Assembly (NCBI GenBank): GCA_002269645.1
Contig: NIVC01000225.1
Coordinates: forward strand, 350,416 to 414,415
Source: Macrostomum lignano
Taxonomy: Eukaryota
DNA: 64,000 nucleotides
Direction: 5' to 3'
Of this stretch, positions 1 through 64,000 are shown piece after piece (within the stretch, counting starts at the first letter, position 1; every line of letters starts with the position of its first letter). The position numbers and the translations under genes were made by a program. A model generated the notes under the pieces. That model made no database searches. It worked only from the letters and a program-made list of their open reading frames with translations, and was not told the origin of the DNA.

Positions 1-1140
1 GCTCTTTAATGTTTGACATCGTAGCTCTGTTATGTTCGAAATTGTGGCTCTTTAATGTTTGACATAAAGTCACATATATGTTTGACATGGTGGCTCCTAA
101 ATGTTTGATATGGTGGCTCTTTATGTTTGACATGTTGGCTCTTTTATGTTTGACATGTTGGCTCTTTTATGTTTGACATGGTGGCTCTTTAATGTTCGAC
201 AAAGTGGCTCCTAAATGTTTGACATAGTGGCTCTTTAATATTCAAAATGGTGGCTCTTTATGTTTGACATGGTGGCTCTTTAATGATTGACATGGTGGCT
301 CTTTTATGTTCGAAATGGTGGCTCTTTAATGTTCGAAATGGTGGCTTTTTAATGTTCAAAATAGTGGCTCTTTTATGTTTGACATGGTGGCTCTTTAATG
401 TTCGAAATGGTGGCTCTTTAATGTACGACATAATGGCTCTTTAATGTTTGACAATGTGGCTTTTGAATGTTTGACATGGTGGCTCTTTAATGTTTGAAAT
501 GGTAGCTCTGTTATGTTCGACATGGTGGCTCTTTAATATTCTTCATGTTATAGCTCTTTCATGTTTGACATGGTGGCTCTTTAATGTTCGAAATAGTGGC
601 TCTTCAATGTTCGAAATGGTGGCTCTTTAATGTTTGACACAAAGTCACATATATGTTTGACATGGTGGCTCTTAAATGTTTGACATGGTGGCTCTTTATG
701 TTTGACATGTTGGCTCTTTTATGTTTGACATGTTGGCTCTTTTATGTTTTGACATGGTGGCTCTTTAATGTTCGAAAAAGTGGCTCCTAAATGTTTGACA
801 TAGTGGCTCTTTGATGTTCGAAATAGTGTCTCTTTTATGGTCGACATGGTGGCTCTTTAATGTTCGAAATGGTGGCTCTTTAATGTTCGAAATAGTGGCT
901 CTTTTATGTTCGACATGGTGGCTCTTTAATGTTCGAAATGGTGGCTGTTTAATGTTCGAAATGGTGGCTCTTTTATGATTGACATAAAGTCACTTATATG
1001 TTTTACATGGTGCCTCTTAAATATTAGACATGGTGGCTCGTTTAGGTTTGACATGGTGGCTCTTTTATGTTTGGCATGTTGGCTCTTTAATGTTCGACAT
1101 GGTGGCTCTTCTATGTTTCACATTGCGCTTCTTTTATGTT
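1..1140. repeat. Minisatellite, ~24-25-bp unit (ATGTTYGAMATGGTGGCTCTTTWA); runs off the window start
   Basis: Dozens of degenerate tandem copies visible directly. Confidence 0.95.
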
Positions 1141-1187
1141 TAGTAGTTTTGTGTTTTTTAGGTGTTTTAATAAAAAAATCTTTTTTG

Positions 1188-1251
1188 CACTACTAAGATT
1201 CGAACCCAGGTCGCTACATTAGCAGTCCAGTCTGTTCGCATCTTGGCTATC
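1188..1251 (-). pseudogene. tRNA-Ser(GCT)-like relic / tRNA-derived SINE head
   Basis: Minus strand reads GATAGCCAAGATG...GACTGCTAAT...GGGTTCGAATC: A-box-like start, Ser-GCT-type anticodon arm, perfect B box. The acceptor stem does not close. Confidence 0.45.
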
Positions 1252-1259
1252 TCTTTTCA

Positions 1260-1735
1260 ATTGGAAAACATGAATTGTGGCCCTTATAATTCAATTCTTA
1301 CAGCAAGTCAATTGGAGTAAAAAGTTATGACATAATCAATTTCTCAGTCAGCCAGAAGCAGTCTAAATTTAAGTTGGCAATATGGTTACGCAATTTCATT
1401 CAAGTTTTGTGTGCATTTGTTCGGCACTGTTTTCAACTTGTTGTGATGCAATCTTTATCACAATCGGAATTCAGTCAGTCAGTTTTTTCTCTAGCATTCT
1501 TACAATGCATTTCAGGTCGAAAGAGCTGCTTGACCTTTGCAAAAAAAGCATGTTTTTCGAATATTTAATCCCTTTAACATTGAGCAATTTCTTAGCCAAG
1601 ATGCATGTACCGTCCCAGGAAAATTTCTGATCGAATGGTGCAAGTTTGAAGAAAATCGGTTGAGCCAATTTTTCTGAAATCTATCGCATACCTACCCACA
1701 TACATACAGACAACTCATTTTTAGTATATAGGAAG
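1260..1735 (+). mobile_element. Possible non-autonomous Helitron/HINE-like element
   Basis: Ends AAGTTTGAAGAAAATCGGTTGAGCC...CATACATACAGACAACTCATTTTTAGTATATAG, resembling 3' ends of invertebrate non-autonomous Helitron-like repeats. Boundaries uncertain. Confidence 0.3.
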
Positions 1736-1904
1736 TTAGCGGTGCGAGAAACCGCGTTTCACGGCCCGCTGAGACTGTCTATGGTAAAATCTAAGAAATT
1801 TTATGTAGCCAAAAAACTCCTTATTTTGTGAATCGAAAATAGTAACTGATACTAAGCATTATTAAGCAGTAATAAGGTTTATTTTCGAAATATACAAGTT
1901 GTAA

Positions 1905-2185
1905 AAACATTAACTAGATTAGAACTAGCCTAGACTAGACTAGACATAAGCGCGCTTGTATGCCTGCTCAGGGGAGTCGGCGGAATGGGCAGCAATGCCT
2001 CTCGCCGGTTGTGTGCCTATGTCGCTAAAGTGTGCCAGGGTGCACACAACCCCCCTGCCTCTAATAATAATAGACTAGTTTAAATACTAAACTAGATTAG
2101 CACTAGACTAGACTAGACTAGGCTAGGCTAGACTAGACATAAACTAGACTAGATATAAACTAGACTAGATCAGAACTAGACTATA
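1905..2185. repeat. (ACTAG)n pentanucleotide tract interrupted by a SINE fragment
   Basis: CTAGA repeats on both sides of 1950-2071. Confidence 0.8.
1950..2071 (+). mobile_element. 5'-truncated copy of the tRNA-derived SINE, with (AAT)n tail
   Basis: Near-identical to the 3' ~120 bp of the full SINE at 17005-17365. Confidence 0.9.
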
Positions 2186-2906
2186 AGATTTAGTATATTG
2201 TGATTATATTTCAAATCCGATTGGATTTGACTTGAACCCACTGGAAAAACCCTTCGGGAAAATCTCGACGGGAAAACTCTCGCGGTAAATTCTCGTAGAG
2301 CCGTTGCAGGTTACTGCATCAAATTAGCAACTGGTTTAGTTAGTGAGACGGCATTGTGAGCAATATAATGTGTCTCAATTAGTATAAAGCCAGTAAAAAA
2401 GATTTTGAAGAGATCGATTTTATCAAACAAGTTTGCTGGTAAATTTAAATTTACGATTTCTTGCTGATGTGGCCATTCCCGCCCGCAGGAAGCAAAGTAA
2501 TTTTTACCAAACGTACACTGCATCAGCCTATGATTACGGGATATAGAGAATAGAATGGGGGTTCTTGAATCCGCGGCGGCAACGGCTCTCGCTAAAACAA
2601 AAAAAAATTGATGCGATGAGTTGCCCTGTGTTTCTTTCTCTTGCACGTCCTGCAGCGCGCAGTCTCTCTGAGCTCAGCGAGGCCTCCCACCCCCAAATTC
2701 AGCTCTCCTATCGTTCTGTTGCCAAGGGGAAGCTCTATGGAGCGGAGAAGGGGGATGGGAGCGCTGGGGCCCATGGGGGGCTGAAGCAGAAAGTTGCTCT
2801 TGGCTTCTGCCAGCAGTGCGAGGGCCGCGGGGAGGTCCTCATGGTCCTCTCACCTCATCCACCCGACAAACTGCTGGCTGGCTACCCCCACTCTACCTCT
2901 CCAATG

Positions 2907-2920
2907 GTTGCCATGGAAAC
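2907..2920 (+). promoter_or_regulatory. RFX X-box upstream of caveolin A
   Basis: GTTGCCATGGAAAC matches the X-box consensus GTNRCC(N0-3)RGYAAC closely, ~186 bp before the ATG. An identical 14-mer occurs upstream of caveolin B. Confidence 0.65.
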
Positions 2921-3105
2921 CGCGGCGTCCCAGCCTCTACACCAACCCCGACCGCCACCTCCGCTTCACGGATGGGGATAAAACCCCGGCCGCCGAGGCG
3001 ACAGGAGGGCTCCCATTCACTTGCTGGAGGTAGGCAAAGCCCCATTAGTAGAACTTAATCTGCAAAGTTTGCACCTGTTGCACAGTGGCTGAGACAAAGA
3101 GCCTA

Positions 3106-3601
3106 ATGACTGAGATCGATCTTGTCAACCGCGATCCCAATGGAATCAACTCCGGGATCCAGGTGAGATTTCGAATACTATTGACATTTTCAAAATAAAA
3201 AAAGATCGCTTTAGACAACAAGACTACTCACGCTTTTTTCGACTCAAATCTTAAATTTCCAGGTGAAATTCGAGGATGTTCTGGCCGAGCCGGATGGCGC
3301 GCACTCCATGGACTGCGTGTGGCAGAACAGCTACAAGTGCTACACCTGCGGCCTGTCGCTGTCCTACAAGATCGCCACCCTGCTGTGCGGCATCTTCATC
3401 GCACTGCACTGGGGCTGCACTTTCGGCTGCTTGGCCTTCAACCAAATCTGGATGATCACGCCTAAGTGCAAGGTGTTCGAGATCCAGATGTCCTGCTTCA
3501 GGCGTTTCTTCACCACGATCTTGGAGTGCTGCCTGGGCCCGTGCTGCGCCACCTGCGGCATGTTCTTCAGCAACATCACCGTCACGAACAAGTCGGGCTG
3601 A
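3106..3601 (+). CDS. CAV: Caveolin A (131 aa); exons 3106-3162, 3263-3601
   Basis: MTEIDLVNRDPNGINSGIQ|VKFEDVLAEPDGAHSMDCVW: caveolin DLVNRDP and FEDVxAEPxGxHSxD signatures; phase-0 GT-AG intron; Cys-rich C-terminus. Confidence 0.95.
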
Positions 3602-4313
3602 TTTCAATAGTCCAGCTCTCCTGGGCACTCAGCAACTGTGCAACAAGGAACTGAAGTTTAGCAAAGTTGAACAATGCTTTAAGTTGACTTTATCGATAAA
3701 TAACAATATGCATATAAAATTACTGTTTTTTATTGTGTTCGATTCCGCTAAAAAACTGTTTTGATTTTATTTTCCCAAAGTTTTCCTTAAGTTTATTTTC
3801 ATCTGAATAATAGATTTGGAAGGATTCACTGACGCCCAAACTTTTTCTTTGCAAATCTCTCACTTATAAAATAAACTGCGTTTTTTGCCAGTTTCTTATT
3901 TTCCCAGCCCTCCAGCGAAGAAAGTTATATTTGTTATATCTATTTGGTAAAACAATACTGCGGACCACTGAAAATCGGCTCAGTGATTCCTGCAGATGGC
4001 CTTATTATTAGTGTGCTTGCTTAACCCTTTGTGCACCGCTTTCAGGTAGACAAGCGAACCATTTGGCAGAAATTTTAATACCGCCCTGTTTTCTGTCGAT
4101 ACGCGCACCATAATCTTCATCTTTTTCTGTCCCATGCAACAGCCGGGACCTGCAAGCTGACTGTTCGACTCGAAAAGGGTGACCATTTTTACAGTGTTCA
4201 ATACAAACAATATAACGAACTGGATTGCTGTCTTGCTGTGTTAAATTCTCTAATTCTCAACAAGGATATACTCCATTGGATGGATAGATACCGGTAGATG
4301 GATAGAAAAATGC

Positions 4314-4496
<183 letters not shown>

Positions 4497-5104
4497 TATG
4501 GAGGAACTCATCTATGGAGGCTTTGTGGGATTAGAGGAGGAACTCAGGTCGCACAAGAAAAAGATTTCAAAAATTAAATACTTAGGATCTTTCAATCTAA
4601 TTTTAATCTCAGGTAAAACATTAGTAAGCAAAAGACTTAGACAGCTGCTGATGGAGAACAGGGAGAGAGCTGCTGCTTGGAAGAAGCGCCATTGTTTACC
4701 ATCCTCTGCGCTCCCAGCCTCTCCGGTTTCCAAGGCTCCGTTTGAGAGACGTGGAGGGGAGGGGAGGTCGGTTGGAGGAAGGCAGGGGTCGCGCACGGAG
4801 GAATCCAGGGTTGCCTTGGAGACCGGGGAGAGATGTCGGGGGAGACAAGCAAAGTGAGGACGGAGAGTTGAACATTTCCCCCCCCCTTAGTAACCCTCCC
4901 TCAGAGAAAAACAAAAGATACGCTTTCCCCCCTTCCTCCATTGTGGGCTATTCATTGTCGAAATGCTTTGTACAGAAATAGCCGTATATTCTAGCAGGGG
5001 ATATAATTAGGGAAGAGCTTGTTTCAAAAGCACGTTGTACATTGCACAGCTGCGGCTGCTGCTGGGAGGCTTCCAAATCATTTCTTTCCTAAGCCCTCTA
5101 TCCC

Positions 5105-5119
5105 GTTGCCCTTGGCAAC
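5105..5119. promoter_or_regulatory. Palindromic RFX X-box-like motif between the caveolins
   Basis: GTTGCC-CTT-GGCAAC: perfect inverted half-sites with a 3-bp spacer. Confidence 0.45.
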
Positions 5120-5309
5120 CGAAACTTAAGAGAAGCTTTAGCTGCAATATGGGGTTGGGAATGCTTGTATTCCCGTAGTCTCAGCTGAGGCCAGAAATTT
5201 CTATAGGAAATTCATAGGCGCTTTTTGTAGTGCATTTATTGCTGGTGTTCTGGGAGGCACTCTAAAGAGAGACCAGTCAATCATTATTAAGTTTTGTGTT
5301 GGCCCAATT

Positions 5310-5940
5310 CGAGTGTCAGGGGTGTCAGGGGGACTGGCGCCAGCTCGGGTGTCAGAGGGACTGGCGCCAGCTCGGGTGTCAAGGGGGACTGGCGGCAATT
5401 CCGGTGTCAGGGAGGACTGGCGGCAATTTGGGCGTCAGGGGGACTGGCGCCAATTCGGGTGTCAAGGGGGACTGGCGCCAATTCGGGTGTCAAGAGGAAT
5501 GGCGCCAATTCGGTTGTTAGGGGGGACTGGCGGCAATTCCGGTGTCAGGGAGGACTGGCGCCAATTTGGGTGTCAGGAAGGACTGGCGCCAATTCGGGTG
5601 TTAGGGGGGACTGGCACCAATTCGGGTGTCAGGAAGGACTGGCGCCAATTCGGGTGTCAGGGGGGACTGGCGCCAATTCGGGTGTTAGGGGGGACTGGCC
5701 CCAATTCGGCTGTCAGAAGGAATGGCGCCAACTCGGGTGTCAGAAGGACTGGCGCCAATTCGGGTGTCAGGGGGGACTGGCGCCAATTCGGGTGTCAGAG
5801 GGGACTGGCGCCAATTTGGATGTCAGGGGGGACTGGCGCCAATTCGGGTGTCAGGGGGGACTGGCGCCAATTCGGGTGTCAGGGGGACTGGCGCCAATTT
5901 GGATGTCAGGGGGACTGGCGCCAATTCCAGTGTCAGGAAT
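5310..5940. repeat. Minisatellite, 27-28-bp unit (GGGGGACTGGCGCCAATTCGGGTGTCA)
   Basis: Direct; explains the repetitive ORFs at 5294-5965. Confidence 0.95.
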
Positions 5941-6149
5941 AGGCGTCAGGTCCTTTCGCCTTTAGCTCCCGAAGTGGCCAGGATTATTTCCCAATTTCTA
6001 GCTAATAATGCTCAACAATATAACCCAAACACTATTATATCACTCTTCAGTCCAAGTCACAAGGCAGCTGTAATTATTGAGTAACTAATCGAAAAGTACA
6101 TGCGGCAACAAAAAGGAACAAAGCAAATAAAGAGCCCAAAGAGCAAAGG

Positions 6150-6350
6150 AAGAAATGCAATATTGTTGGGAGTGAGACCTGGAGCTTAAGGCAGAGAGAG
6201 AGCCCTGCTTAGCCGTGTAAGGGAAAGGAGGAAGGCGAACGCGCTATGCAAACAGGTCCTCGGGCCTCCAGAGCCTATTAAGTCAACCAAAAAGTCATAT
6301 TTCCAAAGCCATAAGGTATTGGTCATTGACATGGGAGTGGACGCTTGCTG
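6150..6350 (+). mobile_element. Decayed LINE (RTE-like) 3' fragment
   Basis: Translates to ...GSETWSL..., resembling the LLYGSETW motif downstream of the RT domain in RTE LINEs. Confidence 0.3.
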
Positions 6351-6413
6351 CACCGTCAAGGCTTAATCCCACTTCTTCCCCCAACCGCCCCCCAGAGAAT
6401 CAGCCCAGCTAGC

Positions 6414-6427
6414 GTTGCCATGGAAAC
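6414..6427 (+). promoter_or_regulatory. RFX X-box upstream of caveolin B
   Basis: GTTGCCATGGAAAC, identical to 2907-2920; ~760 bp upstream of the ATG at 7185. Confidence 0.6.
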
Positions 6428-7184
6428 CACCCAGCTCGCTATATGTAGAAAGCTCCAACTCCAACCTGCATTGAGCCAGTCCTATAGTCTCTTTCTGGAG
6501 AGGGATGGGAGCCGCGCATAGTGTTGAGCACGCGAAGATAGTATCCCCATTGTTCTGAGTCTGCTTCTGGGAAGGACAGGAAAATCAGTTGGAAGCGGAC
6601 TTCAACTGGGGATAGGGGTATGGCCAAGGTGATCCTGGTCGAGAATTTGGAGCAACCAACTATGTTTTGTATTTTTTGCAAGAGTTGTCACTCCAGACTC
6701 TCGTTCTATAGGCCTCCTTGGTCAGGCAGCTTTTGATTTTGAGTAAGACAAGGCGAGAAGTAATCAGTTAGGAAAGTGACAGAGCGGCACCGGATGAGTT
6801 GCCTAGCAGCCGTCTGTTGTATACTGAATTATACAGTTGAAGGCTTTGAACAAAGGGACTGGCACACAATAGGCCTGTGTGCGTAGACTTTTTTATTTAC
6901 TTATATACAGGTGCGTGCAGTTGCAGCTGTGGAGATTTTGGGAAAGTGCAATACAACCTGTTTGAATTTGTGGCTGGCTGAGGCCATCTCCGAAGTGCAG
7001 AAGTTGCACTTAAGGAAAGACATTGAATGATTGAGAAATGGGTGCGCCATGAGGTTAGAGAGCAAATAAAGTTTAGGACAGGGCTGGGATTAATTCATAT
7101 ATTCTTTAAGATTGACTTAACGGCCTGCTTACCGAAAGCCCTAAACAGCTTCAACTCGGTTCTCGATTCTTTCGAAATCAGATA

Positions 7185-7895
<711 letters not shown>

Positions 7896-8259
7896 TCTTC
7901 TTTTCGGGATCGCTATAGTCTTTGGGAAAATTTCGACTTGCTATCTGATCAAGCTTAGGCAATTTGGTTGGTTTTCAATACTTGGTTTCTTGAAAATTAT
8001 CTTTGTTTTCCGAAATTCCCGTGAAATACATGTAGATGACCTGATAAACTTTATAAGACGGGCAACGCCATTTATCTGTTGTTTTTTATCAACCTTGCGT
8101 AAAATGGTTGCTATAGTCAAGATAAGTTACTGTTATTTCTAGTAGTGATGCTGAAATTGTTGGAAATATTTATTTCAAATGTAAAATTAATATTATTTTC
8201 AACCGTCTTGCAATAAATAATAAATAAGACAGCTCGACGAGTATACGTAAGATAAACCT

Positions 8260-8265
8260 AAAAAA
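8260..8265 (-). terminator. Pol III terminator (T6) of tRNA-Glu
   Basis: Run of six T on the minus strand 5 nt after the tRNA 3' end. Confidence 0.8.
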
Positions 8266-8270
8266 GTATA

Positions 8271-8342
8271 TTCCCTGACCGGGAGTCGAACCCGGGCCGC
8301 CTGGGTGAGAGCCAGGAATCCTAACCGCTAGACCATCAGGGA
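8271..8342 (-). tRNA. trnE: tRNA-Glu (anticodon CTC)
   Basis: TCCCTGATGGTCTAGCGGTTAGGATTCCTGGCTCTCACCCAGGCGGCCCGGGTTCGACTCCCGGTCAGGGAA: full cloverleaf with paired acceptor and anticodon stems, A and B boxes. Confidence 0.97.
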
Positions 8343-8629
8343 CTTATTGAACTGCTGGCTCTAACATTAGAGTTGTTGCTATCTGGGAAAATCCTCTGCT
8401 TTTGAAATATGCATGTCCCACTCCGAGCTTCCATTGATAAGAATTGTTCCTGTGAAGTTGACTTGCTGCCAAGCGATATTAGCAGAACTGTTCTCGCATT
8501 TCTGATAGCTTGCCTTTAAGATTTGAGTTCTGAGCCTGAGGTTCCAAGCATAAATAGTTCGTTTGTTTATACTTGAGAATGCCAAAATAGCTGACTCTCT
8601 CCTATTATAGCTCGCACTCGTATCATTGA

Positions 8630-10022
8630 ATTCAAAGCAGCTTGAGTTCCAAGCAACTTGAGTTCCAAGCAGCTTGAGTTCCAAGCAACTTGAGTTCCAA
8701 GCAGCTTGAGTTCCAAGCAACTTGAGTTCCAATCAGCTTGAGTTCCAAGCAACTTGAGTTCCAATCAGCTTGAGTTCCAAGCAGCTTGAGTTCCAAGCAA
8801 CTTGAGTTCCAAGCAACTTGAGTCCTAAGCAACTTGAGTTCCAATCAGCTTGAGTTCCAAGCAGCTTGAGTTCCAAGCAACTTGAGTTCCAAGCAGCTTG
8901 AGTTCCAAGCAACTTGAGTTCCAAGCAGCTTGAGTTCCAAGCAACTTGAGTTCCAATTAACTTGAGTTCCAAGCAACTTGAGTTCCAAGCAACTTGAGTC
9001 CTAAGCAACTTGAGTTCCAATCAGCTTGAGTTCCAAGCAACTTGAGTTCCAAGCAACTTGAGTTCCAATTAACTTGAGTCCTAAGCAACTTGAGTTCCAA
9101 TCAGCTTGAGTTCCAATCAGCTTGAGTTCCAAGCAACTTGAGTTCCAATTAACTTGAGTTCCAAGCAACTTGAGTCCTAAGCAACTTGAGTTCCAATCAG
9201 CTTGAGTTCCAAGCAACTTGAGTTCCAAGCAACTTGAGTTCCAAGCAACTTGAGTTCCAAGCAACTTGAGTCCTAAGCAACTTGAGTTCCAATCAGCTTG
9301 AGTTCCAAGCAACTTGAGTTCCAAGCAACTTGAGTTCCAAGCAACTAGAGTTCCAAGCAACTTGAGTTCCAATTAACTTGAGTTCCAAGCAACTTGAGTT
9401 CCAAGCAACTTGAGTTCCAATCAGCTTGAGTTCCAAGCAACTTGAGTTCCAAGCAACTTGAGTTCCAATCAGCTTGAGTTCCAAGCAACTTGAGTTCCAA
9501 GCAACTTGAGTTCCAAGCAACTTGAGTTCCAAGCAACTTGAGTCCTAAGCAACTTGAGTTCCAATCAGCTTGAGTTCCAAGCAACTTGAGTTCCAAGCAA
9601 CTTGAGTTCCAAGCAGCTTGAGTTCCAAGCAACTTGAGTTCCAAGCAACTTGAGTTCCAATCAGCTTGAGTTCCAAGCAACTTGAGTTCCAATTAACTTG
9701 AGTTCCAAGCAACTTGAGTTCCAAGCAACTTGAGTTCCAATCAGCTTGAGTTCCAAGCAACTTGAGTTCCAATTAACTTGAGTTCCAATTAACTTGAGTT
9801 CCAAGCAACTTGAGTTCCAATCAGCTTGAGTTCCAAGCAACTTGAGTTCCAAGCAACTTGAGTTCCAATCAGCTTGAGTTCCAAGCAACTTGAGTTCCAA
9901 GCAACTTGAGTTCCAATCAACTTGAGTTCCAAGCAGCTCGAGTTTCAAGCAACTTGAGTTCCAAGCAGCTCGAGTTTCAAGCAGCTTGAGTTCAAAGCAG
10001 CTTGAGCTCAAAGCAGCTCAAG
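8630..10022. repeat. Minisatellite, 16-bp unit (AAGCAACTTGAGTTCC), internally dyadic
   Basis: Long run of tandem copies; source of the MELKLLGTQ ORFs. Confidence 0.97.
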
Positions 10023-10498
10023 TTTTAGCTGTCATGTCTGTCTATAGCTACTTGTCTAAATGCATCTTTCCCCAAGTTCACTAGACATTTGAAAATTTTA
10101 AGAAGACATTCGGGTTGCTTTGGATTTAGTACGAGGCTTGATCTTAGCAGTGCACATAGCCTTGTCACTATTGTATTTAAAAAAAACAAATTCTGACCTT
10201 ATTGTCATAACTTTAGTTGATGGACTGTTCACTCCAGTTGCAGCATAAATTTACGTGCATCTGCTACAAGAATACATGCATGCACGATGTATCAACAACA
10301 ACAAGAAGAATAATTAAAAACACTTTTGGTGTTTTCATGGTGAACATATGCTGTGAATGAATTCTGAATCCACTCAAATAATTCTATTCGAGTTAAAACA
10401 GAGAAGTACAAGTCCTGTGCAGTATGACTAACCTATTCTAATGGAGTACAAAAACTACTTATTGTGAACTTCATTCGATTTTAAATTTTGATTTCAAG

Positions 10499-12181
<1,683 letters not shown>

Positions 12182-13539
12182 GGCTAAGCTTGATTAATTG
12201 TGCTCTGGCACAGTAGAATGTTAGCTTTTTTGCGGTACAGCAACGCGGGAAGTTTTGGCTCGCCCGATTTCTATCTGATCTGCTTGCTTTTATGGAATCG
12301 AGGATTCCGCAGTTCCGGTCGTTGTTCGCCTCTCTGCACTTTGTACAGCAGGTACAGTTTGGCATAACTTTTACTATGGCCAGTTCTTGGAATTCGCGTA
12401 CAGGGTTCGAAAGGAATATGTAGGAAGGAGCTGGGTTCATCACTGCAGTATTCCTTCGTCCTGGATCCTCCTGGCTAAATCAGGATAGAGGATTTTTGCG
12501 GCACAAGGGGGTAAAAGTGAGGCAAGACAGGCAGGCAAAGGAGAGAGATGAAAATCGATTGGGACCAAAAGTACAAGCGTTCCAAATGAACAGTGCTTTT
12601 TACTGTAGCCGTCTGTTTCTGTTTTCAGCTTTGTTGGGTGTAACATCCTGTAACTGTATATACTACTGTGTTCTCTCAGCTGCTGTCTGATTCTGGAGAT
12701 TTTTTATGTAAAATTAGATTTCAATGCATCATAATCTTCTCAATTTACTGCATTTATAATTACAAATCTAGCTTGTTCCTTTAAGGTTATTTATACCTTA
12801 TTTCATCAGCACCCGTTGATAAAAAAACAGCTGAGTCCAGCCTAGCTGCAGACTGAGAGGTACGATCGAGGCCCAGAGCCTGCTGCAAATCAGAGAGATA
12901 AGTCAGTCAGAGTGTTGCAGCGAGCCTGGCCAAGGCGGAGTCTCCCACAAGACGGGCTGAGCAGCAGGTCGGCGAGCGGGCGCCCCCGTGCATGCAGGGC
13001 ACGGAGGCATGCAGTGACTGATCAACAAGTAAGTCTGATGTCGCCTCTGCATGGTATATAGGATGCGGCCAACGGCTCGGTGTTGCTCAGCCGCTTGGAA
13101 AATCGGATGCCCAGGGTGTTCCGCAGGAGTTGGTGATGACAGTCACGCAAACAGCCTCCAGCCCGTTAGGTCAGCAGCGTCTCAACTTCCGAGCGGAATA
13201 GGGCGACCCAGGCTGTCGGTGGCGAGCCGGCAGTTAATAAAAATGGAGTGAAGAAGGTTGGGAGGCCCACTACGCCAGCTGGTTGTAGTTGTTGGCAATG
13301 GCATTCATTGTCAACCATCGAAAATGGCAATACATATAACCCAATGGATGGCATGTCCGAATCTACATTCGAAATAGCATTATTGGTCGAATGCTTAATA
13401 AATAAGCTTGAAAAATGAACGAAAGTCATTTTTACGGTTAACAAAATCTTTTTTTTAATGTGTGAATGAGTACTCGTATTCTTGGAATTCTTGGCCACTT
13501 CACAGATTGGCAACATTTGCTAGCTGTAAACGGCCACGT

Positions 13540-15780
13540 TGGAAGGCGTGCGAAAAATTTGCTAGGAAGAGACTCGCACAGCTCGACCACGTGCTACTTC
13601 GCCAGCGAGAACGACGACGAGTGACTAACTGCGATACAGTGGCCCCATTGGCAGTGCGGTCAGACCATAGGCTGCTCTACTGCGACCTGCGCCTGAGGGA
13701 CCCGCTATATCGACCACCGAAAAAACAGCAAAAGCGCTACTTCCGCACCCTACGCGACCCAGTTACAAGTCGCCGCATCTGTCTGGCATTTGCCGAGGCG
13801 CTGGAAGAACGGCCAGATACAACAACCCTAGCCGAGTACCCGGACATCAGTGCTGCCATCCAAGCCGCTGCCATTAAAAAACTTCCGCTGGTGAAGCCAA
13901 CAGAAAGGAGTCGGCCAGTGTGGCAGAACGACGAAATGGTGCAGCAGGCCCGGCTGATAGTGGAGAGACTGCGGAGGAGCGGACATCCCGCGGAGAAGAA
14001 GAGGAGACTCTAGTGGAGACATTTAAAGCCCGGCAATGCGCCGCGGTAGAGACCGCTATTCGGAAGATCACGGAGGCCGGTCCTGACAAGAAGCCGCGTG
14101 CCGTCTGGTCGGTCGTCAATCAGCGTCAATCAAGAGACGCAACGCTCTGAACCTGGCGAAACGAGCTGCGGACCTTCTTCTCTGGCATCGTCAACGCGCC
14201 CCCTCCGCCGATATGTCATTGCCCTCGAAGGTTGAGCTGCCAGAGGAGAGCTCTTTTAACATCAGCCCCATCCCCATCGACGAGGTGCTCCAACTTGCAA
14301 AGAAGACGCCAGGCAACAAGTCTACTGGACCCGACGGCGTGCCTGTCGAGGTGCTGCGCCTCCCGCAGGTCGCGCTGGAAGTCACAAGAGTGATGAACTG
14401 CGTGCTAGCTAGGGCCCCGCCCCTGCTGAGTGGCGGACTGCGCATATCTTCGGGATCCTAAAGAAACCAGGTTCCGTCAAGATCGAAGAACATCGCGGGA
14501 TTTCACTAATGTCCTGTATGGCTGTGCTGTTTAACAGAGTTCTGCTGTCGTGGCTGCAGCCGATGCTGGACCCGTTCCTCCGGCGCGAGCAGAACGGATT
14601 CCGGCCAGGCAGAGGCACCGTGACTCAAATTCTCGCTCTGCGTCGAATTTTAGAAGAGGCCCGCATCCACCAGTCGACCATCATCTGCATCTTAGAATTT
14701 CTAAAGGCCTTTGACTCGGTGTCGAGGCGGGTCATCGCGAACATCCTGCGCGCGTCTCATGTACCTGAGCAGCTGGTGACGGCTCTGTACCAGGAGACTA
14801 GGGCGGCAGTTGTGACACCGGATGGCCTTTCCGACTTTTTCGACACGTCCTCCGGCGTTCTCCAAGGGGCACCTTGGCTCCATTCTGTTCGTCCTGGTCC
14901 TGGACTGGGTACTGCGCACTGGCCTCCCTGACGACTCCAAAGGATTCTTGCTCTGCCGCGGAACAAGCAGGCGACACCCCGAGAAGCGGCTCTCCGTCCT
15001 ACGCGGACGATCTAGCGCTGCTGTCTAGCACAGCTGAAGGAGCTCAACGCCTGCTAGACCAGCTGACGGCGGTGGCCGCTGCGATCGGACAGTCCGTGAA
15101 CATCAAAAAGACAATGGTGCTGACCGTGCCGACAGACCTCCCAGCTGCGATCTACTGCCGCTGCACGAATGGGCAGGTGGAGTTGCTGCCCCGCTGCAAA
15201 GAGTTCGTCTACCTCGGCGGTCTTGTGCCAAGCATCACGGACGACATGGCACGGCGCAGGGAGCTTGCCTGGGGCGCATTCCGCACCGTGCGGACTGTCC
15301 TGTAGTGCCCCGCGCTGCCGGATCGGCTGAGAGGGCGGCTGTTCCAGACCGTCATAGAAACCGTCCTCCTTTAATGCTGAAACGTGGACACTACTGACCG
15401 GCCCGCAGGAGCGGCAACTCAAAGCCGCTCACGCTGGATTCCTAAGAGCCGCCTTCGGTGTCCACTACTCGCCGACCGCCACACCAACACCAGCAATGAC
15501 GAGCTATACCGTCGGGCCCAGCTCTCCCGATCCAGCCAGCTGCTGTGCATCAGCACTGAGCCGCTTCAGGACGTGTTGCTGCTATCCCTTCAAGGGCCGC
15601 GGCGGCTTGGTCAGGCGAGAAGTCTGCATTTCGTCGACCTGCTACCAAGAGACGCTGAAATCTCTGACCTTCGCGGACTCGCTATGCTGTGCAAATATCT
15701 GCGCTTGCGCGCGCTTTTTGACAGCAGCCCAACTTAGCTTGCCCAGGGTTGCTGTAGTTTGTTGTTGTTTTTGTTTTTTG
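13540..15780 (+). mobile_element. RTE-clade non-LTR retrotransposon, decayed (endonuclease C-terminus + RT; frameshifts and stops)
   Basis: QLDHVLL...RSDHRLL (APE end); GKSTGPDGVP, REQNGFRPGRGT, KAFDSVSR, SGVLQG, YADDLALL RT motifs in shifting frames; simple-repeat 3' tail near 15750-15780. Confidence 0.9.
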
Positions 15781-15906
15781 GAAATTTTGTTCGTATGAAT
15801 CATAAATATAACATAAATATAACAAATATAATGTAAAAAATTAAAATTTGTTAGTTTAAAATGATTAATTTAATGTTGGCGCGACTGTTTCCTTTAAAAC
15901 TGGTAG

Positions 15907-16140
15907 ATAATGAGGTGGGGGCGGAGAAAAGTTTTCTTGGAAGTTGGTGGGTTTGTTGACACCAATGAGGTGGGTGGATTCTGTTTGAATTCCCACCGGC
16001 GTAGCGTTCGCACGAATAATCCGGAAAATCGCGCAGATGAATCACAACGAACTTCTTTCTCCTGTTTTACTCCGACTGCCGGGGTCCTCAAGTCCCGGGG
16101 GGAGGGCAGTCGTAATCGTAGCTGAGCGGTCGTTAACGGC
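15907..16140. repeat. Unclassified interspersed repeat, copy 1
   Basis: Shares ...GCGTTCGCACGAATAA..CCGGAAAATCGCGCAGATGAATCACAACG...GTCGTAATCGTAGC.GAGCGGTCGTT with 19825-20101. Confidence 0.8.
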
Positions 16141-16236
16141 ATGGAGCCTGGCTGTGTGGGTATATATTGAGGGTGGGTGTGTGTGATTCTAATATGCTAT
16201 TTAAACCAAAGAGATTACTCACTAGTAACCAGCATT

Positions 16237-17698
16237 ATGGATCTCTCTCGGGCCTATATTCGTGGTCTCCTGCTCTACAACTTCAAATCTGGACTGTCAG
16301 CCGCAGAATCCAGCCGCCGCATCAACGCTGCATTTGGTGCGGGTACCGTGTCTGAACGCACCGCCCAGGACTGGTTTGCGCGGTTTTGCCAGGGAAATTT
16401 TAACCTCGAAGATTTGCCCCGGTTAGGTTGTCCCTCCGAGGTTGATGACGACCGGCTGCGCACACTCGTAGAGGCTGACCCTCGGCAAACCACGCGTGAG
16501 TTAGCGCAAGTCCTTGATGTAGACCATAAAACGGTCACCAGTCATTTGCATCAGCTGGGCAAGGTGTACAAGCTGGCACAATGGGTACCCCAACTAATTG
16601 TCAAATTGGGACAAGGAGTGCAGGGCAGAGGTGGCCACTTCTCTCCTCTCCTACAGGCGCACGCACAACTGGCTGAAGTCCATCGTTACGGGCGATGAAA
16701 AGTGGTGCCTGTATGTCAACATCAAACGTCGACAATTATGGGTTGATGCTAACGCGACGCCTGAGCTGCAGCCAAAGGCCGGACTTCACCCACGCAAGGT
16801 CATGCTGTGCGTGTGGTGGGACTGCAAGGGCGTCATCTACTACGAACTGCTGCCACCCAACACATCGATTACAGCCGACCTATACTGCCAACAGCTGAAC
16901 TGATTGGCTGCCGCCATCGCACAGAAGCATCCGAACCATGGCCCGGTACGATTCCTCCATGATAACGCTCGTCCACACACTGCTAAGGTCTAAAGCTACT
17001 GGACGGGGGCCGTAGCCCAGCGGTAGCGCAGCTGCTCTGGTGTGCCGCGACCCAGGCTCGATTCCAAGTGCAGCCACATTAATTTGGGGCTGGATTGGAA
17101 TCTCGGCTTGGCTCGCTTGTGCAATTAACGGCCTTGAGAGCCAACCCCCCCAAGGCGCAGTGAAGTGTACATGCCTAACAATTGATAAAGTTAGGGCCGC
17201 TGTACACTCCTGTGTGAGTGTGTGCCTGCGTAACGTATCCGCGCGCTTGTATGCCTGCTCAGGGGAGTCGGCGGAATGGGCAGTAATGCCTCTCGCCGGT
17301 TGTGTGCCAATGACGCTTAATTTGCGCCAGGGTGCACACAACCCCCCTGCCTCTAAAAAAAAAAAAAAGCTACTGGACCTTGGCTGGGAATTGGTGCCCC
17401 ATCCACCGTATTCACCAGACTTGGCACCAAGCGACTATCACCTGTTTTTGTCTCTGGCCAACGCCTTGAACAACAAAACCTTCGCTGATGATGAAGAGCT
17501 TGATATCTGGCTGAACAACTTTTTCACTTCAAAGCCAGAGAAATTTTACAGTGATGGTATTATGAGTCTGCCCGAAAAATGGCAGAAGGTGATCGATTGT
17601 GATGGTGATTATTTTGTTTCTTAATTGGCTTTTTGTTTAAAAAAATCAGTTTGACAGAAAGTTCTAGAAACCGCGGGAACTTTCTCCCCAACCAAATA
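16237..17698 (+). mobile_element. Mariner (DD34D) transposon, inactive; 3' TIR-like end present, matching 5' TIR not found
   Basis: MDLSRAYIR HTH region, WVP, VTGDEKW, LHDNARPHTA, HPPYSPDLAPSDYHLF. Frameshift near 16590, in-frame TGA at 16901-16903, ~7-nt deletion and SINE insertion at 17005. Confidence 0.93.
17005..17365 (+). mobile_element. Full-length tRNA-derived SINE inserted in the mariner
   Basis: A box TAGCCCAGCGG (17013-23), B box GGCTCGATTCC (17055-65), poly-A tail, 13-bp TSD AAAGCTACTGGAC at 16992-17004 and 17366-17378. Confidence 0.96.
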
Positions 17699-18182
17699 TT
17701 TGTGTGTTATGCGACCATACACGCGACTACATAACATGGGTATTTCTCCTATCAAAACGTGTCGAGGACTGCTATAAAGTCCCCTATTTATGGAGTCGTG
17801 AAAATTGGTGGACTGCGTGCGCCTAATTCCCACCCCTCCACCCCGCTGTGCACAGTCAACCGAAGCCCCCGCAGCGAATCTTGATATCCGGTAATGCTCT
17901 TGATCGGAGTGTATAATTACGCACGATTCACGCGCGCTCATCGATCGATCATGCCGTACATGTATAAGGTATTTCACTCCCTGTCATGCTTAACACAATG
18001 TACAATGCACTGTAAGAAGGCACAAGCAGACACGAGCAGACAGACGCAAAGGCACAGGCAGACGTGCAAACCGATCGGCGATGTTGGGTGCAGTACCACA
18101 GCGGCGTGCTCTTGATTCGTGCATTCCTGCTCATGTAGCTGCACAAGCCTTGGCCATGTGCCTAAGCCTAGTGCTTTTACGT

Positions 18183-18747
18183 GTAGGGTCAGCAAACTTT
18201 TTACCCCAAGGGCCAGATTGAGAACCTAGCGCAATGACTGCCCTTCTGGGTCCGCTTTGCTGGGCCCCTAAGCAAAGTGCACCCAGGAGTCCCTGATGAT
18301 TGCAAGCCAAAGGAGGGAGAGAGGATAGGGAATAGAGAAGAGAAATACGAGCTGGCGTACTCGTAGAAGAAAGGAGATGCGAAGGAATAAGGATAAGAGA
18401 GTATACGATCGAGAGGAGAGATGAAATAGGAGAGGATCGATCGAGAGGAGAGGAGAGACGAAATAGAGAAAAGAGGAGAGGAGAGGATTGAGAGAGGAGG
18501 GAAGGGAGAAGAGAATGGAGAAGAAAAGGAAGAGGAGAGGAGCTGAGAGGTGAGAGATGAGAGGAAAGGAGAGAGGAGAGGAGAGGACAGGTGAGAGAGA
18601 AGAGAGAGGTGAGAGAAGAGAGCTGAAAAGAGACACAAAACTTGAGCGGTCCGTATTTCTATTGTGAATATTCAAAGGATCTGAGGGCCGGATAGAGAGA
18701 CTTTGCGGGCCGCATGTGGCCCGCGAACTGGAGTTTGACGACCCCTG
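18183..18747. mobile_element. Old hAT-type MITE with an internal GA-rich tract (~18310-18640)
   Basis: Ends GTAGGGTCAGCAAAC... and ...GTTTGACGACCCCTG (CAGGGGT-type TIR); subterminal GGGCCG/GGCCCG motifs; 8-bp flanks match 5/8. Confidence 0.6.
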
Positions 18748-19329
18748 TTTTGGCTATTCAGCCCTTCTCCTTTGGCGCCTCTGATCGAAATTTCGAGTCT
18801 GCCGCAATCCCAAGACTTAATTAAACCGCTGCGGGCGCTGCAACCAAAATCACTAAAATGCCGTCAGCTAAAAGAATAGACAGCGCCAAGAGATCCAGAA
18901 AATTACTGGTCTTGCCCTTGCAATTTTCATTCATTTGAGATCTATTACAATATACTAAATAAATTAGTCAAGGACCACTGAAGTCACTTAAGCGCAGTCC
19001 TTGAAATGAGTGCAGTACAGTTGCGCAATGTTTGAATTAGTTGAAAAATTTGAGCATTTTTCAGCTAGACTTTCGGCTACTCCAACACAGAATTGAATAT
19101 TGGCCTGGTTATGCCATAATGCCACAAACTAACAGCAGGAGTTTGGGTGCCCTAGCTTAGATTAGAAAAAATTATGTGCAATGTGCCCTCCCATCATTAG
19201 CCCGCCCCCACTCTGAAATATGTTCCGACACTACTGGCTTGAGCTACAGTACATTTACATGGTAGTCTGGGGAGTCCTGCAGTCCGAGGCCAGCTTAATG
19301 TACAGCTGACCACTAGAGGGCAGCGTTGT

Positions 19330-19520
19330 TCCAGGCGAGGCGGTGATCGAGACCGTCCTGCTGTATACTGTCAAGACCTGGACGCTGTTGAAGTCGCTCG
19401 AGCAACAAGTTGACGTGGCGCACACTGGCCTGCTGCGCGCCGCCTTCAAGATCGCCTACGCGAGTGACCAACACGGCTTTTGTATCACCTCGCCGACCTG
19501 TTCCGTCCAAGCGACCTGCT
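19330..19520 (+). mobile_element. RTE LINE 3' fragment related to the 13540-15780 element
   Basis: IETVLLYTVKTWTLL...VAHTGLLRAAF, homologous to 15350-15440. Confidence 0.8.
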
Positions 19521-19824
19521 GCGCAGTCATACATGACCACATTCATGTATGTAATGGCTTGATTGGGAATGCTTTCTATATGTATGTTTTGCGAATAGAG
19601 GACCCGGCCACTTCAAGCGTTATCTTTGGTCCGGGTTCTCCTCAACTACATGTACTACTTCTTAATTAACTTCTGCATTCAAAATTTAACATATACAAAT
19701 GTGCACACGGGATGTCAACCCCGTCGTGCTGCACACGTTTCAAACACATGAGCGCATTATATTTTGTTAGTACATGTACAAGCGTATAACAGAGACGCAT
19801 CGATCGAAAGCCGGCAGATGTTGC

Positions 19825-20101
19825 ATATGAGGTGGGGCGGAGAAGAATTTTTTTGGTAGTTCTCGGTTTTGAAAATTTGCTGACACCAGTAGTGAGGTGG
19901 GGGTGGAGAAGATTTAAACTCTTGGGTTGAAGGTCGGCCGAAATTCTTCGAAACCGGTGGCGTTGCGTTCGCACGAATAAAACCGGAAAATCGCGCAGAT
20001 GAATCACAACGGAATTTCTTCTCCTTTTTCTCCGACTGCCGGGTTCTCAAGTCCGGGGGGGGAGGGTAGTCGTAATCGTAGCAGAGCGGTCGTTTAGCGG
20101 C
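19825..20101. repeat. Unclassified interspersed repeat, copy 2
   Basis: Homologous to 15907-16140. Confidence 0.8.
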
Positions 20102-21943
20102 TCGGGTCGTTCAAAGCGATGAAACACCGGAGATTTCTGGCTCCGTAAATTAATGCGCCGATGTGTTGAACTGGTTACTTTCAGTAGGGTAGTTGCTGCC
20201 ACCACCGTAATTTACGTATTACGGAACGGATAAGTCTCAGAGCTTTCTTTGAGATGAGAACTTGGTTATTTTACGCCCCACGGGCAAATGACTCAATAAA
20301 TGCTATGGCTTATGTCAACAGATTAAATATGATTCGGAATAAAGGTTTATAGGCTTGGTTTATTAATAATAATGCAGGCTTATGATTAGTAACTTTAATA
20401 TTTCAGACGACGGAGATGTTCACGGGCGCCGGTGCGCTAAATAACTTAGAAAATAACGAAAATTAGACTTAGTGAACCAAAAGGTAGATCAAGGAAACAG
20501 GGGGGGGGGGTCGAAGGCCAAAAGAGTTAGAAAACAACTCATCGTGCGCAGATTATAAATAAAGAGCGAATTACATGCACATCGTTTGGAAGATAAACTG
20601 GACAGGCCGATGGAGCAAAGTTTCAATGCGTGGAAACTTTGGGTGGACGGCTTGCCGCAAAGGAAAAAGAAGAAAACTTTAACAAAAATCCATCGCAAGG
20701 GAGCGCGTTTTAGCAACAAGTGGAAAACTAAAAACAGTGGCTGGACAGCCACTTGACGGAAAATGATGCGCCAAAATTCACTGGATGGATACGAAAAGTC
20801 AAAATTAATGTTTCTTGTGCATGCAACTTAGCGTAATTGTTTCATTAAGTTTTCATCAGTGGCACTCGACTGCCACACGCCCACACATAGGGTATGAATA
20901 TTAATTAGCCTGTCGACTTAGTCATTTCAGGGTTCAGTTTTACTGTTTTGCGGCTGCGGGGGGTAGTTTATTGGCAGTTGAGCAAAAATTAATTTTTTGT
21001 AGACTGTTTAATAAGTATATGCTAGTAGTTTAGTATTCATAAATGTTTGGTTTTAAGCTTGCAAAAAACAACTTTACCTTATTTACCCATCTTAGACTAA
21101 AAACATATAGATTCAGAACATACATGCACAACCCCCCTCCTGATTTACAATGGCCATGCAACTTACTTTTTGACCAAAAATGTGATACCTATAAATAGAG
21201 ACTCCGGCGAGCTCCGAGTAGCGTGGTTGAAACTAGAAAAAACGTACATTTAGCACCTACTTCAAACAGAAAACTAAGATAGAAAAAATATGACTGTGTA
21301 AAAACTGAAATACACAATAAAAAGCACAATAAATGTACTTCAAAATGAGTGCTCAAACAGCTTCTAAAGTCGATCAGAGACAAAGTTATGGACAGTTAAA
21401 GTTTCATCATTTTTGCATTCCCATGCAAAATGAAGCCTATTTTACGGTAAAAATCGTGACTTTGGAAAGTCTAATTTTTAATAACGAAATGACCGTTTTA
21501 AACAAAAATAATCAATATAAAAGCAATCTAGGCATAATTAAGTATCATTTTATGTAAATTTCAGAAGAAAAAAATATTCCCTGTTGCCTACAGGGGTAGT
21601 CCAAATTTTTTTCTTCGATTTCTTTGTATCATCCGATTGCTGCACGGAATTCAAATGTAAATTTCTTTATTCTTTGTTGCAAGTGGAAGGACATGCAGAA
21701 AACCGTTTGGGATTACCTAGTCGCGCATTGCTACTAAGTTGATTCAAAGATCATAGTAAAATCAAAGTAAATGTCTATTTAAAATATATTTTTTATTTTT
21801 TTTGAGAAAAAAAGAGACGCACAAATACAGTTGATATTGACTTTCATACATAATTGCATGACAAGTGTGAGGAATGAAAGTTCCTTCTGACAACTGACCG
21901 CGCACTTAGAAATATGAGCATCAATATGTTTCAGCGAGATTCA

Positions 21944-22006
21944 GGTAAACGGCAGGAGTAACTATGACTTTCAGTGCAAATGCAATTGCATCGTCACCTT
22001 ATTAGT
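21944..22006 (+). rRNA. Short degenerate 28S rRNA fragment (helix 69 / R2 and I-PpoI target region); not a functional rDNA
   Basis: GGTAAACGGCAGGAGTAACTATGACTTTC...TGCATCGTCACCTTATTAGT versus conserved 28S GGTAAACGGCGGGAGTAACTATGACTCTC...TGCCTCGTCATCTAATTAGT. Confidence 0.8.
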
Positions 22007-22599
22007 AGGAAAAATGAACATTTTTAAACTGTATTTTGTAAGTTAATTGCACTATGAAGTCAATACACACTGTCTTGAAATTCATTTCCATGATAACCAT
22101 TACAACTGCTGTCTTCAAGATGTGTACTCTTCTATTCTATGTACACATTGTACATGGGGGTCATATGAGAGGCTTCCGTTGGAAAGCTGCTGGATATCAG
22201 ACCCCAGCATAGTGATCCCAACAAGCGACCCCTGGCATTCGTCTGGTCAACGATGCAAACTCTCAAAAATGTATGGTATGTATGGTACAGAGTACCGTGG
22301 AACTGTTGCAATAGGTTTATGCCTGTGCAATAAAAGCAGGTAGGTGATTTTTTATATGGCATTGAAAAGCAGCCATTTTGTTTGAATGTCTTCTGACTTA
22401 TGCAGCTACTGAGTTAGCTAGATTCTTCATTGTAATAATGAGTGATTATTTTGGGTGCAAACTCTGAAGACTTAACATGCAAATACTAGCCTAGGTGCTA
22501 ATCTGTGTGGGAGATAGTACATAATATGAATCTCAGGCAACTACGTTTTGTGAACAGACCAAGCTGTGCTTGAAAAACTTTGTTAAACAATGAATACAC

Positions 22600-25500
22600 T
22601 TAGTCATCATCATCATCATAATCGTCATCGTCATCAGAGAGAACATTCAATTCGCCAGCCAGGTAGTCCTTGTTGAGGTCATAGGTGTACTCCCCTTCAA
22701 AATCATCGAACACAACCTTGAACTCCTGGCTGAGAATGTCCCTGCTCTGGCAGGTTGATGGCAGTCGCTGGAGGACGTGGCCTGGTATCCAGTCCTCCCC
22801 ATCTGTGAAGCAGAACTTCATCTCGATTCTTCTGCTCACCAGATCGGGGAGGTTGGCCAGCGTCCGCTGATTGGTGGTCTCGTCAATGGCGTCGCCCTCA
22901 TCCTCGTGTCTTCTTCCTCGTCCTCGTCCTCGTCCTCCTCCTTGACCTCGTCCTCCTCCTTGACCTCGACCTCGTCCTTGACCTCGACCTCGTCCTTGAC
23001 CTCGACCTCGTCCGCGTCCGCGACCGCCGCCTCGTCCACCAAGGCCAGGCCCAGCTTGAGCAGCCACAGCTCCTGCATCTTGAATCCGTTGACGACGCTG
23101 CAGCCTGTCAGCAATGGCAGTGCGGACTCGCTCCTTGCGCTCGCGAGCATCCAGGAGGCCGGACGGAGGCACGGTGGGCGCATCGGCACCCTTTTGCTGG
23201 TCCTGTAGTTCCACTATCTGCAGAACTTCACGCAGTTGGCTTCGCAGTTGAGGCACACTGCGCTTGACACCAGCCGCGGAGAAGTTGAGCAGGCTGGCCT
23301 TGTCCTTGGGCAGGTGGATCTCTACAAAATATTACATGAAACATAATTTTCATGCTAAGCAGTGAGCAAACAGACACATTTTTCTGCCCACACGTACTGG
23401 TCGCTTTGTGCAGTTGCAGCTGTGCTTTGATGGCCTTCTCGTGCTGGTCAGGGGCTAGTTGGTGCAGCACAGCGTCCATCCTGGAGATGGTTGGCCAGAG
23501 TCCGCCGTAGGCCTCGATGACACGGAGAATGGATCGGATGCTCTCGGCGTTCGAGTCCTTCTTGCGCTGCTTTTCAGCTAGCTTGGCGCGGAGAATCTCC
23601 TGGCGGCAGCTGCGCAAGGCGTCGGCGCTCTCCTTCCCTCGCTTTTCGAGCTGAGGGACCAGCTTCCGTGCCCTGGTAAGAAGGAGGTCCTTCTCGCGCT
23701 CCGTCTTGTCGGCCAGCCACTCGGACGTGCAGTTATAGCCGAAGAGCACAAGCGACTCGCGCGCAAGAGGGCGCATGTTGGGCCTGTCTGCGACGCACTT
23801 ATCCAGCATCCCGAAGCCTCGCTCGACTGCTACGTTGTCCTTAGGCGCAGATGAGACAAGCTGGGCAACTTCTGGCGTGAGCTGCCGCAGAGTGCCCCCA
23901 GGCAGGTGGTCACGCACCTCTCTCTCTAGCAACACAAGCATGTGTGTCGCCATGATCTGAAGTGGTGTTTTAAAGTATAAAAGCTACAATCTATACATTC
24001 GTTAATGTTCATTGATACTGTACTGTACTTTGTGACTAATCAGCGCATTCATAATTCAAAACCCATATTTACCTGCAGAGCCTGGCCGACAATCTCGTTC
24101 TCCAAGGCTGTCAGCTCAGACGTCAGCGCCGCCCAGATGTCCTGCAGCTGGATGTCCCGGAGAACCGTCTGGGCCAGTTCGGGAAATGGGCCAATCATGC
24201 TGCTGGCCACAGTAACGCCCTCGGACGATGACAGCTGGCGCAGCCAATTGCAAGCGCGCTCATAGCGTTCGTTCATGTCCGTGAGGGTCACGTCTCGGCA
24301 GCGCAGGAGCACCCACAGTGGCCGGATTAGCAGAACGTCAGCAATTCCGAGTGCACGGCAGCCACTCAGCAGCAAATCAGATGCCAAGTCAGCCTGCACT
24401 GCGATCAGCAGGCGGTTGCTGCAGGTGTACTCAGCCAGGAACTCGGACAGGCGGTCTCGCTGCCAGAAAATGTTTCCCCCGTTGGGAAATGTGATGTAGG
24501 CGCGGTTGCCACGGAAGTCGTCCAAACGAAGGGACGGTGCGCCCTTCGACTCCAGATACGTTTGAAGCGGAATCGCAACGCCACACTGTTCACTGCCCAG
24601 GGCATGGAACGCCTTGCAGACGGTGCGGATTAGACGCTGCGTGCCAGATTCAGCTTGGGACGGGCGGAAGCCAGGGAGGGCAGCAGATCCGACGGCCTCT
24701 GCAGCCATGCAAGTCTCCCACTCGCGCAGCGCAGCTTCTGCGGCAGCAGCAAGATTTACAATCACATGCATGCCGCAGAACAGTGCAGTCACAGGTGGAG
24801 GTGGGTTCACGCCTTGCTGGGTTGCCAGCTCCTGCCGCATCTCGTTGAGCAGTACGTTGAGGCACTTGTTGACCACGTGTCGGTCAGTCATTAGGAAGTT
24901 GACGCGTGCCAGTAGATTACACTTCAGGCGGCGTCTCTCTTCGTCGCTCGAGTGGGCAAGAACTACCGAGCAAAACAGATCGACCAGCTCTTCCACCGAG
25001 TAGTCCAGTTCGCGGGCGTAGATGTTCGCGGTGCCACCCTCGACCTCGCGAAGAGAAACAGCCATCGGGCGGCTGTCCCCAGTGTCAACCTATGAATGGT
25101 GCATATGTAATACAAAGCATATTGTGAATATAAAAGTTCATTCTTATTAACTAAAAGTTCTCTTTTTGTGAATATTAATAATAATAATTAATTATTAAAT
25201 TCATTTCCTTCCTTTAAGTCCAATTATTTGTCAATATGCACGAAAATGCATTACTCAAGTTTACCTGGTAGGCGGCATAGTGTCGGCCCTTCTTGCTGGT
25301 AGCATCATGCAAGATCGTTATTGGTCGGTCCTCCTTTGCCCCCTGATGCAGCAGCTTCTCCATCGCGCTCGCCTTAGCTAGGCAGCTGCCAAGGCTGTAG
25401 CTCAAAGCACTGACCTGCGAACGCGACGGAAGCGCCAAGTTGCCGGCGTCGATGCCAACGAGGTCCGTGAGGACGCGTCGAATCGCTGGCTTGACGTGCT

Positions 25501-26482
25501 GCACAGGGACGTGGCAGTCCAGCACCAAGTGCATACAGGTGCTGATGACCTGGTTCGTGTACTGCTGTCCTCCACTCGGACGTGATGTCTTGGTGATGAT
25601 GGAGCCCACACTCTGCTGTTGAAGCTTCTCGTTTGCTTCACAGATGAGGCCGTGCAAACTGCGGGTATCGGCTCTGAGCTCCTTCACTCTCTCAGTGGCG
25701 AGCTGACTTGACTTGCTACGGCTGTTGGCACGCCTCAAGCGCAGGTCACGCCTACGGCTGGCAGATGATGCAAAGGCCTGCCGCTTGGCATGCTCAGCAC
25801 GCAGCTTGTCGTATCTGCCTTGTAGCCGTCTGAGACGCTGATTCCAGACGCGAATTTCAGGCCGCTTGGCTAGCTTAGCCCTCAGTCGCCGGACTTCAGC
25901 TTTCTGCTCGGCCAGGGCGGCCTTCAGCTGCGCAACTTTGGCTTTGGCCTTGTGAACTCGCAGATCAACAATGGCTGCCTCGATGCCGATCTTCTCTTCG
26001 ACAGAGACACTCATGCCAGACTGCTTCGATTGGTCAAGCCTTGCTGGAGTCGGTGAGTTCGAGGCCATTGGCATTGGTGATGTTGACAAAGGCACAATCG
26101 GCATTGCCATTGGGTTCAACAGCTGTTGCAATGCCGCTGGAGGTTCGAATTCTCGTGCCAAATGGGCCTCATATGTCGAGATGCCATCACCAGACGCAGC
26201 CTCACGAGTGTGACTCTTCAGCAGAATTTGGGCTTCTCTCTCTAAATCCTTAATCCTTTTCAGGAGTGCCTTCTTCAGATTGTCAGAGACAAACTCCATC
26301 AAGTGAGAAGGTAGCCCAACCAGTTTCAGAATCGGCTGGGCCTTGTCAAGTCCTGTATGGGCCTGGCTGCTGGACTTGAGATGAGTAATCACCTGGCCAT
26401 TGGTGACTGGGCGAATGGATGATCTGGACCTGCCACGAAGCCGAAGGTTGGGCTTGGTCTTGGGTGTGGAGGATGTGGCCAT
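22600..26482 (-). CDS. DDE transposase (1,171 aa) with CxxH motif, RG repeat and C-terminal Spindlin-like Tudor domain; exons 26482-25265, 25089-24073, 23956-23398, 23321-22600
   Basis: Three GT-AG introns (phases 0, 0, 1) join four open frames without stops. Putative catalytic D (TILHDATS), D (FLMTDRHVVN), CxxH (LFCGMHV), E (DNVAVERGFGMLD). Confidence 0.9.
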
Positions 26483-27279
26483 AGATAGTATTGTTTAGTC
26501 AGTCAGTACTCCAGTAGTCTACTCCAGTGGCAGCTGGAATGGTAACATATTGATTGACTTACTGAGTTACTCAGGTGATTCAGTGCCAAATAAGTATGAA
26601 TATGTCTCATTATCAATAATGAGACATATAATTTATGTCTCAGTTATCAATAGTTTATAATATATTTGTAATATTTATAATAATATAAATAAACTTATAA
26701 TATATTATTTATTATGATACATTTAATTTTAATTTATAATAATATAATAAATATAATTTATTATGTTTTTTAAATTTAGTATAATAAATTTATAATAATT
26801 TATCAATAAAATCAAATTGTAGCTTTAAAAAGCATATGTATTGCCCCCGTGACCACACACAGTTATCATTTTTCCTATACTTAGTGCAAAATAACTTAAG
26901 AAGAAAGGACACCACTGACTTGCCTTGTACATAGCAAGCAAGGCAAGAAAAAAAGCAAAAAAATGACACCAAGAACAGCAAAATTGGTAATACAAAACGA
27001 AAGTTCTTGCTGGTCAACCACGAAAAAAACAAATATTTTGGAAAAAATGATCACAGCCCATAATGCAAATATCCCATAAGAGAATCCGCAAAAAATGGTC
27101 ACTAAAATGGCCACAACTTTCTTATTCCTTTACCAAATCTAATAATATAATACTTTTTGCAAACAAGAAAGTAAGATCTATCAGATAAGCATAAAAAATC
27201 TGTCAGACTTTTAACTTTCAAAATCTCACTGGAGTCCCTACTATAAAAGAAACCCTAAAGCAAAAATTAATGCAATTTT

Positions 27280-27341
27280 GGATAAATGGCAGAAGTAACT
27301 TGACTGTCTTATTAAGGCTAAATGCCTTGTCATCTAATTAA
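27280..27341 (+). rRNA. Second degenerate 28S fragment of the same region, CpG-decayed
   Basis: GGATAAATGGCAGAAGTAACT-TGACTGTCTT...AAATGCCTTGTCATCTAATTA; the CpGs of the 28S consensus appear as TpG/CpA. Confidence 0.7.
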
Positions 27342-29341
27342 TTAATACTACATTTATGTTCCTATAGGGGCATTTTTGTGACTTACCCTTAGTCTACCAC
27401 AGTTTATAGAGGCTAAATCAGCCATGTTGGCCAGCAGTTGCATATGTATGATTCAGAATCTAAAAAATTGCCTTAAGGCAGAATATCTATCAGAGCATTA
27501 GCTATGACCCTCAAATCCCAATCATGCTCAGACTGAAAGAGAAACTCTCAATAAGAGCAAACATAAATGTTAAATTAGAATATATATGAAATAGGAATAA
27601 ATATAATGCTACAAGACTGCTTAGGCCTTAGGCCAATATTACTAATATATAATATCCTATTGATTCTAAATGAAATGCTACTAGTATATAATAAAGTATT
27701 AAAAGTGCATCCAAGTATTATGTTAGAAAATAGCCTAGACAAGCCAAGAAAGAAAGCAAACTCTTATAAAAACTTTAATGATAGCTATGGGATAATTTTA
27801 AGTGGGTAAAATTATAATACCACTTTTGTGACATTGGGGTCAACAATTAGATTCATAAAAAGCAAATTAAACCTCTAAGTACTTTATTGCATTTTATAAT
27901 GATTTTTAAATTAAAGCTTACATCATTTTTTCAATTTTAAAAATACAAGTGCTCCTATTTTTGTGAGTGTCACAGTTTTTTTAAAGCCATTTCTATGAAA
28001 ATTTAGTTTGTTGTTATTGCATTAAAAACTAGATAAATATATTCAAACAGTTTTTCTCTATGACAAAGTATTTTTTCTCTTTTGTCTAGTTTATTTAATT
28101 TGCTTAATTTAGGGTCTATTCTAAGTGACTACATTCCAAAGTTATTCATTCACAAAAACCTACTCTTTACTAAAAGTTGTATTCTATATGCATATTGGCA
28201 AGTCATGGGGCCCTTACTAAAGTCCCTACCAATATGTTGAATATGATACAGGGTCTAACTTATAATACCTAGTATTTTTTAACTAAGTCAAGGCTTTTGC
28301 ATGGGCTAGCCTAATCTTAATGCCCAAACACTGCTTTTTATTTCTAACTAAGCTATATAGTTATATTGTATTTTTTAGGTATTATGCATTATAAAATCAA
28401 CTATATACATTAATTAAATGATTTAAGCCTAATATTTATGCCTTAGGCCTATGTCTATTAGGTAGTAAGATAGTATAAGTGTTGAGGTATTTTGAAGTAA
28501 TAAGAAATTTTCTTCTAACTTTAAATTGAATTAAACTTAATAAATTGAAATTTTTATCCAACAAGAAAAACTAAGTTGAAAAACTAACTGCATTAACTCA
28601 AAAATTTTGCCTTTATTACCCCAATCACAATGACAATGTGCTTGTGGCATATAAAATATTTTTTGAGTTCTTGACCCTAAAGACTTAAGAGCTTCTCTTG
28701 CATTGAAAATAAAAATATTCATCTCAACTTCAGCATCTATCAACATATTTACATAATACCATTATATATGTTGAGTAAAAAAATTAAATATTAAACTTTT
28801 AAATCAAATATTCAATTTCAATATGCAGATCAGGTGGCTATCTTCTAGTTTTTTTAATAGAAATTGGGCTTTAATTGAAATTTACAATAAATTAGATTCT
28901 ACTTCATCTGTAATTATTCTTATTAATTAATTTATTTGAGCTTATCATATTTACTTTATTTCTACAACCATATATACATACCATTGCCAATGAAAACCCA
29001 CATATGAGTTGACACACCCAATCATTGTTCACTAGGCTCTCAGTTATTATCAAACAAATTTCTTAGTATTTAGTATTTCAGTCTTCAAAAATTGTAAATA
29101 TCCTGATTAAAACTACTACTACTAGTGCTTGTACAACCTGCTAATTACATGTCTATTTATTACCTTTGTTTTGTTTGTTATTTAACATGTTTAATTAGCT
29201 TTATTTTTGTTATTATTACATACATAGGTTTCATAAAAACCTATGTTGCTGCTGACAATGGCTGATATGATTTATAAAGCAAGCATAAACAGTGCCTGTA
29301 TTTTTCATTCTAACTTTGCAGGATAATTGTTAGCAGCAACC

Positions 29342-30025
29342 ATGCATTACATTGTACTAGTTGCTGGAGGCTCATTCAATCCAGTCACTAATATGCACCT
29401 GCGCATGTTTGAATTAGCCAGGGATGCTTTAATTAAAACTGGCCAATTCAAAGTCCTTGGCGGTATAGTGTCCCCAGTGTCTGACGGATATAACAAGCCC
29501 GGCTTATTGCCTTCTAAGCATCGGATTGAGATGCTCAAACTGGCTCTGGGCAGAGGCGGCTGTAGCGATGGAATTCCTAGCAGTTGGATACGGCTGGGCA
29601 CATGGGAGGCTGTTAGATCGCAATGGACTCCAACTAGGAAAGTGTTGGATCATTATCAGCGCAGAATTGATGCAATGCTGGCTGACACTGATGAGGCTCA
29701 GTTGAATGGACCGCCAGATGGAAAGCGGTCAAGAATCGGTGTGTAAAAACCTTCTATCTTTCTAGAAATCGGCAAACTTTCTTTACCTAGCTAATGTAAC
29801 AGAAGATTAGAGATGAGAAAAGAGAAATTTGTTAATTTTATGATTTTTTAGATGAAGAATCTGACGAGCTCGCTTGGTTGCGCAGTCTGGTGGCCAAGCT
29901 GCGAGCCAAGGAGAGCCAACCAGATGTCCGCATCATGCTGCTGTGCGGTGGCGACGTGTTGCAGAGCTTCGCTGTGAAAGGCGTCTGGCAGGAGGAGGAC
30001 GTGAGTTCTGTTCTGTCTGTCTGTC

Positions 30026-30088
<63 letters not shown>

Positions 30089-30339
30089 GTCTGTCTCTGT
30101 CTGTCTGTCTGTCTGTCTGTCTGTGTCTGTGTCTGTCTGTCTGTGTCTGTCTCTCTGTCTGTCGGTCTGTCTCTGTCTGTCTGTCTGTGTCTTTCTGTCT
30201 GTCTCTCTCTCTGTCTGTCTGTCTGTGTCTGCCTGTCTGTGTCTATCTTTATGTCTGTCTGTCTGTCTGTGTCTGTTTGTCTGTCTGTCTGTGTGTCTGT
30301 CTGTCTGTCTGTCTGTATGTCTGTCTGTCTGTCTGTCTG

Positions 30340-30370
<31 letters not shown>

Positions 30371-30415
30371 ATATATATCTATCTATCCATCTATCTATCT
30401 ATATATCTATCTATC

Positions 30416-30459
<44 letters not shown>

Positions 30460-31105
30460 CATCTATATATCTATCTATCTATCATGCAGATGGTGTCGAT
30501 CGTGCGCGATTACGGCATGGTGGTGCTGTCTCGGCCCGGCTCCGATCCGCACAGGTTTGTGCACACCTTTGATCTCATCAATCCTTATGAGGTGAGCGAT
30601 ACACTCTAAGCTATCTATCTGATTTGATGATTTAGCGATCCTTTCATCCTGTTCCACCCCTATCTATCCTGTCCCACCCCTATCTATCCTGTCCCACCCC
30701 TATCTATCCTGTCCCACCCCTATCTATCCTGTCCCACCCCTATCTATCCTGTCCCACCCATATCTATCCTGTCTATCCCCCCTGTGCCTCAACCTTATCT
30801 ATGGCAGGATATTTACCCAGCGAACGCAAAATTTTGCAGCGCAACATTCGCCTAGTGACCGAGTGGGCAGTGAATGACATCAGCTCAACGCTGATTCGTC
30901 GCACTCTGCAACGCAACGAAAGCGTTCGTTACATGCTACCCGATCCTGTCATAGATTATATCTATCGCAATGGGCTGTACGGAAGTACTGCCTCTTGGCC
31001 TAGGTACGTTGCTTTCTGTTTTATAATATTGAAATTTAATCACTTAAAGCTTAGTAAGTTTTAGTCTGTTCTTTGCCTTTCAGATTGGAAAACTTTGCCG
31101 ACTAA
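29342..31105 (+). CDS. NMNAT: Nicotinamide/nicotinate mononucleotide adenylyltransferase (277 aa); exons 29342-29738, 29852-30000, 30490-30591, 30840-31003, 31084-31105
   Basis: [51 protein letters not shown] motifs; splice phases 1/0/0/2 consistent; basic PPDGKRSR insert in the targeting region. Confidence 0.95.
30011..30483. repeat. Bipartite (CTGT)n-(CTAT)n microsatellite forming almost all of NMNAT intron 2
   Basis: Direct. Confidence 0.95.
30655..30780. repeat. 20-bp tandem repeat (CCCCTATCTATCCTGTCCCA) in NMNAT intron 3
   Basis: Direct. Confidence 0.9.
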
Positions 31106-31370
31106 ATATTGTGTTGTTGCCGATGTTTTGCCTTGTGAATGCCTCACACTAAATAGAGATGTTTTACTGACATAGATGTTACTCATAATTGAAGCTTTTT
31201 ACTTTATATTCATGTAGTATGACTGCTTCTTGACAGGCCTTCGGTCAGTTGATTATTATTAAAAATTAATACTTTGATATTTTTAAGTTCGTCGACTGTT
31301 TAAAACTACTTTTGTTTTCTATTTGCATTTCTTTAGATTCTTTGTTTCTGGTTTTATAGTGCTGCTAACA

Positions 31371-32695
31371 TCTGTGTTGTGTCATCTAGTGCTACCCTCC
31401 TCTGTGTGTCACCTAGTGAGTTGCTACCCTCCTCTGTGTGTCATCTAGTGAGTTTCTACCCTCCTCTGTGTATGTCATCTAGTGAGTTTCTACCCTCCTC
31501 TGTGTATGTCATCTAGTGAGTTTCTACCCTCCTCTGTGTGTCACCTAGTGAGTTGCTACCCTCCTCTGTGTGTCATCTAGTGAGTTGCTACCCTCCTCTG
31601 TGTGTCATCTAGTGAGTTTCTACCCTCCTCTGTGTATGTCATCTAGTGAGTTTCTACCCTCCTCTGTGTATGTCATCTAGTGAGTTTCTACCCTCCTCTG
31701 TGTGTCACCTAGTGAGTTGCTACCCTCCTCTGTGTGTCATCTAGTGAGTTTCTACCCTCCTCTGTGTATGTCATCTAGTGAGTTTCTACCCTCCTCTGTG
31801 TATGTCATCTAGTGAGTTTCTACCCTCCTCTGTGTGTCATCTAGTGAGTTTCTACCCTCCTCTGTGTGTCACCTAGTGAGTTGCTACCCTCCTCTGTGTG
31901 TCATCTAGTGATTTTCTACCCTCTGTGTGTCATCTAGTGATTTTCTACCCTCTGTGTGTCATCTAGTGATTTTCTACCCTCCTCTGTGTGTCACCTAGTG
32001 ATTTTCTACCCTCCTCTGTGTGTCATCTAGTGAGTTTCTACCCTCCTCTGTGTGTCATCTAGTGATTTTCTACCCTCTGTGTGTCATCTAGTGAGTTTCT
32101 ACCCTCTGTGTGTCATCTAGTGAGTTTCTACCCTCCTCTGTGTGTCATCTAGTGAGTTTCTACCCTCCTCTGTGTGTCATCTAGTGATTTTCTACCCTCT
32201 GTGTGTCATCTAGTGAGTTTCTACCCTCCTCTGTGTGTCATCTAGTGAGTTTCTACCCTCCTCTGTGTGTCATCTAGTGATTTTCTACCCTCTGTGTGTC
32301 ATCTAGTGAGTTTCTACCCTCCTCTGTGTGTCATCTAGTGATTTTCTACCCTCTGTGTGTCATCTAGTGATTTTCTACCCTCTGTGTGTCATCTAGTGAT
32401 TTTCTACCCTCCTCTGTGTGTCACCTAGTGATTTTCTACCCTCCTCTGTGTGTCATCTAGTGAGTTTCTACCCTCCTCTGTGTGTCACCTAGTGATTTTC
32501 TACCCTCCTCTGTGTGTCATCTAGTGAGTTTCTACCCTCCTCTGTGTGTCATCTAGTGATTTTCTACCCTCTGTGTGTCATCTAGTGAGTTTCTACCCTC
32601 CTCTGTGTGTCATCTAGTGAGTTTCTACCCTCCTCTGTGTGTCATCTAGTGATTTTCTACCCTCTGTGTGTCATCTAGTGAGCTTCTACCCTCCT
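31371..32695. repeat. Minisatellite, ~32-bp unit (TGTGTGTCATCTAGTGAGTTTCTACCCTCCTC)
   Basis: Direct. Confidence 0.97.
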
Positions 32696-33089
32696 GAAAT
32701 GAGTTTCAATTTTGCTTTGCAACGAAAGTTTTTGCTTAATACCATGACTTTACTTTTGTATTTGTTAATTCTTACATCTTTGACCTGTTGTCTTTTAGAG
32801 ACTTAGTCTAGCTAAAAGTGCAACTCTTGCCTTCTAAGCACCCAAATTTCAAAATTAGGGCGTTAACCGTAAGTTTCATATTTTGCCAAGCGTTCTGGTG
32901 TGCAATTTAATAATAAAATAAGTTGTTTTTGTTCTATCACCAATATATTAGCAGATGAGCTTTTCTGAAATACATTCTTTTAATCACAGCCATACTAGGC
33001 ATGCATAAGAAGAGAGCGTTGCTATTCTCTTTTTCCAATACTTACCTAATCAACTTACTAATACGTATTCCCAATGCCTGTTTTAATTC

Positions 33090-34347
33090 CTCACTCAAAT
33101 CCCCACTCAAATCCCCACTCAAATCCCTACTCAAATCCCACACTATTTCAAATCCCCACTCAAATCCCACACTATTTCAAATCCCCACTCAAATCCCACA
33201 CTATTTCAAATCCCCACTCAGATCCGACACTATTTTAAATCCCCACTCAAATCCCACACTATTTCAAATCCCCACTCAGATCCGACACTATTTTAAATCC
33301 CCACTCAAATCCCTACTCAAATCCCACTCTATTTAAATCCCCACTCAAATCCCCACTCAAATCCCACACTATTTCAAATCCCCACTCAGATCCGACACTA
33401 TTTTAAATCCCCACTCAAATCCCTACTCAAATCCCACTCTATTTAAATCCCCACTCAAATCCCCACTCAAATCCCACACTATTTCAAATCCCCACTCAGA
33501 TCCCACACTATTTTAAATCCCCACTCAAATCCCACACTATTTCAAATCCCCACTCAGATCCGACACTATTTTAAATCCCCACTCAAATCCCACACTATTT
33601 CAAATCCCCACTCAGATCCGACACTATTTTAAATCCCCACTCAAATCCCTACTCAAATCCCACTCTATTTAAATCCCCACTCAAATCCCCACTCAAATCC
33701 CACACTATTTCAAATCCCCACTCAGATCCCACACTATTTTAAATCCCCACTCAAATCCCACACTATTTCAAATCCCCACTCAGATCCCACACTATTTTAA
33801 ATCCCCACTCAAATCCCTACTCAAATCCCACACTATTTAAATCCCCACTCAAATCCCCACTCAAATCCCACACTATTTTAAATCCCCACTCAAATGCCTA
33901 CTCAAATTCCAATTTTTTTCTTCAAATCCCCACTCAAATCCCACACTATTTTAAATCCCCACTCAAATGCCTACTCAAATCCCAATTTTTTTTCAAATCT
34001 CTACTTAAATCCCACAGCATTTCGAATCCCCACTCAACTCCCACAGCATTTCAAATCCCCACTCAACTCCCACAGCATTTCAAATCCCCACTCAACTCCC
34101 ACAGCATTTCAAATCCCCACTCAACTCCCACAGCATTTCAAATCCCCACTCAACTCCCACAGCATTTCAAATCCCCACTCAACTCCCACAGCATTTCAAA
34201 TCCCCACTCAACTCCCACAGCATTTCAAATCCCCACTCAACTCCCACAGCATTTCAAATCCCCACTCAACTCCCACAGCATTTCAAATCCCCACTCAACT
34301 CCCACAGCATTTCAAATCCCCACTCAACTCCCACAGCATTTCAAATC
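33090..34347. repeat. Minisatellite built from AAATCCCCACTC subunits (~29-bp higher-order unit), switching variant near 34010
   Basis: Direct. Confidence 0.95.
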
Positions 34348-34395
34348 GTGACCCTGCAAAAAGCCAATTGCCAGCTGTTCCTCCAAAGCCGATCC

Positions 34396-35259
34396 ATGGT
34401 GGTGCTACTCCGGTTAATTCAACGCTGCAGCGGCGGCGGCAGCAGCGGCGGTCGCAGCGGCGACACGGACGCCGACACAGATTTATACGGCCCGGCGGAG
34501 GCTGTCCTTTTTGCCATTGGCCAGCCGTTTCGCGTGTTGCAGACTCTGGCATTGGCTTCTGGGGGAGATTTTTCTGTTGCGGTGTCCTCAGCTCGCCCCG
34601 CCTTGTCTGCCCTGGTGCTGACCGGCCTGCCTGTGGGTCTCCTCTGCGACTGCCTGCTCACAGCCGGCCTGCAGCTCTCCTTGCAGCGGCCGCCCATTCC
34701 TACGCGATCTGCTTCGAGAAACCAGCAGCAGCAGCAGCAACAGCAGCAGCAATCGTTCTTCTCTTTGAACACGGCTCGTCTTCTAGGCTTCAATGCCTAC
34801 GCCTGTTTGGTGACTCAACCGCTGCGGGTGCTGCAGCTGCGCCAGCTGCTCAGCCTGACCGCCGGCTCCGCCTCGGTGTCCGTCCTGACCGCCGCTCGCG
34901 CCGTCTACGCCGAGAACGGCTGGCGCGGCTTCTTTGCCGGCTTTGCCGGTCGGGCGCTTCGGCACTGCTCCCTGGTGCTGGCCTTCCTGGCGGCTGCTCG
35001 CCTGCGGCGCTGGCTGCTGGCGCGTCGCGCCGTGGCGCCGCCGAAGCCGCTGGCTGGCGCGCCTAGTAGAGTGGTTTTTCCTTCGGCGGTGTACTGCCTG
35101 GCTGGCCAGCTGCTGCACCCGCTGGCGGCCTGGGAGGTGGCCACAGTGGCCGCGGCGGCGGCCGCCGCTGTACCCTCTGCCGTGTCGCTGTTCCCCCTGT
35201 CGTATTCTTGCGCTCCGGTGCAATCGGCTGTGCGTATTTTAGCCGAGATGAGGCGCTAG
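34396..35259 (+). CDS. Divergent mitochondrial carrier-family protein (SLC25; MTCH/SLC25A46-like), ~287 aa; start uncertain
   Basis: Degenerate carrier signatures QPFRVLQ, QPLRVLQLRQ, HPLAAWE and AARAVYAENGWRGFFAGF; GC-rich codon usage; poly-Q insert. Confidence 0.6.
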   Translation: MVVLLRLIQRCSGGGSSGGRSGDTDADTDLYGPAEAVLFAIGQPFRVLQTLALASGGDFSVAVSSARPALSALVLTGLPVGLLCDCLLTAGLQLSLQRPPIPTRSASRNQQQQQQQQQQSFFSLNTARLLGFNAYACLVTQPLRVLQLRQLLSLTAGSASVSVLTAARAVYAENGWRGFFAGFAGRALRHCSLVLAFLAAARLRRWLLARRAVAPPKPLAGAPSRVVFPSAVYCLAGQLLHPLAAWEVATVAAAAAAAVPSAVSLFPLSYSCAPVQSAVRILAEMRR

Positions 35260-35357
35260 AGATCTGCGGTGCAGTTTCTGATAAACTAGTAAATGATTGA
35301 GAGCTTGGTTTGCCTTCGATTGAAGAGAAAAGCTTTGTTGCGTCTCCCCCCCCTATC

Positions 35358-36337
35358 ACCTCAATGATCCATCTAGAATCGCCCCCTCATATATCCATCT
35401 AGAATCGCCCCCCCCCCTAAATGATCCATCTGGAATCGCCCCCCCCCTAAATGATCCATCTAGAATCGCCCCCCCCCCTAAATGATCCATCTGGAATCGC
35501 CCCCCCCCTAAATGATCCATCTGGAATCGCCCCCCTCCCCTAAATGATCCATCTAGAATCTCCCCCCTCAATGATCCATCTAGAATCGCCCCCCCCCCCC
35601 AATGATCCATCTAGAATCTAGAATCGCCCCCCTCCCCTAAATGATCCATCTAGAATCGCCCCCCTCCCCTAAATGATCCATCTAGAATCGCCCCCCCCAA
35701 TGATCCATCTAGAATCGCCCCCCCCCAATGATCCATCTAGAATCTAGAATCGCCCCCCCCCAATGATCCATCTAGAATCGCCCCCTCAATGATCCATCTA
35801 GAATCGCCCCCCTCAATGATCCATTTAGAATCGCCCCCTCAATGATCCATCTAGAATCGCCCCGCCTCAATGATCCATCTAGAATCGCCCCCTCAATGAT
35901 CCATTTAGAATCGCCCCCCTCAATGATCCATCTAGAATCGCCCCCCTCAATGATCCATCTAGAATCGCCCCGCCTCAATGATCCATCTAGAATCGCCCCC
36001 TCAATGATCCATCTAGAATCTAAAATCGCCCCCACCCCACTAAATGATCCATCTAGAATCGCCCCCCCCTAAATGATCAATCTAGAATCGCCCCCCTCAA
36101 TGATCCATCTAGAATCGCCCCCCCCCCCTAAATGATCCATCTAGAATCGCCCCGTCTCAATGATCCATCTAGAATCCCCCCTCAATGATCCATCTAGAAT
36201 CCCCCCTCAATGATCCATCTAGAATCCCCCCTCAATTATCCATCTAGAATCCCCCCTCAATTATCCATCTAGAATCTCCCCCCCCCCCTCAATGATCCAT
36301 CTAGATTTGCCCCCAATGATCCATCTAGAATCGCCCC
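35358..36337. repeat. Minisatellite, ~28-30-bp unit (AATGATCCATCTAGAATCGCCCCCCT)
   Basis: Direct. Confidence 0.95.
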
Positions 36338-39300
36338 ATATCATACATTCTGTTTCGCCTTTTATCCCTTCACTTCGATCCATGTCTTTATGCTACTGTT
36401 AATTGCGTAACGACAAACTTGGAGATCAAAGGATTTTTGTTATAGTTTAGAGTTTTGAATTGATTGTAACAAATTTGCACGAGAGTAGAAATAATCAATT
36501 AAAAACTGTATTCTTACTAGTAAAGCTAACAGTTTTGCGTTTAATTGCTATGCTTTTTTTCGTTTCGATTGATACCTGTGGTGTTTATGTAATTACAGTT
36601 ATTTTTTATTTGATAAATTTAACAGATACTCAATATCGAAGTTATTTAATTAAATAGACTGTCATGTACTTATTGAGCTGTTGAGCATATCGTCAATGAT
36701 ATTGCCCGTGGTGCTAACCCGCTAGCAATGGTATTCACTAATGTAATATGTAGAAGAAGTAACTGATAAAGTGTAATGCACTCACTGTACATGTGTATGC
36801 ACTTGTGAGGAATAATTATTGTAGGATAAGTCAACTGCTCAAATTGAATTTATTTGCTGTGTTGTTAAAAGCGGCTTAGTCTAATTTACATAATCTTGCC
36901 ATCTAATCGTTCAGAAATTTCTTGCATAAATAGGAACAGTCAAGACATGCAATTGTCGGCTTTTTGTTTCTAAAATTTGAAAATGCTATTAGGGTATTTT
37001 TCTGCCCTATTATATACTGGCTACTTTAAAAACAACTATCGAATTCGTGAGTTTTTATAATTTTAGCTACACTATTAATGACTAACACTCATACATGTAG
37101 TTTATTGATTTTTTGTCTAAACATCCGCTACCTATCTATATAAAGTTCAGACGATTGCCGAGTTTATTATATTGCTTTGTAACTGCATTGCATGTGCGCT
37201 GTCAGTTTTTAAGACAGTTGTTTTAGTTCACTTTATTTTTCCCTTCAGTTAATAAGCTGCAGATAATTAATAAATACATGCATACTTACGCGAGCCAATT
37301 AAGCATTAGTCAAGAGTTTGCTTTACTTGCTAGTTGTAAGTCTCAATAATTATATTTCGCGTTAGTCAGTTCTTGTAATTTTTTAAACAGTTTTAAGCCT
37401 TAATCAAAGAACAGAATCGAAAATACTCGCTCACCGGAGTAAAATAAAAAAACGCAATTTAACGTGTACATGTAATGTATCCTTACGACTACGAGCTCTT
37501 ATTCAAAGCTGATATTGCGCAACAGCAACAGTTAAATCGTTAAATTTACGATTTTGTTAAATGAACTGACGCATTTCTTAAAGAATTCAATTTTTCATAT
37601 TTTCTTTCGTCAGTGCATTTCTTTAATTGACTGACATTACCACATGAATTTTCCAACCCAGATGACGGACTTGACTAGCAAATTTTGTTCCGACTGCTAC
37701 AGATAAAGGCCTGCATTAAAAATATTACGAGTGATTCGTTGGTGTCCACTGTATTAAAGATTTGACATTCTATATAATGACAGGCGTATTCTCTGATTAC
37801 CCGATATTAGTTTTTAACCCGTCGAAAACGATTCCTTCAAGCCGGCAATAGCAAGAAAAAACAAATGAAATTATAGTTATGCACATTTATTATGTAAAGT
37901 AAAACAGATGAACCAAAATTCAAAAGATTTATTTTTTAATTCTAAGTAATTTATATTATGCAAATAATATTATATCAAACACTTAATATGTTCTAAGAAA
38001 TCACTCTCATCATCACGGCTGACTAATTCGAGTTCGAATCGAGTTGATTGAGTATATTGTGGGTCGTTCTCAAAGCTAGGTCACAACTTTTTGTTATTGC
38101 AAAAAAAGTTTATACATCGACCAATAATCGTACAAAAAAATTCTTTTGACAATTTCTGTAAGAAGCTGCTACTAAAACCACAAGAAAACTTGAAATTGAG
38201 AAGAAATCAAGGCTATTTGTTATTCTTTGTTGCGGAAAATAAACGACAAAAATATTAGAGAAAATAAAATTTTCTTCCATTTTTATTTTAAATATGCAGT
38301 TAAATTTCTTTTGCAAAAATAAAAGAACAAGAAATTGACAAAGGAAATGTTTTTGAGCACAGCATTTTGTTACTCTGCTCTAAATCCCAGACATTTAAAA
38401 TTATCGTGTGCGAAAAAGTGCGAAATTATTATAGCATGCACTCGAAAGAACTTCGATCAGTTTAACTAATCACTGAATTGAGAAGTCTAAATAAGTCTTG
38501 AAAGGTTGAATTAAAAATCAAGTTTTCACTATGTATCTTTTCAAAGGCAAGATGATTCGACAAATAAAGAATGTTCATTTTTACCTTGAATAGAATTGTT
38601 CATTTTTACATTAAATATAATAAAATCTAACTAATAATAGAAAAAGTCAGGGAACTATCCTTGAGCACCAAAAAGCACATTGTGGATTTAATATCGACTG
38701 CATGTTCCTTAATAAAGGAATTCAGATACTAGTATATATTTGATTATTTGTAGCATAATTTCTGAAAACTATAACTTGCTTGATTTTACTTTAAGTACTC
38801 ATTACATTAATACTTATACCAAAGCTACATGTACTTAAAATAAAAAATCATAGTTACTTATTAGACATTTTACTCCAATTAACTTAAAATAATTCAAATT
38901 TATTTTAATTAATTCATTTTTTGAAACTTTTTGGAAAATAGACAAAATTGAATTATTTAATTACCAAAAACCTACTAGCTTAACTAAAATAGCAATTAGT
39001 CTTTAAGAAAAGATTTCACTTGTTAATTGAGAAAAATGAGGATGTGCGAGGTGTAAAAATGCGAAAGAGCATGCAGGAAACAGAGACAAACAAAAATGTA
39101 GGTAAAAGACACTGCACATGCACATAATATGATAACCAGACATAATGCGCACACTGAAACACCGTAGCAATGACGCCCAAGCTTTTGATGATCACAAGCG
39201 AAAAGGCAAAACCCAGCCATCAATCAAAGAAGTAGACTATAGCACGCATCTTGAGTGCATCACGCATTTTTTGCAGAGAAGCTCGAAAATTAACATTGTA

Positions 39301-42209
39301 TTCTGTGCACAACCACCAACTGCGACAGGGTCTGCCGGGGGATTTGTGGGCACGCGGTCGCGGATACAAATCGGAGGAGTCGCTGACCATTCTGAAATTA
39401 CTAGCTAGTACATGTAATTTTGTGTATTAATATATTTAGCCCGCTTTATTTCTATGCTCTCGTCTGCCTCTCGTTAATGCATCCTTAGACTCATGCAATA
39501 ATCAAACTTATGATCGAACTATGCATGGCTTCCGTCCCTCGCTTTGAATCTCTCACCTCCCCATAGTTCCATCAACCTTACCGTAGTGGCTTCCTATGCA
39601 AAAATCATCCCTCCGCATCTTACACAGGCTACTTCAGGCTGTAGACTGTACTACACTATTAATTAGTTGCGCTAAGGAATCTACATGTATTTGCTCGCAG
39701 CGCAGCGCGCTGCTCAAAGAAGTTTAGATCTGTCTAGATATTCTAGTAATTTCAGGTTTGTCCATAGACTAGAGCTCATGAGATGAGAATTCCATTAACT
39801 AGTACGTTTAATGTGAATGAACTGCGTGTGTGTGTGCTGTGCATACATATGTATAATATACGAGTAGTTTATGGGCCAAATTATTGTGTGGCACAATTCT
39901 TGGCATCACTCAGCAGGCACAAGATGCAGTTAAGCAGCGCACGAAAATTCTACAAAAGAAATTGAGCCTGGTTGAGGTGATGCGAGGAGGCAGATCCACA
40001 CAATCTCAGTGAATACACCAGACTGCACCAGATACGAGTCCAGTCGAATGTGCGCACTGGTCTAAGCAGCACACGCATGTCCTCCTGACAATGACGGCAC
40101 CTAGCTTCGTCCAAGCCTTTGCCAGCGTCACTGACAGCGTCAATACTACCATGCAGTGCCACCTGCAGCACCGACAACGGCAATTCCTCCAGTTAGCCTA
40201 CAACAGTGGCTAAACTGAGGGACAGGGAACCTACCCGCAGAAGACACACACATACACACACAGCACCGGCAGCAGCACTCTGACAGCATAACCTAAAGCT
40301 CCATGAGCTCAGTTTTCAAGCATTGAAGAAGCAGAAGCAGTCATCTTGGATCCAGGGATCAGGAAGAGTGTTGCATGTCCGACATGTGCTGTTTCCGTGG
40401 CAAAAGGTGATGGAGCAAATTAATCAACACTTACTATCTAGCTCGTATTAAGACTAAAAAACTGAGGCAAGCTGGGATTAAACCAAAGAAAATTTTTTAC
40501 TATACTTTTTTACCATATACTTTTACTATACTTCTATAGTATAGTAGAGAGGTACTCTATTTAAATGCAGTAAGAAGTGAAACAAATTTATATATTTAAT
40601 TATTAAATTAAATTAATTCAAGGTAAATAACTAATTTAACCAATTTATTAGGAGTATTTAATATTATAATAAATTGATTTTTATACCTTACACGAAATAA
40701 GCTCTACATTCATTTCTTAGCTTGGGGCCCATCTGTATAAGGTCAGTTTCTTCAAAATGCTGATTAATTAATTAAGGCCTGTTGTCTTTACTTAAATTTA
40801 TAAGGGCATCTTAGAAGTTAATATTACTATATAATACATGTATAATATTATTACTATATTATAATAATATAGTTGCAATTTTAATGACTATTGAATAAGT
40901 CTAAATGCTTCCCCTATTGACTCTAAATACATGGTATCTTTCCCTTCAGAAAAAATTAGCATAGAATGACTTGATGAAAACAAAAAAAATCATTTCGAGA
41001 TACACATTTGCTGATCATTCAGGTCAAATTTCAAGGTCCAGTTTTGCACATGTTTCTCTGTAGCTTGGTTACAAGGATTCTAATAAAAATATAATAAATA
41101 TGTCCAATGAACTAACTGATACATAGCCAAATTGAAGTATTTTCAAAAACAAAAAAAATCATTTGCTCAGTTTACTTTACTGGATATCTGTGTAAAATTT
41201 CAGCTCAAAAGGTGCTCCATGGAGAATGCTAGTGTGGTTACAGGATATTTATTTTGTGCTTCAAAGTAGGAGTTTATTGCGATGCATGGTTGCTTTTAAT
41301 TATTTTTTATCAACAATAGTGCTCTATTTCATAACAATCTTTTACAAAAAGATATTAAGACATGTTTTTCTAATTATCTGCATCAAAATGTATCATTTTA
41401 AGCGCATATTCTAGACGTCAGCTGAAAAATACATTTTGTGAGACGCAAAGAGGCTATCCCACCGGAAATGCTAGGCGTACAGTTAAGCGTCTATAAAATC
41501 ATTTATAGTGCAGTTTATTAAGCTTTAAAAAAATCTTAAATTAAATTTATATAAGCTTTCATTTTAAATGTAATATAGCAAGTTTTCAACTCAACAACAA
41601 CTTTTTTTAGCTACAGACATCATAGTGTCAAAAATTAGGACATCGGTGAAGTGATTGAATTTGAATTTTTTCATCACCTAATATCGCCTAATACCGCAAG
41701 ACAACTTAAAACACTTTTGCAACATAAATTTCAACCCAAAAATTATCTTTATTCACAGATGAAAGTGTCCTATTATTTTCAATACGGCAGTAACAATAGT
41801 AAATGTTCCGAAAATTGTTAAAATTTTCGCTCCTCCCAGAATTTGAGAACGACCCTTGTGATTGTAAACCCCAGCTGTCAGTGTAGTCAGCGTATTCGAA
41901 GTATTACTTTTGAAATTATTAAGAACACTCGGAATTGAATAGAACATTTTCATTTAACTTTTATCTTTGTAAACCGAGTATAGTGATGAAAAACTTTTAT
42001 TCAGAAAAATTTATGTAGAACCTAGCTGCCAGTGTAGTGTCTTAACTCGGAATTTGATTTTCTTTGTCTCGTATTGTAGCATTTGTAGGCACATGCCTAG
42101 GCCCTAGCCTAGTAGACGTACAGGCTGTTTTGGTTTGACTTTAGAACTTTCTTCAGTTCACAAACCTGAAAGCTGGCAAAAGTAGATTATCATTTAATAA
42201 CACAGAAAC

Positions 42210-44929
42210 ATGGCGAACATTTCCCCTGTGTATAGTGTTTCCCTTGCTATTAAGCAAGAAATCCAACGCTTCGAAAGTGTTCATCCTAGTATTTATGCCA
42301 TTTATGATTTGATTGAAGCAATAGATGATCGTGAACTACAAGACAGTATTCGTGATCATGTTGTTTGCATTGAAGGTAAGCTGAAGTTGAGGTTTTATAT
42401 AAGTTGCTATATTTTTGTTTTTTTGTTTTACTCCTCAACTTTACACAGTATATAATTGTAAAGGACTTCAGTGAGATGCACAGTAATTATGACAAAGTTG
42501 AAATGTCAAAAGACCATTTTCCTAATATTTTAAAACTATAGAATAGATTAGCTATAAGTATAACTATAAGTATTGCAAAGAAAAACAGATAATAAATTAG
42601 AAATTTGGCCTATTTTATAAAACTTCTTGGCACTTGTTATTTTAACAGTAACTAAAATAAATAAATACTGGTTTTATATATTTTAGAACTTATAGCTAGG
42701 TATCACATTTGACTAGCCACAAATCTATCCTTTTAAAGGCAAGTAAATTGCATTTTTAAGAACCCTGTGTACTTTGCATTATTAGGCCTAAAAGTATGAG
42801 CCTAAAATCCATGAGTTAGTTTAAACTTATTGGTCCCAGGTCAATTCGGTGACAAGACATTTCGGTGACAACAACTTCGGTGACAACTTGGGATGTTTCG
42901 GTGACACCAGTGGTCAATTCGGTGACAAGCTTTTTAGACTTGATTTGACTATTTTTCGTTGTTAAATATTAATATATATAAGCTGTTAATATAAACTCTT
43001 ATTAAAGTAATAAAGGTTCGTATGCTATCTGCAATTATCATTTTGTTCGAGTGCGTTTCGAGGCATAACATTTACAGCGCGCACTTAATTTTATCCCTAC
43101 TTTTAATTTTTCAACCCAAGTCAACGACAATTGATTATTAGATTTTTTGTACTATATCTACATGTACATGTATTGTAGATGTACATGTACGTCTTAAAAG
43201 CCATTGAATGAGTTCAGAAAACAACTGTATATCTATAGCGTAGCTTATGACTGTACATGTTTTTATGTGCTAATTCAGGGACTATAAGGCAAGGGGCGCC
43301 AATAGGGGCGGACATACCCGCGGATAGAGCTTGATAGAACTTATTGAGCCCCCAAAAACCTAAGTTTGCACCCTTTAAACTAGATTTTTCGCCTCCTACA
43401 CGCATTTTTTGCACCCCTAGCTTTAAAATTGGCACCCCTCATACTCATGAATTATTGGCGCCCAAAACTTGGACCAACGCCCCGGCCCCCTTCGGCCCCC
43501 AAATGAAATTCTAGATCCGCTACTGTATGTGGGTCACTGGTCAAATCGTCATATTCCATTTCGTCATATCGGATGACAAAGTGACCAGAAGCAAAGTAGC
43601 TTTGAAAAATAATATGACGAAGTGACCAAATATTTAGTTATGCTGGATACTTCGTCATCAAACCAATCAATCTGTGTGAGATTCGAGTTAGTGTAAACTA
43701 TTTTTGTCTTTATTAACTATAAGCTGCGGCAAGCAGAATCGATCGATCAACAGGTTCTATCAATCGAGATGTCAAAATGACTGGGATGATTAGGATTCCA
43801 TGTAAATATGTTTAATTGCCACATCAATTCACTTGGAAGTTGGAACTGGTGGATGACGAAATGACTCTCTTGAGGTAGTGCATGCAAATCAAGATGACGA
43901 AGTGACCCTAGTCGAGGTGGACACCCCAGACACCCCAGATGACAAAATGGCAGATGACGAAGTGACTAGGAACCTGTATGTGCGCCTCACAGAGTATAGA
44001 TTATGGGTGAGTTGGCTTGAAATTTATCATATAATTAATTTTGGCGCTTATTGACAAAGCTGTACTGTGAACTTATGGTTGTGGCGATCGTGACCATGTT
44101 AACATAAACACATGTGTACAAATGTAAAGTCATACAAAACTTGGTCTTCTACATTTAGTAAATGAATAACACTTATTTGTTCATTCAGTAACACAGTTAA
44201 GTGAATGTGATAATTATACTATACAAGCTGTTGAAACCTGCGGATTTTGAACCCGGGGAATTCCAATACCCGGAACTACTTTTGCATGTATTCTGAAATC
44301 TAAGGCCATACACAAACAAAAACTTGTTAATAGTTAGTAGGATAGAGGTAGACATAAAATGGAGCACATTCGAGTAAAATTAGGGTTTGAGACATTGTTG
44401 GCTGGGGTACTGCGCAGAATGTCAAGCAATGTCTGTATGACTCTAAAACATATTGCTAAACTCTGGCCTCTCCCTGACTCTCCCTATGTCCCTTGGATCC
44501 TTTAAAATTTCTATCGTCTCTTCTGTTTCCTCTCATCTCTCTCGTCCCTCGTCTCTCCTCTCTCCTCTCTCCTCTCTCCCCTCTTCTCTCGTATCTTCCC
44601 TCATCTCTCTTCTCTTTCATCTCTCTTATCTCATCTCTTGTCTCTTCTTTTCTCTCTCCTCTCCTCTCTCCTCTCTACTTTTTCGTTTTCTCTCTCCTCT
44701 CCTCTCTCCTCTCTCCCCTTCTCCTCTCTCCTCTCACCCCCTCTTCTCTCTGATCTTCATTCTCCTTTCTATTCTTTTCTCTCTTCTCTTAACTCTCTCC
44801 TCTACTCTCTCATCTCTCCCCTCTTCTCTCGCCTCTTCCCTCACCTCTTTTTCTCTCTCGTCTTTGCTCTCTCATCTTTCCTTTCTCTTATCTTATCTCT
44901 CTTATCTCTTCTCATTTCTCTCTACTCCC

Positions 44930-45002
<73 letters not shown>

Positions 45003-48000
45003 GTCTTTCTCTCTTATCTCTGCTCCTCTCTCTACTCTCTCCCCTCTCCTTTCTCCTCTTTCCTCTCCTCTCTCCTCACTCACTTCTCTACCTTTGTCTC
45101 TCCTCTCTCCATAATTATTTTTATTTACCTTACCTATTTATTTCGCCATTTATTTTTGCAATTTTTATTCTACACTTAAAGGTCGTCTAGGCCCAATTGT
45201 ACAGTTTTAGCCACCCCCCGCTTTTCTCATAGTCTCGGACTCGTTTTAATGTACTGACCATGCGCACTGTTTTAAGTGCTTGAGCACATCAATTTATCGA
45301 TCGTCTCTCCCTGGCGATATCGCCTTTATATATTGACGGCAATTCGCGCCAAATAAACTTCACTCGCTTGCAGCCCTGACGAAGAAATTTGATTTCGAAA
45401 TATCGGCTACTCAATTTAAATTGACTTTTTTCAGTCCTTTCTGACTTTCTACCGTGTCAGTGCCCGAGATTGGAGGCGCCCTCCTCTCTCTCTCTCTCTC
45501 TCCCTCTCTCTTCTCTGTCTTTCTCTCTTATCTCTGCTCCTCTCTCTACTCTCTCCCCTCTCCTTTCTCCTCTTTCCTCTCCTCTCTCCTCACTCACTTC
45601 TCTACCTTTGTCTCTCCTCTCTCCTCTCGTCTCTGTAACCTCTCCTCTGTTCTCTCTACTCTCCCATCTTTTATCTGTTCACTCTCGTCTCTGCTCTCTC
45701 ATCCCCCTCTTTAATCTGGCATCTCTGTCTACGCAATCGAAATTCTGTGATATTGTGATATTCTATTGGTTAAAACGCCATCACATTACGTGTATATTGC
45801 GCATGCGTCCTATATCAATACTTGTACAGAAGCAATTGAACGCAAGACCCATATAGCTACCAGTCGGCGCACTATATATTTACTCTTTAACACTCAAGAA
45901 TATCGACTTAATATCTTCTCTGCATCTAAAAAGCAACTAGCTAGCTAAAGAATACCAGCTCAATTGTCTGATGGAAGTCGAAGAAGACGTCTGTCCAGCG
46001 TGTGTCAGAGCAGTAACTGACGAGGAGCCTGCATTAAATTGTGACAAGTGCAAACATTGGTTCCATCGACTGTGTTTGACTGGTAAGTTTATGCCCTATA
46101 TTCTGCATTCCATCAACTTAGTGTGTATTCACTCTTAAAATGGAAGAGGAGAAAGAGGGTAGAGGGGGAGAAGGTAGAGGAGAGAGTGAAGAGGAAAAGA
46201 GGGTAGGGGAGAGAATGTGGGGAGAGAGGGTAGAGGGGGGGAAGGTAGAGGAGAGAGTGAAGAGGAAAAGAGAGTAGGGAGAGAAGGTGGGGAGAGGAGG
46301 TAGAGAGGAGAGAGGGTATGTGGAGAGATGATAAATGGCTGAAATTGTTTTTGCTTTTTATTTTAGGAGCATCGTTCATTTCTGCTGCACAGTATAAGAA
46401 ATTGATGAAGAAGAGTTCTTTTTCTTGGTGCTGCATGATCTGCACTACTCAGGAGGTACATAGAGAGCGATGCTGAGGTTGAAGTTGCTGCTGCCGGTGG
46501 TGATGAGGTAGAGAGCGATGCCGAAATCGAAGTTGCTGCTGCCGGTGGTGATGAGGTAGAGAGCGATGCCGAAATCAAAGTTGCTGCTGCTGGTGGTGAT
46601 GAGGTAGAGAGCGATGCCGAAATCGAAGTTGCTGCTGCCGGTGGTGATGAGGTAGAGAGCGATGCCGAAATCGAAGTTGCTGCTGCCGGTGGTGATGAGG
46701 TAGAGAGCGATGCCGAAATCGAAGTTGCTGCAGATATACAGTTGTTTTCTGAACTCGTTCAATGGCTTTTAAGATGTACATGTACATCTACAATACATGT
46801 ACATGTAGATGTAGTACAAAAAATCTAATAATCAATTGTCGTTGACTTGGGTTGAAAAATTAGAAGTAGGGATAAAATTAAGTGCGCGCTGTAAATGTTA
46901 TGCCTCGAAACGCACTCGAACAAAATGATAATTGCAGATAGCATACGAACCTTTATTACTTTAATAAGAGTTTATATTAACAGCTTATATATATTAATAT
47001 TTAACAACAAAAAATAGTCAAATCAAGTCTAAAAAGCTTGTCACCGAATTGACCACTGGTGTCACCGAAACGTCCCAAGTTGTCACCGAAGTTGTTGTCA
47101 CCAAAATGTCTTGTCACCAAATTGACCTGGGACCAAACTTATTATGCAAATAAAATATATAAAGACAAATATTGAGTAGTCCATGATAAGAAAATTATTT
47201 ATAAGGTTTTTATTTTAGTTACTATGTGGCATGTAAATAACACTAGGAATAATTACATAATACTATGCAAATAACAATTGCCAAACTTCTTTCATAGTTT
47301 CAAAGGCTCCTATTAAGGCTATAGTTGACAGTTTTTTGTCTGCTATTAGTTTGTTTAATACTCTTTTGTTTGCAAAAATACAATGCAATCATATGTGTAG
47401 GTTTCCCAACAAATATTCTCCTAATAGATATTTTTTCCTTGGAACCAATAATGCAAACAAAAAATTAATTGATGTTTTGGCATATACTCTATTTTAACCC
47501 ATAGTTTTGAACACTCTGAATGCACTATAGACTAAAATCTCCTACAATTTATTTGGTGCGCCAGTGTATACCAATTTTTTTCAACCCAAAAAACAGGGCT
47601 CATTATAAGCTCCTATTTTGTCATATTTTGAGTCTTTTTCTAAATATTAATGTGCCATCACTACCATGTGTAATAAACATTAAGTCACTTTTCTCTATTT
47701 ACTGGTATTTGTCTTTTATTAGCATTAGCACCCATTTTTGATTCATACATCTTGTTTATAGAAATTTTACATTAGAAACTAGCCAAAAGTCCACAAAAAT
47801 TGGAAAAAAACTATTTTTTTGCTTGACAAAATCATTAACATTGTTAAAAGCGTATTTATTTATTCAAAAAATGAATTATCCAATGAAGAATATCATCCTT
47901 TAAATTTTATCTGAAGAGTTTAGTATTTAAAGCAATTTTAGATGATAAAAAAATTTTTCTTTTCCACACTTCCCTAACTTTTAATCAATCAATATAAACT

Positions 48001-51000
48001 GGTAATTGTTTATGTAGAAAAATATATGTGCAGTGAATCTCTCTTTATGCTAAGCACCATTTTATTGATGAGAAATTATAACTCATATTTCAGACTCATT
48101 TGTTAATAGCCAAGAATGGACTCTGAGTCGCAATGTTCCAGAACTGAAGCTGGTAAGCTTTCTGGACTCATGTATTTGAGTAATTTTATCCTTTGTTAAC
48201 TTTTAAACATAGCAATAAGTAATTTCATAACTTTTTTAACTTTTCAAACTATTTGTAGGGAGTTATTGGCTCCGTCCACTCTGGCAAGTCGGCACTGGTG
48301 CACCGGTATTTAACTGGCTCCTATATGCAGGACGAGTCGCCTGAGGGTAAAATATAACCTATTATTGTGCCTAATTAAGTTTTGCTATCTAACTTTGTTC
48401 TTTACCGCCCCCTATAGTGATCTAGTGCTCCACTTCTGTGGTCCTTTCATCAATCTATCAACTTCTGTGTGCATTCTCTATCAATCTATCCACTTCTGTG
48501 TGCATTCTTTATCAATCTATTCACTTCTATGTACATTCTCTATCAATCTATCCACTTCTGTGTGCATTCTCTATCAATCTATCCACTTCTGTGTGCATTC
48601 TTTATCAATCTATCCACTTCTGTGTGCATTCTTTATCAATCTATCCACTTCTGTGTGCATTCTTTATCAATCTATCCACTTCTGTGTGCATTCTTTATCA
48701 ATCTATTCACTTCTGTGTACATTCTCTATCAATCTATCCACTTCTGCGTACATTCTCTATCAATTTATCCACTTCTATGTGCATTCTCTATCAATCTATT
48801 CACTTCTGTGTGCATTCTCTATCAATCTATTCACTTCTGTGTGCATTCTCTATCAATCTATCCACTTCTGTGTGCATTCTCTATCAATTTATCCACTTCT
48901 ATGTGCATTCTCTATCAATCTATTCACTTCTGTGTGCATTCTCTATCAATCTATCCACTTCTGCGTACATTCTCTATCAATCTATTCACTTCTGTGTACA
49001 TTCTTTATCAATCTATTCACTTCTGTGTACATTCTCCATCAATCTATCCACTTCTGTGTGCATTCTCTATCAATCTATCCGCTTCTGTGTGCATTCTTTA
49101 TCAATCTATCCACTTCTGTGTGCATTCTCTATCAATCTATCCACTTCTGTGTGCATTCTTTATCAATCTATCCACTTCTGTGTGCATTCTCTATCAATCT
49201 ATCCACTTCTGTGTGCATTCTCTATCAATCTATCCACTTCTGTGTGCATTCCCTATCAATCTATCCACTTCTGCGTACATTATCGATCTATCCACTTGTG
49301 TACATTCTCTATCAATCACTTCTGCGTACATTATCGATCTATCCACTTGTGTACATTCTCTATCCATCTATCCACTTGTGTACATTCTCTATCAATCTAT
49401 CCGCTTCTGTGTGCATTCTTTATCAATCTATCCACTTCTGTGTGCATTCTCTATCAATCTATCCACTTCTGCGTACATTATCAATCTATCCACTTGTGTA
49501 CATTCTCTATCAATCTATCCACTTCTGTGTGAATTCTCTATCAGTCTATTCACTTCTGTGTACCTTCTGTATCGATTTATCCACTTCTGTCTACCTCTTA
49601 TCAATCTATCCACTTACAATTTTAATGTCTGCTATCAATGTTGCCCACCACCCTTTAATCTGTTATCATTCTTACCTTTTCACTCTGGTCTCCATTGATA
49701 ACTGGAGATCTATATACTGTTTAAAATATCCAAATTATAATGTCACGGATTGTACATACTTTAGCCTTAATAATTTAGGTGCTGCACATCAGCTACAGCT
49801 TCTATTTAGACCGAGAAAGTCAGCAAATTTTCAGTGTGCAAAAATTATAGTTAAACTATTTTGGCAGTAGGTTTGAAGCTAATGTTTATAATCAGGCGTT
49901 CACTGCACTGCCTTAATATATGCTTGCTCGTTTAAATTCTGTAAACACTTCTGCCTCCGGTCGCGTTACTCCGCTCTCTCCGCTCTGCCTTGAGCGATTT
50001 CTATTTGAAAATTCTTAACAGCATTTTTGCTTTTTGTCTTCTACACAGCGTGACTAAAGCAAACCTTTTGCCAATAGCATTAATTATTCTGCTGCATACG
50101 CTGACAGGCAAAGCTGTTTCTTGTACTACATTTGTTAACTATAAGAGTAACACGTTTTTCTTGTTTAAATTTGCGGTTAATTACCTTGCAACTCAACTAG
50201 AGCTATACTTCTGAACTTTCTGGACTCGGAACAGTTCACTCTGTTCAAACAGTTCAAACGGAACAGTTCAAACAGTTCACTCCAGGATTTCTCAATTCTC
50301 AAAAAGTTCACTCCGAGATTTCTCAATTCTCTAAAAGTTCACTCCAGGATTTCTCAATTCTCAAAAAGTTCACTCCAAGATTTCTAAATTCTCAAAAAGT
50401 TCACTCCAGGATTTCTAAATTCTCTAAAAGTCCCCTCCAGGATTTCTAAATTCTCAAAAAGTTCACTCCAGGATTTCTCAATTCTCAAAAAGTTCACTCC
50501 AGGATTTCTCAGCTCAAAAAGTTCACTCCAGGATTTCTCAATTCTCAAAAAGTTCACTCCGAGATTTCTCAATTCTCTAAAAGTTCACTCCAGGATTTCT
50601 AAATTCTCTAAAAGTCCCCTCCAGGATTTCTAAATTCTCAAAAAGTTCACTCCAGGATTTCTCAATTCTCAAAAAGTTCACTCCAGGATTTCTCAGCTCA
50701 AAAAGTTCACTCCAGGATTTCTCAATTCTCAAAAAGTTCACTCCGAGATTTCTCAATTCTCTAAAAGTTCACTCCAGGATTTCTCAATTCTCTAAAAGTC
50801 CACTCCAGGATTTCTCAATTCTCAAAAAGTTCACTCCAAGATTTCTAAATTCTCAAAAAGTTCACTCCAGGATTTCTCAATTCTCTAAAAGTTCACTCCA
50901 AGATTTCTAAAATCTCAAAAAGTTCACTCCAGGATTTTTCAATTCTCAAAAAGTTCATCCCAGGATTTCTCGATTCTCAAAAAGTTCACTCTGAGATTTC

Positions 51001-54000
51001 CCAATTCTCTGAAAGTTCACTCCAGGATTTCTCAATTCTCTAAAAGTCCACTCCAGGATTTCTCAATTCTCAAAAAGTTCACTCCAGGATTTCTCAATTC
51101 TCTAAAAGTTCACTCCAGGATTTCTCAATTCTCAAAAAGTCCACTCCAGGATTTCTCAATTCTCAAAAAGTTCACTCCAGGATTTCTCAATTCTCAAAAA
51201 GTTCACTCCAGGATTTCTCAATTCTCTAAAAGTTCACTCCAAGATTTCTAAATTCTCAAAAAGTTCACTCCAGGATTTCTCGATTCTCAAAAAGTTCACT
51301 CCAGGATTTCTCAATGCTTTAAAAGTTCACTCCAAGATTTATAAATTCTCAAAAAGTTCACTCCAGGATTTCTCCATTCTCAAAATGTTCACTCCGGGAT
51401 TTCTAAATTCTCAAAAAGTTCACTCCAGGATTTCTCGATTCTCAAAAAGTTCACTCCAGGATTTCTCAATGCTTTAAAAGTTCACTCCAAGATTTATAAA
51501 TTCTCAAAAAGTTCACTCCAGGATTTCTCCATTCTCAAAATGTTCACTCCGGGATTTCTAAATTCTCAAAAAGTTCACTCCATGATTTCTCAATTCTCTA
51601 AAAGTTCACCCCAGGATTTCTCAATTCTCTAAAAGTTCACTCCAAGATTTATAAATTCTCAAAAAGTTCACTCCAAGATTTATAAATTCTCGAAAAGTTC
51701 ACTCCGGGATTTCTTACCTCGAAAAGTTCACTTCAAGATAACTCAACTAAAATCATAAATTTATTCCACCAGGTGGCCGCTTCAAAAAAGAGGTAATGGT
51801 CGACGGTAGCAGCAGCCTGCTGCTCATCCGCGACGAAGGCCGCCCACCCGATCAGCAGTTCGCAGCCTGGTGCGACGCCTGCTTGTTCGTGTTCGCGCTG
51901 GACAATGCCGACAGCTTCGATGCTGTCTATCAGTTCTATAATAGAATGTCGCAGTATAGGAATCTGGCCGACATGCCTATACTGCTGGTGGGGACTCAAG
52001 GTTGGTTGGGGTGCCTAGCGGCGGCTCATCGAAGGCTCTTGGGGGGGGAGGGTGGTTAGCGGCGGCTCATCAAAGGATTTTAGAGGGAGGGGTGGCTAGC
52101 GGCGGCTCATCAAAGGCTCTTGGGGGGGGGGGAAGCGTGGTTAGCGGCGGCTCATCAAAGGATTTTAGAGGGAGGGGTGGCTAGCGGCGGCTCATCAAAG
52201 GATCTTTATGGCAGGGGTGGCTAACGGCGGCTCATCAAACGATCTTTGGGGCAGGGGTGGCTAGCGGCAGCTCATCAAAGAATTTTGGGAAAGGGATGGC
52301 TAGCGGCGGTTTATCAAAGGATTTTAGAGGGAGGGGTGGCTAGCGGCGGCTCATCAAAGGATCTTTATGGCAGGGGTGGCTAACGGCGGCTCATCAAACG
52401 ATCTTTGGGGCAGGGGTGGCTAGCGGCGGCTCATCAAAAAATTTTGGGAAAGGGATGGCTAGCGGCGGTTTATCAAAGGATTTTGGGAAAGGGATGGCTA
52501 GCGGCGGCTCATCAAAAAATTTTGGGAAAGGGATGGCTAGCGGCGGTTTATCAAAGGATTTTAGAGGGAGGGGTGGCTAGCGGCGGCTCATCAAACGATC
52601 TTTGGGGCAGGGGTGGCTAGCGGCGGCTCATCAAACGATCTTTATGGCAGGGGTGGCTAGCGGCGGCTCATCAAACGATCTTTGGGGCAGGGGTGGCTAG
52701 CGGCGGCTCATCAAAGGATTTTGGGAAAGGGATGGCTAGCGGTGGCTCATCAAAGGATCTTTGGGGAAGGGTTGGCTAGCGGCGGCTCATCAAAGGATCT
52801 TTGGGGAAGGGATGGCTAGCGGCGGCTCATCAAAGGATCTTTGGGGAAGGGTTGGCTAGCGGCGGCTCATCAAAGGATCTTTGGGGAAGGGTTGGCTAGC
52901 GGCGGCTCATCAAAGGATCTTTGGGGAAGGGATGGCTAGCGGCGGCTCATCAAAGGATTTTGGGGGAGGAATGGCTAGCGGCGGCTCATCAAAGGATTTT
53001 GGGGGGAGGAATGGCTAGCGGCGGCTCATCAAACGATCTTTGGGGCAGAGGTGGCTAGCGGCGGCTCATCAAAGGATCTTTGAGGAAGGGTGACTAGCGG
53101 CGTCTCATCAAAGGATCTTTAGGGAAGGGTTGGCTAGCGACGGCTTATCAAAGGATCTTTGGGGAAGGGGTGGCTAGCGACGGCTTATCAAAGGATCATG
53201 GTGGCTTACTTCCTAAACGTTGGCTTGAAAATCTCTGGTTATTGAACTCATTGTTGCAAAATAATCAAAATATGCCCATCTAACTACTGTGTTCCAAATC
53301 AGACTCAATCAGCGAATCGCGGCCAAGAGTTATTGATGAAGCAAAGACTAGAAAATGCGCTCAGGATTTGCGCCGCTGCGTCTACTTGGAGACCTGCGCT
53401 ACCTACGGGCACAATGTTGATCGCGTCTTTCAAGAGGGTGAGTGAGAGCATGGTAGTGAGTTCACACATAAGTCAGTGACAGTGAATTTTTATTAGATGC
53501 AATGCAATATGTTAAAATGGAGTAATGAAATAAATGCATTTCTCACAATCAATTGACACTTTGATGCTACTCAGGCTGGGTAGTTTGTACGGTAATACGA
53601 GAAGTACATGTGATATTCGTGCGTTGCAGTCGACTCCAACCCAAACTACAATAAGGGGTGAAAAGTTATATGTAAAACTTTAATTACCGCCAATGTACAT
53701 TATTAAGCGTACATTTAGTATTTGGTCCTTGCCGCGCCCATCAGCCAATGGGAGCAGGCGGAGGTGAGGTGGGTGTCTATCCTCTTAACTTTTTTACCTG
53801 CTAACTCTGCGGTGTATATTGGAGAGCGAATTTAAATAGATATATAAGATAGAAGAGACGAGTGCACCAAGTGTTTGTCATGCCAGACAAGATGGCCGCC
53901 CTCTTAGAGACCACGCCGCGTCGGCGTTACTACACCAAACTCCAGCCCAACCAATTGTCAACTATTCGTTTCCCATTAGCCGTTTCTCGTCGCTGTCATC

Positions 54001-57000
54001 GACATAACGCGCAACAGTTGATGCTTAGCAGCAGATCTTCTGCTACTACTCCTGCTACTAATAGTAGTAGCTGTAGTAATAATACTCATCCAAGGAGTCG
54101 AAGTCTTTCTAGAACTAGACTAATGCGAGCCTTGCTGCCTCGTAGGCCAAAGAGAACAGCTGGTTGTCACTTAAAGCGCAGTTTCTTAAGCCACTGCTTG
54201 TGCAGTTCGGCAAGCGATCAGTCCGTGTCACCTGTAGCGACTCCCCTGACCTCCCTGACCTCGCCGTGGTCGGTGCTTAAACAACCCGCAGCTTGCCATC
54301 GGATTGTGACCAGTCAGCAGGCTTGGAAGAAGCCTTCGGCTGCTCAGACACCTGGACAGCAGCAGCAACAGCCAGGTGGCTCTCATATGAATGCTCGAGG
54401 TGGCTTGTACAATGTACCCCCGCCTGGCAAAGATGTGAGTAACTCAAGTGATTTTTATTGAGCACTTTTTGAGCTGACTGTACACCCTGTCTGAGTGTGT
54501 GCTATCGTTCTGAGGGTTTACATTGGTCTAGCTGGGGTCACATTAGTCTGGTTGTGGTCACATTAGTCTAGCTGGGGTCACATCGGTCTAGCTGGGGTCA
54601 CATTGGTCTATCTGGGGTCACATTGGTCTATCTGGGGTCACATTGGTCTAGCTGGGGTCACATTGGTCTAGCTGTGGTCACATTGGTCTAGCTGTGGTCA
54701 CATTAGTCTAGCTGAGGTCACATCAGTCTAGCTGGGGTCACATTGGTCTAGCTGGGGTCACATTGGTCTAGCTGGGGTCACATTGGTCTAGCTGAGGTCA
54801 CATCAGTCTAGCTGGGGTCACATTGGTCGAGTAACCTTAAACTGATAGGATCGCATGACGAATTATTAATTAAAATCCTTATAAAACATTTTTTTGATTG
54901 CCTCATTGGGTCTCGCCAATCAATCAATTTAACTATGTTTTGAATTTTAGCCACCTTCCCATACACTTGACAAAACTTAGTAGATTTATAAACTGTTCAC
55001 CAGAATACTTCAGACTTCTTCATCGCTTTGCTCTTATCTTAGTTGAACTTGATGAATTATTTAATACAATAAACTATTTTTCCTATTCCATATCTTTTTC
55101 TCTTCCCCTCCTACTCATTCAGGTGAGCAAATCCTCAGGCAGATTCTCTGGTCCAGTTGCTCACGTGCCAAGCCCGACCCAGCAACTACAGCTGCAGCAG
55201 TATCACCAGCAGCAGCAGCAGCAGCCACTTGGCTACACTGACTACAGCGGAGGCAGCGGCGGAGCCGATGTGAGTTGATAACTTGTTTCTTTTGTTGTTT
55301 TTAAACATTTTGTCTACTGACTTTTTTCAATAGCGTCATTTTAAATAGTTTTTGTCGTTAGTTGCACCTTTTTATAGCCCTTGGCCTTTCCTCATAGCCT
55401 CAGGCCCTTCATGATAGGCTCAAGCCCTTCATGATAGCCTCAGACTCTTCAAAATAGCCTCTGGCCCTTCATGATAGCCTCCGGCCCTTCCTGATAGCCT
55501 CAGGCCGTTGATGATAGACTCAGGCCCTTCATGATAGCCTCAGGCCCTTCATGATAAGCTCAGGCCCTTCATGATAGGCTCAGGCCCTTCATGATAGGCT
55601 CAAGCCCTTCATGATAGCCTCAGACCCTTCAAAATAGCCTCTGGCCCTTCATGATAGCCTCAGGCCCTTCCTGATAGCCTCAGGCCGTTAATGATAGCCT
55701 CAGACCCTTCATGATAGCCTCAGGCCCTTCATGATAGCCTCAAGCCCTTCATGATAGCCTCTGGCCCTTCATGATAGCCTCAGGCCCTTCCTGATAGCCT
55801 CAGGCCGTTGATGATAGCCTCAGGCCCTTCATGATAGCCTCAGGCCCTTCCTGATAGCCTCAGGCCGTTGATGATAGCCTCAGGCCCTTCATGAGAGCCT
55901 CAGGCCCTCCAACCAGTGAAGTTGGCTAATCCAAAACAATCACGTGTGATGAAAAAAATTGCAAGGCCCCCAGCGACGACGCCACCAGTTATCACAGCCA
56001 GTCGGCTCAGATATCTCGCAAGCCCAGCGCGGGTACTTTAAGTAGTAGCTGCGGCATCGGCGGCGGCGGAGTTGTTGCACACGGAAAACCCGTGCGCCAC
56101 CAGAGTGCCTCAGTAGGTGCTATTGATCAGCTGTGACCTTTGCAACCGAAGTGTGCTGATGTGGATCACCGACCCTGATTGCCCGCTGATATTGTCTGCA
56201 TGGGATTTCTTATTTCATTTTAGTTACTGCATATGTTGATAACTTGGCTGGAAGAATTGGATTGATTGGCTAAATAGTATCTCAGTGCATGGTTGCTGGG
56301 CTTTGTATGCTTTTGCCTATTGGCTTTTTTTTTGAGGTTTCGTTTTTAGTTTTTGTAGCTGAGTGAGTTATGTTGGTAGCTGAGTGAGTTTGTAGCTGAG
56401 TGGGTTGGTAGCTGAGTGAGTTTGTAGCTGAGTGAGTTTGTAGCTGAGTGAGTTTGTACCTGAGTGAGTTTGTAGCTGAGTAAGTTTGTAGCTGAGTGAG
56501 TTTGTACCTGAGTGAGTTTGTAGCTGAGTAAGTTTTTAGCTGAGTGAGTTGGTAGCTGAGTGGCTTTCTAGCTGAACAGGGTGATAGCTGAACAGGGTGA
56601 TAGCTGAACAGGGTGCTAGCTGAGCAGTGTGCAAGCTGAGCAGTTTGCAAGCTGAACAGGGTGCTAGCTGAGCAGGGTGCTAGCTGAGCAGTGTGCAAGC
56701 TGAGCAGTTTGCAAGCTGAACAGGGTGCTAGCTGAGCAGGGTGCTAGCTGAGCAGTGTGCAAGCTGAGCAGTTTGCAAGCTGAACAGGGTGCTAGCTGAG
56801 CAGGGTGCTAGCTGAGCAGGGTGCTAGCTGAGCAGGGTGCTAGCTGAACAGGGTGCTAGCTGAGCAGTTTGCAAGCTGAACAGGGTGCTAGCTGAGCAGT
56901 GTGCAAGCTGAGCAGGGTGCTAGCTGAGCAGTTTGCAAGCTGAGCAGGGTGCTAGCTGAGCAGGGTGCTAGCTGAGCAGTGTGCAAGCTGAACAGGGTGC

Positions 57001-60000
57001 TAGCTGAGCAGTGTGCTAGCTGAGCAGTGTGCAAGCTGAACAGGGTGCTAGCTGAACAGGGTGCTAGCTGAGCAGTTTGCAAGCTGAACAGGGTGCTAGC
57101 TGACCAGTTTGCAAGCTGAACAGGGTGCTAGCTGAGCAGTGTGCAAGCTGAACAGGGTGCTAGCTGAGCAGTGTGCAAGCTGAACAGGGTGCTAGCTGAG
57201 CAGTTTGCAAGGAGAGTGTAATAATAGCTACTTGGTTTTGCAGTGTTGATTTAAAATTCCCCAAAAAATATATTTAAACATATTTAGCGTGCTACTCACA
57301 GTAGTATCATCATTTTTGCACCTCGCAGCCAATTGGGCAGTACTACGAACCGCCAGTGCAGTCGCATCCAATGCACTCGTTTGGTACTCCAGTCTCCTAT
57401 CAGCCTTTAACTCCGCCTCATCCTATGCTGCAGCAGCAGCAACAACAGCAGCAGCAACACGGCAAGCCGGTGAAGAAGTCAGACAGCTTGTTAAGGGTGA
57501 GACACGCTACTTTATTCGTGCTCATATTAACTGCATATAGTACTCGTGCTTGCACTCGTAGCCACTTTTAATCTGCACTTTTATACCGCTATTTTGGTGT
57601 TAGCTCCTTGTTGTAGAGATTCTATATGTTATGTATTTATTTATCAGCACCGGCGTGCACACGTGGCTCTGGTATTGGTTACTGTGCTTTATCAAACTGT
57701 TTCCGTTTTCAAGCTGTCGCTCAGCTTGTCAGCCTCAGTCCCAGCCCTGGCTGACCGCTACACTGCTCAGCGCTCTTTGCCGCACGGCGCCTCTCTGGAT
57801 TATTATAATCCAGCTGATGAGGATGATGATGAGCACCCCTACGAGCTTTACGATCATTTAACTGCCGGCTTAGCTAAGCGCCCGCCTCCTCCGGTGCCTC
57901 CCCGGCCGCCGCCGCCCCAACTGCGGCAGCTGGGGCTGCAGCCGCAGCCGAAGCAGCAGCCGAAAAAGCGGTCACCTTTGATGCGCTACTTAAGGGGCAG
58001 CTTATGGACGTCCAGCAAGGTTTATTGAGGGCATAAGCTTGGTTAGACGGAGACACATTAGGCTATTAGGGTATATTAGGGTCATTCATTAGACTATTAG
58101 GTAATCCATCATCATTTTTCTCGTAATACCCATTAGGCTTACTAGGAGGCTTCCATTAGTGTATTAGCTATCTTCCATCAGGATATTTAGTGATTTATTT
58201 ATAAGACTATTAGGCAATCTCCATTTAGGGGAATCCATTAGTGTATTAGGCGGCCTTCATTAATTGAAATCCATTAGAATATCAGGCGGCCTCCATTGGT
58301 TTAAATCCATTAGGTATTTAAGCGACCTCCATTAGGTGAAAAATCCATTAGGATATTTGGCGACCTTCATTAGTTGAAATCCATTATAGGTATTAGGCGA
58401 ACTCCATTAGGTAAAATTCATTAGGGTATTAGGCGACTTTCATCATGTTCTGGGTGATTTCTATTGAGATATTAGCTTGACTCGATTAGGCTATTTAGAT
58501 AAACAGGTATCTATATTCGGCAATATTGCTTGCCAAGTTATACGCAATCCACTACTGATATTTTAGTAGGCATGTAAGGGCATTGTCAATGCCTGGCAAT
58601 AATAAATTATCGGAGCGCGCATGCTTACCCTTGTGTTCCGAAACAGATTCGGTTTTTTCAAGACCAATAATCTGAATAGTCAGTATATACCATACGAGTA
58701 AGCTATTGTCATGGCAAACTTGATTTGTTAATTGTGCCAATTAAGTTATTCAACTTACTTCAACAAAGCAGATTGGTCACAGATTCATTTGGTTCGATTT
58801 GGTCAGCGATTTAAAACAAATAATTGTTTGCGGCCCAGGCTCGATTCCAAGTGCAGTCACATTAATTTGGGGCTAAATTGAAATCTTGGCTTGGCTCTGC
58901 TCGTGCAATTAACGTTAGAGGCCGCTCAGGGGAGTCGGCGTATTGGGGCAGTAATGCCTCTCGCCGGTTGTGTGACAATGCCGCTTAAAGTGCGCCAGGG
59001 TGCACACTGCCGCTCTGTCTCCGTGGGTAAAACGGTTACCATAGTACCTATCCTATCAAGTGTAATGTTACACTATCTGTTGTTCCATGCCTGTAGTGGC
59101 ACTGTACTTTCCTCGTATTTAAATAAATTGCACTTCGTTGTTGCTTTTTTCAACAATTTTCACTTGATCTGACATCAAGGACAAAGCGGAGGAACAGCAA
59201 CTGGCGGCTGGGTTCCAGCACGCCGATTATTCGGCTTATTATGCCTCAGCGTCTGTGCCGTCCATCGCTCCCGGCTCCTGCCAGCTGTCGCTGCCGCCCC
59301 CGCCTCCGCTGCCTCCTCATCATCAGCCTCAGCCTCAGCAGCAGCAGTTGGGGCAGCGCGTTGCCAAGGATAGGAGTAGCTTTGCTCAGGGATCGGTAAG
59401 CCCCAGAATGGAGGACAAGGCTAATGAGTTTATGAATGTGTTTCTCTATCAGAGTTTGGATGCTTGTTTATCTGTGTGTATTTGGATTTGTTTTGTGAGT
59501 ATTTGGACTAGCAATGGGGTAATCTGGAAAGAATCTCTGTTCTCTACAAGTAACAAAAAGACACCATAATAAAGCCTTCACAAAGACAACAGACATTCCA
59601 TCTAAAAAGAAAACATCCCAAGACAGCAAGCATCCCCCAGATAGCAAGCATCCCCCAGATAGCAAACATCCCCCAGATAGCAAACATCCCCCAGATAGCA
59701 AGCATCCCCCAGATAGCAAGCATCCCCCAGATAGCAAGCATCCCCCAGATAGCAAGCATCCCCAGATAGCAAGCATCCCCCAGATAGCAAGCATCCCCCA
59801 GATAGCAAGCATCTCCCAGATAGCATGCAAGCATCCCCCAGATAGCAAGCATCCCCCAGATAGCAAGCACCCCCCAGATAGCAAGCATCCCCTGATAGCA
59901 AGCATCCCCCAGATAGCAGGCATCCCCCAGATAGCAAGCATCCCCCAGATAGCAAGCATCCCCCAGATAGCATGCAAGCATCCCCCAGATAGCAAGCATC

Positions 60001-62158
60001 CCCCAGATAGCAAGCACCCCCCAGATAGCAAGCATCCCCCAGATAGCATGCAAGCATCCCCCAGATAGCAAGCATCCCCCAGATAGCAAGCATAAAGTAT
60101 TTAGATGTGTGTTTATAAGTATTTGGATGTGTGTTTAGCTATGATTATTTGTATCTGTTTATCTCTGAGATGTGTAGTGTGTTCATCGGGCTTCAAGAGC
60201 GGCGTTTTCGTGTGCGTAAGTATTCAATATGTTAATCTGGGAAATTATAAACATGTGTTTACTGATGTGTTTAGTTATATGTGTTTAGTCACGTAACTCT
60301 TGCTATTCTGTGACGCTTTCCTAGAAATGTACTTCCCATATTTATCTTTGCTATCGCACCTTCACACTTTATTTACAAAAAAATTAATATATTTTCTACT
60401 GGTTTTTTTCTGTTGGAGCTAGCTGCACCCTCAACCCAATCATTACTCAGGAGAAGTCGGACAAGGACGCCACCCCGAATGCCACCCCGACTCAGAACCG
60501 GAAGAACAAGCGCCGCTCAAATCTGTTCAACCGGAAGGACTCGTCAAATCCACCCGAGGAGCAGCAGCAGCAGCAGCAGATCCCAGCTACTATGCAGCAG
60601 CAGCAGCAACAGCAGGGTAAATTCTTCCCATTGTCGTCATCCTCAAACGCCGGCAACCGAGTCGGCCCTCCGCTGGGCTCCGGCCGGGCGATCCCCGTTA
60701 AGCAAGGCAGCCTGTACAAGAAGGCGGTGAACGCTCTCAACAGGGAATGGAAGAAAAAATACGTCACCCTGAGCGAGGACGGCAAGCTCACTTATCATCC
60801 CAACCTGCACGACTACATGGAGAACAGTCACGGCAAAGATATCGACCTCAGTCGGACCACTGTGAAGATTCCCGGCCAGCTGCGACCGACATCTAACGGC
60901 CTGCTCAAGTCGCAGCAGCAGCAGCAGCAGCAGCCGGAGGACGGCAATAAGAAGCGCCGGCATCGACGAGCAAAGTCCGGCAATCGGGGAGGCGGCGGCG
61001 GAGGCGCTGATCAGGATGTCGAAGAGTCGGACGGCTACGAGTTCATGATTGTGTCGCTTGAGAATCGAACTTGGCACTTTGAGGCTGCCAGTCAAGAGGA
61101 GCGGGATGAATGGGTGAGTCTGTCTGGGAATTCCTGTTGGCTGGTGTCATTGTTTCTAGTGATTTCTCATCGATTTCTCAGAACCTATCCTACGATTTCT
61201 CATATCTCATAGTCTACCCCACGATTTCTCACAGTCTGTCCCATGATATCTCACAGTCTATCGCATGATATCTCACAATCTATCCCATGAGATATCACAG
61301 TCTATCCTATGAGATATCACCGTCTATCCCATGAGATAACACAGTCTATCCCATGAGATATCACAGTCTATCCCATAAGATATCACAGTCTATCCCATGA
61401 GATATCACAATCTATCCCATGAGATATCACAATCTATCCCATGAGATATCACAGTCTATCCCATGAGATATCACAGTCTATCCCACGAGATATCACAGTC
61501 TATCCCATGCTGTCGCGGCTTCGCTCCCCCAGGTCCGCGCCATCGAGCACTCCATTCTGCGCAGCCTGCAAGGCCCGTCAGCCTACGGCAACTACGGCAC
61601 CAGCGGCGGCTCGTCGAACTGCCTCGCCGGCGGCGGCGGCAGCGGCGGCGGCGGCAGCGGCGGCGGCAGCTCCGGCAGCGGCTCAATCCGTGGCGTGTTC
61701 GGCAACTCGGAGTGCGCGGACTGCGGCCGGCCGGGCCCGGACTGGGCCAGCCTGAACCTGGGCGCGCTGGTGTGCATCGAGTGCAGCGGGGTGCACCGCC
61801 AGCTGGGCACGCATCTCAGCCGCATCCGGTCGCTCACGCTGGACGATTGGCCGGCAAATCACCTGCTGGTGATGCGGGCCATTGGCAACAAGCTGGCAAA
61901 CTCTGTGTGGGAGGCCCGCCTGCCCTGTCACGCCACGTTTCGCAAGCCCAGCCCAGAGTCGGATCGGGAGGCCAAGGAGATTTTCATCCGGGCCAAGTAC
62001 GAGCGCCGGGAGTTCCTGCCGGATCTGCCGTTTAGGGACAGCCCCGTGCAGCAGCAGCTGGTGGATGCTATAGCCAGATCTGACACCAGACAGGTGCGGT
62101 TCTTTTTGTCTGTCTGACTGTCTGTCTGACTGTCTGTCTGTCTGTCTGTCTGTCTGTG

Positions 62159-62225
<67 letters not shown>

Positions 62226-62267
62226 CCTTCTGTCTGTCTGTCTGTCTGTCTGACTGACTGTCTGTCC

Positions 62268-62327
<60 letters not shown>

Positions 62328-62332
62328 GACTG

Positions 62333-62371
<39 letters not shown>

Positions 62372-62390
62372 GTGTCTGTCTGTCTGACTG

Positions 62391-62423
<33 letters not shown>

Positions 62424-62512
62424 GACTGTGTCTGTCTGTCTGTCTGTCTGTCTTTCTGTCTGTCTTAGTGTCTGTCTGTCTGTCTGTCTGTCTGTCTTTC
62501 TGTCTGTCTTAG

Positions 62513-62549
<37 letters not shown>

Positions 62550-62576
62550 GTCTGTCTTTCTGTCTGTCTGTCTTAG

Positions 62577-62609
<33 letters not shown>

Positions 62610-63188
62610 GCCTGTCTGTCTGTCTGTCTGTCTGTCTGCCTGTCTGTCTGTCTGTCTGTCTGTCTGCCTGTCTATCTGTCTATCTATCTGTCTATCCACA
62701 CCCCCCAACCGCAGGTGATCCTGTGCCTGGCGGTGGCCGGTCCCGCAGTGAACGAGCCCTACTCCAAGCAGGATCCCCGGGCGGCCATCCACATCGCGGC
62801 CACCCTGGGCCAGCTGGTCTACCTGCAGCTGCTTCTCTGGCACGGCGCCGATGTTGCAATTCGCGACGCCGAAGGTCGCAACGCGCATTTCTACGCCACT
62901 GCGGCTGGCAAGCCCGACTGCGCCGAATTCCTGCGCGCCGCCGGCTGCCCAGCTGGCGTGCCGGCATCCGCCTCCGCCGCGGGCGCCTCTGCGGCTAGCA
63001 GCAACAGCCCGATAAGCAACCCCAGCGCCACCGCCTCGGTGGCTTCAGCTTCGGCCGCGGCGGCAGCTTCTACTCTGCCTCGGCGTCGGTCGAAAACTAC
63101 TCCAACTACGGCTGCTCAGCCGCCGCAGCCGCCGACAGCGTCGTCTGGCAATGCGCCGACTCAGAGCACAGCTGAGATCGGGCTGTGA
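42210..63188 (+). CDS. AGAP: AGAP / centaurin-gamma (GTPase-like, PH, ArfGAP, ankyrin), ~1,015-1,117 aa; exons 42210-42375, 48094-48152, 48259-48346, 51773-52000, 53303-53437, 54292-54434, 55123-55269, 57329-57496, (57714-58019 tentative), 59180-59395, 60451-61113, 61533-62093, 62715-63188
   Basis: [21 protein letters not shown]-terminus, [13 protein letters not shown]-loop [30 protein letters not shown] motif [10 protein letters not shown]...WKKKYVTL, ArfGAP CADC...[17 protein letters not shown], ankyrin [10 protein letters not shown]; all splice phases consistent. Confidence 0.95.
43532..43974. mobile_element. MITE nested in the MULE
   Basis: Imperfect ~36-bp TIRs starting GGT, GATGACGAAGTGAC subrepeats, 8-bp TSD TGTATGTG (43524-31, 43975-82). 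Confidence 0.8.
44490..45715. repeat. CT-rich low-complexity tracts (44490-45110, 45480-45715) sharing a ~120-bp duplicated segment
   Basis: Direct. Confidence 0.85.
45971..46731 (+). pseudogene. PHD-finger N-terminus of the MULE transposase plus a 48-bp acidic repeat (x6); frameshifted and truncated at the right TIR
   Basis: Exons 45971-46082 and 46367 onward give CPAC...CDKC.HWFH..C...WCC..C (C4HC3). A 4-bp insertion (CATA) shifts the frame before the [16 protein letters not shown] repeats. Confidence 0.82.
48440..49620. repeat. 31-bp minisatellite (TATCAATCTATCCACTTCTGTGTGCATTCTC), AGAP intron 3
   Basis: Direct. Confidence 0.96.
50250..51730. repeat. 31-bp minisatellite (ACTCCAGGATTTCTCAATTCTCAAAAAGTTC), AGAP intron 3
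   Basis: Direct. Confidence 0.96.
52010..53200. repeat. ~40-bp minisatellite (GGCTAGCGGCGGCTCATCAAAGGATCTTTGGGGAAGGGTT), AGAP intron 4
   Basis: Direct. Confidence 0.96.
53744..53900 (+). promoter_or_regulatory. Putative internal promoter in AGAP intron 5
   Basis: AGCCAATGGG (NF-Y-type CCAAT, 53743-52), TATATAAG (53841-48), in-frame ATG at 53880, CAAGATGGCCGCC (YY1-type, 53888-900). Confidence 0.55.
54520..54830. repeat. 20-bp minisatellite (CTAGCTGGGGTCACATTGGT), AGAP intron 6
   Basis: Direct. Confidence 0.95.
55375..55910. repeat. 20-bp minisatellite (GATAGCCTCAGGCCCTTCAT), AGAP intron 7
   Basis: Direct. Confidence 0.95.
56355..57210. repeat. Two abutting 16-bp arrays (GTAGCTGAGTGAGTTT, then GCTGAACAGGGTGCTA variants), AGAP intron 7
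   Basis: Direct; both share an AGCTGA core, with a switch near 56570. Confidence 0.95.
58060..58490. repeat. Highly degenerate CCATTAGG-core tandem repeat
   Basis: Recurring CCATTAG/TATTAGG motifs at roughly 30-bp spacing. Confidence 0.6.
58830..59007 (+). mobile_element. Internally deleted copy of the tRNA-derived SINE
   Basis: B box, 5' body and 3' structured domain match 17005-17365, with two internal deletions. Confidence 0.88.
59625..60092. repeat. 18-bp minisatellite (ATAGCAAGCATCCCCCAG)
   Basis: Direct. Confidence 0.96.
61170..61510. repeat. 22-bp minisatellite (TATCCCATGAGATATCACAGTC)
   Basis: Direct. Confidence 0.95.
62103..62697. repeat. (CTGT)n followed by short (CTAT)n, filling the last AGAP intron
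   Basis: Direct. Confidence 0.96.
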
Positions 63189-63294
63189 TTGACAGGTCGT
63201 TAACAGGCGTTTTCCCTTCGATGCTTCTTAAATTTGCTTCCTCTGATGCCTGAGTGATGTCTAACGCTTGTTATGCTGGCAGTGTGTTGTACAA

Positions 63295-63945
63295 CACAGG
63301 TGTTAGATACACTGTCAGACATACTATGTTAGATACTCTGCGTTATGCAATCAGGTGTTAGACACACTGGTAGACACACTGTCTTGGACACACTGTCTTG
63401 GACACACTGTGTTAGACATATTGTGTTAGATACTCTGCGTTATGCAATCAAGTGTTAGCCACACTGTTAGATATATTGTGTATTAGTGTCGGCAATCTCA
63501 GCTTCACACTTGTGTGTGAGTTAGACACACTGTTAGACACACTGTGTTAGACACACTGTTAGACACACTGTCTTAGACACACTGTTAGACACACTGTCTT
63601 GGACACACTTTGTTAGACACATTGTGTTAGATAATGTGTTAGACACACTTTGTTAGACATATTGTGTTAGATACTATGCGTTATGCAATAAGGTGGTAGA
63701 CACACTGTGTTAGACACACTGTGTTAGACACACTGTGTTAGACATATTGTGTTAGATACTCTGCTTTATGCAATAAGGTGTTAGACACACTGTGTTAGGC
63801 ACACAGTACACTGTTAGACACACTTTTTTAGACACATTGTGTTAGATAATGTGTTAGGCACACTGTGTTAGACATATTGTGTTAGATACTATGCGTTATG
63901 CAATCAGGTGTTCGACACACTGTTAGATATATTGTGTATTAGTGT
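63295..63945. repeat. ~15-bp degenerate tandem repeat (GTTAGACACACTGT) downstream of AGAP
   Basis: Direct. Confidence 0.9.
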
Positions 63946-64000
63946 CGGCAATCTCAGCTTCACACTTCGCCTCATCACTCTGCCGCTAGTCTCCCCACCG

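Follow-up and report, generated by a model that had tools for sequence, protein, structure and literature searches.

Choice of insertion sites by the reading of chromatin marks is known mainly from LTR retrotransposons, through their chromodomains, and from retroviruses, which rely on tethers of the host; for DNA transposons the evidence is sparse. Capture of chromatin readers by transposable elements is an established theme; the chromodomain of chromoviruses is a methyl-lysine reader that tethers integration to marked chromatin, and hAT + Chromo (CBX/CDY) fusions have been described in the sponge Ephydatia, along with other cases of a transposon joined to a reader (Grau-Bove et al., bioRxiv 10.1101/2021.11.30.470311). 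A C-terminal Tudor domain has been reported in the Ectocarpus element Gypsy-10_Ec32, as the first in a transposable element to its authors' knowledge (Genome Biol 2025, PMC12477816).

The locus presented here, from the flatworm Macrostomum lignano, shares with the chromoviruses (Ty3/gypsy, chromodomain on the integrase, e.g. MAGGY) an integration enzyme with a C-terminal Royal-family reader, with Gypsy-10_Ec32 the presence of a Tudor-type reader in a transposable element, and with the Ephydatia hAT + Chromo elements the fusion of a DNA transposase to a chromatin reader. It differs from the chromoviruses, which are LTR retrotransposons with a chromodomain, in being a DNA transposon with a Spin/Ssty domain and a targeting that is predicted; from Gypsy-10_Ec32, a stramenopile LTR retrotransposon, in being an animal DDE DNA transposon whose reader is of the Spin/Ssty subtype; and from the fusions of Grau-Bove et al., which are taxonomically restricted and involve Chromo or PHD, in that the fusion is found in flatworm, amphioxus and fish. 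The word Spin has 0 occurrences in the text of Grau-Bove et al. (bioRxiv 10.1101/2021.11.30.470311), and no published description was found in the literature on Spin/Ssty or Spindlin domains with transposases, transposons or hAT.

The window, by which we mean the whole 64,000-nucleotide stretch of contig NIVC01000225.1 that was analysed, holds a gene of 4 exons with a product of 1171 aa, the last exon being 22600-23321 on the minus strand (Table 1). We read this exon as the C-terminal exon of the transposase of a structurally complete M. lignano transposon with a core of hAT/Hermes type, in which transposase core and Spin domain form an ancestral fusion and the aromatic cage of the Spin domain would read a methylated histone and so bias integration; the probability that we attach to this reading is roughly 0.55. 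Exon 4 encodes a 44-aa RG tract, a domain of ~75 aa and a poly-Asp tail, all of them on the minus strand and at the coordinates given in the original prediction, which was made from the bare DNA sequence. The exon 3 to exon 4 junction is in frame with canonical GT-AG sites and is identical in the public gene models P0001 and P0003, both of which splice away the RG tract together with the domain's first strand, and in intronless relatives the core and the Spin domain stand in a single ORF. Splice sites, frame, public models and intronless relatives thus agree with the earlier claim that exon 4 is part of the transposase protein.

Table 1. Features of the element and its gene (positions within the window; strand as read).
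Feature	Position	Strand	Remarks
TSD, left copy, CTATAAA	21189..21195	.	identical 7-mer directly beside both termini
3' TIR TAGAGACTCCGGCGAG	21196..21211	+	13/16 match to 5' TIR; TAGR...CCAGTGAG-type ends as in paralogous elements L001, L002, L003
3' subterminal non-coding part	21212..22599	-	from stop codon to 3' TIR
Exon 4	22600..23321	-	aa 932-1171 + stop: helical linker, RG tract, Spin/Ssty domain, acidic tail; AG acceptor 23322-23323, phase-1 junction in frame with exon 3
Acidic tail SDDDDDYDDDDD	22603..22638	-	read directly; DDDDDYDDDDD, then stop codon 22602-22600
Single Spin/Ssty Tudor-like domain (by homology)	22636..22875	-	stretch LVSRRIEMKF...GELNVL = aa 1092-1159, 22842-22639
Putative cage residues	F1101 22815-22813; W1109 22791-22789; F1136 22710-22708; Y1143 22689-22687	-	from alignment
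RG/RGG tract	22909..23040	-	44 aa, aa 1026-1069; encoded by 18-bp tandem repeat
Exon 3	23398..23956	-	aa 746-931; catalytic E790 (23824-23822), motif PKDNVAVERGF; E790 in helix 787-802 of model
Exon 2	24073..25089	-	aa 407-745; D475 (24885-24883), C511/H514 (24777-24766), all-alpha insertion domain
Exon 1	25265..26482	-	aa 1-406; N-terminal helical domain, coiled coil, first catalytic D393 (25306-25304)
5' subterminal non-coding part	26483..27224	-	from 5' TIR to start codon
5' TIR TAGGGACTCCAGTGAG	27225..27240	-	matched in full by both TIRs of the non-autonomous 2-kb element in L003
TSD, right copy, CTATAAA	27241..27247	.	

Judged by profile comparison, the exon-4 domain is a single Spin/Ssty Tudor-like repeat, homologous to repeat 2 of Spindlin-1 (SPIN1), with about 30% identity over 63 columns and a strand register that is alike. 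Smith-Waterman alignment of the window domain with SPIN1 repeat 2 gave z=10.4, a score reached by 0 of 500 shuffles, and the two paralogous domains gave z of 6.9 and 10.6. Alignment by hhalign of the three paralogs with the three SPIN1 repeats returned a probability of 96% (P=4.8e-9, score 48.1), against a maximum score of 17.4 among 150 column-shuffled controls. A profile built from 54 family domains from outside the recognised Macrostomum group retrieved the window ORF at E=1.3e-14 from the 723 six-frame ORFs of the window, with a runner-up at E=1.4, and the Macrostomum profile matched the C-termini of relatives down to E=9e-15. In the PDB the single sequence (phmmer) had Spindlins as all of its top 14 matches, including 12 Spindlin-1 chains at marginal values (E=0.0085-0.019), while the 94-sequence family profile matched the solved structures of Spindlin-1/2/3/4 at E=8e-21 to 1e-18, the three repeats all aligning. 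Pfam PF02513 scores above its gathering cut-off of 25 bits in seven relatives, namely P0064 and P0055 (47.9 bits each), P0115 (47.0), P0113 (44.0), P0087 (43.1), P0067 (32.8) and P0138 (29.3). The hhalign result, the family profile and these seven relatives establish the Spindlin-like Tudor domain of the original prediction as real.

The HMMER comparison with Pfam Spin-Ssty that had been suggested as a check left the window sequence itself unscored: neither the exon-4 ORF nor the three paralog domains matched the model even at E<=10, and membership of the window domain in Spin/Ssty therefore follows from profile-profile comparison and from homology through relatives. Its fold is likewise taken from homology, because a single-sequence AlphaFold model of the C-terminal 97 aa (five strands, pLDDT 43) was useless and Foldseek on that model returned noise. 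Neither the domain by itself nor the alignment of the three paralogs gave matches in word-indexed homologue searches, which reflects the sensitivity of the index and not absence. Unlike the Spindlins (SPIN1-4), which have three tandem repeats, the window protein has one, fused to the extreme C-terminus of a transposase; it further departs from SPIN1 repeat 2 in lying beyond the reach of the Pfam model and in a ligand that is here a prediction, and between strands the Macrostomum domains have 7 additional aa for which SPIN1 has no counterpart. The single-repeat state of the domain and the breadth of the fusion had both been overlooked earlier.

Computed alignments place F1101/W1109/F1136/Y1143 opposite the SPIN1 residues F141/W151/Y170/Y177, reproducing the four aromatic cage positions (F/W/F/Y) read by eye at the outset. 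The window domain has D, G and E opposite SPIN1 D184, G188 and D189; SPIN1 E142 is not conserved, its place being taken by Cys. The cages of the paralogs read F/W/F/F and F/W/F/V, the Val at the Y177 position being that of P0004. Counted over 58 family domains, the F141 position is F or W in 43, the W151 position W in 43, the Y170 position Y or F in 57 (98%), the Y177 position aromatic in 47 and the D184 position D in 51 (88%), with all four cage positions aromatic in only 23.

The window protein is a transposase by its fold, its motifs and the ends of its element, as had been supposed from the DNA. An AlphaFold model from the 94-sequence alignment (pLDDT 86.9; >90 through the core) shows secondary structure in RNase-H order: strand 1 bears D393, D475 follows strand 4, and E790 is part of a helix past the insertion domain. 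The top 10 Foldseek matches of this model are all Hermes (hAT) at E=6.5e-7 to 1e-4, aligned over about 570-600 columns, followed in 11th place by the P element transposase (E=0.011). D393, D475, C511 and E790 are at least 90% conserved in the family and H514 is invariant, and the catalytic triad is intact in the window copy. Searches of the PDB with core profiles of 4 and of 94 sequences brought up only coiled coils and Spindlins, with neither Hermes nor any other transposase, for which reason the transposase call stands on fold, motifs and element ends. Pfam scans of about 25 members likewise returned no family for the core, no hAT model (PF05699 hAT dimerisation domain, DUF659, BED finger) and no THAP domain, and hmmscan of P0006, which UniProt names "DUF659 domain-containing", did not reproduce DUF659.

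The gene lies inside a 6,045-bp element (21196-27240) bounded by 16-bp TIRs and a perfect 7-bp TSD. The window TIRs were located after the ends of a paralogous element had been defined from two 99.9% identical copies of 7.3 kb (L001, L002), which sit in unrelated flanks and each have 15/16 TIRs and their own perfect 7-bp TSD. When TAG...CTA ends flanked by a perfect 7-bp TSD were sought in an unbiased scan, the window pair was the only one to emerge, and a generic inverted-repeat search around the gene had missed the TIRs, whose 13/16 match offers no 10-nt seed. A third autonomous paralog, in L003, has 16/16 TIRs, and the same locus contains a 2,008-bp non-autonomous element with the TIR of the window and the perfect TSD TTAAAAG. 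The five M. lignano insertions seen are all in AT-rich DNA (23-33% GC) with TATAA-like TSDs. The general marks of a cut-and-paste element are present, comprising TIRs, TSD, an intact transposase ORF, multiple copies and a non-autonomous derivative; from these, the segment 21196-27240 is a structurally complete cut-and-paste DNA transposon of about 6 kb, with mobility as a prediction. The 3' TIR of the window copy is 3 positions off the family TIR, and this copy may therefore no longer move.

Hermes and other hAT elements are the closest described transposases, sharing with the window element the best structural match, the DDE + CxxH residues in an RNase-H core, an all-alpha insertion domain before the catalytic E, an E-R-x-F motif and YARNG-type TIRs. 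hAT TIRs follow the YARNG rule, which the starts TAGGG/TAGAG (window) and TAGGG (L003) fit, while TAGGC/TAGAC (L001, L005) are off at the fifth base. In contrast to hAT, the TSD here is of 7 bp and not 8, a BED zinc finger was not found in the Pfam scans, the N-terminus has a coiled coil, the C-terminus has the Spin domain, and there is no sequence-level match. An 8-bp reading of the TSD fails in all four perfect cases (CTATAAA, CCTATAA, GTATAAT, TTAAAAG), each of which is 7 bp. The P element transposase of Drosophila, with 7-8-bp TSDs and an N-terminal coiled coil, is alike in these two respects and is the second-best fold match, but the match is weaker than that to Hermes (E=0.011 vs 6.5e-7) and no THAP domain was found here. 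The Dada superfamily (no TIRs, DxxH, CCCC + CCHC zinc fingers, small-RNA gene targets, 6-7-bp TSD) was also considered and set aside, the present elements having TIRs, CxxH, no zinc fingers found and AT-rich non-genic targets. The hAT family named SPIN (SPace INvaders) is unrelated to the Spin domain. With chances clearly short of even, the elements may constitute an undescribed, deep-branching hAT relative, possibly a superfamily of its own, that is spread across animals and is marked by TAGG... TIRs, 7-bp TSDs, a core without a Pfam model and an ancestral Spin/Ssty methyl-histone reader.

The fusion of core and Spin domain is, from its distribution, ancestral to a large animal transposon family and has been conserved in it. 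Apart from the flatworm, the hosts named for its members are amphioxus and gar, and a threshold of E<=1e-30 is passed by at least 274 cluster representatives. The Spin domain is kept in 55 of 99 long family members and lies at the extreme C-terminus in 68 of 73 carriers.

The RG tract has a different history. It is encoded by 5.4 copies of an 18-bp tandem unit with 93% matches; the repeat is young, and its length differs among paralogs. RG tracts occupy the same position in the paralog loci L001 and L003 and in the proteins P0122 and P0009, and these two proteins are the only ones among the 153 listed to have at least 5 RG dipeptides in the last 260 residues, a count that discounts the window's own public models, which splice the tract out; the domain itself is present in 73. 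Among nine C-terminal tails read by eye, RG occurred only in the Macrostomum group, the other tails having a Lys-rich linker or being merely without RG. As far as the representatives checked can tell, no group but Macrostomum has the RG tract, with a Lys-rich linker at that position in several relatives. Acidic tails after the domain are found also in the paralogs, P0122 and P0015, and the three M. lignano paralogs, although only 41-46% identical, all combine an RG tract with the Spin domain and an acidic tail. A survey of relatives for the RG + Tudor architecture, as formerly proposed, accordingly splits: the Spin domain is family-wide, and the RG tract is confined to the Macrostomum group among the representatives checked, which speaks against RG-Tudor coupling as a feature of the system. 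Since RG is seen only in that group and Spin throughout the family, the ancestral role of the Spin domain cannot be the binding of its own methylated RG tract.

From its N-terminus on, the transposase has a helical domain with a coiled coil, a DDE core of RNase-H and hAT/Hermes type that includes an all-alpha insertion domain, a long helical region, a basic linker (here the RG repeat), one Spin/Ssty Tudor-like domain and an acidic tail. In the mechanism that we propose, the aromatic cage would bind a methylated histone tail, with an H3K4me3-like mark as the best-guess ligand on account of the homology to SPIN1 repeat 2 and the retention of the D184/D189 equivalents. The bound mark would then tether the transposase or the transpososome to marked chromatin and bias integration of the element, a tethering that would be comparable to that by chromodomains on chromovirus integrases. 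In place of the Lys-rich linker, the RG tract would most likely act in nuclear import, in non-specific binding of nucleic acids or in both, and arginine methylation may tune it. Reading of methyl marks to choose insertion sites, as put forward in the original prediction, is thus a plausible prediction. With insertions in AT-rich DNA and TATAA-like TSDs, a sequence or open-chromatin preference could also account for the choice of site without a reader.

Other roles for the domain have to be weighed against mark-guided integration. It could be a structural or protein-interaction module that has lost methyl reading and might bind a host factor or aid transpososome assembly. The low share of fully aromatic cages (23/58), the Val of P0004 at the Y177 position and the non-conserved E142 would fit such a role, and repeat 3 of the Spindlins is, to our knowledge, an example of a Spin repeat with no known methyl ligand; the most diagnostic positions are nevertheless strongly kept in hosts as far apart as flatworm, amphioxus and gar (Y170 Y/F 98%, D184 D 88%), and the window domain has four aromatics, so we regard loss of reading as unlikely, while granting it real weight. 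A self-directed function has also been envisaged, in which the Spin domain binds the protein's own RG tract once PRMTs have methylated it, within one chain or across subunits, as an autoinhibitory or oligomerisation switch gating activity or assembly. RG repeats are classical PRMT substrates, repeat 1 of SPIN1 reads methyl-arginine (H3R8me2a), and tract, domain and acidic tail co-occur in the three M. lignano paralogs, P0122 and P0009. Such a switch is improbable all the same, as the tract was not found outside the Macrostomum group (the RG count singles out 2 of 153 listed proteins, both within that group, vs 73 with the domain), several relatives whose tails were read by eye have a Lys-rich linker instead, and a young 18-bp repeat of paralog-variable length would carry at most a secondary, lineage-specific function. 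Very improbable is an interference with host defence, by which RG tract and Tudor-like domain would imitate or titrate away two partners in the piRNA pathway, PIWI (RG) and Tudor (TDRD), and shield the element from silencing. The two systems resemble each other formally, and in nothing else, in bringing together an RG repeat and a Tudor-family domain; here the Tudor subtype is another, a single polypeptide carries both parts, the RG tract belongs to one lineage and its methylation is hypothetical. Symmetric dimethyl-arginine on PIWI is read by the extended Tudor type, to which the Spin/Ssty repeat does not belong, and the best matches of the window domain are Spindlins, then MBT repeats, and not TDRD proteins. 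The decoy role once suggested for the element thus drew support from none of the results, and neither did the transposon origin of Spindlins raised in the original prediction.

The nature of the gene itself could be construed otherwise. The M. lignano genes might be a small family of domesticated, transposase-derived host proteins that bind chromatin, an idea to which the introns (two positions look shared between paralogs from tblastn block boundaries), the few copies, the three changes in the 3' TIR of the window copy and a coding GC of 51-55% vs about 35% in the flanks lend some colour. With TIRs, perfect TSDs and catalytic triad intact, two 99.9% identical copies in unrelated flanks and a non-autonomous derivative with the same TIRs, we hold domestication to be improbable. 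Virtually no credence is given to a chance resemblance without a real Tudor-like domain, or to a mis-annotation in which exon 4 is foreign to the transposase. The negative single-sequence Pfam scan might suggest the one and the public models that skip part of exon 4 the other, but the profile results (hhalign, family profile, PF02513 in relatives) already refute the former, and the same ORF or protein in paralogs and intronless relatives counters the latter.

Overall, if the elements are a novel hAT relative with an ancestral reader, their transposase would be the first of the DDE DNA kind to have a Tudor-type reader, and the elements would form a natural system for DNA transposition directed by chromatin marks; the vertebrate Spindlin triple repeat and the transposon domain might, in addition, have a donor-recipient history in common. 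As the core has no Pfam model and only its fold shows it to be a transposase, it could serve to annotate thousands of animal proteins called "uncharacterized". Should the domain bind a histone methyl mark, it would supply a model of mark-guided cut-and-paste integration that is simple and testable, a template from nature for targetable transposon vectors, transgenesis being available in M. lignano, and a further data point on the movement of Royal-family readers between host genes and mobile elements. The fusion being common to a large animal transposon family, its elements may use chromatin marks to choose their landing sites.

The transposase gene of the window can be assembled from four exons (see the table), which when joined give a 1171-aa protein; UniProt entries from M. 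lignano match it at 100% identity. Exon 4 carries the RG tract, the candidate domain segment and a poly-Asp tail followed by the stop codon, exactly as the original prediction described. In two public models of the gene, P0001 and P0003, both the RG tract and the opening strand of the Spin domain (Spin/Ssty Tudor-like repeat, Pfam PF02513) are lost to splicing (window 22800-23110): ...ADRLQR is followed at once by HGEDWIPG, and ...QEFK runs into another end (IST). This may be alternative splicing or mis-prediction. The assignment of exon 4 to the transposase was borne out by the fit of canonical GT-AG sites and frame and by homologues: three M. lignano paralogs (41-46% identical) carry the RG tract, Spin domain and acidic tail downstream of the core, and in intronless relatives a single unbroken ORF covers both core and Spin domain. 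Judged from sequence, the fusion of core and Spin domain is real at the protein level.

Coordinates of the transposase gene, the element ends, the paralogous copies and neighboring host genes
Feature	Position	Strand	Remark
Exon 1	26482-25265	-	GT-AG splice, frame kept
Exon 2	25089-24073	-	GT-AG splice, frame kept
Exon 3	23956-23398	-	GT-AG splice, frame kept
Exon 4	23321-22600	-	GT-AG splice, frame kept
RG tract, 44 aa	23040-22909	-	exon 4
Spin domain segment LVSRRIEMKF...GELNVL	22842-22639	-	exon 4
5' TIR TAGGGACTCCAGTGAG	27240-27225	-	motif search
3' TIR TAGAGACTCCGGCGAG	21196-21211		13/16 match to 5' TIR
Paralogous element copies	L001:4593-11882 and L002:4593-11883		encode P0004, 46% identical to window transposase
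Host gene: tubulin ORF	10499-11746	-	
Host gene: cytidylyltransferase-like (NMNAT-type) exon	29327-29746	+	about 2.1 kb from element 5' end
Host gene: PH-domain ORF	60592-61212	+	

Taken as a single sequence, the window domain gives marginal evidence of Spindlin likeness. The 14 best phmmer matches in the PDB were all Spindlins, led by a Spindlin-1 chain at E=0.0085, and the AlphaFold model of the C-terminal segment from a single sequence was unusable (pLDDT 43). The Pfam Spin-Ssty model gave the window domain no score at all, but seven relatives exceeded its 25-bit cut-off (29.3-47.9 bits). Stronger alignments were obtained by Smith-Waterman comparison with SPIN1 repeat 2 (SPIN1 sequence checked against PDB 7e9m), which over 500 shuffles gave z=10.4 for the window domain; two paralogous domains reached z=6.9 and 10.6. 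In hhalign, the alignment of the three paralogs matched that of the three SPIN1 repeats with a probability of 96%, P=4.8e-9 and a score of 48.1, while 150 column-shuffled controls had a mean score of 10.1 and a maximum of 17.4. The relatives provide what we regard as the decisive evidence. A 94-sequence family profile aligned all three Spindlin repeats and, with E values from 8e-21 to 1e-18, matched solved structures of Spindlin-1, -2, -3 and -4, and a profile of 54 domains from outside the recognised Macrostomum group (the three M. lignano loci, P0122 and P0009) recovered the window exon-4 ORF at E=1.3e-14, the next-best of 723 window ORFs reaching E=1.4. Together, the alignments and the relatives' profiles uphold the predicted Spindlin-like Tudor domain and identify it as one true, though diverged, Spin/Ssty repeat.

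The predicted F/W/F/Y cage was recovered in the computed alignment, where window F1101/W1109/F1136/Y1143 face SPIN1 F141/W151/Y170/Y177. Across 58 family domains the cage appears largely kept, with F or W at the F141 position in 43, W at W151 in 43, Y or F at Y170 in 57, an aromatic residue at Y177 in 47 and D at D184 in 51; the four aromatic positions occur together in 23. The best-matching Spindlin repeat, SPIN1 repeat 2, is an H3K4me3 reader, and a D and an E in the window domain face its D184 and D189; no counterpart of SPIN1 E142 is kept, so an H3K4me3-like mark is a tentative candidate ligand.

The wider family was collected exhaustively with HMMER, starting from a profile built on the M. 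lignano proteins. Cluster representatives numbered 2247 at E<=1e-3, of which 1044 reached E<=1e-10 and 274 reached E<=1e-30. The named relatives come from Branchiostoma lanceolatum and Lepisosteus oculatus, where the proteins are uncharacterised. The Spin domain was found in 73 of 153 retrieved proteins (55 of the 99 with at least 650 aa) and ended within 45 residues of the C-terminus in 68 of the 73 carriers. The core of about 700 aa had no sequence match to any Pfam model or solved structure. Residues D393, D475, C511, H514 and E790 are near-invariant in the family alignment, with consensus motifs DGTxKxG, MSDR, FFCGLHxLV and NxxxERDF. AlphaFold with the 94-sequence alignment gave a mean pLDDT of 86.9 (>90 across residues ~300-960) and secondary structure in RNase-H order, placing D393 on strand 1, D475 after strand 4, CxxH after strand 5, then an all-alpha insertion domain and E790 on the following helix. 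The top ten Foldseek matches in the PDB were all Hermes (hAT; E=6.5e-7 to 1e-4, 567-606 aligned columns), followed by P element transposase (E=0.011) and then IS256-type, retroviral and mariner RNase-H enzymes. At the N-terminus the model confidently shows a helical domain and then long helices of the coiled-coil type (aa 28-122 and 161-290; window 26401-25613), and no BED or THAP zinc finger was detected.

The element ends agree with the transposase call, as do the near-invariant residues and the Hermes-like predicted fold. The L001 and L002 copies are 99.9% identical over 7.3 kb, have no sequence in common outside that block (their flanks are unrelated), terminate in TAGGCTGTCCAGTGAG...CTCACTGGACAGTCTA and are each bordered by their own perfect 7-bp TSD (CCTATAA and GTATAAT). 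In both, reading P0004 from the core ORF into the RG+Spin ORF requires a frameshift of one base, due either to a true mutation or to an indel error of long-read sequencing. A search with this terminal motif located the window ends, which are flanked by a perfect CTATAAA duplication; the 3' TIR departs from the family TIR at three positions. When the window was scanned without bias for TAG...CTA ends bordered by a perfect TSD of 7 bp, the 21196/27240 ends were the sole pair returned. Two further window 16-mers within three mismatches of the family TIR (TAGGGACTTTAGTAAG, 28228-28213, -; AAAGGACTTCAGTGAG, 42460-42475, +) had no partner or TSD, and their number is near chance expectation. The TIRs, TSD, intact ORF and catalytic triad indicate a structurally complete element of 6,045 bp (21196-27240).

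The third paralog (L003) has perfect 16/16 TIRs, and adjoining it is a 2,008-bp non-autonomous element (L003:15477-17484; perfect TSD TTAAAAG). The perfect 16-bp TIRs of this short element repeat the window 5' TIR exactly, but it has only about 33 terminal bases in common with the window element; it falls inside a predicted DnaJ gene (called from L003 14370 onward). The distant member P0083 (22% identical, intronless 1125-aa ORF) resides in a 6.9-kb unit (L005:117-6976, also L006 and L007) with TIRs TAGGCATTCCACA(C/T)GA; its flanks, ACTAAAC/TTTAAAC, match imperfectly. Two NCBI assemblies and one ENA metagenome contain the identical sequence (100%).

We place the window element, as hAT-related, in an unnamed clade. 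Its fold, CxxH and E-R-x-F motifs and YARNG-like ends are hAT-like, whereas its TSD is 7 bp instead of 8 bp and no hAT sequence model matches. The P superfamily is a weaker structural match than Hermes, and no THAP domain was found here. Dada, with a 6-7-bp TSD, was excluded, as it has no TIRs and carries a DxxH motif, zinc fingers and small-RNA-gene targets.

In the surroundings, window 30007-36000 consists of dense tandem repeats (TCTG/TCTA microsatellites, then 20-, 32-/154-, 29- and 27-/61-bp satellites) that make long spurious ORFs, e.g. 29874-30609 and 33894-35066. Just outside the element 3' end lies a dispersed repeat (19958-20335; 84-88% identity), which pairs within the window (20000-20101 with 16038-16140) and has a copy near the third paralog (L003:18001-18381).

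The proposed RG-plus-Tudor architecture held in part: the Spin domain is widespread in homologues, but the RG tract was seen only in the Macrostomum group. At least five RG dipeptides in the last 260 residues occurred in P0122 and P0009 alone among 153 listed proteins, and the C-terminal tails of relatives examined by eye had no RG tract, several having a Lys-rich NLS-like linker there. The DNA that codes for the tract is a tandem repeat with an 18-bp unit (5.4 copies, 93% matches; window 22916-23013), so the tract's length probably changes by slippage, and the tracts of the paralogs differ in length and sequence. The tract most plausibly acts as a basic linker, specific to this lineage, that serves import or the binding of nucleic acids. 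Given this distribution, the suggested switch, in which the Spin domain binds the methylated RG tract of its own protein, would be at most a secondary, lineage-specific addition; the PIWI/Tudor decoy idea found no support. Each of the five M. lignano insertions sits in AT-rich DNA and has a TATAA-like TSD, and several were judged, anecdotally, to be no more than about 1-2 kb from gene 5' ends (L003 gene calls and one window ORF), which is equally compatible with a sequence or an open-chromatin preference.

From the conserved parts, we infer that the methyl-reader cage at the transposase end would tether the enzyme to methylated histone tails, and that such tethering may bias integration. Chromodomains tether chromovirus integrases to chromatin, biasing integration, and a survey of transposon-reader fusions, which also reviews such tethering, lists mainly Chromo and PHD, with Spin unmentioned (bioRxiv 10.1101/2021.11.30.470311). 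A 2025 paper presents a Tudor-bearing Gypsy of a brown alga as the first Tudor-domain case among transposable elements (PMC12477816). Searches of the openly readable full-text literature for Spin-Ssty, Ssty or Spindlin in combination with a transposase, a transposon or hAT returned nothing relevant. In that literature, a DDE DNA transposase that bears a Spin/Ssty reader and keeps it across animal phyla appears not to have been described. The capture of chromatin readers by mobile elements is a known theme, to which Spin/Ssty on a DDE transposase adds.
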